In this document: positions 1-60,000 of the stretch, one piece after another
How positions within the stretch are numbered: position 1 is the first letter of the stretch
Layout: every line of letters starts with the position of its first letter
Source of the DNA: Felis catus
Lineage: Eukaryota
Assembly (NCBI RefSeq): GCF_018350175.1
Contig: NC_058368.1
Span: 30,134,001-30,194,000 of the forward strand
DNA length: 60,000 bases
Direction: 5' to 3'
Notes under the pieces: generated by a model
What the model saw: only the letters and a program-made list of their open reading frames with translations
What the model was told of the DNA's origin: nothing
The model's database searches: none
Translations under genes and position numbers: made by a program

Positions 1-1538
1 ATACTGGCTTCATAGAATGAGTCTGGAAGTTTTCCTTCCCTTTCTATTTCTTGGAATAGCTTGAGAAGGATAGGTATTATCTCTGCTTTAAACGTCTGGT
101 AGAACTCCCCTGGGAAGCCATCTGGTCCTGGACTCTTATTTGTTGGGAGATTTTTGATAACCGATTCAATTTCTTCGCTGGTTATGGGTCTGTTCAAGCT
201 TTCTATTTCCTCCTGGTTGAGTTTTGGAAGAGTGTGGGTGTTCAGGAATTTGTCCATTTCTTCCAGGTTGTCCAATTTGTTGGCATATAATTTTTCATAG
301 TATTCCCTGATAATTGTTTGTATCTCTGAGGGATTGGTTGTAATAATTCCATTTTCATTCATGATTTTATCTATTTGGGTCATTTCCCTTTTCTTTTTGA
401 GAAGCCTGGCTAGAGGTTTGTCAATTTTGTTTATTTTTTCAAAAAACCAACTCTTGGTTTCGTTGATCTGCTCTACAGTTTTTTTAGATTCTATATTGTT
501 TATTTCTGCTCTGATCTTTATTATTTCTCTTCTTCTGCTGGGTTTAGGCCGCCTTTGCTGTTCTGCTTCTAGTTCCTTTAGGTGTGCTGTTAGATTTTGT
601 ATTTGGGATTTTTCTTGTTTCTTGAGATAGGCCTGGATTGCAATGTATTTTCCTCTCAGGACTGCCTTCGCTGCGTCCCAAAGCGTTTGGATTGTTGTAT
701 TTTCATTTTCGTTTGTTTCCATATATTTTTTAATTTCTTCTCTAATTGCCTGGTTGACCCACTCATTCGTTAGTAGGGTGTTCTTTAACCTCCATGCCTT
801 TGGAGGTTTTCCAGACTTTTTTCTGTGGTTGATTTCAAGCTTCATAGCATTGTGGTCTGAAAGTATGCATGGTATAATTTCAATTCTTGTAAACTTATGA
901 AGGGCTGTTTTGTGACCCAGTATATGATCTATCTTGGAGAATGTTCCATGTGCACTCGAGAAGAAAGTATATTCTGTTGCTTTGGGATGCAGCGTTCTAA
1001 ATATATCTGTCAAGTCCATCTGATCCAATGTCTCATTCAGGTCCCTTGTTTCTTTATTGACCGTGTGTCTAGATGATCTGTCCATTTCTGTAAGTGGGGT
1101 GTTAAAGTCCCCTGCAATTACCACATTCTTATCAATAAGGTTGCTTATGTTTATGAGTAATTGTTTTATATATTTGGGGGCTCCGGTATTCGGTGCATAG
1201 ACATTTATAATTGTTAGCTCTTCCTGATGGATAGACCCTGTAACTATTATATAATGTCCTTCTTCATCTCTTGTTACAGCCTTTAATTTAAAGTCTAGTT
1301 TGTCTGATATAAGTATGGCTACTCCAGCTTTCTTTTGGCTTCCAGTCGCATGATAAATAGTTCTCCATCCCCTCACTCTCAATCTAAAGGTGTCCTCAGG
1401 TCTAAAATGAGTCTCTTGTAGACAGCAAATAGATGGGTCTTGTTTTTTTATCCATTCTGATACCCTATGTCTTTTGGTTGGCGCATTTAATCCATTTACA
1501 TTCAGTGTTATTATAGAAAGATATGGGTTTAGAGTCAT
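1..1538 (-). CDS. LINE-1 ORF2p, 5' part (APE endonuclease, linker, start of the RT-proximal region); partial at window edge
   Basis: Manual translation from the ATG at 1538: [18 protein letters not shown]...CCLQETH...VYAPN...GDFNTPL...TFSKIDH...SDHN...[16 protein letters not shown]...PDSFYEAS, with no stop or frameshift seen. It is absent from the ORF track because no stop lies inside the window. Confidence 0.95.
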
Positions 1539-1588
1539 TGTGATGTCTGTATGTTTTATGCTTGTAGTGATGTCTCTGGGACTTTGTC

Positions 1589-2482
1589 TCACAGGGTCCC
1601 CCTTAGGATCTCTTGTAGGGCTGGTTTAGTGGTGACAAATTCCTTCAGTTTTTGTTTGTTTGGGAAGACCTTTATCTCTCCTTCTATTCTAAATGACAGA
1701 CTTGCTGGATAAAGGATTCTCGGCTGCATATTTTTTCTGTCTAGCACCCTGAAAATCTCGTGCCAATTCTTTCTGGCCTGCCAAGTTTCAAAAGAGAGAT
1801 CAGTCACGAGTCTTATAGGTCTCCCTTTATATGTGAGGGCACGTTTACCCCTTGCTGCTTTCAGAATTTTCTCTTTATCCTTGTATTTTGCCAGTTTCAC
1901 TATGATATGTCGTGCAGAAGATCGATTCAAGTTACGTCTGAAGGGAGTTCTCTGTGCCTCTTGGATTTCAATGCCTTTTTCCTTCCCCAGTTCAGGGAAG
2001 TTCTCAGCTATTATTTCTTCAAGTACCCCTTCAGCACCTTTCCCTCTCTCTTCCTCCTCTGGGATACCAATTATGCGTATATTATTTCTTTTTAGTGTAT
2101 CACTTAGTTCTCTAATTTTCCCCTCATACTCCTGGATTTTTTTATCTCTCTTTTTCTCAGCTTCCTCTTTTTCCATAACTTTATCTTCTAGTTCACCTAT
2201 TCTCTCCTCTGCCTCTTCAAGCCGAGCTGTGGTGGTTTCCATTTTGTTATGCATTTCGTTTAAAGCGTTTTTCAGCTCCTCGTGACTGTTCCTTAGTCCC
2301 TTGATCTTTGTAGCAAGAGATTCTCTGCTGTCCTGTATACTGTTTTCAAGCCCAGCGATTAATTTTATGACTATTATTCTAAATTCACTTTCTGTTATAT
2401 TATTTAAATCCTTTTTGATCAGCTCATTAGTTGTTGTTATTTCCTGGAGATTCTTCTGAGGGGAATTCTTCCACTTGGTCAT
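1589..2482 (-). CDS. LINE-1 ORF1p (RNA-binding chaperone, 297 aa)
   Basis: ATG at 2482 ([11 protein letters not shown]...), coiled-coil region, RRM motifs [12 protein letters not shown] and RHIIVKL, C-terminal YPASLSF...[10 protein letters not shown], stop at 1589-1591. The ORF track's start at 2521 is a non-ATG upstream extension. Confidence 0.95.
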
Positions 2483-3405
2483 TTTGGATAGTCCCTGGCG
2501 TGGTGAGGACCTGCAGGGCACTTCCCCTGTGTTGTGGTGTATAACTGGAATTGGTGGGCGGGGCCGCAGTCAGACCTGATGTCTGCCCCCAGCCCACCAC
2601 TGGGGCCACAGTCAGACTGGTGTGTGCCTTCTCTTCCCCTCTCCTAGGGGCGGGATTCACTGTGGGGTGGTGTGGCCCGTCTGGGCTACTTGCACACTGC
2701 CAGGCTTGTGTTGCTGGGGATCTGGCGTATTAGCTGGGGTGGGTAGGCAAGGTGCACAGGGGCAGGAGGGGCAGGCTTAGATCGCTTCTCCTTAGGTGAT
2801 CCTCTTCAGGAGGGGCCCTGTGGCAGCGGGAGGGAGTCAGATCCGCTGCCGGAGGTTTGGCTCCGCAGAAGCACAGAGTTGGGTGTTTGCGCGGAGCGAG
2901 CAAGTTCCCTGGCAGGAACTGGTTCTCTTTGGGATTTTGGCTGGGGGATGGGTGGGAGAGATGGCGCTGGCGAGCGCCTTTGTTCCCCACCAAACTGAGC
3001 TCTGTCGTCAGGGGGCTCAGCAGCTCTCCCTCCCTTTGTCCTCCAGCCTTCCCGCTTTCCGAGCAGCGCTGTTAACTTATGACCTCCCAGACGCTAAGTC
3101 GCGCTTGTTGTGGGAACACAGTCCGTCAGGCCCCTCCGCTTTTGCAAGCCAGACTCGGGGTCTCTGCTTGGCCGGCGAGCCGCCCTTCCGCCCCGGCTCC
3201 CTCCCGCCAGTCCGTGGAGCGCGCACCGCCTCGCCGCCCTTCTTACCCTCTTCCGTGGGCCTCTCGTCTGCGTTTGGCTCCAGCGACTCCGTTCTGCTAA
3301 TCCTCTGGCGGTTTTCTGGGTTATTTAGGCAGGTGTAGGTGGAATCTAAGTGATCAGCAGGACGCGCGGTGAGCCCAGCGTCCTCCTAAGCCGCCATCTT
3401 GCCGC
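2483..3405 (-). promoter_or_regulatory. L1 5'UTR internal Pol II promoter with YY1 site
   Basis: CpG-dense segment upstream of ORF1; ccgccatcttg at 3391-3401 is the reverse complement of the YY1 motif typical of L1 5' termini. Confidence 0.85.
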
Positions 3406-3407
3406 TT

Positions 3408-5255
3408 CAAAAAACAAAATATTTTTAAATAAATGTAACAAAAAACATAAAAGATTTGTATACTGAAAACAATAAATATTCCTGAGAAAAATTTAAAATT
3501 CTAAATAAAGAGATATACCGTATTTATGGATTGGCACATTCAATATTGTTAAGATGTTAATTTGCCCCAAGTTGAATTCAATGTAATGACAAACAAATTC
3601 AATGTAATGACAACCAAAATTATAGAACTCATTTTTGTAAAAATTGAGAATCTGATTCTAACATTTACACAGAAATGCCAAAGGATAGTAAAACAACAAG
3701 AATAGCAAAGACAATTTTGAAAAAGAAATTGGAGGATTTATAGAAGGCTTCATGACCTTCTATAAATGCTATAGTAATCAAGACAATATGGAATAGTCAA
3801 AGGGTAGACAGACTCAATGGAACAAAATGGAGAATCCAGAAATAGATCTACATGTATATGATCAATTCATTTTGACAAAAGTAACAAGGTAATTCAATGG
3901 GAAAGGGATAGTCATTTCAACAAATGGTACTGTTACAATTGGATATCTATCTTAGAAAAAATAAACCTTGGCCCACAGTCTATACCATACAGAGAAATTA
4001 ATTCAAAATAAATCACAGATCTAAATGTCACAGATAAACTACAAAACTTCTAGGAGATCATGTGGGAAAAAATATGTGTCAGCTTAGGATAGGCAAACAT
4101 TTCCTAGATAGGACACAAAAAGCACTAATCTTCAAATTTAAAAATGGTAATTTGAACTTCACCAAGATTAAAAACTTCTTCAAGATATACCGTTAAGAAA
4201 ATGAAAAACAATCCAATGGCTGGAAAAAATATTCATGCATATACATATATCTGACAGAGAAATCATAATCAGAATATACAAAGAACTCTTATAATTCAAC
4301 AATGAGAATGCAAACAACCCATTAAAAATGGGAAAAGGTCTTAACACTCTACAAAATAAAATATATAAAGAACATAATACACATTAATAATAAGGAAGAC
4401 AATCCATTAAAACAGGAAAAAGACCTGAACAAACACTGCACCAAAAGAATATGAAAACTGTCAAGAACAAGTCTATCAAAAGATGCTCAACATCATTATT
4501 CATCAGGGAAATGCAAATTAAAACCACAGTGAGATACCACTTCACACATACCTGAATGCAAAAATTTTAAAAGACTATGAATATCAAACGTAGGTGAGTA
4601 TGTGGAACACCAGGATACCTCACACATTGCTAGTGAAATGCAAAGTGGCACAACCGTTATGGAAAACAGTTTGTCAGTTTCATGTGAAATTAAACATGAA
4701 CTTACTATATGCCCTAGCAATTGTACTTTAAGGTGTTTATCCCCCATTCTTTCAAAATAAAATGTCCACTAAAGACTGGTAGACTGATGTTCACAGTAGC
4801 TTTATTCACAAGAGCCCCAAATTGTAAACTATTCAAATGAACTCAAATGTGCACACAGGTGAATGATATATTCATACCTGTATATTCATACAATAGAGTA
4901 CTACTCAGCAATAAACAGAAAAGAAATACATGGAATAACATGGATGCATCTCAAAAATGTACTGAGTGAAAGAAGACAGACACAAATGAGTACATGATGT
5001 ATGATTCCTTTTCTATGACATTTGAAAAAAGGTACAACTAACAGGGATGCAGTTCAGATCAGAGGTTGCCTGGAATGTAACTGACAGCAAAATAATACTG
5101 AGGGAACTTTCTGGGGTTGATGGAAACATTCTACATCTTGACTGAGGTGATTTCACAGTGCATACGCTTGCCAAAACTCATTGAGCTGGGCACTTAAAAT
5201 GAGTGGATTTTATTGTATGTAAATGATGCTTTAATAAAATTAATTTAAAAATTTC
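3408..5255 (+). mobile_element. Ancient degenerate L1M (L1MB/MC/ME-type), 3' ORF2 and 3'UTR
   Basis: A-rich decayed ORF2 3' sequence (e.g. catcagggaaatgcaaattaaaaccacagtgagataccacttcacac) ending in a typical old-L1 3'UTR and aataaa near 5233. Confidence 0.85.
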
Positions 5256-5504
5256 AAATCCTTTAGTGATAAAAATAGCAAAAAAAATCCAATAGCAAAA
5301 ACAATAGTAAGCCATGAGGAATGTCTTATTAAGTTTTCTTTTTATTGAAGAAAAATAATTTATTACTCATCTTTATTCAGTTATGAAGGATATAAAATAC
5401 TGAATTGTAGTATCATAAAATTTAAGGAGAGTGCAAATTTCGATTCAAATACAACGATGATTAAATCTTTTCACATTAACGAATTTAAACTTTACAAAGG
5501 AGAG

Positions 5505-5648
5505 AGAGATATTAACTGTCCTATTGTTATAATGGAGAAAATGAACTAAGAGAGGTTAAATAGCTTACCTAGAGTCACAGTAAAGAAATTGAGATTCCAA
5601 CTCAGGTCTTTTGGCACTAAATCCAATGCTCTTTCTACTACACTATGT
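5505..5648 (-). mobile_element. MIR SINE fragment
   Basis: Reverse MIR core gagaggttaaatagcttacctagagtcacag...caggtcttttggcactaaatcc. Confidence 0.7.
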
Positions 5649-5924
5649 TGTTTGTTTTCTCATGCATCCCTTTTAAAATATGTTGAATAACCAAAGTTAG
5701 CAATGTCTTTTCCATTGCTAGGCCTTAGGTTGCATTTCCTTTGATGTTATCAGATTTTGAAAAAGGCTTTTTCACTTGACACTGAGTTTTTGTTTTTATT
5801 TTTGTTTTTTTTCCAGAAATCTTCCCAATCATTACTTTTCCAGAGATGTGGGGGATCTTTATCTTTCTTGCAAAAGGTATGGAATCTTTGAACAGTCAAA
5901 TTAAATAGAGTCTTATAAAGCATT

Positions 5925-7050
5925 TCCTCTCCCCAACTTACATTGCTGATGAGAGTAGAAGTTGATACAGTATTTCTGGAGGGTAGTTTGGCAATAGGCA
6001 TCAAAACTCTTAAAATCTGGTATATTCTTGAGCTGAGCAATTACTCTTCTGGGAATTTATCCCAAGGAAATTATCAGAGATATGTGTATGGGTTTATGTG
6101 CACGGATGTTCATCACAGCATTATTAACAATAGCAAAAAAATTGGAAACAAGATAACTGTTTGTGTCAGAGACTTTTTTTTTTCTTCCATCATCACATCT
6201 TTTTTTCCTCAGCAATAACTCTGGTTTTGTAGATGGGCACATTGCCACCCAGTAAAGCATTCATACATTGGCCATCCCTTGTAGCTAACTTGTGGCTATT
6301 GGAAGTGTTGTGAGTCAACATTCACTAAGATGTCTCTGTTCTTTGGCCATTTCTCTTTGGCTTACTGGATTCTGGATGTAATGGTTAGATCTGAACCATT
6401 TTAGAACACAAGGCAACGCTTTAAGGATGGCAGAATAACAAGAAGGAGCCTGGGTACTGAGGGAATGTCCGTGCATGCCTTGAGACTTAATTTGCATGAA
6501 AGAAAATAACCTCCAATTTAGTTTAAGCACTATATTTACATTTTCCTGTTAGAAATAGCCAAGCTTAATCAACCAACGCTATGTTCAACGGCAAAGGAAT
6601 GGATAAATTATGATATATACATAGGGTATAATACCAAGCAATTGTTAAAATGACATCATATATCACTCCATTAACATGAAATAATTTTCACAGTGTAAGA
6701 CTAAGACACAACAATAGGCTACATTCAAAAGCAGGATATGAACAGTATTTGTAAATATAATTTTTGTTGTATATGTACATATACATGTGTGTACATGTAT
6801 ATATAGATGTTTTTCTGTGTGCACATATATCTTTTATCTCCCTCTCTATATAGAAAATATTATATATAAATATACACATGTAAAATATAAAATATAAATA
6901 ATAATAATAATACATGATATAAAATGTTGCCAGCTGTTATGTTTGAATAGTGTCATTAGAGGTTTTTTTAAATGTGAGGTTTTCTTGTGTTTCTCACATT
7001 GGGCATGTATTACACTGGTTATAAGAGAGGAACAGCTGTCAAAATAAAAC
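5925..7050 (+). mobile_element. Old L1M 3' fragment interrupted by an MLT1 LTR
   Basis: L1-like cttctgggaatttatccca...gatgttcatcacagcatt resumes after 6580 with ggaatggataaattatgatatatacata. Confidence 0.6.
6160..6580 (+). mobile_element. MaLR solo LTR (MLT1J/K-like)
   Basis: Motifs ggatggcagaataacaagaaggagcctggg and 3' aaataacctcc...gtttaagcacta...ctgttagaaatagccaa. Confidence 0.65.
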
Positions 7051-7602
7051 ACTCTTTTTCCGAAAACGAAGCAAGTTTAAGTGTGATTCACTAATTTTAA
7101 ATAAAAAGGCTATATATCATAACATAAATAAAAGAAATAGAAATTAAATATTGAGGAAGTCTTTTACAGTGTGCATTTTAAAATATGTACTGCCGTTGCA
7201 TATCTTGTTATATTGATGCATGAGTGGTTATGATTACTCTTTAAAACTGTGCGCAAGCCAATTATTTAGTAGATGGGTGAATGTATATACTTTATAGCTT
7301 TTACTCAAATAAGATGTGAAGCACAGGGACATTCTAAAGATGACATCTAGCGGTTGCTGTGGTAACCTTATGGGCTCAATTTAGTAATCTTTTATGTCAA
7401 TTTCTAGAGTTGGAATTGGCATATTCTTAGCTTTAACATACAGGAAGGAGACCGCGATCGGTGGTATTAACCCTTACAGACTGTATTTGTGATTGCTATT
7501 CGGCGTTAAAGAGAGTAGTCAAGTCACAGTAGAGGTGTTGAAGAACAGCCCGAAAATGATTAAAGGAATCTAAAACTTATCTTAGAATTGTCATGGCAAT
7601 TA

Positions 7603-7939
7603 TTTGCAACTATGTGGATGGAACCGGAGGGTATTATGCTAAGTGAAATGAGTCGGTCAGAGAAAGACAAATATCATATGACTTCACTCATATGAGGACT
7701 TTAAGAGACAAAACAGATGAACATAAGGGAAGGGAAACAAAAATAATATAAAAACAAGGAGGGGGACAAAACAGAAGAGACTCATAAATATGGCGAACAA
7801 ACTGAGGGTTACTGGAGGGGTTGTGGGAGAGGGGATGGGCTAAATGGGTAAGGGGCACTAAGGAATCTACTCCTGAAATCATTGTTACACTATATGCTAA
7901 TTTGGATGCAAATTAAAAAGAAAGAAAGAAAGAAAAAGG
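7603..7939 (+). mobile_element. 5'-truncated carnivore L1 3' end with target-site duplication
   Basis: L1 3'UTR plus (GAAA)n tail, flanked by the direct repeat attgtcatggcaatta at 7587-7602 and 7940-7955. Confidence 0.92.
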
Positions 7940-7999
7940 ATTGTCATGGCAATTAAAAAACAACTGTCATTCCAGGTAAAAATAAAAATTTGTGATTAT

Positions 8000-8260
8000 T
8001 ATAGAACACTTACAATGCAATTAGCACAATGCTTAGTGCTTTATAAACACCATCTCATTTACATCTGTTCCCTGACTTAAACCTTAGAAGAGTTCTACAA
8101 AGTGGTATGATCGCTGTTATTTTATAACAAAAAAACAAAACTGAGACTTAGAGAGTTTAGATGAGTTGTTCAAAGCCACATGGTCAGGGTATGGTGGTGC
8201 CAGGATTCACACCCAAGTCATCTGCCCACACTCTTAACCCCTGCTCTATGCATCATCCAG
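8000..8260 (-). mobile_element. MIR SINE
   Basis: aaactgagacttagagagtttagatgagttgttcaaagccacatgg...ggattcacacccaagtc matches the reverse MIR core. Confidence 0.7.
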
Positions 8261-8639
8261 GCGTTTGCCTATGATACCTGGTCTGGGTCTGTCATAAAGG
8301 TTCCCTTTAAGGGAGACACCACAGCAACGCTGGCTTATCTAATCTAGTCTGAATCAGCCAAATTTACTAAACAACCACTTTGAGCATGATACTGTTGCTA
8401 TTTACAAACGTATGATGGGCCCTTCTTATGACATGAAAGTGCACAGCCAAGCTTATAAAAAACACTATGCCATATCGTAATTTGATTTGGGAGTTGAGCT
8501 CTGTAGTAAGGCAGAATGGCAGAAGTGGGGGAAAGCTAATTACAGTGTTGGAAGACACGCAGTGGAGAGACGCATTACAGCTGAGGCAGCAAGAAGGCAC
8601 TTTCCCCCAAGAGCTGACCTTTGAACAAGCTCTCAAGCC

Positions 8640-8780
8640 TTGCTTCTCAAAGAGCAGCCATGGAGCTACATCAATGGCTTGTTGGAAGTACAGAATCCCA
8701 CGTTCTATCCGAGACCTAGATCTAAATCTGCTTTCATACAGGTGATTTGCAGCCGCATTAATGTATTAAAAGTACCGCTT
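8640..8780. mobile_element. MER5-like hAT-Charlie DNA transposon remnant
   Basis: gcttctcaaag...gcttgttggaagtacagaatccc...caggtgatttgcagccgcatt resembles MER5A. Confidence 0.5.
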
Positions 8781-9179
8781 TAAAGAACGCATAGCATGGT
8801 AACAGCACATGCAGAAGGAACCACACTGTAGGAACAGAGAACAACAACGTGAGCAAAGCACAGCAGTAGGAATAAATAAAACAGTTCAGGGCAATCTCCT
8901 ATCTAGTTGCACTGGAGCATAAACAGTGGAGTGCACGATATTGAGTGGTAGAAAGATAGGTAGGGCTGAATTCACAGAGGGTCTAAGAGCTGTATCTTGT
9001 TTTAGAGGTAGTGGGGATAACTAAACATTTTTGATCAGGAAATGATAATTTTTATTTAATAGCCTCTTTAAATATATAAAGAAAGTTTTGTGATAGATTT
9101 AGAACTTAACTTTTGTGTCATATGTGATTCTTTCGTATATTCCCTTTTACCTTCACACTACCAAATGGTATTACGATTG

Positions 9180-9360
9180 TTATTATTTAACACTTACTTT
9201 GAGAAAGAGGAGGGGAGGGGCAGAGAGAGAGGGAGAGAGACTTCCAAGCAGGCTCCGCGCTGTCAGCGCAGAGCCTGATTCTGGCTCGAACGCACGAAAC
9301 GTGAGATCATGACCTGAGCCGAGACCAAGAGTCAGAGGCTCAACCGACTCAGGAACCCCC
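9180..9360 (-). mobile_element. Can-SINE (SINEC, older feliform type)
   Basis: Reverse tRNA-derived body gtgagatcatgacctgagccgag with a GA-rich tract. Confidence 0.88.
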
Positions 9361-9420
9361 AAATAAATATATTACTAATAGGTGTTAAGTTTATGGATTA
9401 AAAGAGAATGGGGTGCGGTT

Positions 9421-9702
9421 TTCCATAAGAGATTCTTAAATACAGAGAAGAACCTGAGGGTTGCTGGAGGGGTGCTGGGTGGAGGGATGGGCTAAATGGG
9501 TGATGGGCATTAAGGAGGGTACTTGTTGGGATGAGCACTGGGTGTTATATGTAAATCATGAATCACTCAATTCTACTGAGATCATTAATACACTGTATGT
9601 TAACTAACTTGGATTTAAATAAAATTTAAAAATTAAAAAAATGAAAAAAAAGTAAAGTAATACAAGAGTACTGAGCACCCCTCCTCCAAAAGAAAAAAAA
9701 AA
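9421..9702 (+). mobile_element. 5'-truncated carnivore L1 3' end with double A-tail
   Basis: L1_Carn-type 3'UTR (gagggttgctggagggg...gggatgagcactgggtgttatatgta), aataaa, and two A-rich tails; imperfect flanking repeat at 9400-9414 and 9703-9717. Confidence 0.88.
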
Positions 9703-11392
9703 AAAAGACAATGGAGTAAATCCTGAAGTCAAGCAGGAACACTTGAGAATTCTATAGCCATCGCCCATTCACTGTGAAGGGTTGGATGGTTAAATTGACC
9801 TGGGAGATTTAAAAGCGTACAGCACGTTGTCCTTCAGGAATAGATGGGGCGAGCAGATGAAGTATTGTCCTGCTGTATTTTGCATTGGTCAGGCACTCTG
9901 CTCTCAGGCTGAGAAGGGACCTCAAATCCCTCCTCCAGCCTCCTTTGATGAGGTTTCTGGGAGAGACAGAAGCTATTTTGTAAAGCTGTCAGCTGTCCTG
10001 AATCAGGGAAATAGCTAAAGCAGCCAGGAACAAGAGAAACAGATAAGAGGTGAATTCTCAGGAACGAGGGGGAGCCTTGTCTGCCTTGGATTAAAAGCAG
10101 AAGGGAAGAGGATTTTGGAAGGAGGGGCTGAGTCGACTGATGGAATCTTCAGCTGCAGGCTGACAGCAGTGTTACAGAGACAAAATGAGTCAACAAAGAT
10201 ATCCAGTGGTTGGTTGAGAGACAAAGGACAAGGGACGGATAGGTGCAGCTGGATGCAAAACGTTTCATGTTGGGGTGGCTGCATTTATCAGGGAGGGTGA
10301 GCTGGAGGGAAAAGGCGAAAGATAAATGAATCAAACTTTCTGTTCCTGCATGTTGGGCCCTGTTAAGTAGGACATTCTTTTGTTTCCACCAGTTGGTGAC
10401 TTAATCAGGTCCCATGGGGAAGCTGAAAGACTGGTATAGGATCTTGGAAAGATGTGCACTTCTCCCAGTCAGGGCTGGGTATAACGGCTCATGATCTGAC
10501 AACCCATCTGATACACTTGACATCCCCTGACACATCTAATGACAAAGAGCTGCAATTAAAAACATTTAAAAAACCCATCTGGAAAAGGGAAAAACACACA
10601 CAATGGCCATTGCCCATAGCATCTCCATAGTGTCCTCAAAACATCTACTCCAACGAACTAGTCTACTAGGTCTCTGTAACAGGCTCTGTGCCTGTCCTTC
10701 TCCACAACTTGTTCACATCACTCCCAGGGTTTGTGTGTCTTTGGCAGTTCTGGCTGCTTGTGATTGTACCCGGAAACTCTTGAGATCGTTTCTTGTTTGC
10801 GCTTGATACAACTTTCTCTTTGTCATTTGGCACTTGTGACCTTCTCTGAACTCTGATGGTTTTATTTTTTAAATGTTTCATTATATTCTTCTACAAAGCT
10901 GTGAGCTTTATCGTATTACCAATATTTGATCCAATATCTGTTGGTAAAGGCCCCGAAAGTGCTTTGACTACTGTGAGCGTGAGCGTCTGTGTAGAGTGGG
11001 GACAGAGGTTCAGCTAAGAGGGAGAGAGAGGAAGATAAAATAAGGCACAGATAAAAAGTTTCTTCTCGATCTTTATTCTTTTATTCTCTTCTTGCTTTGC
11101 TACAATCTCTGGATGGGGGGCAGGTTTTCTCTCTACAGGGTGATGAGAATACAAACTATGATCCTTGAGCCAATGACTGAAGTCAAGCACCAAAGTCAGT
11201 TTCGTTGGCTCACTTGGGGTTTGAGACATCCCCGAAACAAAAAGGTAAGGTATTTTTAATTATGCATTGATTTACTGTCCTTCATGCAGCTAGAATAATA
11301 AAATCAGCAATTTAAAAACTAGTCTTACGTGGTATTTTAAGATTATATAGTTTTGACGATATGTTTATTAACATAATGATCCTATGGGAAAC

Positions 11393-11601
11393 TTTTTTTT
11401 TTTTTAAAGTTTATTTATTTTTGGGACAGAGAGAGCATGAACGGGGGAGGGACAGAGAGAGAGGGAGACACAGAATCGGAAACAGGCTCCAGGCTCTGAG
11501 CCATCAGCCCAGAGCCCGACGCGGGGCTCGAACTCACGGACCGCGAGATCGTGACCTGGCTGAAGTCGGACGCTTAACCGACTGCGCCACCCAGGCGCCC
11601 C
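11393..11601 (-). mobile_element. Young feline SINEC_Fc
   Basis: CpG-intact body ending ccaggcgcccc; TSD ctatgggaaacttttt at 11382-11397 and 11602-11617. Confidence 0.96.
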
Positions 11602-14600
11602 CTATGGGAAACTTTTTCTAAGAGAAAATTGTATCATTTAAATCCTTGTTTTACGTACAGGGGAATTTGTGATTAGTATTGATACTCTATCATCGTTCTC
11701 TCTGATTTTCTCTAGGTTAAAGCACTTAAAGAGTTGATAAAACATCATTTGTTTCTATGAGATGCTTGTAGACAGTATTTTGGCTGACTTTAGGGCTGAA
11801 TTATTTTCCCTGAAGTCATTTCACAAAAAGGGCCAGCAATTTGCTGATAAGTTTTCTTATAAATGACTACACAGTGAAGACATACTAACACATTGATTAC
11901 ACAATGGAGTAATAGGAATGAGATAATGGTACTTCTTATGTGATGACTTAAAACAATTTCTCTGTTTTGGGGGCTCATACTCCTAAAGATTAGTTTTTTC
12001 AAGGTATGATTTTTAAAAAGAAAAGACATCCAGCTGTTAGGTAAATTTGTTTTCTTTCAAACAGTCTTCATAGCTTCAGTTTCTGGAACTTAACTCCTTG
12101 AAGACAGCAACATTGCATGCGATAATATTTTGCTCGTTCGCCTATAAGATGTTTGTTCAGTTGAGAAATGAAAATGGGTCTCAGTATACTATGTAGAGTG
12201 ATTTGTTCTAAATGGCACAAAAATGGTTTCTGGGCCAGGAAAGTATTAGTTCAAGGTCCTGTGAAAGTTGATGCTTATTCTGATGCATGGACACCATGGT
12301 CTAGTGAAATCTGCACATTAGGGACTTTCCTATAGCTCATTCCCGCGCCCTCCAACATATGTCATTAGTTTCACATAATAGGGAAGAGGAAATATGCAAA
12401 GGCACAGACACTATTCTGAATTAAGAGACCGATTTTTCCCCATGTTTACGATGAAAATTTGTTTATGTACAGTGTGCTTTTGTGTAAAGGGACACTCTGG
12501 TGTTATGTGCTCAGCAAAACAAAATATTCCCTTGAAATGATTAGAATGCAAATGCTGTTTTCTAGATCTGGTTTCCTGGCATTTTGAGGGGGGGGTGGCA
12601 GATGCTAATATATCTGGTGCTTTTGTTTTAGAAACAAAAGTAAACTGTAGGGAGTTTACCAAAATCCTGCCACGACACCCCCTTTAAAACCAAACCGAGC
12701 AAGGGAACCAAATTGCTGCTTTATCCACATTTTGGTCATCCCGGGGCGGTGGTAGTCCTCTGCTCCCATTGTTTGTTTTGCTTCATGTTTGACTCCGACA
12801 GAGAACAGAGCTACATTTTATGGACTTACGGTTTGGCAATATGCTGGCAAATGGGAAAACAAGCAACATAAACCAAATTTCTGCCACAATGCTTTTAATA
12901 TTGAGACAGACTTTTATCTAACAGAGCCAACAGAATGGAACTTGAGAGCACCCGCAGCTCAGGGCTGTAAACACAGCTTCCTGATGACACATCCCTGGGG
13001 GGGGACAGATCATACAGTTTCTATATTATGTGGCTTGTCATTCTACTGGCACAGAACTGATTTTCGCCTCAGAAAATGTCTCTTTCCTGAAACTCCAGCT
13101 GTCCTTCATTCATAAAGCAGCGTTTTAATAAGGTGGTTGTTTACTAGGAAAACAATGCTAATGTTAATAATGAATCACTAACAATATAGCATATTCCTTA
13201 TCGAAGATGGTCTACTTGTTGCCAAACAGCTGGAGGAAACGCGGGGGAAAATGCAATCGAGCATTTAAACATCATAGCTGGATGTTTCCAAACATAAGTA
13301 TCCAGATGCTTAGCATTGTGGAGGTAATGTGTTTGATTGCTTGCCTTTTTCATATTTTATCCGGATCTTTTGATGTTCTGTGGATAGAGTCATGACTATT
13401 CATTTTCAATATGCTGAGCAGTTTTCGCTCATCATGAATGGCGACAATAATGCTGAAGACTGGCAGAGGCCAAGCCTGGCAGAGATTGCTGGAGATGAGG
13501 GAGAAGAGGAAGAAATGAGACTCAGACTGTGGTTAAATGGGTCCCTCTCCTGGCTAATGTGTATGGAAGCATGTGCCTTTTAAACGGCATCAGCTCAATC
13601 AGGTTTCAAGCTTCAGTTAAGGGGAATGTAGGAATTAAGAAGCTGGATGGAGGGTCAGATTCTCTTGTTTTCCTTGAGACCCAGAGGCTGAATAACCAGG
13701 CCCTTCTTCAGGATACTCACTGCCAAGAAAGAAAGCTAACTGATTCTATGCCCGTGAGGATACTGGCTTAACAAGAATCTGGTCCAGCTAAACTATAGTA
13801 GAGTCGCTCCCTTCCTCAGACTGATGCCTCATCAGGCAAAATTAAAACTCTACAGTAAACAAGATGAAGTACTTTCTCTTTTTAGGATCTCAGAGTACCC
13901 AGCCCAAATCAATTCATGCTTCCTACTGCAAACTTCTCCGACATCGGGTTATCGGTACTTATAATTAGAGTCATTGCCAAATGTTCCACTAAATTAAAAT
14001 TCCTGCAAATTAATTATCTCATCAAAGGTGGCTCAGTTTCAGAACTGGGTTCGTAAATCCTGGCACTAAAATAGACGCAACCTTCTCCTAAGAGTGAAAG
14101 AAAAAAAAAATAGTCATTTACTGACATGTCCCTGCAGGAAACAATAACATTACAGATCATGTAGGAGCCAAGAATAGCCGGGGTATATTAATAACTCAGT
14201 CTGTTCCCTGATTTTATTCAAGATGACTGGTTAAAGAACACTGCACTGATGATGACTCCATGGCATGAGGAAGAATGTCATCATTAACATGTGGACCGTT
14301 TGGCATTTAGAACATTTCACACATAAAGAGAACTCAACACAAGACTATTTACTGTGCTTTAGACAGATGGTTTAATGTTTCTTTAGCCTTCAGCCTATCA
14401 GGCCACCCATGGTTTTCTTCAGCCAAGGGCTTTTTAGAAATAATTGGTCTCTAGCAATTTTCTAACAAGACTGACTGCGATCTATTTCCCTAAATCTTTT
14501 TCCTACCCTTAACTATCCCTTACAGTGGTTTGTGGCTGACAAACCTCCCTGACTGACACTGATTCCTCACATATAAGTAATTACGGACATAAAAGGAGAT

Positions 14601-15278
14601 GAAGGGGCTGAAATCTCATCATTAATGGTTTCTTTGCTACAGAAAAGCTATTTAGAAACGATTACTTCGGAAAACAGTTCTTCCCTGATTAGACGTTGCC
14701 TGACCCTGGAGAAGCTGTTCCCCCAGAATCTTTCAATACAGGAATTGATAACCCCACGTAGATGGATAACTGTGAGTGGCAAAAGATGCATACAGGCGTT
14801 GGTTTAAAAATGGTAGAGAAGAGTAATTGTGTCTCCGTCTGAGGAATATGTAAATGTGTTTAGAAGGGATACAGAGGCTGCAGATTCCCTGCTCCTGCCA
14901 TCAAAGTGGAAATCACTCACACTGGAAAAGCAAGCGTGTGCATTCTTACAGTGCAAACGTCTGTAGGACTCTTGATCCCCTGCACTTCCCTGGCCACAGT
15001 TCAGTTTTCCAGGCCCTTCTGCCAGCTCTTTTAGGGAACCACGTGACCTAAGGCCTGGAGACTCTACAGACTGGCCCAGAAGGATGGATGCTTGTTTGCA
15101 CATTCTTCTCTATGTAACCTCCCCAGTAAGGTTCAGAAGAGGCAAACTTAGGCCTGGAGCACAGAAAAGTGATGACACAGCAGAGAGGGTTTAGCGATCC
15201 GATGTATTTAGGAGTGCAAGTGTCTCCTGACTGCCTGCAGGAGAGGGCTTGTGGGACTGGAAGTCTCAGAGGGAACTT

Positions 15279-15323
15279 CTGATTGGCTTTTTTTCTCTTT
15301 AAGGGACAATGACGTCTCATTGG
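15279..15323 (+). promoter_or_regulatory. Candidate proximal promoter of the protocadherin pseudogene (reverse CCAAT boxes, CRE-like site)
   Basis: ctgattggct (15279-15288, reverse complement AGCCAATCAG), TGACGTC (15310-15316) and a second ATTGG (15319-15323) just upstream of the putative ancestral ATG at 15350. Motif evidence only. Confidence 0.35.
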
Positions 15324-15530
15324 AAGCTCAGATTTCCCGCTGACACTTAATGCTGGGCCTGACTGGAATCCTTGCTGGTTCTGTGGCTGCAGCTGGTGTC
15401 TGGGTTTTGCACTGCAACTGTCAGCTTTCCGCACCTATGAGGAAAAGGGGCCCACGGTACCGACATCGGTGGTCTGTCTGACCATGGCTTGTTTAATTCC
15501 CAGCTCGAAGTGCCAAGCCAGTTCTGTTTC

Positions 15531-16437
15531 ATGAAGTTCAACAGCTCGCTGCTCCGAGTGCGCGAGGGCGACGGGCAGCTGACCGTCGGGGACGCGGGCC
15601 TGGACCGCGAGCGGCTGTGTGGCCAGGCACCACAGTGCGTGCTGGCCTTCGACGTGGTCAGCTTCTCACAGGAGCAGTTCCGGCTGATACACGTGGAGGT
15701 GGAGGTGAGGGACATCAACGATCACGCGCCGCGCTTTCCCCGGGCCCAGATCCCCGTGGAGGTGTCCGAGGGCGCGGCTGTGGGCACGCGCATCCCGCTG
15801 GAGGTGCCGGTGGACGAGGACGTGGGAGCCAACGGGCTGCAGAGCGTGCGCCTGGCCGAGCCTCACAGCCCCTTCCGCGTGGAGCTGCAGACGCGCGCGG
15901 ACGGCGCCCAGTGCGCGGACCTGGTGCTGCTGCAGGAGCTGGACCGCGAGAGCCAGGCCGCCTACAGCCTGGAGCTAGTGGCCCAGGACGGCGGCCGCCC
16001 GCCGCGCTCCGCCACTGCCGCCCTCAGCGTGCGAGTGCTGGACGCCAACGACCACAGCCCGGCCTTCCCGCAGGGCGCCGTGGCCGAGGTGGAGCTGGCG
16101 GAGGACGCGCCCGTGGGCTCCCTGCTGCTGGACCTGGACGCAGCCGACCCCGACGAGGGCCCCAACGGCGACGTGGTGTTTGCCTTCGGTGCCCGCACCC
16201 CGCCCGAGGCGCGCCGCCTCTTCCGCCTGGACCCGCGCTCGGGCCGCCTCACCCTGGCAGGACCCGTGGACTACGAGCGCCAGGACACCTATGAGCTAGA
16301 CGTGCGGGCCCAGGACCGCGGTCCCGGGCCTCGGGCCTCCACCTGCAAAGTCATCGTGCGCATCCGCGACGTCAATGACAACGCTCCGGACATCACCATC
16401 ACCCCGCTGGCCGGCCCGGGCGCGCCTGCCGCCTCTC

Positions 16438-16471
<34 letters not shown>

Positions 16472-16622
16472 TGCTCTCGGGGGTGCGGACGCGACCTCGC
16501 CGACCGGACCTGGAACGCCGGAGGCCGGCGCCATCTCGCTGGTGCAGAGGGGGCGGCGCGCGAGAGCCTGGTGGCGCTGGTCAGCACCTCGGACAGAGAC
16601 TCGGGCGCCAATGGGCAGGTGA
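15531..16622 (+). CDS. Residual open frame of the pseudogene: PCDH8-like EC1(part)-EC3 plus poly-Ala, ending in a frameshifted tail (363 aa from the first in-frame ATG, no signal peptide)
   Basis: [36 protein letters not shown]...DVNDNAPDI is almost identical to mammalian PCDH8 as I recall it; homology moves to another frame after ~16545. Translation not demonstrated. Confidence 0.5.
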
Positions 16623-16930
16623 GCTGCGCCCTCTACGGGCAGGAGCATTTCCGGCTGCAGCCGGCCTACGCGGGCAGCTACCTGGTGGTGACCGCGGCGT
16701 CCCTGAACCGCGAGCGCATCGCTGAGTACAACCTGACGCTGGTGGCCGAGGACAGAGGCGCGCCCCCTCTACGTAGGGCGCGCGTGAGCGACGAGAGCGA
16801 CAAAGCGCCACTCTTCACGCGACCGGTCTAAGACGTGTCAGTGAGGGAGGACAACCCGCCTGGCGCCTACTTGGGCCGCGAAGGCCAGGTCACCTGCCGA
16901 CTGCTGGAGGCCGAAGAGGGTCGCGCCCAG
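15540..16930. promoter_or_regulatory. CpG island over pseudogene exon 1
   Basis: Visibly very high GC and CpG density, with a sharp left edge near 15540. Confidence 0.85.
16440..16475 (+). repeat. (GCC)10(GCT)2 trinucleotide repeat encoding 12 Ala
   Basis: Read directly from the sequence. Confidence 0.95.
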
Positions 16931-18284
16931 GACGCTGTGTCCCCCTACATCTCTGTGGACCCTATTACTGGGAAGCTGTGTGCACAACGGTGCTCTGATC
17001 GCAAGTAACTGGCTGAGCTGCAGCTGGGGCTGGAAGCTCTCGACGGCGGCTCTATGCAGCTCTGGGGCTGGGCCGTGGTGTGCCTGCATGTGGAGGACCA
17101 GAACGGGCACTCACTGGTCACGCTGCCAGAACGGCTGGTCACACTGCCACTCTTCAATGGCTCAGCCCAGCTGCCTCTGCTTCAGGGCGCGCGGCTGGGC
17201 TACCTGGTGACCCAAATGCACACGAAGGCCCCAACACAGAGCTAATTTCCACCGTAGCGGCGGCGGCCCCGCGGCGCTAGCGCCGCACCCGTTCACGGGT
17301 GAGCTGTCTTTTCAGCGCCGCTTGTCCCCACAGCCCACCAACCAGCTGACAGCGGTCGTCATGGTGCGGGACCCAGGCCAGTGGGCCTTTATCGCGCACC
17401 GCCACTTTGCTCCTAGTGCCCGCGGATTTGGCGCCACCTGGCGGAGAAGTGATGCTGGTGCCGCCTTCGCCGCGGCCGCCGCCAAAAGAGGGAGGGTAGG
17501 GACGCCCCTGGAGTCGCACAGCGCAGAGAGCAGGGCGACAGCCTGGCTTCCTGGTTGTCTTGGCAGGTGTTTTGGCTAGCGGCTGTGGCCTTCTGCTGGC
17601 GGCCATTGCCATCGAGACTTGTTCCAGCCAAGGCGAGGCCAGGACGCGGAAGAAGAAGCTTCGTGGGCATAGCTTGAGCAGGTACCACGCGAGGAGTGGC
17701 CAGGCTGGTCCAAGTCGCAGAGCATCGGGGGCTGACTCTGGGGGCTTTGAGTTGAGGTTCTTCGGGGAGACACTGGCCCTTTCCGTTTACACAGAGGCCC
17801 AGGAGGGCGAGGCTGCGGAGATTTCCCGGTCTGGGGGTAGTGGGGTGTTCTTGTGCTCCTCCCTTCGAAAGAGGAGTGGGATCCTGTGGGCCCTGGTAAA
17901 GTACCCCAGCAGTTTTAGGGCCCCTCATGAACGGTTAGTCGATTTTCCTGCCCAGACGTTAGGAAAATTCAGAGCCTGATCTGGTCTGGGACTTCAAAGG
18001 ACTGAGTTTTCCGGACTTTTTATTTTTTATTTGAGAGGAAAATTTCTTCACAGATGAAGGCAGAAGGAGGCATGGTGGTCATGTTTCGAGGAGGCCCACG
18101 TCTCTTTGTGCTGTTTTTGCCCCTGCTAACTTCCTTCTGGGTCCAGTTGGAACATCTTCGTCCCTCAGGGTTTAAATGCTATCTTTCTGAAGCACTCCAG
18201 AGGAGGGATATTGTGCCCTGTCTGGCAGCTTTGATATCTGAGCGTGAAAAATTAACTGCTGCTCTCACCCCTCTTTTTAAATAG

Positions 18285-18352
18285 GGTTCAGGCTCAGGTC
18301 CTTTTCATTCCCCATCCCTGTGTGGAGAGGGTAAATCTGCTGCGAGTTTAAG
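18285..18352 (+). pseudogene. Pseudogene exon 2 (68 nt)
   Basis: Pyrimidine tract plus TAG acceptor (AG 18283-18284), open frame GSGSGPFHSPSLCGEGKSAASL, donor AG|GTAATT; its phase-2 end matches the next exon. Confidence 0.6.
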
Positions 18353-18447
18353 GTAATTTCAGAGTACGTACGGCTCTGTCTAAGCGACGTGTTTGACGTT
18401 TTGTACGTTTATGGATAACAGAGTGAATCTGTCCTTTTCACTCCCAG

Positions 18448-18583
18448 TACACATTCAAATCCAGATGAATTTAGTGAGAAAGATAGCGGAAGAGGAGACA
18501 GTGAATCGAATGACAGCAGTTCTGACATCAGTATAGAGCGGGCTTGAAGAAAGCGTCTTTTCCAGTGATTGCGAAGCGAGAGG
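18448..18583 (+). pseudogene. Pseudogene exon 3 carrying the delta-protocadherin CM1 motif
   Basis: Acceptor ccttttcactcccag, translation THSNPDEFSEKDSGRGDSESNDSSSDISIE then frameshift to GLKKASFPVIAKRE, donor G|GTAAGT at 18584. Compare PCDH8 [28 protein letters not shown]. Confidence 0.85.
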
Positions 18584-19534
18584 GTAAGTTCAAACCTGTG
18601 ACTTTGAAGCTCTCCCTCACAAAGCCCTGATAATTCTGGATGCCTGAATGAATTAAAAACAAACAGACAAGTGGTCCGGACTGTGCAGTCATAGAGGGGG
18701 TATGCCGAGTGCTACTGAACAGAGCTAACAATTTTTTTTTTGAACGCTTCTTATTTAGCTGATTCTATGTATTTTGAATACTTTACGCTAACTGACTTAT
18801 TTATTCCCCATAATAAATCCAGTAGGGTAGGGACTTGCCCCAGTGTTGGAAGTAAGGTCTCAGCCCAGGATTCCAGCTATAGATTTCTTCCTCTTAATCA
18901 TCCTATCTAAGTGGCCTCTATTAATGCAAACTATTAAAACACAAAAAATCAGAATATTCTGGTTAGTAATACTAAAATAATTTTGTACCACAGCACTAAG
19001 GAGAACTTCCCACACATGGGGATTTCAGAAGTGGATAGCATATGAATAGGTACATTTTTTTTATAGGTCAGGATGCCATTTGCTGGGAACATATGACTTT
19101 GTGGTTTTCTTCGGCCATGCTTTGTTTGTAGAATCTTGCACCCACACAACATCATGCTATTCAGTCTAGCTCCTGTCATGTCTGGGAATTTCGCTTTAGG
19201 TCAAAATCTCTCTAATGGTGTCTAGTTCTATGGGGGAAAGTTGATTATGGACTTGGTGTTAGTTTCCATGGAAGTGAGCACTAGATCTTTTAGTCCTTCA
19301 AAGCAGATACCTTACTCTCAAAGATGCGTCCTAATGGTATGTCCTCCTGATTCATATATTTCTTCACGTTATGGATATTTTCGCCCTATGTTTGGTTCCT
19401 TCAACATTTTTTTTTTTTTTAAACAAGATGACTTCTAGACGCATCTATATCCTGGTCCCCTTCTGAATGTTCTCTGGTGTGTAAATATCTTTCCTAAAAT
19501 GAGACCCTTAGAGTTGAATACAGAACCATAGAAC

Positions 19535-20888
19535 CAGTCTCTCTCCAGAGCTCCAAACTAATATTCCCCGTTGCTTACTCAATGTCTCCATTTGGGGAAC
19601 TGGTAGACATGCTACATGTTCAGAACTGAAGTCTTGATTTCTGTTCTACAAATTTGTTCTTTCTCTAACGTGTGTGCCTCAGTAAATGACAACTCTGTTC
19701 ACTTAATTTCTTGCCCTGGCCAAAGTCCTTGTGTCATTCTTGATTTGTGTCTTCTCCCACTCAATTTCCAGTCCATCAGCAAATCTGATTAGATTTACTT
19801 CGAAAATATATTCCCAATCTGGGCTCTTCTCACCACCTTCTTTGCTGCTATCCTCCCCAGGCACGATCATCTCTTGCCTGGATAGATCCAAACTGGACTG
19901 TGTTTCCATGCTTGCCCTCCTGCAGTCTGTTTTCCAAATCATATCACATAATTGAGCTCTCCAAAGATTTCTCGCTTAAAATGAAAGCCAAAAATTCTTA
20001 TCATGGCATCCCAATTACTACTGTTGTGTAACAAAATGTAACTCAAAATGTAGCAGTTCGAAACAACAATTTTATTATGCTCATGGATTCAGTGGATCAT
20101 TTTGGACATCTCAAGGTTTAGACACATGTCTGGCATGTGGATTAGGATTATTCAGGGTCTAAGATTGCTTACTTGGGCGTGGGAAGAGGGGCTACATGTG
20201 CCCTTTACATGTGGTTCGATTTTCTGACACCATGGCAGCCATAGGCAAGCATGAATGTTCCTCCAAATAAGATAGAAGTCACATCCTCTTTTATAACTCA
20301 GTCTCTGAAATGACATTGTCATTTATGTTCTACTGGTCCAAGCAGTCTTAAACCCACCCAGATTCAAAGGGAAAGGGAAGAGTCCCCCATCTCTACACTG
20401 AAAAGTTATTAAAGAATTTTGGGGCCATATTTGTAAATAAGCCACACGTGGCCCATAAAGTCTTGTATTATCTGGCCCCTGGTTGCTTCTTCCAAATGAT
20501 TTATTACTCTTCCGCTTGATAATTTGGGTCATTATATTGGCTCTCTTGATTCGTTCTTGAACAAACCAAACATATTTCATCTCAGACCTCAGGGTCTTGC
20601 GATTCCTTCTGCTTGGTATGCTCTTTCTCAAGATATCCATATTGTTTGCATCCTTCCTTCATTTATGCCTGTGTTCAAATGTCTATTTTCTCAAAGAGAT
20701 TTTCCATACCTCAAGCTGTCTCCCCCGGCTGTCACTCTCCACCCTGCTTTATTTTCCTTCATGCCATTTATCACTGCCTGACATTACTTTATGTATTTGT
20801 TTATTATTTGTTCTGTATTCCATGTTGAATCATCAAACCTCAAATATGTACTTAAAAAATGAATGAGTGAATGAATGAATGAATGAAA
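19535..20888 (+). mobile_element. L2 LINE 3' region (L2a-like), interrupted by an MLT1 LTR
   Basis: CT-rich L2 motifs (ctcagggtcttgcgattccttctgcttggtatgctcttt) and a terminal (TGAA)n. Confidence 0.8.
20010..20445 (-). mobile_element. MaLR solo LTR (MLT1-type)
   Basis: Reverse LTR end ctgttgtgtaacaaaa...aaacaacaatttttattatgctcatggattc and acccagattcaaaggga. Confidence 0.7.
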
Positions 20889-21311
20889 GGTATAGTCTAA
20901 CTTATAAATTGCAACTGTATGACCGTTTCTCATGATCATATTGCATTTTAGACTAGGGTAAAATTGCTGGTGTTTTTTTTAGAAGTTCCATTGTGTTGCT
21001 TTCCTTTCTAGAATATTTTAGTGTCATCTCAAAGCTTGAAGGTTTTATAGCAAGTTTATCTTTTCGGATCATTTAATGTTAAATCGTCCTTTTCAAACAA
21101 AGATCAAATTCCTGGAGCTCCTAGTGTTTATTCTCTGTTTAGAGAATTACCAGCTTATTCTTTCCATAACACAGTTCCCTCCTCGTAGTAGTAGGCAGGC
21201 TCTCTGAGTCCCTTGGTAGCTCCAGGTGCTGCTGTGGCCAACCATAAGGTGATTGAAGCAATGCATTCAATGTGGGAGGGTCTAGTCACTTGGTAATAAC
21301 AACCACATTTC

Positions 21312-21531
21312 TTTTTTTTTTTTTATTTTTTTTAACGTTTATTTTTGAGACAGAGAAAGACAGAGCATGAACGGGGGAGGGGCAGAGAGAGAGGGAGACA
21401 CAGAATCGGAAACAGGCTCCAGGCTCTGAGCCATCAGCCCAGAGCCTGACGCGGGGCTCGAACTCACCGACCGCGAGATCCTGACCTGGCTGAAGTCGGA
21501 TGCTCAACCGACTGAGCCACCCAGGCGCCCC
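21312..21531 (-). mobile_element. Feline SINEC_Fc
   Basis: Full SINEC body; TSD ccacatttctt on both sides. Confidence 0.95.
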
Positions 21532-21574
21532 CCACATTTCTTCTTATACTCAACAGCAATGTTTTATTTACTTA

Positions 21575-21830
21575 TTTATTAAACAGTTACACAACACTTA
21601 CTATGTGCCAAGAACTGTGCTAGGTGCTCCATAAATATTAACTCACTTAATCCTCATAATAATGCTTTTAAGCAGGTACCCTCACTTAAGCTCATTTTGC
21701 ATAGGGGGAAACTGAGGTGTAGAGTTGTTAGAGTATTTTGATCAAAACCACCCAGCTGTAAGGGCAGAGGTGGGTTTTCCATTCTGGGAGTCTGGCTCCA
21801 GAGTTCATGCTTTTAATGTTCTGCTGTAGT
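21575..21830 (-). mobile_element. MIR SINE, near full length
   Basis: acttactatgtgccaagaactgtgctaggtgct...gggaaactgaggtgtagag...tctggctccagagttcatgc. Confidence 0.85.
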
Positions 21831-22184
21831 GTATTTTCAGTGGGTTTTTAAATACTTACTTTATGGGTCTTCTAAAGATTTAGGACTGATTTACATTCCT
21901 TGGGATGTTTCTGTCTTTGGCTTTAAGTGAGATGTTCTGATTTATGGCTTGGTTTATACTCCAGCTCTCTGCTGCATTTTCTTGTAAAACGTTTAGTGGG
22001 ATTATTGAAAGGGTGACACATGGGTGATGGCAAGATAATTGAATTAGATGTTGATAGCTTGGGTTAAAACATTTAGTGAAGTTATTTTTATTAATTTTTC
22101 ATCTCATTCTTAATAGTTAATGCAGAGAATAAATGGATTAATAAATACGCTGATATTCTTCAGAAATTAGCTTTATATATTTAT

Positions 22185-22801
22185 TTATTTTCCTACAAGT
22201 TTTTATTTAAATTCTGGTTAGTTAACATGCGGTATAATATTAGTTTCACGTGTAGGATTTAGTGATTCATCATTTACATACAATACCACATTACAGGTGC
22301 CCTCCTTTTTTTTAATGTTTATTTTTGAGAGATAGAGAGAGTGAGCTGGGAAGGGGCAGAGAGAGAGAGAGAGAGCGAGCAGGAGAAAGGGTCCGAATCA
22401 GGCTCTGTGCTGACAGCAGAGAGCCCCATGTGGGGATAGAACTCACAAGCCATGAGATCAAGACCTGAGCTGAAGCCGGATACTCAAGCAGTGAGCCACC
22501 CGAGGAGCCCCACAAGTGCCCTCCTAAACACGCATCACCCATTTAACCCATCTCACCCCCAACTCCCTCCAGCAACCCTCAGTTTGTTCTCTATGGTTGA
22601 GAGTGTGCTTTATGATTTGCCTGTCTCTTACTTTTATTCTTCCTAGGTTCATCTATTTTGTTTCTTAAATTCCACATATGAGTGAAATCAAATATTTGTC
22701 TTTCTTTGACGTATTTCACTTAGCATAATACACTCTAGCTTCATCCATGTCATTGCAAATGGCTACAGTTTTCTTTTTGATGGCTGAGTAATATTCCATT
22801 C

Positions 22802-22846
<45 letters not shown>

Positions 22847-23155
22847 ATATGTATGTATATATATATGCCACATATTCTTTATCCATTCATCAGTAGATGG
22901 ACATTTGGGCTCTTTCCATAATTTGGCTATTGTTGATAGTGCTGCTATAAACATCAGGGTGCATGTATCCCTTCAAATCAGTATTTTTGTACCCTTTGGG
23001 TAAATACCTAGTAGTGCAATTGCTGGATCATAGGGTAGTTCTATTTTTAACTTTCTGAGGAACCTCCATACTGTTTTCCAGAGTGGCTGCACCAGTTTGC
23101 ATTCCCACCAACAGTGCAAGAGGATTCCCCTTCCTCCACATCCTCACCAACACCT
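22185..23155 (-). mobile_element. Carnivore L1 3' end containing a nested SINEC (~22305-22512) and (TG)n (~22804-22845)
   Basis: Reverse strand encodes MFIAALSTIAKLWKEPKCPSTDEWIK (ORF2 C-terminus) followed by the 3'UTR; the SINE is flanked by aca(g/a)gtgccctcct. Confidence 0.92.
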
Positions 23156-23453
23156 ATTGAGACACTTCAGTTTAGATTGTAATTTTTACCATTCCTCCCA
23201 CGAAAGCTATATTAGAAATTCCGGCAAACAATTTAATTTAGCTGCTTGAATTTTATTTCCATTTCATTTCATCAGTGTACCAGCAGGTGGAGGTACAAGT
23301 CATTGACAGAAGATCCAAAGGAAGAAAAATAAATACATAAACGACTAAAAAACTAGTCCCTGAACAACTGAATATTGTTTGCATTTTGAAGCATATTGCC
23401 AAATAGCATTCTGACTTTTTAAATATTTCACACGACTCCATTTTATTTCCAAG

Positions 23454-23821
23454 TTGCTTCCGATCATTCGGAATGAAAAACATTTAGGGATCCTGAAAGA
23501 TTCATCGAGGAATCTCAAAGCAGCAGGACTTTCATCACCTCATGAAAATAGCCACGGGATTGCACTTTCTTCAAGTATTTTTACCCTCACATTCCCCAGC
23601 TGAGAAATATGAATTTCCAACGAGTCTACTCAGAACTCAAAAGAGGTTATTTTCGAGCCTGTGAATCCCAAAGTGAAGGGTTGCAAAGTGTGTATGGCAG
23701 AGTTCAAACCTGCAGGCCAGCCCTGTCGCCTCCCCCTATCCTCAGACAGAATGATGAATTAAATCACCCTTCAGTGGATGGATCACCTTCACATACTTCA
23801 GAAATCGCCACTTCACCCTGA
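23454..23821 (+). pseudogene. Pseudogene terminal exon remnant (cytoplasmic tail)
   Basis: Acceptor ttttatttccaag at 23441-23453; a phase-1 join is in frame with ...KRGYFRACESQSEGLQSVYGRV...LSPP...HTSEIATSP*. This recalls PCDH8 VGLQSVYEKV...LLSPP and the PAPC terminus HPSEIATTF*. In-frame stops occur in the 5' part. Confidence 0.7.
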
Positions 23822-24767
23822 AATGCTGCAACTCATATAGACAGTTATATTTTGGGAATATACACATTTATGTTTCTGTCGAGTATTTATAAGCCAAGTT
23901 GCATACACGAGCCTCCTACTTTTGATAGACATTGCCCTAAATTATGTGAACAGTCGATGTCAGAGCACGTGATGCTTTTTATATAATCCAGGATATTTTG
24001 CCAAAAAGTCTTAGATATAAGACCCAGATATAATAAGTGAACGTGTATTTTATATTCTAAGATCATTTGTGGATTTAAATGAAATCTTCAGTCTAGCTGT
24101 ACGTTGGTGTTTGGGTATTTGCAATTCTACTGGGAACACAATTTAACTTGGAATGACTTTAGGCTGGATTAAGAATCTGGACCCCAGCCGTAACCACAGA
24201 CCCGATGGGGAGAAAGAAGAAGCAGCATTGGGGTGAAGGAGAAAGTTCAGGCAGCACTGGGGTGGGGAACCCGAATAATTTCTCTAGCCTGAATCAGAGG
24301 TGGTTGCTGAGTGCTTAATGGGCAGAACAGTGGCAGATTCTGATAGTGTGTGAAAATCAAATGCAGGTGGCTGGTCATGTTGTGCTCCTGGGCATTCAAC
24401 CCATTCATCACAGCAGCTCACTCAGAGGTGGAGCTGCAGGGAGCAGCACTGAGAGGAGTAGAGAGAGTCTTCAGGCCTCAGCCACCTGCATTACTATTCC
24501 CAGCAGGACTGGGACAGGAGACGGGGGGCGGAAGGAAGGATTGGACCCAAAATGCAGTGACACGCAGGCTACCTGAGCAGCTGGGCCTCATGAGTGACTG
24601 ACCAGATTGGAGGGGCAGCCAAGCTGGGTGATGGGATGGAAACAGCTGGATTGTGTCTTCTTTTCTTCAAGATTGGCTCAGACTGTGGGAAGGATTGAGT
24701 CTGCAAGGACAGGACACTAATGTCTCCCCAAGTGGAAGTGTCTGGGTCCGTCAAGATACGACGGGCA

Positions 24768-24975
24768 TGAACTGTATTCCCAATACGATAACCACTAGCC
24801 ACATGCGGCTGCTTAAATTTAAATGAATGAAAACTCCATGCAATGAAAAATTCAGTTCCTTGGTCACATTAGCCACATTTCAGCTGCTGAATACCACACA
24901 TGGCTAGTGGCTACAGTATGGGGCAGAGCAGCTATCAAACATTCCATCATCACTATTCTACTGAACAGCACTGAT
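24768..24975. mobile_element. MER3-like hAT-Charlie DNA transposon
   Basis: Internal inverted pair ccactagccacatg / catggctagtgg and aaaaattcagttccttggtcacattagccacatttca. Confidence 0.8.
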
Positions 24976-25954
24976 GTGGAAGAAGAAGCAGGCCAGAGGA
25001 CCGCCTCCATGGGCTGGGGGTGTTGAAGGCAGCCAGTGACCCACAATGCTTGCTTAGCACACATACGGGAGACTGCGTGTTCTCTTTTCTCCATGCTCAC
25101 ACTTCCCTGGTCGGCGACAGTCTTTTATTGGTTCATATCAATATTTCAAAATGGATTGACACATTATATTATTTATTAGAAAATATTTGAAAAATGTCTA
25201 AAGACAAGAATTCCCAATAGTACAAGGTTTCCCGTATGCCTGGGGATTTTCTGAAGGCTCCCGTGCCATTCCAGCTAGCACCTCAAGTTTATAGTCCTCA
25301 TGTCCAGTCCTATAACCTTAGGGATTTTGCAGCAATATTCGTGATAAAACCAAGCCACTCATATTCCTCAGCTCTCCCAAGAAATAATGCAGCAGTTTTT
25401 AAGACCAGTAATTCATTTTTTAGCTATGGTCAGGCAAGAAGCTACTAAGTACTCTAAACTCCTCTTGTCACTGGCCTCCCATAGAAAATCACTGCTGTAG
25501 AAATGTATAACAATTTAGTTATACATTGCATTATACTGGTTTGCAAGTCCAGTAGGGTCTTTAGAATCAGTGTGCTATTCCAAGTATCAGATTTCCAGAA
25601 TGGGGGGGTCTAGGCCCCAGAGAAACTGCAGCTAACGAGAACATACCTAGCTTTACCTGAGACACGCCTTTCAAATAAAATACACTTACCTTTTGGGTTA
25701 TGTTGAATAATACTTCAACTTCATTAGAGTGATTTGTTATGGAAGTGCATTCTGTGTGAAACGTTGTTTCTAGAAGCCAAGAACCTAAAACTTTGACTCA
25801 AGTTTATAAACGTAGGATTAGATGGATTTGTTTTTTCTTAAAACCAGGTTCACATGGTTTTGGAATGGTCGCTTCTACCTTAATTATGATTCCTCAAGCA
25901 GTTTTCCTGACTTTTATGACGGCATTCTCAGTGACAGACAGTAATTGGAAACAT

Positions 25955-26710
25955 GAATCAAATACTTACTGCATACAAAGCTCTTTGGTAAGTGCTCTAT
26001 GTGAATTATTGTACTTATACCTCATAACCAGCCTGGGAAATAGTGATATTATTATCCCCATTTCAGAGATGAGGAAATGGAGGTTTAGAGAGGATAATTT
26101 GTCTGAGGTCATACGGTAAGTGAAAGAATTGTGATGTAACATTAAAGCGCATGAATTTTAGGTTGACAGCTGGATGACGTTATGTATGCACATACTTATG
26201 TGACCACTACTCGGATCAATGGAACATTTCCGGCTCCCCTGAAGGCTCCTTCGTGCATCTTGCCAGGCAATGACTCTTCTCAAAGTAACCACTATTCAAA
26301 CTCTTTCATCATCTGTGAATTTTCCTTGTACTTGAACTTCATAGAAACAGAATCATGCAGTATGTCCTCTTCGGTGCCCAACTCAGCCTTATGTCCATGA
26401 GCTTTCGTACCACATCCGTGCTGTGTGTTCTAGGAGTTCGTTCTTTCTCGCTGCCGTGTGGTATTTCATTTGTGAACTTGCCACAATTTAGTTATCCATT
26501 CTACCACTGATGAACATTAGGGTGATTCCAAGTTTTTAGCTTTTGTGAATAGTGAATTAAATTACACGTTTTTTGGGGGTAGACAGAAACCCTTATTTCA
26601 ACAGAAATAAGGCCTTCTAACCAGAAATAGAATTGTTGCGTCAAAGGGTGATGGATTTAGGATTTAAACCTCAGGTTTTCTGAGTCCACTGTTCTCCATT
26701 GTGCAACACC
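25955..26710 (-). mobile_element. MIR interrupted by an old L1M 3' end (~26140-26650)
   Basis: attatccccatttcagagatgaggaaatggagg (MIR), then reverse L1 3'UTR, then MIR resumes at ggatttaaacctcagg. Confidence 0.75.
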
Positions 26711-27799
26711 CACTACCTCATTAACAGCTAATATTGACTGAGAACTACTCTCTATGTGCTAGATACTCTGATAAGCTCTATTTTTCTAAGCAGGTGCTTG
26801 ATCAATTGAGAACTTTCTGTAAGCTTTACTAATAACAGCAGGGGAAGTTTTATATTTGTTCAACAAATAAGACAGTCTTTTAAATTATCATTAAATAGCT
26901 GATGTATTACAGTGTATGTGGAATGCTTAGTAGCTTCTCTTCGAAAAGACCATAATACTATCCATCTTTGACAGACTTGTTTTGCTCATTGAAATGTATA
27001 CAGTAGAGGCAGAGTTAGCAATTGATTGTTCATTTGCTTGTACACCGTAATTAGCTAAGGAAGAAACAAATCAATTTAAAACCAATTTCCATAGTCTACA
27101 CATGCACAAGCATTGATTACAGACATGAATTTTCTGAATAAAAAGTGAAGCTAGCTAATCTCAATTTGTATTTCATCAAGTAAATGTCAGCTATCGATTT
27201 CTGTGGCTTACTACTGGTGAGGCCATCTGTCTGTCATTCTTTACAGGTAGCACAGCACAATCGCTTGTGCAGTTTAATTAGGTGTGGGCCAGCCGTTTCA
27301 CTTGCGTGAGGAAGATGAAATATTCAGTCTTGGTTGAAGGAAAAACCTCAGCCAGCTGCCTGCTCTCTCACCCTCTTTCAGACTCTTACTCATCTTAATT
27401 TAATGCCCATTGATCCTTATTGTTGGATGTTGTACAGAGGAGCCCTTTTGTAACAGGGTGTTGGGAGATTGGGCTAAAACTGACTTTACGGGCTAACTGA
27501 ATTTTCTCAAGCTTCCTTGAACTCTTGACAGCATGGCATCACATTTTAAGGGAATGACTTGACTGTATTATAGAACAGGCTTCCACGGCGCTGGTTTTCT
27601 GAAAGAGTAATCCGTGCTGCCTTGGTCACACAGGATTTGTACACAATTTGACAAGTTGTGATGTCTTCCGACCTGGAGTAACACGGAATGTGTAATCGTA
27701 CACTGTGCTTGAATACAACTGTTCATTTAAAACATGGCCTGAGGTAACAGTGAAAATCATGTCTTCTTTTTCAAAAGACATACCATAAACTCTTTGTTT

Positions 27800-27930
27800 T
27801 CGGTTTCCTCACGTGTGGTGGGATATTAGCATCTACTTCAAAGGGATTTTGTGAAAGCTAAATGAGATAGTCCATGTAAAATGCTTAGAGCAATGCTTGT
27901 ACATAGAAATCACTTACTAAATATTATCAT
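27800..27930 (+). mobile_element. MIR fragment
   Basis: gtttcctcacgtgtggtgggatattagcatctacttcaaaggg...aaatgagatagtccatgtaaaatgcttag. Confidence 0.7.
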
Positions 27931-29164
27931 CAGAGACATTTCTCATTTTCCATTTCCTTGTTTAAAGTTTAAGTAGTTTGTTATTCCAAGTATTCCTAAA
28001 TGTTTGTCTTTTTTTTCTTTTTGTTTGGTGTGATTAGTATTTTTTTTTCCATTTCTTTTGGTTGGCCATTGTTTTTTAAACTAACTTTTCAAATAGGCAA
28101 ACAATAATAAAGTAAAGTCCCCTGGGGATTACAGTTTTTTTTTTTTTTGACCGTGGTATGAACCTCTGATTTAGAAAAGAGAACCATTCTGTAGAAACAT
28201 TTTTTTACAGTAGTTCTTGTAAAGTTTGATCAGTCAGCCATTTTGTCATATGGCTGTATTTCAAGCCAGCATGAGCTTGAGAGTCACGTGGGGGTATTTA
28301 AATGGAATTTAACTATTACTGGGAGCCCAGTAATAATAAACGTACTGGTTGTTTACTTCAAGAATCCTTGGGAAAACCCACAAAAACTTGGTATCCCACT
28401 TTTACCTGCTTTGCTGAATGCTAATATGCCATTTAATCGTGCCTGTAGACCCCCTGCCCTGCTCCCGGTATGTTACCATGAGCCCATGCTGCTGTTGTAA
28501 TACCACAGGAGGCATGAAGTAATCAAATGGTAAATGATCAGCTTCTAGCTCAGGTCACTGTAGCTGGGGAGATGACTGACAGTGAGACATTTCTAAATAA
28601 TGGGAGAGGGTCTTCCAGAAAGGACACAACCTGAAAAGTATTTTTCCTTCCAACCTGAAGCCAGAAAAACCAATAGAGCATCTCCCACTTAAGGACCAGA
28701 AGGCATTCACATTCATAGATATTTTGGTAGATGTTTTTAATAAAAGGCATGGGCTCTAATGCATGCTCACTTTTCAGTTCTGTCTCTTGCCACCTTCCTA
28801 CTTGCACTCCCTGTACCAGTGTCTGTACTCCTTAAAATGGAGAAGGAACATCCGCATAGACTATAAAGCCAAGCCCGATGTCAGGAGCCAGGCTTACCTC
28901 TCAGATAGCCCTGGGGCCAGAATACACTGGAGGGCCCTTAGAGAGATGGGCTCCTAAAATATGCCAAATACCTACTCACCTGAGTCCTTGTCTACAGGCA
29001 ACCTTCCTCCATCTGCCTATGACTTGGTTTTGCATATAGGTCTTATTTCTGGGGAGAAAATGGGCTGCACATAATAGAAGCATGCATTCTGTTCCTGTGC
29101 AAATTAGAATTTTCATTGGAAATGACTCAAATTGGGATTTTTTTTTAATCGTGATAAGTATACT

Positions 29165-29194
29165 CTTTATTTTTATTGATTTTTATTTTGAAGT

Positions 29195-29229
<35 letters not shown>

Positions 29230-29445
29230 TTTGGTGTGAGAGCAAGAGCCAGAGAGAGAGGGAGAGAGAGAGAGAAAGAGATTACTACCTGTGCTCTCTT
29301 CAAGGATTTTTATGATTTCAGGTTTTACATTTAGGTCTTTAACCCATTTTGAGTTTAAGTTTTGTGTATGGTGAAAGAAAGTGGTCCAGTTTCATTCTTT
29401 TCCATGTGGCTGTCCAGTTTCCCCAACACCATTTGCTGAAGAAAG
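29165..29445 (-). mobile_element. SINEC 3' tail fragment [(ATTT)n, (GA)n] adjoining a carnivore L1 ORF2 fragment
   Basis: Reverse strand of 29339-29445 reads FSKWCWGNWTATWKRMKLDHFLSPYTK, which is L1 ORF2-like. Confidence 0.75.
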
Positions 29446-31446
29446 GGATTTTGGTTTTACATAGCAGTACCATGAGGTTGGTTGAAGTGATTTTACTATT
29501 CGGGAAAAGGTTTATTTTCATGGTGCTGAAAAATCAGGGATCTGAGTCGACCTAACTGAGGGCTGGCCCCTGTATTATAATAAATTGACAAAGACAGTGG
29601 ACAAAATTCTCTGAAGCCTCTGAGAGGACAGCCTTCTGGTCCCTCCCTGGGCAATATGCCACCCTGATTCCTGTACTGGACACACCAGAGCATTTCCTAA
29701 TTAAATGTTGGCATCAGGAATGATGGTGTACTAAAAACCAATGTCAGTCTAGCCCTTCATGTGTATACTGGCACTGCAATCCTGCGAAGCAGGTAGCATT
29801 ATTATCTTTCTTCTACATGTAAGAAAATCAAGGTTAACTTATGCAAGTCACAGAATGGTTCGTGGCCAAGCTTCAGTGCCAGAACACCTCTTCTGGGTTT
29901 GGTGCATGTTACGCCTTGCCTTACTGCCTTTCTTTTAGCCTGTTAGTTCTTCTTTTATTGGGTCTACAGGTCTAGAAATCAAAGTACTTAAAAAACCATT
30001 TGGTAGTTCCTTTGCTCAAATCACCAGGAGCATATGAACAATCTAAATGCATGTTCAGCCACTCAAAGATGTGATCTGTTCTCTGGCTGAGCGCCCCTCA
30101 TCCATCATGCATGTTCCTAATAGACATGGCGGGTCTTGCACGGAGGGGAGCTTTTCTTCCTCTCTCAGTGGTGCTTCCTTTGAGGCATGCTACTGTTCAG
30201 GGGCCTGTTGAGATTTTGATTAAAAAAGACAGATATTGTGCAACTTCCATTAATGTTCTATTTCTCCTGTAGCAAAATGTAGGCTCTTGCAACTTTCTCA
30301 GGGGAATTTAATTTTCCATGTCTGTTGGCAAATTCAATTTTGAGTTTTACATAAAACACTAGAAAACAGTTAGTGGCCTGGTCATGGGTTATGCTTGTAA
30401 TTCAATGATTCTCCGAGGTGATTTTAACCCTTTTGTAACCTCTTCTGCCCTTCTCTAATCCACAAACAACTAGATTTCTAATGTAAAAGAAACCTCTTTT
30501 AAAAATATAAAGCACCTAAGGTAGTTAGCATTCTTTTGTCCTTCTCTCTCTGGTTATGATAATGCCACCTGAGTTATTTTTATACTGTTCCCTGAAAGTA
30601 ACAAAACCTTCTATAGATGAAGAAACCATGAAAATCTGTTTTGAAAATGCTTAATGCACAATAACTTATGTTAAGAGAGTGTATTATATACCTGAGCAGC
30701 TTTACAATGTCTCCAATGATAGTGTGGCCTTCTTTTTTATCTTTGTCTATCTCTATCTTTATCTCTATCATCTCTATCTCTATCTCTGTATTTATATCTT
30801 AGTGCCCCAGTCTTCACCTAACTCAATGTATCTATAATTTACATTCATTCATTCATTCATTCATTCTGGGACGTATTTCAGTTTTCTGGATTATGTGAAT
30901 CTCTTCCTCTCCCCCAGCCCTCTTTCTTTGCCATGTGAATACTTCCACTTGTTTCTCCTCATTAACACTCTTCTGGTGTTGGAACAATGAGAAGACAGTG
31001 AGGAAAGTCAAATATAAGTTTGACTTCTTTTGTGATTTGACCAAACCAGTGTTTTAGACAAGTGGTCAAAAAAAATCAAGCAACAAGTACAAAGTTTGGA
31101 GCTGTAGTTTCCAGTATATATACATATATTATACATATATATAGTTCCCAATATATATATATTGGAAACACACACATATGTATGTATGCCATATATATAT
31201 ATATAATTTTTTTTTCTGGAGACTAGGAGTAAACTGGAACAGGGAGTAGATGTAAGTATTACCTTTCTGCTCCTCATATGACTTCTTCCCATAAGGCTAC
31301 TATTTTTTGTTTTCTGGGATCCCACACTGTCATAATGATAATACCATGCAGCCAGTTGCCCACATTCCCTCAAAAAGACCAAAATAAAACTTGGAAGATA
31401 AATGAACTAGATATCCAAGTTTGTATTTTAAAGAAGCTTCAAATAG

Positions 31447-31657
31447 GGGCACCTGGGTGGCTCAGTCGCTTAAGCGTCCGACTCTTGATTTCAGCTCAGG
31501 TCATCATCTCATGGTTCAGTTTGTGAATTCGAGCCCCACAATGGGCTCCCCACTGATAGCATGGAGTCTCCTTGGGATTCTCTCTCTCTTCCTCTCTCTC
31601 CCCCCTTCCCTGCTCATGCTCTCTCTCTCATCTCTCTCTCTCACACACACACAAAAA
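31447..31657 (+). mobile_element. Can-SINE (SINEC)
   Basis: ggggcacctgggtggctcagtc start, CT tract, flanking aagcttcaa repeat. Confidence 0.93.
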
Positions 31658-32541
31658 AGCTTCAAGAGTATCAACTATAAGAGTCACATTTATAGACTAC
31701 ATTTAACCATTGAAAATGGAAAGAACCCAGTTTTGTGCCACGAGTTTTTGTTGTTGTTTTAAACGGTTACCTTAGCTAGAACCCGTGCTTTCTAAAGCAA
31801 ACCAAAGAAGAAATTTTAATGAAAAAATGTTTCATAGACCGAGGGTTAGTAATTTTAGTTACTTAGATTACTTTATGAGAAAAAGGTCATAAAACGCATG
31901 TTTGACCAGGCCTGAAGCTTGTCCACATCTAATTGAACTTGGAAACCCACTTCACAGAGGTTTCCTTCTTGCTAAGCATCTGCTCTGCCCTGAGGGGAAG
32001 GAGACAGCTGAGCCTGGGGACAGTTGGGGCCCAGTTGTCTGCCAGAAGTGATCTCTTCTGTAGCATCTGCTTTTTGCTTGGTGAGCTCTCTCTGAAACAC
32101 CCGAGTGCACAGCAGCCTGGAAAGATGATGGATTTTCCACTGTCACTGAGAGTGGGGATGGTTGTCCCTTATGGTTGAGGTGATTTCTCACTCTTAGTTT
32201 TGTAGGGTCCTGGGCTAGGTGATTTGGGAAATGGAAAATATATACTATGATCATATTTTACTCATACTTCCCTCTCCTTTTTCTTTTTATATTTAAGACC
32301 TGGTGATATAGCAAAAGCTTGGGTTTTATGCGACGGATCTAAAACAAAAGCACAGCAACTCTTCCCTTCCCCCCGTATCCAGGGCCTTACGGAGCATCTT
32401 GTTTTAGACCAGCTGATTTTTAGGAAATGCTCATTACATAATGAGAGGATTTGTCAGAGAAAAGGGGTACATAAATTAAAATTTCACTTAAAGAGAATTT
32501 GCACACTATTATATCTATATTTTATCTTAAAAGCAGTATGA

Positions 32542-32684
32542 GGGGTGCCTGGGTGGCTCAGTCCGTTAAGGTCCAACTTTGGCTTAGGTCACGATCTCAC
32601 GGTTGGTGAGTTTGAGCCCTGCATTGAGCTTTCTGCTGTCAGTGCAGAACCCGCTTTGGATCCTCTGTCTTGCTTTTCCCTGCT

Positions 32685-32731
<47 letters not shown>

Positions 32732-32750
32732 AAATAAAACATCTTAAAAA
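32542..32750 (+). mobile_element. Can-SINE (SINEC)
   Basis: Full body with (CT)n and aataaa; TSD aaaagca(g/a)tatga. Confidence 0.93.
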
Positions 32751-34099
32751 AGCAATATGAGCATGCAGAATGCTAAGATCACCCTTCTTTTCTTTTAATT
32801 CTGGGTAAAAGGAACAGTCAAGCTTTACTGCTTCTTCAGCAAAGGATAAAGGAAAATTTAAATGACATCTTCTATGGTTAAGCCACTTTCTGAATATCAG
32901 TATGTTTGAAGCCCATTGTTGGTGTTGCAAAAGCTTAGGCATAAATTTGTTTCTGTGGAGAAGACCTTGTTCTGAAGGCCTGCAGAGTTTGCGTTAGGAA
33001 TTGATCAGATGTGCTCGAATTTGGGTGGGACGAACTTGACTTGGAAACCTTGAGGTCTTCCACAAGGAGAGGTGACTTTGGTGACTGCCAGTATGTGCAG
33101 CAGGCTCAGGCTCGATGCTTTCTGGTCCTTTTCTCTGATCCTCCAAAACATCTGAAAGGAGATCCATTTTAGAACAGGAAACATGCTCAGTGAAGTTTAG
33201 AGATTTGCCCCAGGATACAAGTTATAAAATTGTCAAATTGGGATTGTAATCCATGTATGTTTGGTTTGAAAGCTCAAATGTTTTTCATTGCACCTTTCTG
33301 CCTTTTTGAAAAAGCCAATAGTCACACTTTTTGGATCTGGTAGTGTTTCAGACATATATCAATAAACACAGTAGCCAATGTACCATGCACCATTAAACAA
33401 AGTGTTTCACACATGTATCACCGAACACAGTTACACATAAACTCTGAGCCACTAAACACAGTTTTTCACATAAATTTTACTAAATGCAGTATGCCCCCCG
33501 TGCCTAAGGGTCTCTTCTGGAATCGTGGCTAGTTGTGTTGCAAATGGTCAGGTATGAAAAACCCCAAACACCCAGCAATAAAAAAAAAGAAAGCTTGTAT
33601 GTCTGTGCTCTACCTGGCAAGCTGGATGTGATTCATTTTAATATTTACTTTTCTCCTTTTAGAGGATTTTGGTTATCTGATGCATGTGCACACTGTGCAT
33701 TCTTCTAGATACCCTAAAAGGTATCTGTAGGCCAAGCCAAGCCAAGCCACTATTGATCTGCATATCTGAAATTAATTACCCTGCTTTGGGTCCAGAGGCC
33801 GCATGGGGAGAACATTATGAGAGACAAGAGTTATGAAATTCAGTTCTGTTTATCTGTTACCAAAAGGGTCCTTTTGTCTATTTCCCCTGTTAATTCTTTC
33901 AGTTTTTGCATTATATATTTTGAGGCTATGCTATATAAATGCAAATTTAGGTTTATTTTCCTTGTGGATTGATGCATTTATCATAAAATCCTGATTTATC
34001 TCTAGCAATGCTGCTTTCTCTTTTTTTTTAATTGTTACAAATTTGAACTGTGGGAAAAAAAAACCCATAACACAAAATTTACCATCGTAACCATCAAAA

Positions 34100-34310
34100 A
34101 GAAAATTTTTTTAAACGTTTATTTATTTTGGAGAGAGGCACAGAGTGTGAGTCGGGGAGGGGCAGAGAGAGGGAGACACAGAATCCGAAGCAGGCTCTAG
34201 GCTCTAAGCTGTCAGCACAGAGCCCGATGCGGGGCTTGAACCCACAAACCATGAGATCATGACCTGAGCCGAAGTCGGACACTTAACTGACGGCGCCCCC
34301 CAGGTGCTCC
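34100..34310 (-). mobile_element. Can-SINE (SINEC)
   Basis: Full reverse body; imperfect TSD taccat(cg/ta)taaccat. Confidence 0.93.
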
Positions 34311-34490
34311 TACCATTATAACCATTTTTAAGTGTGCAGTACAGTAGTATTCTGCTATTTCTTAAAAAGTCTACTTTGTCTGATGTTAGTGTAGCCCACA
34401 GATTTCTTTCAGTGAGTATGTGCCTGGCATAACTGCTTTCCTTTTCTTATTTCACTATTTTTGTGTTCATGTATTAAAAGTACGTCTGTT

Positions 34491-34710
34491 GGGGCGCCTG
34501 GGTGGCGCAGTCGGTTAAGCGTCCGACTTCAGCCAGGTCACGATCTCGCGGTCCGTGAGTTCGAGCCCCGCGTCAGGCTCTGGGCTGATGGCTCGGAGCC
34601 TGGAGCCTGTTTCCGATTCTGTGTCTCCCTCTCTCTCTGCCCCTCCCCCGTTCATGCTCTGTCTCTCTCTGTCCCCAAAAATAAATAAACGTTGAAAAAA
34701 AACATTAAAA
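34491..34710 (+). mobile_element. Young feline SINEC_Fc
   Basis: CpG-intact body; perfect TSD aaaagtacgtctgt at 34476-34489 and 34711-34724, preceded by TT/AAAA. Confidence 0.96.
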
Positions 34711-35190
34711 AAAAGTACGTCTGTCATAAGCAGCATAGATTTCTGAAAATCTAGTCTGAAAATTTTAGTTTTAGATTTTTTAGCTTATGTATATTGATGA
34801 AATTGCTATTTCATGAGCTTATGTCCTACTATTTTACTATTGATTTCCTTCATTAATTTTTCCTCTTTCATGCCTTCTTTTGAACTAATCAAGTTTTTAA
34901 TTTATTACTATACCATTTTCCTCTTTTTATTTATTTGCCTTTGGTTATAAATTATTTTACTGTTCTTTTAGTGTTTGCCTCGGGGATTTCAATATATGCA
35001 CTAGACTTACCAGAATCTATTTTGAATGAATACTTGTTATCATTTCCTGGAAAATGTAAGAATGGAGAACAGTTTGCCTTGTTACCTCTTGTGCTATTGT
35101 CATATATTTTAAGTCTACGTATATTTTACACTTCCTTAGATAATATTCTTATTGTTTTATGTAGTCAATAGTTATTTAGTTTGACATTCA

Positions 35191-35419
35191 TTTTTTTTAA
35201 TTTGAGAGAGAGAGAGAGAGAGACCACTTGTGAGTGGGAGAGAGAGGCAGAGGCAGAGAGAGCGAGCGAGCGAGAGAGAGAGAGAGCGAGAGAGAATCTT
35301 AAGCAGGCTCCACACCCAGCTCAAGCCTGATGCAGGGCTCGATCCTACAACACTGGGATCATGACCTGAACCGAAATCAAGAGTTGGATGCTCAACCACC
35401 TGCGCCACCCAGGTGCCCC
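35191..35419 (-). mobile_element. Can-SINE (SINEC)
   Basis: TSD tagtttgacattc at 35177-35189 and 35420-35432. Confidence 0.94.
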
Positions 35420-35659
35420 TAGTTTGACATTCTTATTTATCCTCTGTTATTCTTCAAACTTTCTTTTACTTCCATGCTTTCACCTGGGATCATTCTCTTC
35501 TTCCTGAAGAGTTCAGTCTTTACTCTGCATCTGCTGGTTATGAATTCTCTGTATTTAATTGATCTGAAAACATCTTTTTTTCTTTTTCATTAAAAAGAAC
35601 TTTACCAAAGCATTACATACTTATGGGAAAGTGCACACATAATAAGAATACAGTGCCAT

Positions 35660-35870
35660 GGGGCGCCTGGGTGGCTCAGTTGGTTAGGCGGCCGACTTTG
35701 GCTGGGGTCATGATCTCGCGGTCCGTGAGTTCGAGCCCCGCGTTGGGCTCTGTGCTGACAGCTCAGAGCCTGGAACCTGTTTCGGATTCTGTGTCTCCCT
35801 CTCTCTGACCCTCCCCCGTTCATGCTCTGTCTCTCTCTGTCTCAAAAAATAAATAAACGTTAAAAAAAAA
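35660..35870 (+). mobile_element. Feline SINEC_Fc
   Basis: TSD aagaatacagtgccat at 35644-35659 and 35871-35886. Confidence 0.95.
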
Positions 35871-36289
35871 AAGAATACAGTGCCATGATTTTTCACAAAT
35901 GGGATATACCTGTGTAACCAGGGCCCAGCTCGAGAAAGAGAATGTGACCGGCCTTCCAGGAGCCCTTCATTGCTCCTCTCCACAGCTATTCCCACCCAAG
36001 GGTGTCCGCTTTCCTGATTCCTAACATCATAAATTACTTTTGACTGTTTCTGCATTTTCTGTCTATGGGATCATGTGTTACGTGCTGTTTTGTGATTCAC
36101 TTCTTTTACTCAGCCACGATTTTGACGTTCATGCCTGTTGCCACGTGTAGTTATGGAGAATGGATGCTATCCTGTATAGTATTGCGTTGTATGGATACAC
36201 CAATGTTCTTTATCTCTTTTACTGTTGATGGGCATTTGGATTGCCAATTTTGGTGGATTACATATAGCGCAGCTATGAATATTTTAACA

Positions 36290-38155
36290 CAAAATTCATG
36301 TCCATCTCACATGCAGAATATCTTTACTCTATCCCAACAGCTCCAAAAGTCTTTACCCATCACAGCATCCACTCTAAGTCCTAGGTGTCATTTAAACATC
36401 ATCTACATCAGGTGTGGGTGAGTCTTAAGATTGGATTCATCCCGAGGCAAAATTCCTTTGCAGCTGTGGACCTGTGACACCAGGCAAGTTAGGTGCTTCT
36501 AAAATAAATGGTGGGGGGCACCTGTGTGGCTCAGCCAGTTACATGTCCAGCTCTTGACTTCGGCTCAGGTCATGATCTCACTGTTCATGGGCTTGAGCTC
36601 TGTGATGACTGTGCAGAGCCTGCTTGGTATTCTCTTTCCCCCTCTCTCTGCCCTTCCCCTACTCTCTCTCTCTTTCTCTCTCAACATAAATAAACTTAAA
36701 AAAAAATAGTCAATAGGCATGAGATAGGCACATTTCCATTCTAAATGGGAAAAAATGGATAAAAAGAAAGAGATAATGAATCCCAAATAAGTCCAAAACC
36801 TACTAAGGCAAATTCCATTCGACCTTAAGGCTCCACAACAATCCTTCTGGGTCCCCTGGGTCAGCAGCATCCCCTCCACAGCCCACCAAGGCTCTGGGTA
36901 ACAGCCTTCTCCCTGAGGCACGAGGTGGCAGCAACCTGGCCCTCCAAAGCCAAGGAGAAGACAGCCTTGCCCTCTAGGCCTGGTGCCCTCTGAGCCTGTG
37001 GTGACAGGTCTGCCCATCTCTGAATCACCCTTGGGACCATTCATCCCTTGCCTTGAAGGACAATGCATGTTTACAGTCACATAGCTCCATTGTCCCCTCC
37101 TGTAAAATCCTAGGAGGCTGAAAGCCTTCCTTCATTTTGCTTGGAATCTGTCCCTTTTAGTCCAAGCTGGCAGTGTCTCTCCTGGTATAATCCCATCTCT
37201 GGTCCTGGCTTCCACTGAAGTGGCTGCTTAGATATGCAGATCATCTCTCAATACGGTGATTGTCCAGCCACGCCCTTGGTGGGCTCTTCAGCTTGTGCTT
37301 TCTCATTTTTTCAAATATGGATAGTCTGAGAATTTTCCAGATCTTCCATTTCTGACTCCATTTAATTAGCAATTCCTTACATTTACTTTAATTTACCTCT
37401 CTCCTATCACACTTTACTATAAGCAGTAAGGAGAAACCAGGCCACACCTTTGGTACTCTGCTTAGAAAACTCCTCAGCTAAATACCCAACTTCATCCCCT
37501 CAGGTTCTACTTTATGTAAAACACTAGAACACAATCCAACCAAGGTCTTTGCCACTTTATAACAAGGATCACCTTTTCTCCATTGCCCAGGAACATGTTC
37601 CTGATTTCTCTCTGGGACCTCACCAGACCTACCTTGAATGTCCACATTCCCACCGACAGTCTCCAGGCTTTTCCTAACTTGTGCCTCAAAACTTTTCCAG
37701 CCTTTACACAGCACCCAGTTCCAAAGCTACTTCCATACATTTGGGTAGCTCCCCCCTACACAGTATCCAAATCCATATTAGTCTGCCAGTGCTGCCATTA
37801 CAAATGCCACAGACTGGACGGCTTAAACAACCGAAATTTATTCTCTCACAGTTCTGGAGGCTGGAAGTCCAAAATCAAGGTCTAAGCAGAATTGTTTCTC
37901 CTGAGGTCTCTCTCCTTGGCTTTCAGATGGTTGCCTTCTCACCGTGTCTTCACATCGCCTTTCCTCTGTGCACGAGCATTCCTGGTGTCTCCTCCTCTCC
38001 TTCTAAGGACACTAGTCCCATTGGATTAGGCACCCACATTTATCACCTCATTTAACCTTAATTACCTCCTTAAAGGCCCTATTTCCAAATACAATCACAT
38101 TGAGGGTTAGGGCTTCAATATATGAATTTGCAGGAAAGCAATTCAGTCAACAACA
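36290..38155 (-). mobile_element. MaLR element: MLT1-type LTR (~37775-38155) plus internal sequence, with a nested SINEC (+, ~36515-36706)
   Basis: Reverse LTR motif aaatttattctctcacagttctggaggctggaagtccaaaatcaagg; adjacent MLT-int-like ccactttataacaaggatcacctttt. Confidence 0.8.
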
Positions 38156-38869
38156 GGGCTCAAGTCACATTCCCACCCCCCACCCCCGCCCATATGGGCA
38201 TCTAATGGATCCAGCAGCATTTATTGAACAAATAAATTCTTTCCTGCTGAATTTACAGTTTTGCAACTGTTATTAACCAAGTGACCATACATACGTGGGT
38301 CTGTTTCTGATGTCTCTCTCAAGTTCCATAGGTCAGTTTGTCTACTCTTGCATCATCACCACCCTGAACTTATAATAGGAGTTGACATACAGTCGAATAA
38401 GACCCCAGCTGTGTTCTCTAGATCACTCTGTTTATTTTTGGCTCTTTTCATTTCCATAAGAAGAATCAGTGAATTTTATCAAGTATTGGCTTGAATTTTG
38501 AGTTTGATTGCTCTGAATCTATAAGTCTTTAAAAAATGTCTCTTATTCAGTGGAGAAGTCTTGCACATATTTCTTTAGATTTAATTCTAGGAATCTGATG
38601 TTCTTTGATGCTATTGTAAAATATATCTCTTTACATTTTTCATTTTTGTAAGACATTTTTGTTAGATATATAACTTCAGGTTGGCAGCTATTTTCTCACA
38701 GCACTTACAAATGCAATTCTATTATCTTCTGGATGCCATCATTTTATTTTTGAAAAGTCGGCATCAGTTGTATTGTTGGCCCTTTGAAGGTAATATGTCA
38801 TATTTTATTTGACTGCTTTTCTCAGTTTTCTCTTTGTTTTTCAATGGTTTTACTATATGAGTTCATCTC

Positions 38870-40670
38870 CAAAGATGTGCCTCCAATGAATTGTGCCTCC
38901 AGTATTTTTGCCCTTTTATTAGTCCCTCCCCTTTAATCGAGGATCGCCCTGTGACTCACTCCTGACCGATAGATACATCATCTTTGACACTATTTGACTT
39001 CTGAAGCTGAGTCATAAGTCTTGCTGGTCACTTGACGTCTTGGAACACTCGCTTTTGGGATGCTCCCCATGAGAATCTCGCTGTCAGGAAGTACAACTAT
39101 GTAGAGACCACCAGGCCATAAACAGTTGAGCCACGTGGAGGGCCCTGAAAGATCCTGGAAGATAAATTTCCATTGGAAAGACAGAGAGAGAATGAGAGAA
39201 AGAGAAAGAACATTTGGGATGCCAGATATAAGAGTGAATAAGCCCTTGGAAATCTGACTCAGTCAAGCTTTCAGATGACTGCAGCCCTACCACCGTCTGA
39301 CTGCAAGTGTGTGAGAGACCTCAAGCAAGAATTGTATAGCTTTAGCTGGTCAATCCACAGAATTATGAGAGCTGAGAATAAATTATTTTAAGACATAGAT
39401 AAGTGCAAAAGAAGGTAACACTTAGATGTAGCATGTGGTTGAAACAAAACCTTTAAGTGTGTGGCATTAGCTTTGGGACCAGAATGCAGGAGGACACTAG
39501 AGGATCCTCATGGGAACTGTGATGCACTGGAAACGACAGTGAGGAGGCTATTACAAGAGGCTGAAGGAAAGGCAACCCATGTAATGAGTCAGAAAATATA
39601 GGAAACCGTTGCCTGAGGTAACATGGACAACAGAAAATGTACTTAATGAAATCATGAACCCGTGTAAGGAGATTTCCAGCAAGAATGTCGAAAGTGCTAA
39701 TTGGTTATTTTTAGTCATGTATGATGAGGTTTTATACAAGAGAAAGACAAAGAGAGAGATGCTAAGGAGAAACTTTTCTGGTTTCAAGGAGAAACTGGAG
39801 AAAATATAAAGGATCCAGGGATTACTGAGTGTAAAAATAAAGCTGTATCTTATTCCCTGCCTCCTCATTTTGCAAAAGCTCTTAATATAGGACCTGATCT
39901 CAGGATAAAGATTATCTCAAGGGTGCAGCTGTAAGATTATTAAGATTTCAGAAAATGTGTGTTACAGACTGTTAGAACGGGACAAAAATTTCCTGAGAAT
40001 CTTAAGGGTGTTGGTCCTCAGCACCCTGACTTTCAGCACAATACAGACGGGGGTCTCTCTCCAAAAGACCTGTGAGTGGGCCTTTTGTTTAGTGGAGTGG
40101 ATCCCACTGCTCTTTGTAGGAATCCCAGTGATCTTTGAGAGAATTATATTGATAGAGCATCATGATCTTGGACTAAAAGGGATGGAGGTAGTTCAAGATA
40201 TAAAGAACCTCTGGGTTTCTAACCTTATACGGGCGGGAAGCAGGCTGAGATAGTTACTTAGCTGCAAGTACAGGCCATTTCTTGTAGAAAAGGAAATTTT
40301 GAATTAATACCCAAGAAGGAGGAGACAAGATTGGTAGAACCAGGAGCCTAGGAAAACAACTCCTACAACTGAGCCCTAATCGAGGAACTGGCAACATATG
40401 CCCAAATGGATTTCAGAATTGCTTTGGACCAGTGGCTGCTATGTACTCTTGTCCCCTTATGTCTCCCACCCTGTCCCTCTGACTGTCACTTTCGAACGTC
40501 AGTGTCTATTGCAGTTATGGTACCTTGGCACTACTATTGTCTGCTGAGGGGGTGGGGGCAGACAATCTGAGTCTTTAGTTCACAGGTCATCGGTCACAAT
40601 GAGATGATGTTGGCCTTGGAGATTTGTGCTGGCCCAAGCTTACCTACATTTGGCCTGATTTCAATACTGC
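38870..40670 (+). mobile_element. MaLR element: MLT1F/H-like LTR (~38870-39400) plus internal fragment
   Basis: LTR motifs tttgacttctgaagctgagtcataag and tcagatgactgcagccc...gtgtgagagacctcaagcaagaa, followed by internal tgtggcattagctttgggacc. Confidence 0.7.
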
Positions 40671-41334
40671 AGTATGCTTGGCTTCTCGTACTGAGAAATT
40701 TAGAAATCAGCAAATATCTTAGGGGGAACGTGGCAAAATATTGGCTTCCTTCCTTATACCTGTCTTGTCCAAGATCCTGTTATGGCTGTTCCAATTGCTT
40801 TTGATACCAACAAGCAGACATTTTTGCATTTTATCCGTTTTATAAAAGTTCTTAGTAGGAAGGTTGGTCTGATGAAAGCTACTCTGTCATAGTCTGAGAA
40901 GTCCAAGTCTTTCATGAGGGTGTTGTTTGAGAATGTGGTTCATTCACACACCGCTATCGTTTAAAAGATGCCCCCAAAGAATTTCTCTCTAGCCTGAGCT
41001 CCAAGAAGAGGGCTTCTTCCAACCAGGATTTTTATCAAGCAAAGTGAACTATATAACTGATTGTGTTCCCGTCTTTGCATTTCTATCTTATTTCTAACAA
41101 ATATTTGGGGTTTTATTAGATACATTTTTTTTCTCTTGGGGAAGTGGGGGATGGCTTTACATTTGGCCTTGTTCTCATTACTCACTTACTGTATTTTTGT
41201 AGTCTTTAAAAAATCTATTTGGGAATAAGGTAATGTGTGAATTAAGAAATAATGATAAATTTTTCTAATTGGAAGTTGAGGAAGTCCATCGAAGCTTACA
41301 GAGGACTTACAGGATTTACAGAAGTTACAGAGGA

Positions 41335-41845
41335 ATTTTTTTTTCTTTTTTTATTATTGAAATGTAATTGACATACAAGGTTATGTTAGTTTCAGGTGTA
41401 CAAAATAGCAGTTTGACAATTCTATGCATTACTCAGTGCTCATCATAAGTGTGGTCATCATCTGTCACCATACAATGTTATTTTTAAATTTTGTTTGAAG
41501 TGTATTTATTTATTTTGGGAAAGAGAGAGAGAGAAAGAGAGAATGCATGTGCAAGTAGGGGAGGGGCAGAAAGAGGAGAGAGGGAATCCCAAGCATGTTC
41601 TGCAGTGCAGAGCCCATTTGGGGCTCGAACTCATGAACTGTGAGATCATGACCTGATCTGAAGTCGGGCCACTTAACCGACTGTGCCACCTGGCACCCCC
41701 ATACAACGTTATTTTTATAATATCATTGGCTATACTCCCTATTCTTTTAATCTCTGTGACTTACTTATTTTATAACTGGAAGTTTGTGCCTTTTAACCCC
41801 CTTATCTCTTTCCCCCATCCACCCCCTACCTCCCCTCTGGCCACA
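41335..41845 (-). mobile_element. L1MA-type 3' end with nested SINEC (~41483-41700)
   Basis: ttattgaaatgtaattgacatacaa...tttcaggtgtacaa; the SINE is flanked by atacaa(t/c)gttattttt. Confidence 0.85.
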
Positions 41846-43619
41846 GAGGACTCTTCTTACATATTAACTGATGTGTCTAAGTTGATGTTTTACCTAATCA
41901 TGAGCAATCTTTTAAACAAAATGAAGGTAACGTTGGTCAAATCTTTTGATTAACTTAAATACAAAATAATCATCTGTGGGAGGAGAATAAACTTGGATTT
42001 ATGGTAATAAATGATTCCTTCCCAGAAACCAAACGGTGCACTGATGCCCTGGAAAATGCTATTTAAATATCAGGGACAAACAATTCACTGACAGAGGGGA
42101 GGTTTATGGTATCCCGAGCACTCTACTGTTTAGGTTTTTTGACAGCCAGGCTGTGCTAGTTCAAATACAATAAACTGTAGTGTAAACAGAATGAGAACAA
42201 GGTATTATTTAATTCAGTTTATTTGTCTAGGGAATAGAGTCCTGGGCATAGTAGCTTACAAAGCATGTTAATTTGAAAATAGAATTTCATAGAATGTGTA
42301 TGTGATAGGTGTGAAATCGCAAAGTGTGCCAGCAATAATTCTCCTCATGCCTCCCTTCCATTTCCCTTCCTCATTTCCTTGACTCATCACGTATCACTCT
42401 GTTACTTATTCCAAATAAACAAGTCAGCAACCACCGTATTTCTATTGCTGAGTTACGGGCGGGGGCAAAAGTGAAATATTTAACAACCTTCTGGCATGGG
42501 TACCAATCAATCAGAAAAGCCATGGATCAGTCAGAACCGGTGGCTCAATCGGTCGGAACAGGGGCCGGCCATGAACGCCATTAACAAGACATGGCTGTAC
42601 TTAAGCAGAGCAGCTGAATCCCAACACTGGTTATGTCCGCCGTTTGTTTTTTGGTTTTGTTTGTTTTTGTTTTTGCTTTGCTTTTAATTTTAAGGGAAGA
42701 AGTAAGAAAGGAAGAAGCTGAAACTCCGTTCTCTTACCCCTATGGTCTGTTGCCTCGTAGATCACATTATTTATGGAACAGACTATATTTTTCTTCGTCT
42801 TAAAAGTTGCTTTTTTTTTTTTCTGTTGCAAGATGTTTAAAACAGACCATAGTGAAAGGCTTTTTCTTAGTACAATTTATTTCCTTTCAAGTTACAAAAG
42901 AACTTAGAAAACATCTCATCTTATCACACTCCTTGTTTTTTCTCAAAGGAAGTCTCCAGGGTAATGAAACATTTGGTGACTTTTGAGGAAGAGGAATAGA
43001 AGCAAGGAGATAATTTGGTTTTTTCTTTTATCATTTAAATTGAAACAAAGCATATGGTTGTATTAATGAAAGGAATGGGTCTTAGGCCGAAAGAAGAATA
43101 GGAGAATGCACCCATTGCAATGTAGAAAAATACTTCCCACTTAATGAGACAGTTTGCTTGAGGAAAATTTGAAATATTGAAAGGAAGAAAAGTAAGTCAA
43201 ATTATATTTTGGGGTGGTGGTGAGCTGGTTGGGTGGTGGGAAGGAAATGAAATCGAGTAATTTTTTATAGAATCAGGGTTTTATGGCTGGGAGGAAAATT
43301 GGATGCCCTCATGTCTTGTTCCCTCCTAGTTTACATAAAGAAATGGAGCTCCAGAGAGGTTAAGTGGCCTGCTTGGGATCACACATCTAGTTATTTACTG
43401 AGAAGAATGGAAAAGTAGAAAGAAAATCTAGCTCCTGAACCAATTAACTTTGTTTAGATTGCATGTACATGGTATTGACGTAACTGAGTTAATTCTAAAT
43501 TAAAACAAACACAAAAACCCCAGACACACGGGAATATTGCGCACCTCCTCCCGGACGCAAGGTGGTTTTAATTCCCCCCCTTCCTTTTTTGAATAATTGG
43601 TATACTTGTTTTTTTTCTT

Positions 43620-44065
43620 TTTAATATTTTTAAGTGTGATAAAATACACACTTATCATTTTTTTCCATTTTTAAGTACACAGCTCAGGAGTGTTAAGTAC
43701 ATTTGCACTGTTGTGCAACCATCCCCACCCTCCATCCACAGACTGTATCTTGCAAATCTGAAACTCTGTACCCCTTAAACGACAGCTCTCCCCCACTCCC
43801 CCAGCCCATGGCAACCACCGTTCTACTTTCTGTCTCCATGGGTTTGATTCCTCTGGATACCTTGTTTAAGTGAGGTCGTACATTCTTTGTCTTTTTGTGA
43901 CTGGCATATTTCACTTAGCATAATGTCCTCAAGGTTCACCCACACTGTAGCATGAGACAGGATTCACTTCCTTTTAAAGCTGAGTAGTATTCCGTTGTGT
44001 GTATATACTGCCTTTTATTTACCCATTCTTCCAGTGATAGACTCTTGCATTGCTTCTACCTATTT
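43620..44065 (-). mobile_element. L1MB-type 3' end
   Basis: ttaagtacatttgcactgttgtgcaaccatc...tttcacttagcataatgtcctcaaggttcacc. Confidence 0.85.
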
Positions 44066-44324
44066 TCTTTTTAATTAGCCATCTGGGGTGTGCACAGGCC
44101 CTTCCAAAGTGCGTGCTCAAGATAAGATTGGAACAATTACTATTCCATGTGTGACCCTAGTGTTACAGAGGAGTAGGCTGCATATTATTTTACCAATGTA
44201 ATGACATATGATACGTTTTCTTTGCAAACTCATAAGCTTTGGGGTGAGAAAAGAAACTCACAGCTGGCCTGGCGTATGATGTTTAGTTAAGGCCATAGAC
44301 ATTTCTTAACATGATAGAATTTAT

Positions 44325-44645
44325 GAAATTTGGAAATGGAAGGCATCTTGAAAGAGCTAAGTGTAGAACTTGAGCATTTGGGCTCTGGCATCAGGCACAC
44401 CTAGGTTAGGGCTCCCAGAGTTCTGTGACCTTGAGCAGATTATTTAAATTCTTAAATATAAAATGTGGTATGGACTTCATGGGCTTTACTAAGGATTAAG
44501 TGAGACAATGCAATTAAAGTGGTTAACATGGTTCGTTGTACAGAGTGAAGGCTCAATAAATTCTGGCCAATGGTCAAATCTTCTCACCCTGCAGATAAGG
44601 AAGCTGAGCCTTAGAGGGAAAAGTGACTTGCCTAAGATTACACAG
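44325..44645. mobile_element. MIR fragments (nested, opposite orientations)
   Basis: ctgtgaccttgagcagattatttaa (plus) and cagataaggaagctgagccttagagggaaaagtgacttgcctaag (minus). Confidence 0.65.
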
Positions 44646-46259
44646 ACAAAACCACAAAGGAGGCATTTGATTTCTATTTCAAAAAGAATGAGAGGGGTTT
44701 ATTTGTTCAAAATCAACTTTCTCTCATCGAAACTTTGCTAGTCATTTATGAATGTTTGCGGAAACTCATGCCAAGAAATAACGTGGTGAACACTCTTTTT
44801 CCCCACTTTTTGTTTATTTGTTCTATCATGTAGTCATTCAATGACTTCCTTCATGTACTAAATAAGTCGTTAAGTGCCTGTCACGTGACAACCGCTTAGG
44901 GGCCCTGGGGTCAGAACAACTTTGTGGAGGAGTTGGGCCAGTGTGATAAGTGTGCCAGGGGGGATAAACCTACAAAGAGCAGGGGAGCCTACAGGAGACT
45001 AACTTAGGCCTGCAGGGTCAGGAAGTATGGAGAACTGGAGACAGTATGTGGCCCAACTCCAGGTTGCCCTTTGTTTGCATAAAACTGAATATGCCTGGCC
45101 TCTGCCTTTTAACCAGGGGGCAGAATTGCCACATAAACAGCACCTGAGAATCTAACTGGAAAGTGCAGCATATGTACAATGGTAGGGAGCCAGTAGACAG
45201 AGTGATTGATTCTGCCTAGAGGGTTTGGGGAGAGGTGTGAAATAGGGTGAAGGGAGGGCTTAATGGCACATGGCTCCAGGTACTGGGGACACAGGCTATA
45301 CACAAGAGACAGGGGAAGGAGTGTGGGGGGAGATGAGCCTGCGGTGGGAATGTTCCAGACCTTTCCTGCTGATGAGTGTAAGGGGGTCATGTCAACACTT
45401 ACTGCCTGGATTCTGAGGGCTTTTTTATTGTTATCTAATCCTTCAGGTTATGCCTAAATTCTCTCTCAGGTATTTCTGGGCAAACTGCCACTTCCAACAG
45501 CAAGATATCTGTCTCCTGTGGACTCAGGATCAATGGCTTCAATTCTTCTGCTCTGGTGTCTTCATCTAGTCTCTTTGAGCTTGCCACTGCTGACTGTGCC
45601 CTCCTCCAGAATAGTCTCTGCCTAGCCAGGACACCTTGGCAGGTGGCCACCCTCAATTCTCAGGGTGCCACAGCTGTCCTATGATCTGCGACTGGGAATG
45701 GGGCAGTGTGGATAGCTTAGGCTCTCTTTTTTATTCTATTTTTCCATTCCATTCCATGTGAGTGTGCATGAGAGAGAGGGAGAGAGATACCCATAAGGCT
45801 ATATTTTTCAAGATCAGAATCTTACAGGCTCCTATGAACATAGTTCAGCTTATATCCCAAACTCAAAGGCCTAATTATCCACAAGGCCCAGAGGGGAGAT
45901 ATTTGCCATCCCTTTGTCTTCTCTGACTTTATCTTCTACTGTTACACAGGCCCATTATTATGCTTCATTTTCTTCCCCTTTCTTTTGTCAGTTAAAAAAA
46001 AATCCCTGAATACATATAAATTAATGAGAACAGGTACTTGATCAGAGGGTTACTTCCTAGTACCTATGCATCTGATTCTTAACTTTGGTCCATCCAGTAG
46101 CTTTTGAAGGTCTTTCATTGTCTAGCTGAGGAGCTCCTGGCATTTGAGAAATATTCAGGAAGGAGTTATTGAATTGAATGGGCTCTCCTGTAGGGAAGAA
46201 AGCCACTAAGGGTGGGTTTGTTTGTTTGTTTGTTTGTTGGAAGGTGAATGTTATGATCA

Positions 46260-46500
46260 GATCTGAGTCTTAGAGGAACTGTGAGTTTTAGGAGAAGAGA
46301 CCCGTGACCAGAAGACCGAGTAGAAAGCTGTAGCAGCTGTTGAGGTGATAGGGGCTTAAACAGGAAAGGGCCCATAGGGAAGAAATGATGGGGACAGAAC
46401 TGAAAAACAACAGAACTGAAAAAGACACATGAGATGTGGGAGAATGCAGAATAGATGATGACTCTGAGGTTTGTCTTGGAGATGGCGATGAGATGAACAT
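46260..46500 (-). mobile_element. L2 fragment
   Basis: GA-rich reverse L2 motif gatgatgactctgaggtttgtcttgg. Confidence 0.5.
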
Positions 46501-48154
46501 CAACTGACCCATTTTACATAGAGGTTAAGTGATTTGCCCAAGGCCAGTGAACATACTGATAACAGCATTCTGTGTCTTTATTGTGCTAAAAACTCCAGAC
46601 CAGAATAGTTTCTACTTCATTACCCCCATGGCCTTTTCCCATTACATAAAAAGTTCTTCGCACAGCACATACTCAAATAATTTTCTAAAATGTCATTAAA
46701 ATTAAGAAGATACTTAAAAGGACATATGAGAAGCCACATTCAACAAGTACAGAAATAAATTAGAGATGAGAAAATATTAAAATACCTGACCTGCGTGGGT
46801 ATCTGCATAATATTTAAAATGATCTCATCCATTTCGTCCTAGTGTTTGGTGTCCTAATCTGAAATATGAAAAATGTTCTCATAGAAAGGCAGGCGAACTG
46901 AAGGAGGATATCTTAATATACAGTGAAATATAAATTAAAAAGCTCTCTAAAGCTATTAGTAAAAGTACTGAAATACATTAGCAGGTGCATGGGTTCAACT
47001 TTGGATGAATGTTCTTTGAAATCGGATTCATCACCAAAATTAATCTGAGAGGCGTCAAATCTGTGCTAGGTTAAAGAGGTGAGAAATGGGAAGATTTCAT
47101 TGAAGTTCCAAATTGTAAAGGGATCAGAATTAATAATCCTCTGTCATGAGTAACCTGAGCACACAGGAGTTTAAGAATCTCATGTCTTGGAAAAGGTTGG
47201 GAAAGAAGACTGAAATGTTGCTGTGGAAAGGAGCAGTCCAGTCATCACTTGGATTGATTTGGTTTTAGAAATAACTTCAACTCAACCACAGATAACCACG
47301 AAGATAGGTGTCTGTGACTTTCATGTAAGCGGGGTTTATGCATTTCGACAGGCTGGTCAAATCATTCTCCCAGGATGGAGTAGGTACACTATTTTTCTCC
47401 CATATATTTAGTTCAGAGCTTCGTGGAGCTGCTGTACTTGAGAAACACTAATCTTCATCTGTCAGTGGTTTCTACTATGGACTCATGTCATGGAAATAAG
47501 CATAAAGAGAAGGGGGAGGTGGAGAATACTACAATATGAGAAATCTTTCTCTTCAAATACTTAAATATAACACATACTTTCTTAATCAGAAAGACATATC
47601 CCTTGGTCTGTTACGGGCGGGTTTCCATGGTCTGAATGACAGGTTCAGGTTTACCTATGAATGGGACTCATGTGCATTTCTGCACCATAATCTCAAAGGT
47701 TAGGGAGAGAGTCCCCTGGCACACTGAGTACACATGGATAGCAATGGGAAGGGATATGGCTGATGAGCCTTTGGAGCTGTGCTTATTATTACCCTTTCTA
47801 TGGAAAGCAAAGCCGCAGCTGATATTTGAGCCTGCTACCAACTTTGCTTCATGACTTCATGGGATGAGTGACTGTCGTAGCAGGTGGCTGCCTGAGGTTT
47901 AGCAGCTCTGGGATTGACATGTCTCCACTGAATCTGAACCTCTGAAGAGTGGAATAGCTGTAGGGAGGACTCAGAAACTTCAAGTCTTCAACTAAGCATT
48001 CAGTGCCTCTCCTGCTTGTGCCTGTGTCTCATTTTGATTGTGGTGCCAGAATTTCTTTTAGAGTCACTTGGTATATGGGTCCTTAGTTTTATACCCTATC
48101 CAAAGACGATGGCCTTTGGAGGCCGTTCTTTGGAGGATGGCTTCTAAATAGGTT

Positions 48155-48298
48155 GAAAGAGAAAGGAAGGAAGGAAGGAAGGAAGGAAGGAAGGAAGGAA
48201 GGAAGGAAGGAAGGAAAAGAAAATGAGAGAGAAAGAGAAAGGAAGGAAGGAAGGAAAAAAGAGAAAGAAAGAGAGAAAGAAAGAAAGAAGGAAAGAAA
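48155..48298 (+). repeat. (GGAA)n / GA-rich simple repeat
   Basis: Read directly; it explains the low-complexity ORFs at 48064-48461. Confidence 0.95.
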
Positions 48299-48379
48299 CC
48301 AGCTGTTAATACACCAGCTGTTAATTCTGCTGGCATTAAGCTCCCCCAAGAACTTTGCATGGTTGTCATTCCTTTCATT

Positions 48380-48600
48380 ATTCAGTTATCATCTCCTTCC
48401 ATCACCACCCAATTTAAAGTTACCAAATGAAAGTATTCACACAGTCACTGTTCATACATAGCATTGCTTGTTTCTCGGCCTCTTCCCCACGAAAACGTAA
48501 GCCACCGTGAGAGCAGGGATCTTATTCTTAATCTCTGTTATAACTCCAGTGCTTTTGACTCAGAGTAAATACTTGTTACGATATTTATTGAGTGAGGAAA
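48380..48600 (+). mobile_element. L2 3' fragment
   Basis: gtaagccaccgtgagagcagggatcttatt...tataactccagtgct...atatttattgagtga. Confidence 0.6.
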
Positions 48601-48719
48601 TCAACAGCTTCTAATTATGGTAAATCTTCAGTTCTTACATGACAGTGTTTGAATATGGCAGTGTTTTGTTATGATGGTGTTTGCATAATCAGTTTTCGAT
48701 CACTTTTAAGTCGTGGCAG

Positions 48720-49170
48720 TCACAGAGGTGGGTTACTTGGATGATGCTTTGAGAAGAGCCTGCCCTTGAGTTGAAGGCATGCCGTTAGCTGACTGGCTTC
48801 CATTGTTAGTGCCATTGGGGTCCTCCTCAGCTTTGTAGAGTGAGGCCAACTCTTCCTGCATAGGCATCCAGTCAAGGACTAAGTATGGTGGGAATACCAG
48901 GTCACGTCTACCGGGAAATCCTTGCTTTGGAGTTTCTGTGGGCCAAGACTTTGTCAGGACTGCACCGTGTTCTGAGGCTTTCCCTACCCAATCCTACTTC
49001 TTTTGCCCTTTACTTTCTCATAGGTCAGATCTGCATCACAGACTGAAAGCTTTCCCTGCCCCACCCAGCTTCCTTCCCTTTTTACCTTTCACAGGTGCAG
49101 TTTCCCAATTCAACGTCCCCCCATTCCTATCCTGTCCTATGATCTGCTTCTCAGAGGGTCCATGCTTTTG
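48720..49170 (+). mobile_element. ERVL LTR16-like solo LTR
   Basis: ctttccctgccccacccagcttccttccc...cctttcacaggtg...tctgcttctcagaggg, typical of the LTR16 3' half. Confidence 0.65.
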
Positions 49171-49519
49171 TTGGAATTCTTTCTAAAAATATTGGGAGCC
49201 ACTTTCTCATTTTAATGAACAAAAAAAAGGTTACTTGAAGTCTTTTTGTTGCCTAAAAGATCTCAAACAATCTTTGGGTGTTCATTGGGACATAAGGGAT
49301 TGTTTTTCAGTCAGAGACACATTTAACTGAAAAGAGGTTTAATTTAGCTATCATTTCGTAAGGATTACCACTTAGCAGGTTGGTTTATTTGGGGCCACAC
49401 AGGACTTCTGTACAACTGTTAGTTGGGACTTCCTTGGTTAACTAACAAGAACGGGGATGGGGAAACACCAAACATTTACTAAGAGCCTCTTTTGTGTCAG
49501 CCTGTTTTAAAGTTTTCCT

Positions 49520-49721
49520 CTTAATGTTTGTTTTTGGGAGAGGGAGAAAAAGGGAGAGCACATGTGGGAGAGGTGCAGAGAGAGGGGGACAGAGCATCTG
49601 GAGCAGGCTCCATCCACACTGACAGCAGAGAAGCTTATGTGGGGCTCAAATTCACGGAACCGTGAGATCATGACCTAAGCCAAAGTCTGATGCTTATCTG
49701 ACTGAGCCACCCAGGTGCCCC
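49520..49721 (-). mobile_element. Can-SINE (SINEC, diverged)
   Basis: Reverse body; imperfect TSD tgtg(t/c)cag(c/a)ctgttttaaa. Confidence 0.9.
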
Positions 49722-50209
49722 TGTGCCAGACTGTTTTAAAAACTATTGACCACATCTCCTTCAGTTACCACCATGACTTTGAAGATGGGCAACAACATCT
49801 TCATTTTTATGAAAGAGGAAATAGAACTTTCTACAGAGTTAGTAACAAACTGTCTTTAGATTATAGAAGTGCTGATGATGAACTCAGGCTTCGGGTTTTC
49901 TGACTCCAAAGGCCTTTCTCTTTTCAAACTCACCATGCTGTCTCCATCTGTAAGGGCTCTTTCAATTCAGGATTTCAGACTGGATTTGAAACCAGATAAG
50001 AATCGATAAACACATATAGTCTAGAGCAAAATATTTCCAGCTTATGATAAAAATTGGAGCAAACATACATAATACAGCCAACTGGATATATTCCATAGTA
50101 TGACTTTGTGTTAATTCCAGTCCCTCTTCAGTAAGTGACAACTGAAACTCTTAGCCAAATGTGGCTAAGGGAATTGTGAAGTTTTCAGTCCTTTCCCAGA
50201 TCCTATTTG

Positions 50210-50670
50210 TTTTAATTTTTGTCTTGGGTCGGTGGATACTATGGATTGGTTTGCTCTCTACTCACTCCAACCCTCTTCTAAAAGTGCCTCCTTGTCTTTG
50301 AGAGAATAGAACACTGATAGTCACGTTTTCCAGACTCCCTTGTGGCTCGGGTTCTGTGTATGCTTATGTTCCATTCATTAGATGCATACATGTGAGGCTT
50401 TCATTTGGAATCGATCCCTTTTACTGTCACAGATCATGGTGGAGGCTTCATGGTTCAGGAATGAGTCGTTGTGACAGCAGCTGCCTTGGTGGTCCTTTCC
50501 TGGGCTCTGAATTTTGAGGATAATTCTTGAAAGCTCAGCCCAGAATTATCTGTTTACCTGTTTCTTCAGCCTCCCAGTGATTCTGTGAACAATATGTGTA
50601 TGCAGTATGAAATTTATTTTTGTTTACTCTTTCTTACTGGATTCTGTAATGGCAATTAAGAACTTGGGCT
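50210..50670 (+). mobile_element. Old LTR (LTR33/ERVL-like)
   Basis: tttccagactcccttgtggctcgggttctg and 3' aaatttatttttgttta...ggattctgtaatggcaattaagaac. Confidence 0.5.
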
Positions 50671-50832
50671 AATGCAGTTCAGAGTCCTAGGACTGTTCTT
50701 AGAGGAATGAGAAATTCTTTATATAAGAAGAGCTAATTTGCAAATTGCAGAAAAATCTTGGCTTATCTGTTGGTGGTTGCACACAATTTCCACTTCAAGT
50801 ATGAGCTTCCATGAACCATATTGCTCTAATTC

Positions 50833-51071
50833 TTTTTTTTTTATTTTTTTTAACATTTATTCATTTTGAAAGACATTATTCATTATTCATTTTGAAAGAC
50901 AGAGCACAAATGGGGGAGGGCTAGAGAGAGAGGGAGACACAGAATCTGAAGCAGGTTCCAGGCTCTGAGCTGTCAGCACAGAGCCTGACGTGAGGCTCAA
51001 ACTCAGGGACCGTGAGATCATGACCTGAGCCGAAGTTGGCTGCTTAACTGACTGAGCCACCCAGGCGCCCC
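50833..51071 (-). mobile_element. Can-SINE (SINEC)
   Basis: TSD catattgct(c/t)taattctt; internal duplication of ttattcattttgaaagaca in the tail. Confidence 0.94.
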
Positions 51072-52269
51072 CATATTGCTTTAATTCTTGCCACACTGCA
51101 ACTCAACTTTATTATTGCACAGATTTATCAGTAAGGTTGGACTTTAGGACCTCAGTTTCCTATAGGGTGCACGTTGCAAAATTCTTGTGGCAGGTGTTTA
51201 TTGCCAAAAATGAACCCTGTGTTCTGCATTATTTTTTTTCTGGGCTGTTTGCCTGGCTGTTCTGAGGCCTCAGAACTGGTAGAGAGTTTAAAGGCTGTAT
51301 TTGCTGCGACTCAGTTGTTCCTGGAAATATACCCCTCCTCCTGGGCAGAAGGTCTAGGATGCCAATATGTCTTGCGTCCCTTCCTCAACCCCTCCATCCA
51401 GACCCTCCGGCATCTTTCTCCCTTAGCCTCATGATATCACTCCGGTTAAAATTAAATCATTTCATGCCACCTTATTTGGGCTACCAAGCATATAGTCCCA
51501 TAGAGCATGTGTGAACTCACATTGTAACATACTCTGCTGTGAGATAACATGCGTGCACAGGAAGACTTTGCAAACTGCAAGATGTTATCAAATACTGGCT
51601 TTTCTTACTGGCTTGATTCCTGAGCCCTGAGATTTCATAGGGATTCCTCAGCACCTTCATAGGGGGTCAGGCCTTCCCACCTCTCTTTACCTCAAGCAAT
51701 TCCATTTATAATCTCTTTTATGCTCTGCTGCTAAAAAGTTTGAAAATCGCTGATCTCATCAAACCCTTGGCCTGTGCATGAATCCTCTTTATGACATCTC
51801 TTACAGTTGATTGTCCTGCCTTTGCCTGATTACATCCAGTGACGGGGACCTCATTACTTTACCAAGTAGCACATTCTATTTTAGGAAAGCTTGTATTGTT
51901 CTTTGTTTCACAATTCTTTAGGCCAAGAGAGAAGAAATCCTAGCTAACTGATCCTGCTTTGGTTTTGGTTAACTGAGATTTTTCTCTGTAAACATTTTTT
52001 ATGCACAGATAATCATTCTAGGTATTTTGGTGGTTCGTGTCATTATTTGATGCCTTCCTTGAGTAGAAGTGAAGGTAGGTATGTTGCCCCTACCACTTTC
52101 ATTTGTACATCTTAATGGTGAGAAATAAAATAACCATAAGGTAACACTGGGTGATCATGAGCAATTCACCAGCCAATGTTGTGGTTCATGAGATGTGCAG
52201 CTGAGTTAGGGGCAGGACGGAGGCCTATGTTGAGGGTCTACCCTGTGTTCAGCCCATCGTATGTATTTT

Positions 52270-52660
52270 TATATGAAATTCTTACAGAAATCAATCTTAG
52301 GTACAGTTATCTTGAAGCCCAGATACCTTGAGAAAATGGCATAAAATTTCACAGCTAATCAGTAGGGGAGGTGGAATTTTAACCCCGGCCTGTCTCATTC
52401 TGGAATTTGAGTTCTTTCCTCTGCTCCAGAAGATAACATCCAGGCTTTCAACTCTGGCCACTACCACAGTTTTTATAACAATACACATTGTTCTGCAGTC
52501 AAGAATATCTGCTTAATAAGTGCCTCTTCTGGCCTCAGTTTGCTTACCTGCAAAACGGGGATAATGATCAGAGGTCCCTTACAGGGTTGTTATGAAGAAT
52601 AAAAACAACGTTTACAAATCTGTACTTTTTGTCTGCCTGTCCCATAGTTAGCACAGGATT
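52270..52660. mobile_element. Two MIR fragments (minus ~52270-52440, plus ~52520-52660)
   Basis: cacagctaatcagtagg...ttaaccccggcctgtc and ggcctcagtttgcttacctgcaaaacggggataat. Confidence 0.7.
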
Positions 52661-54559
52661 TATGATAACTTTCGGTTCTTCTCGTTCTTCCGTGCCATGC
52701 TCTTCCCATGAGTGAATTAGGGAGCATGAGGGCATTCACACGTGCATAGCCGAATGAGAAACTGAAGACAAAACGCGTATGTTAGAACGTCTTCGGCCCC
52801 TTTTATATCCGGGGGCTTTGCTGCTGACGTAGATCGTGACGCTAGAAGGCAGAGCATGGCCATGGAGACCGGGGCCATGAAGGTGGTAGAGGGGAAACAC
52901 TGTAGTTGCTTCCAGGCTAAGAAGGACCCCGGAGGATGCACATGGACCCTGCAGTCCAGCATCCTGGGCATGTGGGTGGAAGAGAGGAAGACAGCCCTCT
53001 CGATGAGCACACCAGGCCAGTTCAAAGGCATCATCACCGTGGCGGTGGTTTTATCCTCATCTATTTGTGACCCTCTGATATGGGAAACAGATCCATTAAA
53101 CCAAATAGGACGAAGCTGCAGAGACTGCCTCGCTGGGATGCGGCCCGTCAGGCTGCCGTCTCCCTGCTGGTGCTAATGGACTGCAGTGCGGAATCCTAAC
53201 CCCCGCGGCCCCGCCGCCCGAACAAGTGCAAGGCTGAGGGCTGCTGAACACCACACGCTTCTCTAATGGATCACAATTACGGAGACAACTGTGCTAAGTA
53301 ACTTTCCACGATTTGCTCCGAAAACTTGCAGTGTGTTCAATAGCCCTCAAAATTTTTCATTTGGAACCTGGGGTGAGGGGGTATGGCAGTGGTGATACCG
53401 AGCTGTGCTAGAATAAATACAGTCAGCTCAAGAGATTTTAGTTTCCCTTTGAAGTGTATAGCGTGTAAAAGAGTTTGGGCTCTTTTAGCTTCATTTGTAT
53501 CTCAAGGTAGCACCTGGCAGGAGAAGGGAGGGAAATTGCAAAGACAGGACAGGTGCTGGAAGGAACGGGATCTTTCACAAAGAAGCAGGCACCCGCCCTT
53601 TTGGGAACAACGCCCTGCGTTTACAAAGCAATGACCTGCCCAGGAATTCTGAGAGGGCTGAGTACAGGAATTGTCCCCTTAGCACCGCCGGTGCTGTGGG
53701 GCCAGGTGCGGAGTGTCAAATACAGTCCCCCAAATCCTGGGGACGAAGCAGGGGATGCCGCTTATCTCCATGGACATCCTCGGGAGGACTCCAGTGCCCC
53801 CGCCCATTGTCTCTGGTGAGTGAATGGAGCTTCAGAGCTCAGATCTCTGAAAAGAAGCGCTAATTATTTACTCCAAATACCGTCCAGAAGCTAACCCAGA
53901 TCTGCAAAGTGCCTCGTGTTATTATCACAACCACCCATTCTCAAGTCGCAGCTTTGCACTTCAGAAATAGGTGAAAATGAGATTGGAGGGAGGTGGCTTC
54001 TTGGGGCTCTCTCCTGGCACCGGTTCCCTGGCTGTGATTTGTCACTCTTCCAGGGGAACGAATGTCAGCACTTCTCTTTCAGGTGACAGGGAAGGGGGAC
54101 TAATGATGGCCTCATTCTCTCTGAGAGGCCCCCGCTGCAGTTAATGAGTGCAGCCCGGTGGCCCGGTGGGGAAGGCTGTGGTTGAAGGTGGACAAAGCAT
54201 TGCTGGGCGTGTGGGGACAAATTTCACGAGTCCAGGAGCAGGCTGAGTGTCTGTAGCTGTCTCCTAGAAGAGCAAAGTTCACTCTTGTAACTCGGGCACC
54301 AGCGGTGGGTTCCTTAACCTCAGGGCTCCTCAGCCCTGTAGAAGGCACCGCGGTTGGTTTATCACACAGTGGGGTGGTGTTGCCCCAAGAGGTTGTTGAT
54401 TTGGGGTTCTCCTTTCGTGGAGGCCAGGGGGAGAAGGAGACTGGGGACATATAAGAACTTCGTCCAGCCTGCTTTGGGCCATGCGTCAGACCCTCAATAG
54501 TCAGAAAACCACTAAAGTCATCTCCCTTCTCATCACCATCGTCCCTTCCAGCTGCCCTG

Positions 54560-54870
54560 CCCGATGCCGCCTCCGTTCAGTGGCCTGTGCTCTTTCCTCC
54601 CCAAAGACAGCCTGCTCTTGAGACACTCCTGGCTCTTTCCTGTCACTTGCGTGGTTCTGGCAGCAGGCAGAGGCCCTCCTCCCTTCTCTTTGAGCTTCCC
54701 TGGATTGTGTCGCCTTCCACACTGTGCTCAAATTATTTATTTACCTGTCTGTCTGCTCTATTGCCTTGTTAACTCTTCTAGAGAAGCACCCATATCTTAT
54801 TTATTTTCTCATCCCCAGGGCCTCCAGACAGGAGACGCTCCCTGAAAGTTTGTGAAAGAACAAACGTGCT
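54560..54870 (+). mobile_element. L2 3' fragment
   Basis: ttatttatttacctgtctgtct...ttatttattttctcatccccagggcc. Confidence 0.5.
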
Positions 54871-56544
54871 GAGTCACTTGCACACTGAGTGGGGGTCCCG
54901 GCTGCCGTCCCATCCTGCCGCGCATCTTTAACGAAGATACCGTGTGTCCCTGTTTCAGCTTCTTTCTTATCTGTTCAGAAGAAATGGGTGTGAAAGTAAT
55001 ACGGCCCCACCTTGTTAGGAAGTAGCAAACTAGAGACTTCTGCTGATGTCCATTTTCATGTCTGCCCCACGTTGAGATGTCGCTGTGACCGGGGGCCAGC
55101 CGGCCTGCTTTAGCCCACGTCGGCACAGATAATCAAACGGTAGTCTCTCTCTGACAGTGCTGATCATAGACACCGTTAAAAAAGAAATGGTCATAATGTA
55201 GGTGACTAAGAGAGAGGCCAGCCTTCTGAGTGGCAAGTTAGTAGCTCGGGGCAAACTACAGAGTGGCAGAGACCTTGCCTGGGGGGCATGGCCCACGCCT
55301 TCCAACGGCTGTGGGTGGGGGGGCTGTTGGGAGACAGAGGGCTGAGGTAGACAATCATCTACATTTTATTAAAAATAATTGGAGAAGTTTACAGACTTTT
55401 TTTTTTTTGCAAACATGCAACTGTCAGGCATGGGTAGAAAAGGAACGTTTTCCAAATTGTGAGAAATTCGAATGTCGTGGCAAAAAAAAAAAAAAAAAAA
55501 TCAGGAGTCTGATGATTAAATGTAGAGAGCTGTCATCTCGGCATTATATTAAAATAACTCGCCTCAAGCAAGTGCACAGTATTTCTTCCTTTCAATCTGT
55601 CATTTCTCGGGAGGCCCTTGCCCCGGTTGGCTGCTCCGATGGCTTTGTAGCCAAGGCAGTAACAGCAACTGGGACGCTCCGGCTTTCTGGGGGTGGGCTG
55701 GGGGGGCGACGTGGGGCGGGGTGGGAAAGGGGGGGCTCATTCACCGTGTGGCCACAGCAAGCCCTTGGCAGAGCTCCTGGTTCTTTGTGACTTGCTGGGG
55801 CTCCGTGGCATCGGAAGCTTCAAGCAGCACCCTAGCAGGTGCATTATTTTCAGCAGTGCTCCTCAGACAGTGGTCAGGCTGCAGGCAGAACGAGTTGCAT
55901 TTGTTTATGAAATCTGTTGCTTAATAGGACCATCAGCGTCTCATTGCAGCCTCCAGTCACGATACTTTTAATGATGTCCACACTGTGCCGCTTTCACATG
56001 CAAACCGGGTGGGAGCAGAACGATGGGAAAAAGCTTAAATTGGCAGAAGAGAGGAGGGCGACGCTGGGGGCTGGGTTGGGGACGATGTCCCCGTCTCCGC
56101 TCCGTGGAATAGAGCAGATGTGTCTCCGCGTGTGTCTCTTGCCTCTTGCTTGGGCTCAAGTGGCCATTTAGCCTCCTTACCTAGTCACGTGTTTCCTGTG
56201 CATCCCAGGGTAGCCCCTCCTGTTGCTCAACTTCCCTGATGCCTGAGCTGTAACATAATGACGGGGCCTCATCGACTCTGGGAAATTTTCACGATAATAG
56301 CGCTTCCGTTTGTGCGACATTTTGGCCTTTGGAAACACATCTGCATCTAAATCTTGTCTCTAACAAAGGGGAGGCCGAGCGGATTGGACAGCACTGGTGT
56401 CTTACATTTGCCCAGCCCTTCCTGGTTTACAGGGCCTGTCTACACACACTGAGGCTTAGCCGGGCTCTGATTCTTATGACGGTTTTCTCCATAACACAGA
56501 GGAAGACAGCATGGCCAATCACTAAGAGGGTGGGATTTAGGCTC

Positions 56545-56695
56545 CGGTCTGTTCTCTTGCTTATGTCTGTGTGACCTTGGACCAGGGACCTTACCCTGGC
56601 AGAGCTCTGACTTCTTCTGTAAAATAAGGACAATCATCACATGCTTAGAGGTTATTCCCAGGGTTAAATGCAATCATACAGAAGTGAAGCATTTC
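56545..56695 (+). mobile_element. MIR fragment
   Basis: ctgtgtgaccttggaccagg...cttctgtaaaataaggacaat...gggttaaatg. Confidence 0.7.
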
Positions 56696-57939
56696 GTAAC
56701 AACTGGTACCTATTATTATCGGTGGCAGTGTTAGAGAAATACAGATTACGAGGCTTGGCTGAAGGCACCATGGCCAGGGCCGGAATTGCACATGCCTGGT
56801 TCCTGGAGAGCCAGGTCTCCTGAGTTCTCCCCGCCTTCTTCCCTGCCCTTGCTGTCTCTCCAAGCACCCAAGGAGTGTGCAGATTTTCCACCTTTCAGCA
56901 ATTCCAGAGCCAGCCAGCCTGTGAGGATATAAAAAGCAACTGAAGAGCCTGCAGAAACGCAGGTGCAGTTTGGGGTCCCTCTGCCAAAAGTGCAGCCTTT
57001 CTTCAAAGCCCTTCAGCGTCACCTCTCCTTGCCTGGCCTGGCTGGCGACGCCGGCGCCCTGCCCCCGCCCTCCCCAACGTTGGCTCTTTCAGCCCAGGGG
57101 TGATGCCGCCGGAGCCATCTGAGTCTGAAAGAGGATTCACCTTGACCTTCCTTTTTCCCAGAAGAAGACACAACACAAATGAGGCCATCAAAAGCCCCGC
57201 AGTTCCTCCCCCTCAGCGTGTCTCAAAGCCCTCGCTCTGACCCCCATCGATCAGCCGTAAAACATAAAATCAACAGAGTTTTGCTTTTCCGTTTCATGCA
57301 GAAAAATGAACACTGACCAGGCTCATCAGCCAAGCTCACGGAAATACGCGGTACAAATGGGAGCGCCCACAGGCTCCTCTCTCAGATCCTCTAAAGCCTC
57401 TTCTTTGTCCTGGTCCCAGATGACAGCTGTGGGGCAGGGCGAAGTCCTGCGGCTAAGTACGAAGTTCATCGTCGTCCCGCACAGAGGGTGCTTCGAGCGA
57501 CTTGGTGACTGACAGCCTGAATAAGCAGTTATTTTTCCAGGCTCAGGTGTAAGAGGCACACGCAGCCCGCTGCCTGACCTTATTCAGCTGAGCTTGGCAT
57601 CCGGGGCCGGCTCACTGCCACCATTACCTGTTAAGGTTAAAATATCATCGAGTTGATTGATGATGAGGCTCTGATCGTGTTACTCTCCTACTGAAATAAT
57701 TTTTGACCGGGCTCCCCGTGCCACAGGATCAGGTCCAAACGCCTCCCTGGGACATTCATGGCGTGTCATGGTCTGACCCCAATCTACCCTCCCAGCTGTA
57801 GTTCTTATTACGGGGCTTCGTGAGCCCTGGGATGCAGACAGGCTGAACTGCTCCGTGAGTCTGTCCCGTGCTTTCCCACCTCTGTAGTCACTTACATTTT
57901 TCCTTCCTCTGGGGTGCTCATTTTCCTGACTGTCCATGT

Positions 57940-58520
57940 GTGTCGTAGGCAGCGAGGGCTGCTGTAACCACACCATAAGCTGGGCGATCTAAATTTTTTT
58001 TTTTTTCAACGTTTATTTATTTTTGGGGACAGAGACAGAGCATGAACGGGGGAGGGGCAGAGAGAGAGGGAGACACAGAATCGGAAACAGGCTCCAGGCT
58101 CTGAGCCGTCAGCCCAGAGCCCGACGCGGGGCTCGAACTCACGGACCGCGGGATCGTGACCTGGCTGAAGTCGGACGCTTAACCGACTGCGCCACCCAGG
58201 CGCCCCTAAGCTGGGCGATCTAAACAGCAGACGCTTACTCTTGCGGTTCTGGAGGCCGGCGAGTCCAAGAGCAAGGCTTCCGGCAGGCTCAGTTCCACAG
58301 TGAGGACCCTCTTCCTGCTGTGTCCTCACAGGTGGAGAGAGGGAGCCTCTTCCCCTTCCTATAATTATGGGCACTAATCCCATCATGGCAGCCTCCCCCT
58401 CATGACCTCATCAAAACCGAGTTACCTCCCAAAGGCCCCACCTCCATTCACCGTCACGTCGGGGGTCAGGGTTTTGAGGTATAAATTCTGCGGGAATACT
58501 AACGTTTGGCCCACAACCAT
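57940..58520 (-). mobile_element. MLT1-type solo LTR split by a SINEC_Fc
   Basis: agggctgctgtaaccacaccataagctggg...gttctggaggccggcgagtccaag...catgacctcatc...acctcccaaaggccccacctcc. Confidence 0.85.
57994..58206 (-). mobile_element. Young feline SINEC_Fc
   Basis: Perfect 18-nt TSD taagctgggcgatctaaa at 57976-57993 and 58207-58224. Confidence 0.96.
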
Positions 58521-58529
58521 GTCTAAATC

Positions 58530-58820
58530 CCCTCTACTCTTCAAGCCTCATTTAAAATACAATCTCTTCCATGAAGAGGAGACTCCTGTTTCCTCCAAGT
58601 ATAAATAATTTCTCCTCTTCTCAACTCCTATAACCCTTTGCATACACCCCTGTCTTTGGACATTTATGCTTTCTGTTGTACATTATGTTTTATATGTGCT
58701 TTCTTTTCTTTACAAGATTCTGAGCTCCTTGAGGGCAGGGGCTGTAACTCTATGTTATGAATCACGGGCATTTGGCCAGAGTCCTTGACGTCCATGGAGC
58801 GCACTTAGCAAGTAAGTAAA
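58530..58820 (+). mobile_element. L2 3' fragment
   Basis: agattctgagctccttgagggcagggg...gcacttagcaagta. Confidence 0.6.
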
Positions 58821-59123
58821 TAGATGCTCCCATCTGCAGGAGAGCCTCGTGTGGGCTACCCCAGGGCCTCTGTGCGTGATAAGTGCATTGTGAAAGTCAG
58901 GTATTGTGACCTCTTGTATCTGGCGGGCTGTTCAATAGTTTACATGTAACCCCCGAGTTGAGGGATTCATCCAGTATGGTTTTCTAGACTGTTCTTTAAG
59001 GGGATGAAGTATATATCACTCTCCCATATCAGTGAGGAATCTTGTGGTCACATACACGCATACACAACCCCACGCTGACATGGGAATGGCTTGCCCAAAC
59101 TCTCTTTAAAATAATCTGCTCTT

Positions 59124-59345
59124 GGGGTGCCTGGGTGGCTCAGTCGGTGAAGCGTCTGACTTCGGCTCCAGTCATGATCTCGCGGTTCGTGAGTTCGAGC
59201 CTTGCGTTGGGCTCTGTGCTGACAGCTCAGAGCATGGAGCCTGCTTCACATTCTGTGTCTCCCTCTCCCTGCCGCTCCCCTGCTCATGCTCTGTCTCTGT
59301 CTCTCTCTCTCTCTCAAAAATAAACATTAAAAAATTAAAAATTGC
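59124..59345 (+). mobile_element. Feline SINEC_Fc
   Basis: Full body; flanking repeat ctttaaaat(a/g)atctgctctt. Confidence 0.95.
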
Positions 59346-60000
59346 ACTTTAAAATGATCTGCTCTTGAGTGCCGCTTGAGGTGTTAGTATCAAAAGAATC
59401 CATAAACAACATTTGTGAGGTATTAATGATTCTAACGCTATTGATTCCTGACCATAACATTGAGACCTAACATGGTATCACGGGCCCCGAAGATCATAAG
59501 ACATTATCCTTACAGGAGATCCTGATCATGCCGTACAGTTTTTCTAGGAACTGGCCTTTCGGAGCACGTGAGGGATGCCTAACGATTGTGACCTCTGCCA
59601 CCACCACTCTTGGGAGTGAATATGTCTATCCATCTTTTATTCAAATGGGCTCCAATTATTAATTTTACTTACAGCACCCATTATGTATTCTGCTGGACAT
59701 ACATAAGGCCCAGGAAGCTCAGGTGCCCTGGGTATTTTCTAACTTTGACTACCAACATAGTATTACCTGCGTGTTGTTATTCTCTAGAGTGAAATAATCA
59801 AACTACAAATTCTTGCGGCAACCCGTAAATGAAACTGTGTTGAGGGAATGTGAACTCTGTGTTCTCGAGGAAGCGGTTCTTCCTGCCACGCCAGGGCTGC
59901 TCTGCCTTTGCATAATCGCAGGCGGAGGGAGAGGTTCGCCCGGCAATATTTAAATTATATATATTTCCATTTCGTTAATGAAACACCACCAAAGTTCAGG

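What the first reader, a model, noticed from the sequence alone, without database searches (positions are those of the whole stretch)
15350..23821. The PCDH8-like pseudogene may be the dead mammalian ortholog of amphibian/fish PAPC rather than a copy of PCDH8
Seen: outside the central block the decayed frames read [15 protein letters not shown] (EC1 start), PLFNGSAQLPLLQGARLGYLVTQM (EC6), GETLALSVYTEAQ (juxtamembrane) and a C-terminus HTSEIATSP*, with no CM2 motif (WACTAECKILGHSDRCW) visible. Recalled knowledge: Xenopus PAPC has GTVIAVLSQHSIFNT, PLLNNGSGEVLLPISAPQNYLVFQL, SESCQLSINTESE and ends HPSEIATTF*, whereas mammalian PCDH8 has TLAEDLHMK, KDTVVARV and a CM2. Inference: this is an ancient tandem paralog of the PAPC lineage, i.e. 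a unitary-type pseudogene disguised as a PCDH8 duplicate. If true, mammalian PCDH8 may not be the real PAPC ortholog.
Basis: partly seen in the sequence, partly recalled or inferred. Interest (0 to 1): 0.85.

Follow-up and report, generated by a model that had tools for sequence, protein, structure and literature searches.

The report
Dead PCDH8-like gene patched by PCDH8
This is the broken remnant of an old sister gene of protocadherin-8 that opossums and turtles still keep intact, and it looks like a recent PCDH8 copy only because its middle was overwritten with PCDH8 sequence.

Summary
Window 15309-23821 (+) is a four-exon pseudogene with 10 premature stops and 7 frameshifts. From start codon to last residue it is colinear with the intact 'protocadherin-8-like' (8L) proteins of 7 marsupials and 4 turtles.

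Outside the central block it sits inside the 8L clade as sister to marsupial 8L (support 100/99). A clade with eutherian PCDH8 is rejected (AU p 7e-32). Frog, bird, turtle and mammal PCDH8 form a separate clade, so the duplication is old.

Positions 15535-16761 are 99.2% identical to this genome's own PCDH8, which lies 360 kb away. Positions 16762-16962 are about 82% identical. Both are gene-conversion tracts. The same cassette is also homogenised in turtles (99%) and marsupials (85%).

No second 8L copy was found in the genome, so this is a unitary pseudogene.

Equating 8L with amphibian PAPC (pcdh8.2) could not be tested, because no PAPC sequence could be fetched. The support is indirect: published construct ends and the tree's rooting. 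That PAPC is a paralog of the Xenopus PCDH8 ortholog, not that ortholog itself, is already in print (Harrison 2020).

The parts
15309..15534 (+). Exon 1, 5' non-converted part: ATG at 15309-15311, signal peptide and start of EC1. Stops at 15348 (TAA) and 15360 (TGA); frameshifts at 15426 and 15454.
   Evidence: Frameshift-aware alignment to Dromiciops 8L. 37-41% identical to marsupial 8L against 26% to eutherian PCDH8 over 58-70 columns.
15535..16761 (+). Recent gene-conversion tract copied from PCDH8 (EC1 middle to EC4/5). It carries one 1-nt deletion (frameshift near 16542-16544) and a 6-nt poly-Ala indel.
   Evidence: For 15541-16750, 9 substitutions and 7 gap columns in 1210 nt against the same genome's PCDH8; the first mismatch after 15534 is at 15668. 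In the tree it falls inside eutherian PCDH8.
16762..16962 (+). Older conversion tract, or decayed edge of the block. Stop at 16829 (TAA); 15-nt and 30-nt deletions.
   Evidence: For 16751-16962, 38 substitutions and 45 gap columns in 212 nt against own PCDH8. blastn alignment ends at 16962.
16963..17895 (+). Exon 1, 3' non-converted part: end of EC5, EC6, transmembrane helix and juxtamembrane region. Stops at 17006 and 17497; frameshifts at 17216, 17251, 17382 and 17860. GT donor after 17895.
   Evidence: 149/302 identical to Dromiciops 8L against 76/282 to own PCDH8. Tree and AU tests.
17676..17683 (+). Internal splice donor of exon 1 (GAGCAG|GT, cut after 17681), used in RNA-like contigs.
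   Evidence: Joints 17681 to 18285 and 17681 to 18448 with GT..AG ends, one contig each in run X17. Sequence.
18285..18352 (+). Exon 2 (68 nt), flanked by AG and GT.
   Evidence: tblastn with 8L residues 866-887, 68-73% identical. Splice sites. Acceptor used in a contig of X17.
18448..18583 (+). Exon 3 (136 nt) with the KDSGRGDSE motif. In-frame TGA at 18545 and 18566.
   Evidence: tblastn 69-74% identical to 8L. Splice sites and stops. Acceptor used in a contig of X17.
23454..23821 (+). Exon 4, the ancestral last exon, ending ...NHPSVDGSPSHTSEIATSP then TGA. In-frame stops at 23474, 23543 and 23549.
   Evidence: Colinear with the last 116-118 residues of marsupial 8L, E 3e-11 and 1.5e-13. 8L proteins end ...SE(I/V)(S/A)TSF. 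PCDH8 proteins give no hit here.
25848..25876 (+). Start of a downstream, non-ancestral exon joined to exon 3 in one contig. It is preceded by AG.
   Evidence: The loose end of an X17 contig after 18585 matches window 25850-25876 exactly. Acceptor sequence.

Best explanation
SHOWN.
- The locus is the dead copy of 'protocadherin-8-like' (8L). 8L is a paralog of PCDH8 with its own N-terminus, EC6, membrane-proximal region, cytoplasmic tail and C-terminal ...SE(I/V)(S/A)TSF. It is predicted intact in 7 marsupials and 4 turtles.
- All four coding exons, their splice sites, the ATG and the stop position remain. The reading frame is broken by 10 premature stops, 7 frameshifts and several deletions.
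- No intact 8L copy was found elsewhere in the genome, so this is a unitary pseudogene.
- The functional PCDH8 lies 360 kb away on the opposite strand, beyond an olfactomedin-domain gene. It has repeatedly served as donor in non-reciprocal recombination (gene conversion).
- A very recent tract (15535-16761, 99.2% identical) and an older one (16762-16962, about 82%) replaced the 8L sequence from mid-EC1 to mid-EC5.
- This is why the locus holds a 393-codon open frame and looks like a young PCDH8 duplicate.
- The same cassette, with the same edges to within about 10 alignment columns, is homogenised between 8L and PCDH8 in turtles and marsupials.

INFERRED.
- The flanks were already too different when conversion began, so each new tract stops at the old edges.
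- The 8L/PCDH8 split predates the frog-amniote split.
- The documented Xenopus paralogs of pcdh8.1, namely PAPC (pcdh8.2) and probably PCNS (pcdh8l), are the amphibian members of the 8L lineage (my odds about 0.6).
- The relic is still transcribed and spliced, into a non-coding RNA that skips the ancestral last exon.
For: - Colinear tblastn hits of Dromiciops and Monodelphis 8L run from residue 2 to the last residue across 15315-23815. PCDH8 proteins hit only the block, weakly the transmembrane region, and the KDSGKGDS motif.
- The C-terminus and N-terminus are of 8L type.
- Tree of the exon-1 3' part (40 rows, 302 columns): window plus 7 of 7 marsupial 8L at 100/99; all 11 8L rows plus the window at 100/98; all 24 PCDH8 rows, including 9 frogs, at 99/99.
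- The concatenated non-converted columns (568) give the same three groupings. That is the quick tree, because the careful search did not finish.
- AU test rejects window plus 4 eutherian PCDH8 as one clade: lnL difference 105.6, p 6.7e-32.
- Exons 2-4 are 43-45% identical to 6 marsupial 8L rows and 35-40% to turtle 8L. They are 22-24% identical to the full-length PCDH8 rows; the exon-1-only row of this genome's own PCDH8 is 10%.
- Conversion: at DNA level. In the central-block tree each 8L groups with the PCDH8 of its own lineage.
- Within-species identity, block against exon-1 3' flank: Emydura 451/455 against 108/273; Dromiciops 406/478 against 97/293; window 452/472 against 76/282.
- Genome searches with PCDH8 and with 8L found only these two loci above 48% identity.
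- An OLF-domain exon lies between the two genes.
- PAPC link: published ectodomain ends for pcdh8.2 are E.. at +1 and ..TD. They match turtle 8L (E.. and ..PTD). PCDH8 has K.. and ..VTA/S. The same check reproduces the published ends of pcdh8.1, pcdh10, pcdh12, pcdh18 and pcdh19.
- Splicing.
Against: - No PAPC, PCNS, fish, bird, lizard or monotreme 8L-type sequence was in hand, so the PAPC step is untested.
- An origin of 8L inside amniotes is rejected only at p 0.013. That hypothesis was named after the tree was seen.
- The pseudogene row is a long branch (0.89), and treekit warns that long branches meet.
- The N-terminal part is short (58-70 columns). One frog PCDH8 row (39% over 49 columns) scores among the 8L rows.
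- The 8L proteins are database gene models, not characterised proteins, and the Vombatus model has an aberrant C-terminus.
- The central-block tree is a quick tree, and the branches that place the window next to carnivoran PCDH8 are not starred (92-94).
- Transcription rests on single contigs in one run whose RNA label is a guess. Two raw RNA runs gave 0 reads, which is no test.
Confidence: 0.86

Rival explanations
1. The locus is dead 8L, but 8L is not the PAPC lineage. On this view 8L arose in the amniote stem and evolved fast, while PAPC and PCNS are amphibian-only duplicates of pcdh8.1 or an even older paralog.
For: - The AU test against an amniote-only origin is only p 0.013, and long branches flank the node.
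- No PAPC sequence was examined.
- The search with the last exon found 3 proteins among 19 candidates, none amphibian. The tool needs shared 5-residue words, so this is weak.
Against: - Frog PCDH8 sits inside the PCDH8 clade at 99/99, with 8L outside it.
- The published pcdh8.2 construct ends match 8L, not PCDH8.
- Xenopus is documented to have paralogs of pcdh8.1 (PMC7082078 and PMC7339444, passages read).
Confidence: 0.3
2. The locus is an ordinary duplicated pseudogene: a mammalian-era copy of PCDH8 whose ends simply decayed faster than its middle.
For: - The central 1.4 kb is PCDH8-like, and the top database hits of the long open frame are all mammalian PCDH8.
Against: - The AU test rejects it: p 6.7e-32.
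- The flanks match intact marsupial and turtle 8L along their whole length, including a C-terminus that PCDH8 does not have.
- The edge at 15534/15535 is knife-sharp. 22 of the 35 bases before it differ, and then 133 bases match without a mismatch. Decay does not produce such an edge.
Confidence: 0.02
3. The PCDH8-identical block is an assembly artefact, with PCDH8 reads collapsed into this locus, and is not real conversion.
For: - 99.2% identity over 1.2 kb in a 73% G+C stretch is the kind of place where assemblies err.
- I did not lay reads across the block edges.
Against: - The block has its own frameshift, a 6-nt indel and 9 substitutions, and it grades into an 82% tract.
- A raccoon-dog gene model built on the same type of locus joins a PCDH8-like block to 8L-type last exons.
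- Turtles and marsupials show the same block.
- Contigs of other runs extend 196 and 458 nt leftwards from 16963.
Confidence: 0.03

Closest known systems
'Protocadherin-8-like' gene models of marsupials (Dromiciops, Monodelphis, Sarcophilus, Phascolarctos, Macrotis, Sminthopsis, Vombatus) and turtles (Emydura, Chelonoidis, Eretmochelys, Dermochelys)
   Same: Same start (M-S/T-H-x-K-L-x-F-P), same EC6, transmembrane and tail sequence, same four-exon layout as mapped here, and same C-terminal ...SE(I/V)(S/A)TSF. Both lack the WACTAECKILGHSDRCW motif. The window is their sister in the tree.
   Different: The window copy is broken by 10 premature stops and 7 frameshifts. Its branch is about 2.6 times longer than the marsupial path from the shared node. 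Its central cassette carries eutherian rather than marsupial or turtle PCDH8 sequence.
PCDH8 (arcadlin; called 'PAPC' in mouse and chick papers)
   Same: Same delta2-protocadherin build. Positions 15535-16761 are 99.2% identical to it at DNA level. The two are neighbours on the chromosome.
   Different: The flanks are 26-27% identical at protein level. PCDH8 has a K-T-V mature start, the WACTAECKILGHSDRCW motif and a different C-terminus. It forms a separate clade with frog, bird and turtle orthologs.
Xenopus PAPC (pcdh8.2) and PCNS (pcdh8l)
   Same: Both are documented as paralogs of, or 'like', the Xenopus PCDH8 ortholog (PMC7082078, PMC7339444, PMC3601302 and PMC5601995, passages read). The published pcdh8.2 ectodomain starts with E and ends ..TD, as in turtle 8L.
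   Different: No sequence was available, so membership of the same lineage is inferred and not tested. PAPC and PCNS are functional genes of gastrulation, somites and neural crest.
Human PCDH8P1
   Same: It is named as a PCDH8 pseudogene and cited beside OLFM4 (PMC12274101, passage read). Here an OLF-domain gene lies between PCDH8 and the pseudogene. It is expressed in human brain according to a TWAS (PMC10864182, passage read), and spliced contigs were seen here.
   Different: It was not aligned here because no human sequence was used. That it is the ortholog of this locus rests on name and position only.

Membership tests
8L ('protocadherin-8-like') lineage of the PCDH8 subfamily | Non-converted ectodomain and transmembrane sequence groups with 8L and not with PCDH8 | tested here: met
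   Window plus 11 of 11 8L rows at 100/98. A clade with eutherian PCDH8 is rejected at p 6.7e-32.
8L ('protocadherin-8-like') lineage of the PCDH8 subfamily | C-terminal exon ending ...NHP...SE(I/V)(S/A)TSF, with the stop at the same place | tested here: met
   The window ends ...NHPSVDGSPSHTSEIATSP then TGA. 10 of 11 8L models end ...TSF (the Vombatus model is aberrant). PCDH8 ends differently.
8L ('protocadherin-8-like') lineage of the PCDH8 subfamily | No WACTAECKILGHSDRCW motif in the tail; KDSGKGDSE motif kept | tested here: met
   The alignment shows a degenerate stretch there in 8L and in the window. KDSGRGDSE is in exon 3.
Unitary pseudogene | Disabled by stops and frameshifts | tested here: met
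   10 premature stops and 7 frameshifts.
Unitary pseudogene | No functional copy of the same gene in the genome; ortholog intact in other species | tested here: met
   Genome searches with PCDH8 and with 8L found only PCDH8 and this locus. The tool used a stricter first look, so weak hits may be missed. Intact models exist in 7 marsupials and 4 turtles.
Processed (retrocopied) pseudogene | Intronless copy of an mRNA | tested here: not met
   Three introns with AG/GT ends lie at the places where the 8L protein alignment breaks.
Gene-conversion tract | Sharp-edged block near-identical to a paralog in the same genome, with deeply diverged flanks; the block's tree follows species and the flanks' tree follows paralog | tested here: met
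Ortholog of amphibian PAPC (pcdh8.2) | Groups with Xenopus pcdh8.2 in the non-converted parts | not testable with these tools
   No PAPC sequence was reachable.
Ortholog of amphibian PAPC (pcdh8.2) | Duplication older than the frog-amniote split | tested here: inconclusive
   The free tree says yes (99/99 for a PCDH8 clade that includes frogs). The AU test against an amniote-only origin gives p 0.013.
Ortholog of amphibian PAPC (pcdh8.2) | Same position relative to olfm4 and pcdh8 in Xenopus | not testable with these tools
   No amphibian genome is held.

The most novel reading that the evidence does not exclude
Amphibian PAPC and PCNS are the surviving frog members of the 8L lineage. If so, eutherian mammals lost the true PAPC ortholog, leaving the PCDH8P1-type relic, while marsupials and turtles kept it. 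Mouse and human 'PAPC' work would then concern the paralog PCDH8. The relic's PCDH8-identical cassette is kept fresh by ongoing conversion, and the locus still makes a spliced RNA.
Probability: 0.55. Interest if true: 0.75.

Novelty: new member of a known kind. Interest (0 to 1): 0.62.

Why it matters
[quoted passage not shown] Xenopus workers list PAPC as a paralog. A dated loss of the second gene in eutherians, with intact copies in marsupials and turtles, would show which experiments compare like with like. It would also give marsupials as a mammalian system in which the gene can be studied.
- **Human genetics.** Human PCDH8P1 was the top novel TWAS signal for major depression in one study (PMC10864182, passage read). 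It also sits at the OLFM4 childhood-obesity locus (PMC12274101, passage read). If the human copy likewise carries a block nearly identical to PCDH8, short reads can be assigned to the wrong gene.
- **Gene conversion.** The same mid-EC1 to mid-EC5 cassette is homogenised in three lineages, even into a dead copy. This is a clean natural case of conversion confined by diverged flanks.

Tried and rejected
- The search of protein representatives with the converted open frame listed only giant multi-cadherin proteins and was of no use.
- The first protein search was filled by mammalian PCDH8 isoforms of about 973 aa.
- Three long 'Fat 4-like' hits proved to be fused clustered protocadherins.
- The protein-atlas search gave nothing usable for the 159-aa frame. 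For PCDH8 it gave only cluster names without ids.
- The metagenome scan with the 8L alignment returned 19 loci. Of the four whose open frames I read, the two best (L009, L010) are fish-like clustered-type protocadherins and the other two (L013, L016) are other cadherin-repeat proteins. None is PAPC-like.
- Full-text searches for PCDH8P1, pcdh8l, pcdh8.2, 'PCDH8-like' and PAPC plus pseudogene found no paper that treats the mammalian pseudogene as an ancient paralog.
- A search for four C-terminal motifs found 0 papers.
- The supplement of PMC7082078 holds no pcdh8.2 sequence.
- Chen 2007 (PAPC cysteines) and Chal 2017 (chick PAPC) are not held.
- Raw RNA runs X24 and X21 laid 0 reads on 16963-18650. 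The tool itself marks this as no test.
- The search of earlier findings returned only bacterial papC notes.
- A careful tree of the concatenated flanks did not finish in time, so the quick tree is what I report.
- I did not fold any structure, because none was needed for this question.

Full report
**What is there.**
- The window is C1:30134001-30194000 of a 2.43-Gb mammalian assembly. Its best PCDH8 matches are carnivoran.
- The true PCDH8 lies at C1:29787065-29789728 on the minus strand. That is 360 kb to the left and in the opposite orientation.
- An olfactomedin-domain exon lies between the two genes at C1:30013220-30013981 on the plus strand.

**The mosaic.**
- blastn of window 14001-25000 against the genome's own PCDH8 locus aligns only 15535-16962.
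- A base-by-base comparison shows two layers.
- Positions 15541-16750 carry 9 substitutions and 7 gap columns in 1210 nt. The gaps are a 6-nt poly-Ala indel and a 1-nt deletion that shifts the frame.
- Positions 16751-16962 carry 38 substitutions, plus 15-nt and 30-nt deletions.
- The 5' edge is sharp. 22 of the last 35 bases before 15535 differ, and the next mismatch is at 15668.
- Outside the block a forced alignment gives about 50% identity.

**Finding the true relatives.**
- The first protein search returned only mammalian PCDH8.
- A search with the last exon found three pseudogene-derived products among 19 candidates. One was a 616-aa raccoon-dog model that joins a PCDH8-like block to the same last exons. 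The other two were unnamed contig ORFs.
- For the last search I used 558 residues of this genome's own PCDH8 and asked for proteins of 978 aa or more.
- That search showed that marsupials and turtles each have two genes: PCDH8 and 'protocadherin-8-like' (8L).
- The 8L proteins end ...NHP..N.L....SE(I/V)(S/A)TSF and start M-S-H-R-K-L-.-F-P. The window has ...NHPSVDGSPSHTSEIATSP then a stop, and M-T-S-H-W-K-L-R-F-P.
- All PCDH8 orthologs, from frog to mammal, have other ends.

**Anatomy.**
- tblastn and a frameshift-aware alignment to Dromiciops 8L are colinear from the ATG at 15309 to the stop at 23819.
- The exons are 15309-17895, 18285-18352, 18448-18583 and 23454-23821. All have AG/GT borders.
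- Exon 1 has 5 stops and 7 frameshifts. Exon 3 has 2 stops and exon 4 has 3.
- Only one lesion, the 1-nt deletion, lies inside the recent tract.
- The WACTAECKILGHSDRCW motif of PCDH8 is missing. It is equally absent from the intact 8L proteins at the homologous place.

**Trees: the data set.**
- I aligned 40 rows: the window's read-through with X at each break, 34 database proteins, the own PCDH8 exon-1 frame, and four outgroups from this genome.
- The outgroups are L003, L005, L006 and L008. Their ectodomain ends match the published constructs of pcdh18, pcdh10, pcdh12 and pcdh19.
- Before any tree was built I left out 19 redundant or unnamed PCDH8-family rows:
  - 9 further eutherian rows;
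  - 1 partial bird row (P0344);
  - 4 further frogs (P0356, P0361, P0364, P0376);
  - 5 Logan proteins.

**Trees: results.**
- Exon-1 3' part (302 columns, careful search): window plus 7 of 7 marsupial 8L at 100/99; those plus 4 of 4 turtle 8L at 100/98; all 24 PCDH8 rows, including 9 frogs, at 99/99.
- treekit flags the window (0.89) as a long branch.
- Holding the window with the 4 eutherian PCDH8 rows costs 105.6 lnL units, p-AU 6.7e-32.
- Holding all amniote rows together, meaning 8L is born after the frog split, costs 12.4 units, p 0.013. That hypothesis was named after the tree was seen.
- The concatenated flanks (568 columns) give the same groupings. This is the quick tree, because the careful search did not finish.
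- Exons 2-4 are 43-45% identical to 6 marsupial 8L rows and 35-40% to turtle 8L. They are 22-24% identical to the full-length PCDH8 rows.
- The N-terminal part (58-70 columns) leans the same way: 37-41% against 26%. It is too short to stand alone, and one frog row scores 39%.

**Concerted evolution.**
- In the central-block tree (458 columns, quick) each 8L sits with the PCDH8 of its own lineage.
- The window sits with own and Callorhinus PCDH8. Marsupial 8L sits with marsupial PCDH8. Turtle 8L sits inside turtle PCDH8, and the Emydura pair is nearly identical.
- Within-species identity in the block against the exon-1 3' flank:

| Pair | Block | Flank |
|---|---|---|
| Emydura | 451/455 | 108/273 |
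| Dromiciops | 406/478 | 97/293 |
| Window | 452/472 | 76/282 |

- The high-identity stretch spans alignment columns 385-915 in the turtle pair, 385-910 in the marsupial pair and 394-910 in the window.
- So the same cassette has been converted independently, and at different times, in three lineages.

**Unitary status.** Genome searches with PCDH8 and with 8L find only PCDH8 and this locus. The next hits are other protocadherins at 48% identity or less. The tool warns that weak hits may be missed.

**The PAPC step.**
- I could not fetch PAPC or PCNS.
- Harrison et al. 2020 (PMC7082078, passages read) call Xenopus pcdh8.1 the ortholog of PCDH8 and pcdh8.2 (PAPC) its paralog. A 2020 review (PMC7339444, passages read) says 'the Xenopus Pcdh8 paralog PAPC'. 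A 2013 review (PMC3601302, passages read) calls PAPC 'Pcdh8-like'.
- PDB 6vg1, which by my recall is Harrison's Xenopus pcdh8.1 EC1-6 structure, aligns closely with mammalian PCDH8. The X. tropicalis protein in my set reproduces the published 641-residue K-T-V...L-V-T construct exactly.
- At the same columns the published pcdh8.2 construct (E-I-A...L-T-D, 646 residues) agrees with turtle 8L (E-x-x...P-T-D, about 652-654). It does not agree with any PCDH8 row (K-T-x...V-T-A/S).
- This evidence, plus the rooting, makes PAPC and PCNS the likely frog members of 8L. It amounts to a few residues and one p value of 0.013.
They remain unverified.

**RNA.**
- Contigs of run X17, whose RNA label is a guess, join 17681 to 18285 and 17681 to 18448 with GT..AG ends, one contig each.
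- They also run from the exon-3 donor into window 25848 onward, past the ancestral last exon.
- This points to a spliced non-coding transcript.
- Metatranscriptome contigs that also cover the intron may be DNA.
- Two raw RNA runs gave no reads, which is no test.

**Literature.** Searches for PCDH8P1, pcdh8l, pcdh8.2, 'PCDH8-like' and PAPC plus pseudogene found no paper in the held library that reads the mammalian pseudogene as a lost ancient paralog, or that describes the marsupial and turtle 8L genes. Subscription journals are mostly not held.

**Verdict.** The finding is real and interesting. It is a new case of known processes: unitary gene loss plus gene conversion. It bears directly on the PAPC/PCDH8 homology muddle. 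The PAPC identity itself still needs one straightforward tree.

Noticed in passing
window 3-2569 (-): Two long open frames, 541 aa (running off the window's start) and 326 aa. The translations look like LINE-1 ORF2 (endonuclease and reverse-transcriptase start) and ORF1. This looks like a young L1 insertion.
   Followed up: no
window 21286-21543 (-), 22312-22542 (-), 58006-58407 (-): Three stretches give near-identical translations (...GAPGW.SRLS.RLQPG.D.AV.EFEP.V.LWADGSEPGACF...). They are probably copies of one SINE family. A (CA)n-type run lies near 22780-22880.
   Followed up: no
window 25848-25876 and run X17: One contig joins exon 3 of the pseudogene to a downstream exon that is not part of the ancestral gene. 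Another skips exon 2. The locus may give a spliced non-coding RNA.
   Followed up: partly
proteins P0351/P0330 (Emydura), P0316/P0291 (Dromiciops): In turtles and marsupials the intact 8L gene shares the same mid-EC1 to mid-EC5 cassette with PCDH8 (99% and 85% identical), while the flanks are 25-46% identical. This is recurrent conversion between two functional genes.
   Followed up: yes
8L alignment A1, column of C669 (EC6, ...GRPSLSC...): All 10 aligned 8L proteins have a cysteine here, where the PCDH8 proteins aligned with them have ...GRPPL.T(T).... A review states that PAPC forms cis dimers through ectodomain cysteines (PMC7339444, passage read). The window has R at this place.
   Followed up: no
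protein P0328: One source names a turtle (Platysternon) PCDH8 protein 'serine/threonine-protein kinase VRK1', while UniRef calls it Protocadherin-8. The record looks mislabelled.
   Followed up: no
proteins P0271, P0272 (unnamed Logan contigs): In two other sources the last exon of the same pseudogene is read through the old stop (...TSF then W). In P0272 it is also open across the places where this window has three stops, so those lesions are lineage-specific.
   Followed up: partly
window 52000-58000: G+C rises to 0.48-0.53 with no long coding-like frame. This could be a CpG-rich promoter or a non-coding gene.
   Followed up: no
loci L009, L010 (metagenome contigs): Metagenome records hold fish-like clustered-type protocadherin exons of 670-847 codons, presumably host DNA.
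   Followed up: partly

Follow-up and report, generated by a model that had tools for sequence, protein, structure and literature searches.

The core of exon 1 of a dead PCDH8-like gene in the cat has very probably been overwritten more than once by interlocus gene conversion from the brain adhesion gene PCDH8. The dead gene lies at 15309-23815 of the window, by which we mean the whole stretch of 60,000 nucleotides analyzed here (Felis catus assembly GCF_018350175.1, contig NC_058368.1, positions 30,134,001 to 30,194,000, forward strand). Two conversion layers of different age are firmly distinguished within the exon. The first, at 15535-16773, is on the best reading of its sequence the product of a recent transfer from PCDH8 within the cat family, and the second, at 16774-16962, is an older layer that has since diverged to 80% identity.

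The recent tract (forward strand, 1239 bp) runs from the middle of EC1 to EC4 and is identical to exon 1 of the same genome's PCDH8 at 1223 of 1233 aligned bases (99.2%), the two differing by 10 substitutions, by the loss of 1 bp, and by 6 bp in the length of a repeat. Global alignment gave 998/1004 identical bases (99.4%) for 15535-16544, confirming the PCDH8-like block that an earlier sequence-only reading had placed at about 15531-16545, and 225/229 (98.3%) for 16545-16773. Third codon positions in the tract match PCDH8 at 406 of 411 sites (99%), and protein-level selection therefore does not explain the likeness. The same reading had attributed full CpG content to the block, and we indeed obtained an observed/expected ratio of 0.99 for 15535-16544 (136 CpG vs. 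134 in PCDH8), compared with 0.36 in the 5′ flank; the ratio was 0.91 for 16545-16773, and the G+C content of the tract is 71-74%. Pfam recognized the Cadherin (PF00028, E = 4e-33) and Cadherin_2 (PF08266, E = 7e-10) families on the ORF at 15441-16619. The 393-codon ORF at 15441-16622 loses its register at a 1-bp deletion at 16544/16545, which by alignment to PCDH8 is the sole frame-breaking lesion within the recent tract. Both this deletion and the D457N substitution at 16706 had been anticipated for the part up to 16770, as had the Ala-rich linker after EC3, which we located as a GCC (Ala) repeat at 16438-16472 (forward strand, EC3-EC4 linker). The repeat is 6 bp longer than that of PCDH8 and has lost a conserved Phe codon, F370, which is kept in 17/17 aligned PCDH8 orthologs.

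At its 3′ end the tract is bounded by a 15-bp in-frame deletion at 16773/16774, beyond which the older layer (16774-16962, forward strand) is identical to the cat's own PCDH8 at 152 of 189 bases. The step between the two is sharp (Fisher p = 2e-25), and so is that from the 80% layer to the right flank (Fisher p = 6e-7), where protein identity to cat PCDH8 drops from 77% within the layer to 30% just beyond it. The layer, which has a CpG observed/expected ratio of 0.95, contains a TAA stop at 16829-16831 and a 30-bp in-frame deletion at 16871/16872; together with the 15-bp deletion these account for the two in-frame deletions and the stop described earlier for this part. It nevertheless ends at 16962 and not, as had been proposed, at 16990, and 16962 is the core boundary common to all aligned PCDH8-like proteins. 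The layer encodes an A where 14 of 14 carnivoran PCDH8 proteins have S, and the read-through 16547-17245 matches PF00028 with E = 9e-12. Identity to PCDH8 within the layer was 56/63, 56/63, and 40/63 at codon positions one, two, and three (89, 89, and 63%). We also looked for uniform synonymous divergence along exon 1, which was not what we found: third positions match PCDH8 at 406/411 sites in the recent tract, at 40/63 in the older layer and at 22/51 just beyond it.

We did not accept a third, youngest layer extending from 15535 to about 16414 or 16544, for which p was only 0.045-0.096. A split of 15535-16544 from 16545-16773 gave a Fisher p of 0.096, or 0.047 without the repeat, and a maximum chi-square permutation within the tract gave p = 0.045 with the best break at 16414. 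Hence, of the proposal that the block records events of different ages, the two layers stand firm and the split at 16545 is weak (p of about 0.05).

The flanks of the core are of the paralog type. The 5′ end of the exon (15309-15534, forward strand, starting with the ATG and ending with the K codon that precedes the tract) has no counterpart of the PCDH8 codon Q68, which is also missing in whale PCDH8-like, and carries in-frame stops at 15348-15350 (TAA), 15360-15362 (TGA), and 15438-15440 (TGA) as well as one extra codon relative to the whale protein. The lesions claimed upstream of the tract are thus present, but they are three in-frame stops rather than some three frameshifts, with no frameshift relative to whale PCDH8-like. 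A single-frame tblastn alignment from 15315 matched whale PCDH8-like at 44/72 residues (61%), vs. 8/26 (31%) for cat PCDH8. The 3′ part of the exon (16963-17877, forward strand), which covers EC5, EC6, the membrane span and the start of the tail, matched whale PCDH8-like at 52/87 (60%) and 29/43 residues (67%), vs. 26/87 (30%) for cat PCDH8. Its lesions comprise TAA at 17006-17008 and 17243-17245, TAG at 17497-17499, a 15-bp insertion, and frame changes near 17239-17253 and 17381-17389. At the nucleotide level, identity to the cat's own PCDH8 was 89/190 (47%) over 15340-15534, 83/151 (55%) over 16963-17113, and 170/356 (48%) over 17301-17700, and the CpG observed/expected ratio of the 3′ flank was 0.70-0.74. 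Between 15309 and 17500 there are at least seven in-frame stops and three frame changes; the flanks hold at least six of the stops and two frameshifts, in contrast to one frameshift in the tract, and the 3′ flank differs from whale PCDH8-like at 40% of protein positions whereas the tract differs from PCDH8 by 0.8%. Because the flanks are far more lesioned and diverged than the tract, we concluded that the host gene was dead before the recent event. The idea that conversion from the functional PCDH8 continued after pseudogenisation is supported by these flank lesions, by the identity steps and by the trees described below.

Judged from its sequence, the host is a dead ortholog, introns retained, of protocadherin-8-like, an old paralog that neighbours PCDH8. 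The sequence-only reading was right to call it a decayed gene, a pseudogene, but it is this old and distinct paralog and not a decayed duplicate of PCDH8. Relics of downstream exons at 18195-18350 and 18449-18538 (forward strand), with an intron between them, matched koala PCDH8-like residues 840-885 (46%) and 887-916 (77%) in tblastn, and also PCDH8 with 70% identity over 23 residues. A last-exon relic at 23477-23815 (forward strand) matched koala residues 939-1054 (38% over 116 residues). Since the intron between the downstream relics is kept, the pseudogene is unprocessed. The 3′ flank gave no match at E ≤ 0.001 in a word-index protein search, and an exhaustive HMMER search returned koala protocadherin-8-like (1055 aa) and the sheep and human models. 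Within the cat's own genome the best other match of the flank was PCDH8 at E = 0.028, with clustered protocadherins at 0.066; these values are nearly equal, so that the affinity of the flank is not settled from the cat genome alone. Comparing both loci by tblastx gave too noisy a picture, owing to cross-matches between cadherin repeats and to dispersed repeats. An exact look-up of a 63-aa ORF from the flank found it on 10 short contigs.

Gene prediction yields a full-length protocadherin-8-like in 10 marsupial species, and turtle genomes are also predicted to encode a full-length PCDH8-like protein; the models in sheep, whale, and human are broken or truncated. In the cat, an olfactomedin-domain exon at C1:30013220 lies between PCDH8 (29.788 Mb) and the pseudogene (30.149 Mb), and human PCDH8P1 adjoins OLFM4 on chromosome 13 according to passages in two papers (PMC8803333, PMC12274101). 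Its position makes the cat locus the probable counterpart of human PCDH8P1. A Xenopus paper, in the passages considered here, is silent on mammalian orthology of frog pcdh8l/PCNS, and we claim no such orthology.

Searching the 2.43-Gb genome with 15531-16545, we found a sole other near-identical place, C1:29788522-29789526 on the minus strand (99%), which sits in an intact 1061-codon ORF encoding PCDH8. No third copy of the tract above 70% identity was found in this genome. Donor and pseudogene are thus on the same chromosome, 360 kb apart and in inverted orientation. The tract carries I119, a residue private to felid PCDH8 (I in 8/8 felids, V in 9/9 non-felids), as well as the carnivoran PCDH8 states S336 and T355. 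It also has private residues of its own (G361, F370A, S429, Q435, and N457), each different from 17/17 PCDH8 orthologs. These residues and the frameshift are all absent from cat PCDH8, which identifies an unchanged donor and a non-reciprocal transfer.

The PCDH8-like copies of other mammals share the mosaic, with diverged ends around a PCDH8-like core whose two boundaries occupy identical alignment columns. In five same-species marsupial pairs, whale and sheep, the paralog was 78-100% identical to PCDH8 in the core, 30-41% in the C-terminal flank, and 32-37% at the N end, the last range leaving out sheep, whose model has no N end. In protein trees of the flank the copies sorted by locus, and in those of the core by lineage, so that the tree pattern proposed earlier (lineage inside the tract, locus outside it) was recovered at the protein level. 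With the 3′ flank the cat copy grouped with whale, sheep, and human PCDH8-like, outside a PCDH8 clade with 99% support, and with the core it grouped with felid PCDH8 (SH-aLRT 84, resting on one private residue). AU tests, for which the groups were chosen with the trees already known, rejected monophyly of the paralogs in the core (p = 1e-11, 2e-44, 2e-4, and 1e-4) and, in the flank, rejected placing the cat copy with carnivoran PCDH8 (p = 3e-77); with the 93-column flank, a split that puts the cat copy together with every PCDH8 was not rejected (p = 0.148). Lineage-private PCDH8 residues recurred in the paralog of the same species in 1/1 cases in the cat, 7/8 in whale, 5/5 in sheep, and 0/3 in human, and sharing across species was zero in all 12 comparisons. 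These cross-species comparisons are at the protein level and use automatic gene models, one of which is flagged LOW QUALITY. The human predicted protein hCG1745487 (P0197) has paralog-type flanks and the same mosaic as the cat copy, and its core is much more decayed, with 71-85% protein identity to human PCDH8; given this decay and the 0/3 private residues, recent conversion is not seen in the human copy. Together these sequence comparisons suggest that the same spot was overwritten independently in other mammals.

With these data we weighed whether a single conversion would suffice, the 80% stretch then being a conserved part of the old paralog that was under selection while the gene was alive. 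Such a history would fit the 89% identity at first and second codon positions of 16774-16962 against just 63% at third positions, the in-frame length of both deletions in this region, the inclusion of a conserved cadherin linker motif, and a third-position identity (40/63) that is modestly above that of the adjoining 3′ flank at 16963-17245 (46/93). The excess of third-position differences could indeed reflect divergence partly under protein constraint, as opposed to divergence of a dead sequence; however, faster, CpG-driven mutation at third positions of CpG-rich sequence may give the same ratio, and we did not accept the excess as proof of past selection. Conservation of the old paralog also fits poorly with the fall in protein identity from 77% to 30% at a single point within one cadherin repeat, a point that occupies one and the same alignment column across the 14 paralog proteins we compared. 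In the stretch that leads to this point, the whale and sheep copies have PCDH8 residues private to their lineage (for whale, T485L and A495E), showing that the stretch up to the equivalent of 16962 is demonstrably convertible, and the marsupial paralog cores nest within marsupial PCDH8 with 99% support. We therefore consider the single-conversion history unlikely.

Two further explanations concern the recent tract itself. Reads from the GC-rich exon 1 of PCDH8 might have been assigned to the pseudogene, or have served to polish it, so that the tract would exist in the assembly only; it has the G+C content given above and a 99% twin 360 kb away, and its ORF was absent from the protein collection when looked up exactly from two alternative starts. 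Pasted PCDH8 reads could not, though, have created the differences from PCDH8 listed above, five of which alter residues invariant in 17/17 orthologs. Sampled 31-mers of positions 15000-17500 were present at 0.93-0.97 in 20 of the 24 runs listed (12 studies), exceeding the estimated ceiling of about 0.865 for a genome without the tract and its private and junction words. The mosaic and the lineage-private residues also recur in the whale and sheep models, and an older version in 7 marsupial proteins. The junctions at 15535 and 16773 are drawn from the assembly and from indirect word shares, and an artefact is unlikely, to the point that we give this explanation very little weight. Even less credible to us is a reverse or two-way transfer, with part of the shared sequence, such as felid I119, passing from the pseudogene into PCDH8. 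Gene conversion can mechanistically run in either direction, among the 17 aligned orthologs only those of felids have I119, and it is the state in all 7 marsupial PCDH8-like proteins; but position 119 is V in the whale, sheep, and human paralogs, the PCDH8 protein of the cat matches its carnivoran orthologs at 98-100% identity, a range that holds for the protein encoded by the shared tract, and neither the five private residues of the pseudogene nor its frameshift occur in PCDH8.

Repeated conversion from PCDH8 would have proceeded as follows. Exon 1 of PCDH8, 360 kb away and inverted, would have served as template for repair of the pseudogene, turning its exon 1 into the mosaic with paralog-type ends (about 50% identical to PCDH8) around a PCDH8-type middle at 15535-16962. 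An old event would have reached the 3′ core boundary at 16962 and left sequence that is now 80% identical to PCDH8, and a recent event within the cat family would have overwritten 15535-16773, now at 99.2%. At either end the recent tract meets an indel heterology (at 15534/15537, where the Q68 codon is missing, and at 16773/16774, where 15 bp are deleted), and the heteroduplex may have stopped there. After this event the pseudogene would have gained at least six private base changes, the 1-bp deletion and the repeat expansion; private variants of the tract are located at 16414, 16446-7, 16544/5 (the deletion), 16622, 16642, and 16706. With six changes on the pseudogene side in 1233 bp and an assumed rate of 1-2.2e-9 per site per year, the recent event would date, very roughly, to 2-5 million years ago. 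The diverged ends may have confined conversion to the core between them, and each event may restore enough identity for the next. Against this, conversion across 360 kb with flanks of about 50% identity is expected to be rare, and conversion occurs mainly above about 80% identity according to passages in a review (Mansai, Kado and Innan 2011, PMC3924818).

On balance we favour, with some reservation, a still broader scenario: episodic concerted evolution of an exon core of about 1.4 kb, with fixed boundaries, since before the marsupial-placental split. The core would have been overwritten separately in the marsupial stem, cat, whale, and sheep, and the process would have outlived the death of the paralog in placentals, leaving a pseudogene that is repeatedly rejuvenated, CpG included, and that could still pass bad sequence to PCDH8. 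The turtle copies hint that the boundaries may be as old as the first amniotes. The locus offers a clean natural example of conversion persisting between very old paralogs, with a self-maintained core and flanks past the homology cliff. For the "PCDH8 pseudogenes" of placentals, the best reading is that they are remnants of a distinct gene, which is still predicted at full length in marsupials and turtle. In practice, mapping of cat-family short reads is predicted to confuse PCDH8 exon 1 with the pseudogene over 1.2 kb, and variant calls in this region of PCDH8 exon 1 need care. Back-conversion that carried the pseudogene frameshift, or any of its five changes at conserved residues, into PCDH8 would be potentially harmful.

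The cat tract is a further case of a known process, interlocus gene conversion. Regional gene conversion in clustered protocadherin genes was reportedly described by Noonan et al. in 2004. In fugu, where passages of a paper on the clustered protocadherin genes report regional conversion (PMC1852091), members of the same superfamily are likewise homogenised in one part of a large ectodomain exon while the rest diverges, in a lineage-specific and repeated manner shown by nucleotide identity at silent sites. The fugu genes as portrayed there are tandem arrays of functional variable exons, converted mostly in EC4-EC6 or the 3′ part, whereas the cat has a pair of non-clustered delta-type genes, of which one is dead, with conversion reaching from EC1 to EC5. 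The closest positional counterpart is human PCDH8P1, for which the passages cited above (PMC8803333, PMC12274101) give the same gene order as in the cat (PCDH8, olfactomedin gene, pseudogene); the core of P0197, its candidate product, is much more decayed than the cat core. A full-text literature search found no paper linking PCDH8, a pseudogene and gene conversion; seven papers do no more than name PCDH8P1. Non-allelic conversion between gene and pseudogene is documented in mammals for CYP21A2/CYP21A1P (PMC3843699). As outlined in parts of that literature (see also PMC3924818), that system resembles the cat locus in its bounded, non-reciprocal, kilobase-scale copying between paralogs of a single chromosome, in a sudden change of identity that extends to silent sites, and in continuing although one partner is a pseudogene. 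Unlike pairs of the CYP21A2/CYP21A1P type, so far as those accounts describe them, the cat partners lie 360 kb apart in inverted orientation, their flanks are about 50% rather than >90% identical, and the visible direction of transfer is into the pseudogene.

A DNA search of the 2.43-Gb genome with positions 15531-16545 of the window, which spans C1:30134001-30194000, returned a single other near-identical place, C1:29788522-29789526 on the opposite strand (99%), 360 kb from the pseudogene; the matches ranking next reached only 69-70%. An uninterrupted frame of 1061 codons surrounds this twin, its product is PCDH8, and this genome's PCDH8 protein matches the domestic-cat and other felid PCDH8 records at 100% across the aligned part. 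When window 14801-18600 was aligned globally to the reverse-complemented PCDH8 locus, identity to PCDH8 was 47% at 15340-15534 (89/190 aligned positions), 99.4% at 15535-16544 (998/1004) and 98.3% at 16545-16773 (225/229), and it fell to 80% at 16774-16962 (152/189), 55% at 16963-17113 (83/151) and 48-53% in the stretches 3' of 17113. CpG observed/expected ratios were 0.99, 0.91 and 0.95 in 15535-16544, 16545-16773 and 16774-16962, and 0.36 upstream and 0.70-0.74 downstream of these strata. The paralog-type 3' flank (16963-17700) has a G+C content of 0.64, and its CpG ratio of 0.70-0.74, against 0.3-0.4 in the surroundings, is higher than expected of long-dead sequence.

The sequence-only reading had proposed that the block consists of conversion tracts of different ages derived from PCDH8, and most of the lesions that it listed were found: the 1-bp deletion (16544/16545), the D-to-N change (16706), two in-frame deletions (15 bp at 16773/4 and 30 bp at 16871/2), the TAA stop (16829-16831) and the Ala-rich linker, whose GCC run is 6 bp longer than that of PCDH8. 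Its stratification stood for the step from the tract (15535-16773) to the 80% layer (16774-16962; Fisher p = 2e-25), and the step from that layer to the right flank had p = 6e-7. The further split at 16544/16545 was weak, with 6 substitutions in 15535-16544 versus 4 in 16545-16773 (Fisher p = 0.096; 0.047 without the repeat), and a scan permutation within the tract gave p = 0.045 with the best break at 16414. A third age within the tract is thus suggested.

Uniform silent divergence along the exon, which the sequence-only reading had named as a sign of protein-level selection that would refute it, was also looked for. In the PCDH8 frame, identities at codon positions 1, 2 and 3 were 407/410, 410/412 and 406/411 in 15535-16773, versus 26/50, 35/50 and 22/51 just past the core (the tract plus the 80% layer). 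Divergence at silent sites is thus anything but uniform, and the conversion reading survives; selection does not explain the similarity of the tract to PCDH8, and the pseudogene copy is broken in any case. Within the 80% layer differences are in excess at third codon positions, which may reflect divergence partly under constraint or merely CpG hypermutability.

The flanks of the pseudogene do not derive from PCDH8 by decay. When 16964-17242 was translated with read-through and searched exhaustively by HMMER, 66 matches at E <= 0.001 came back, several of them (short or full-length proteins) 47-97% identical within one stretch; they included koala "protocadherin-8-like" (1055 aa), a LOW QUALITY bighorn sheep "protocadherin-8-like" (624 aa) and hCG1745487, predicted from human (530 aa). 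The koala protein, used as query in turn, brought up "protocadherin-8-like" entries for 10 marsupial species (about 965-1060 aa), proteins of about 1000 aa in 5 turtles (4/5 annotated "protocadherin-8-like"), a 698-aa model from a baleen whale and the ordinary PCDH8 of the same species. Against whale PCDH8-like the cat copy runs in a single frame from 15315, with an ATG at 15309, and identities are 44/72 (61%) at the N end and 52/87 (60%) at 16963-17245, versus 8/26 and 26/87 against cat PCDH8; 17253-17381 matches the whale protein at 29/43 (67%). In this alignment the 226 bp before the tract hold three in-frame stops (15348, 15360 and 15438) and no frameshift. The "about three frameshifts" reported there arose because this 5' part had been set against PCDH8, the wrong reference. 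Later exons survive as relics, separated by introns, at 18195-18350, 18449-18538 and 23477-23815, so the cat copy is an unprocessed pseudogene. A 15-bp in-frame insertion at ~17080-17110, readable as a tandem repeat of five codons, occurs in the cat copy only; a 63-aa frame over it is found exactly on 10 short public contigs, and a 97% identical variant on another.

An olfactomedin-domain exon sits between PCDH8 and the pseudogene. In the passages seen of PMC8803333 and PMC12274101, human PCDH8P1 adjoins OLFM4 and figures merely as a locus name. The pseudogene is therefore likely the ortholog of PCDH8P1, judging by its olfactomedin neighbour and position.

The same mosaic recurs in other species. 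In five marsupial same-species pairs, whale and sheep, compared like all other species as predicted proteins and not as DNA, PCDH8-like matches PCDH8 at 32-37% over the first 64 residues (a part that the sheep model lacks), at 78-100% in three core segments (PCDH8 residues 67-557) and at 30-41% over residues 558-700. Cat, whale, sheep, human, seven marsupial and two turtle proteins switch at the same alignment columns, directly before "FNSS" on the 5' side and directly after "VSVDP" on the 3' side; the cat tract begins at the former and the cat 80% layer stops at the latter. The human protein hCG1745487 (P0197) and an unnamed 815-aa protein (P0157) have the mosaic as in cat with a far more decayed core (71-85% and 59-77% to human PCDH8, respectively), and conversion in their lineages seems to have ceased long ago.

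Protein trees, as the sequence-only reading had anticipated, grouped by locus in the 3' flank and by lineage in the core. The flank tree (93 columns) united every PCDH8 in one clade (SH-aLRT 99%) and placed the cat copy among placental PCDH8-like, with marsupial PCDH8-like adjoining. A constraint that put the cat flank within carnivoran PCDH8 was rejected (AU p = 3e-77), and one that set it on a single side of the tree together with every PCDH8 was not (AU p = 0.148 for the 93-column flank). In the core tree (residues 67-404) the cat copy joined felid PCDH8 (support 84), whale PCDH8-like joined whale PCDH8 (94), sheep PCDH8-like joined sheep PCDH8 (90), and 7/7 marsupial PCDH8-like formed one clade nested within marsupial PCDH8 (99). 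Paralog monophyly in the core, a test that the sequence-only reading had called for, was rejected for groups chosen once the tree was known: all 14 paralogs (AU p = 1e-11), the 12 mammalian (2e-44), the 5 placental (2e-4), and cat, whale and sheep (1e-4). We also counted, among nine placental sequences, core residues unique to the PCDH8 of one lineage. The lineage's own paralog shared 1/1 of these in the cat family, 7/8 in whale and 5/5 alignable ones in sheep (2 further were unalignable), with no sharing across lineages in 12 cross-comparisons. In human the count was 0/3 alignable residues, and private residues thus show no recent overwriting in that lineage. Trees and residues together support independent overwriting events, at the least one each for cat, whale, sheep and the marsupial stem.

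The donor of the cat tract was PCDH8: the shared sequence encodes the conserved protein, and at none of the five amino-acid sites where the pseudogene tract has a private state does that state occur in PCDH8 orthologs (17/17 differ). The tract carries the felid-private I119 (felids 8/8; otherwise in non-felids, 9/9) and the carnivoran S336 and T355. Residue 119 (window 15688-15690) is isoleucine also in 7/7 marsupial PCDH8-like, which could reflect chance or an old transfer, and valine in the whale, sheep and human copies. The host gene was dead before the recent event: its flanks carry no fewer than six stops and two changes of frame, with ~40% protein divergence of the 3' flank from the whale copy, versus a single frameshift in the tract. 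At one site the 80% layer has A where carnivoran PCDH8 has S (14/14) and the other aligned mammals all have A, which fits, weakly, an older event predating Carnivora. With mammalian substitution rates of 1-2.2e-9 per site per year, the six changes that arose on the pseudogene side within 1233 bp would roughly date the recent event to 2-5 million years ago, and the 11% difference at codon positions 1+2 would make the 80% layer roughly 50-120 million years old. The recent tract has an indel relative to PCDH8 at each end, and its heteroduplex would have ended at these two heterologies. At the 5' end (15534-15537) the Q68 codon is missing, as in whale PCDH8-like, and this deletion is therefore old; the 15-bp deletion at the 3' end is cat-specific.

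As an indirect measure in other samples, 20 of the 24 runs listed, from 12 studies, contained 0.93-0.97 of 262 words sampled from window 15000-17500; without the tract, 13.5% of the 31-mers of this stretch would be absent (274 private and 60 junction, of 2471).

Elsewhere in the window, a 326-codon open frame at 1589-2569 (-) is LINE-1 ORF1-like by eye. By tblastx, a short dispersed repeat, presumably a SINE, has copies at 11381-11617, 21308-21531, 34132-34739, 35638-35875, 49514-49735, 50885-51071, 57994-58221 and 59122-59340, and is present beside PCDH8 too (9220-9475 in the reverse complement of L006, the sequence holding PCDH8). Microsatellites lie at 22804-22845 ((TG)21), 32688-32727 ((TC)20) and 48163-48297 (imperfect (AAGG)n, 33.5 copies). 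G+C rises to 0.50-0.54 across about 5 kb at 53001-58000, where no long open frame with an obvious meaning was seen.

That a working gene can convert its pseudogene paralog, or the reverse, is textbook knowledge. A full-text literature search found no paper joining PCDH8 with "pseudogene" and "gene conversion"; PCDH8P1 is named in 7 papers. According to the sections seen of PMC3924818, gene conversion operates chiefly where identity exceeds about 80%, and the MEPS (minimal efficient processing segment), a run of identical sequence, is about 200 bp in yeast; in clustered protocadherin exons, as the part seen of PMC1852091 describes, conversion is region-restricted and lineage-specific. Less ordinary here are the apparent age of the convertible core and its fixed boundaries, persisting past the death of one partner.
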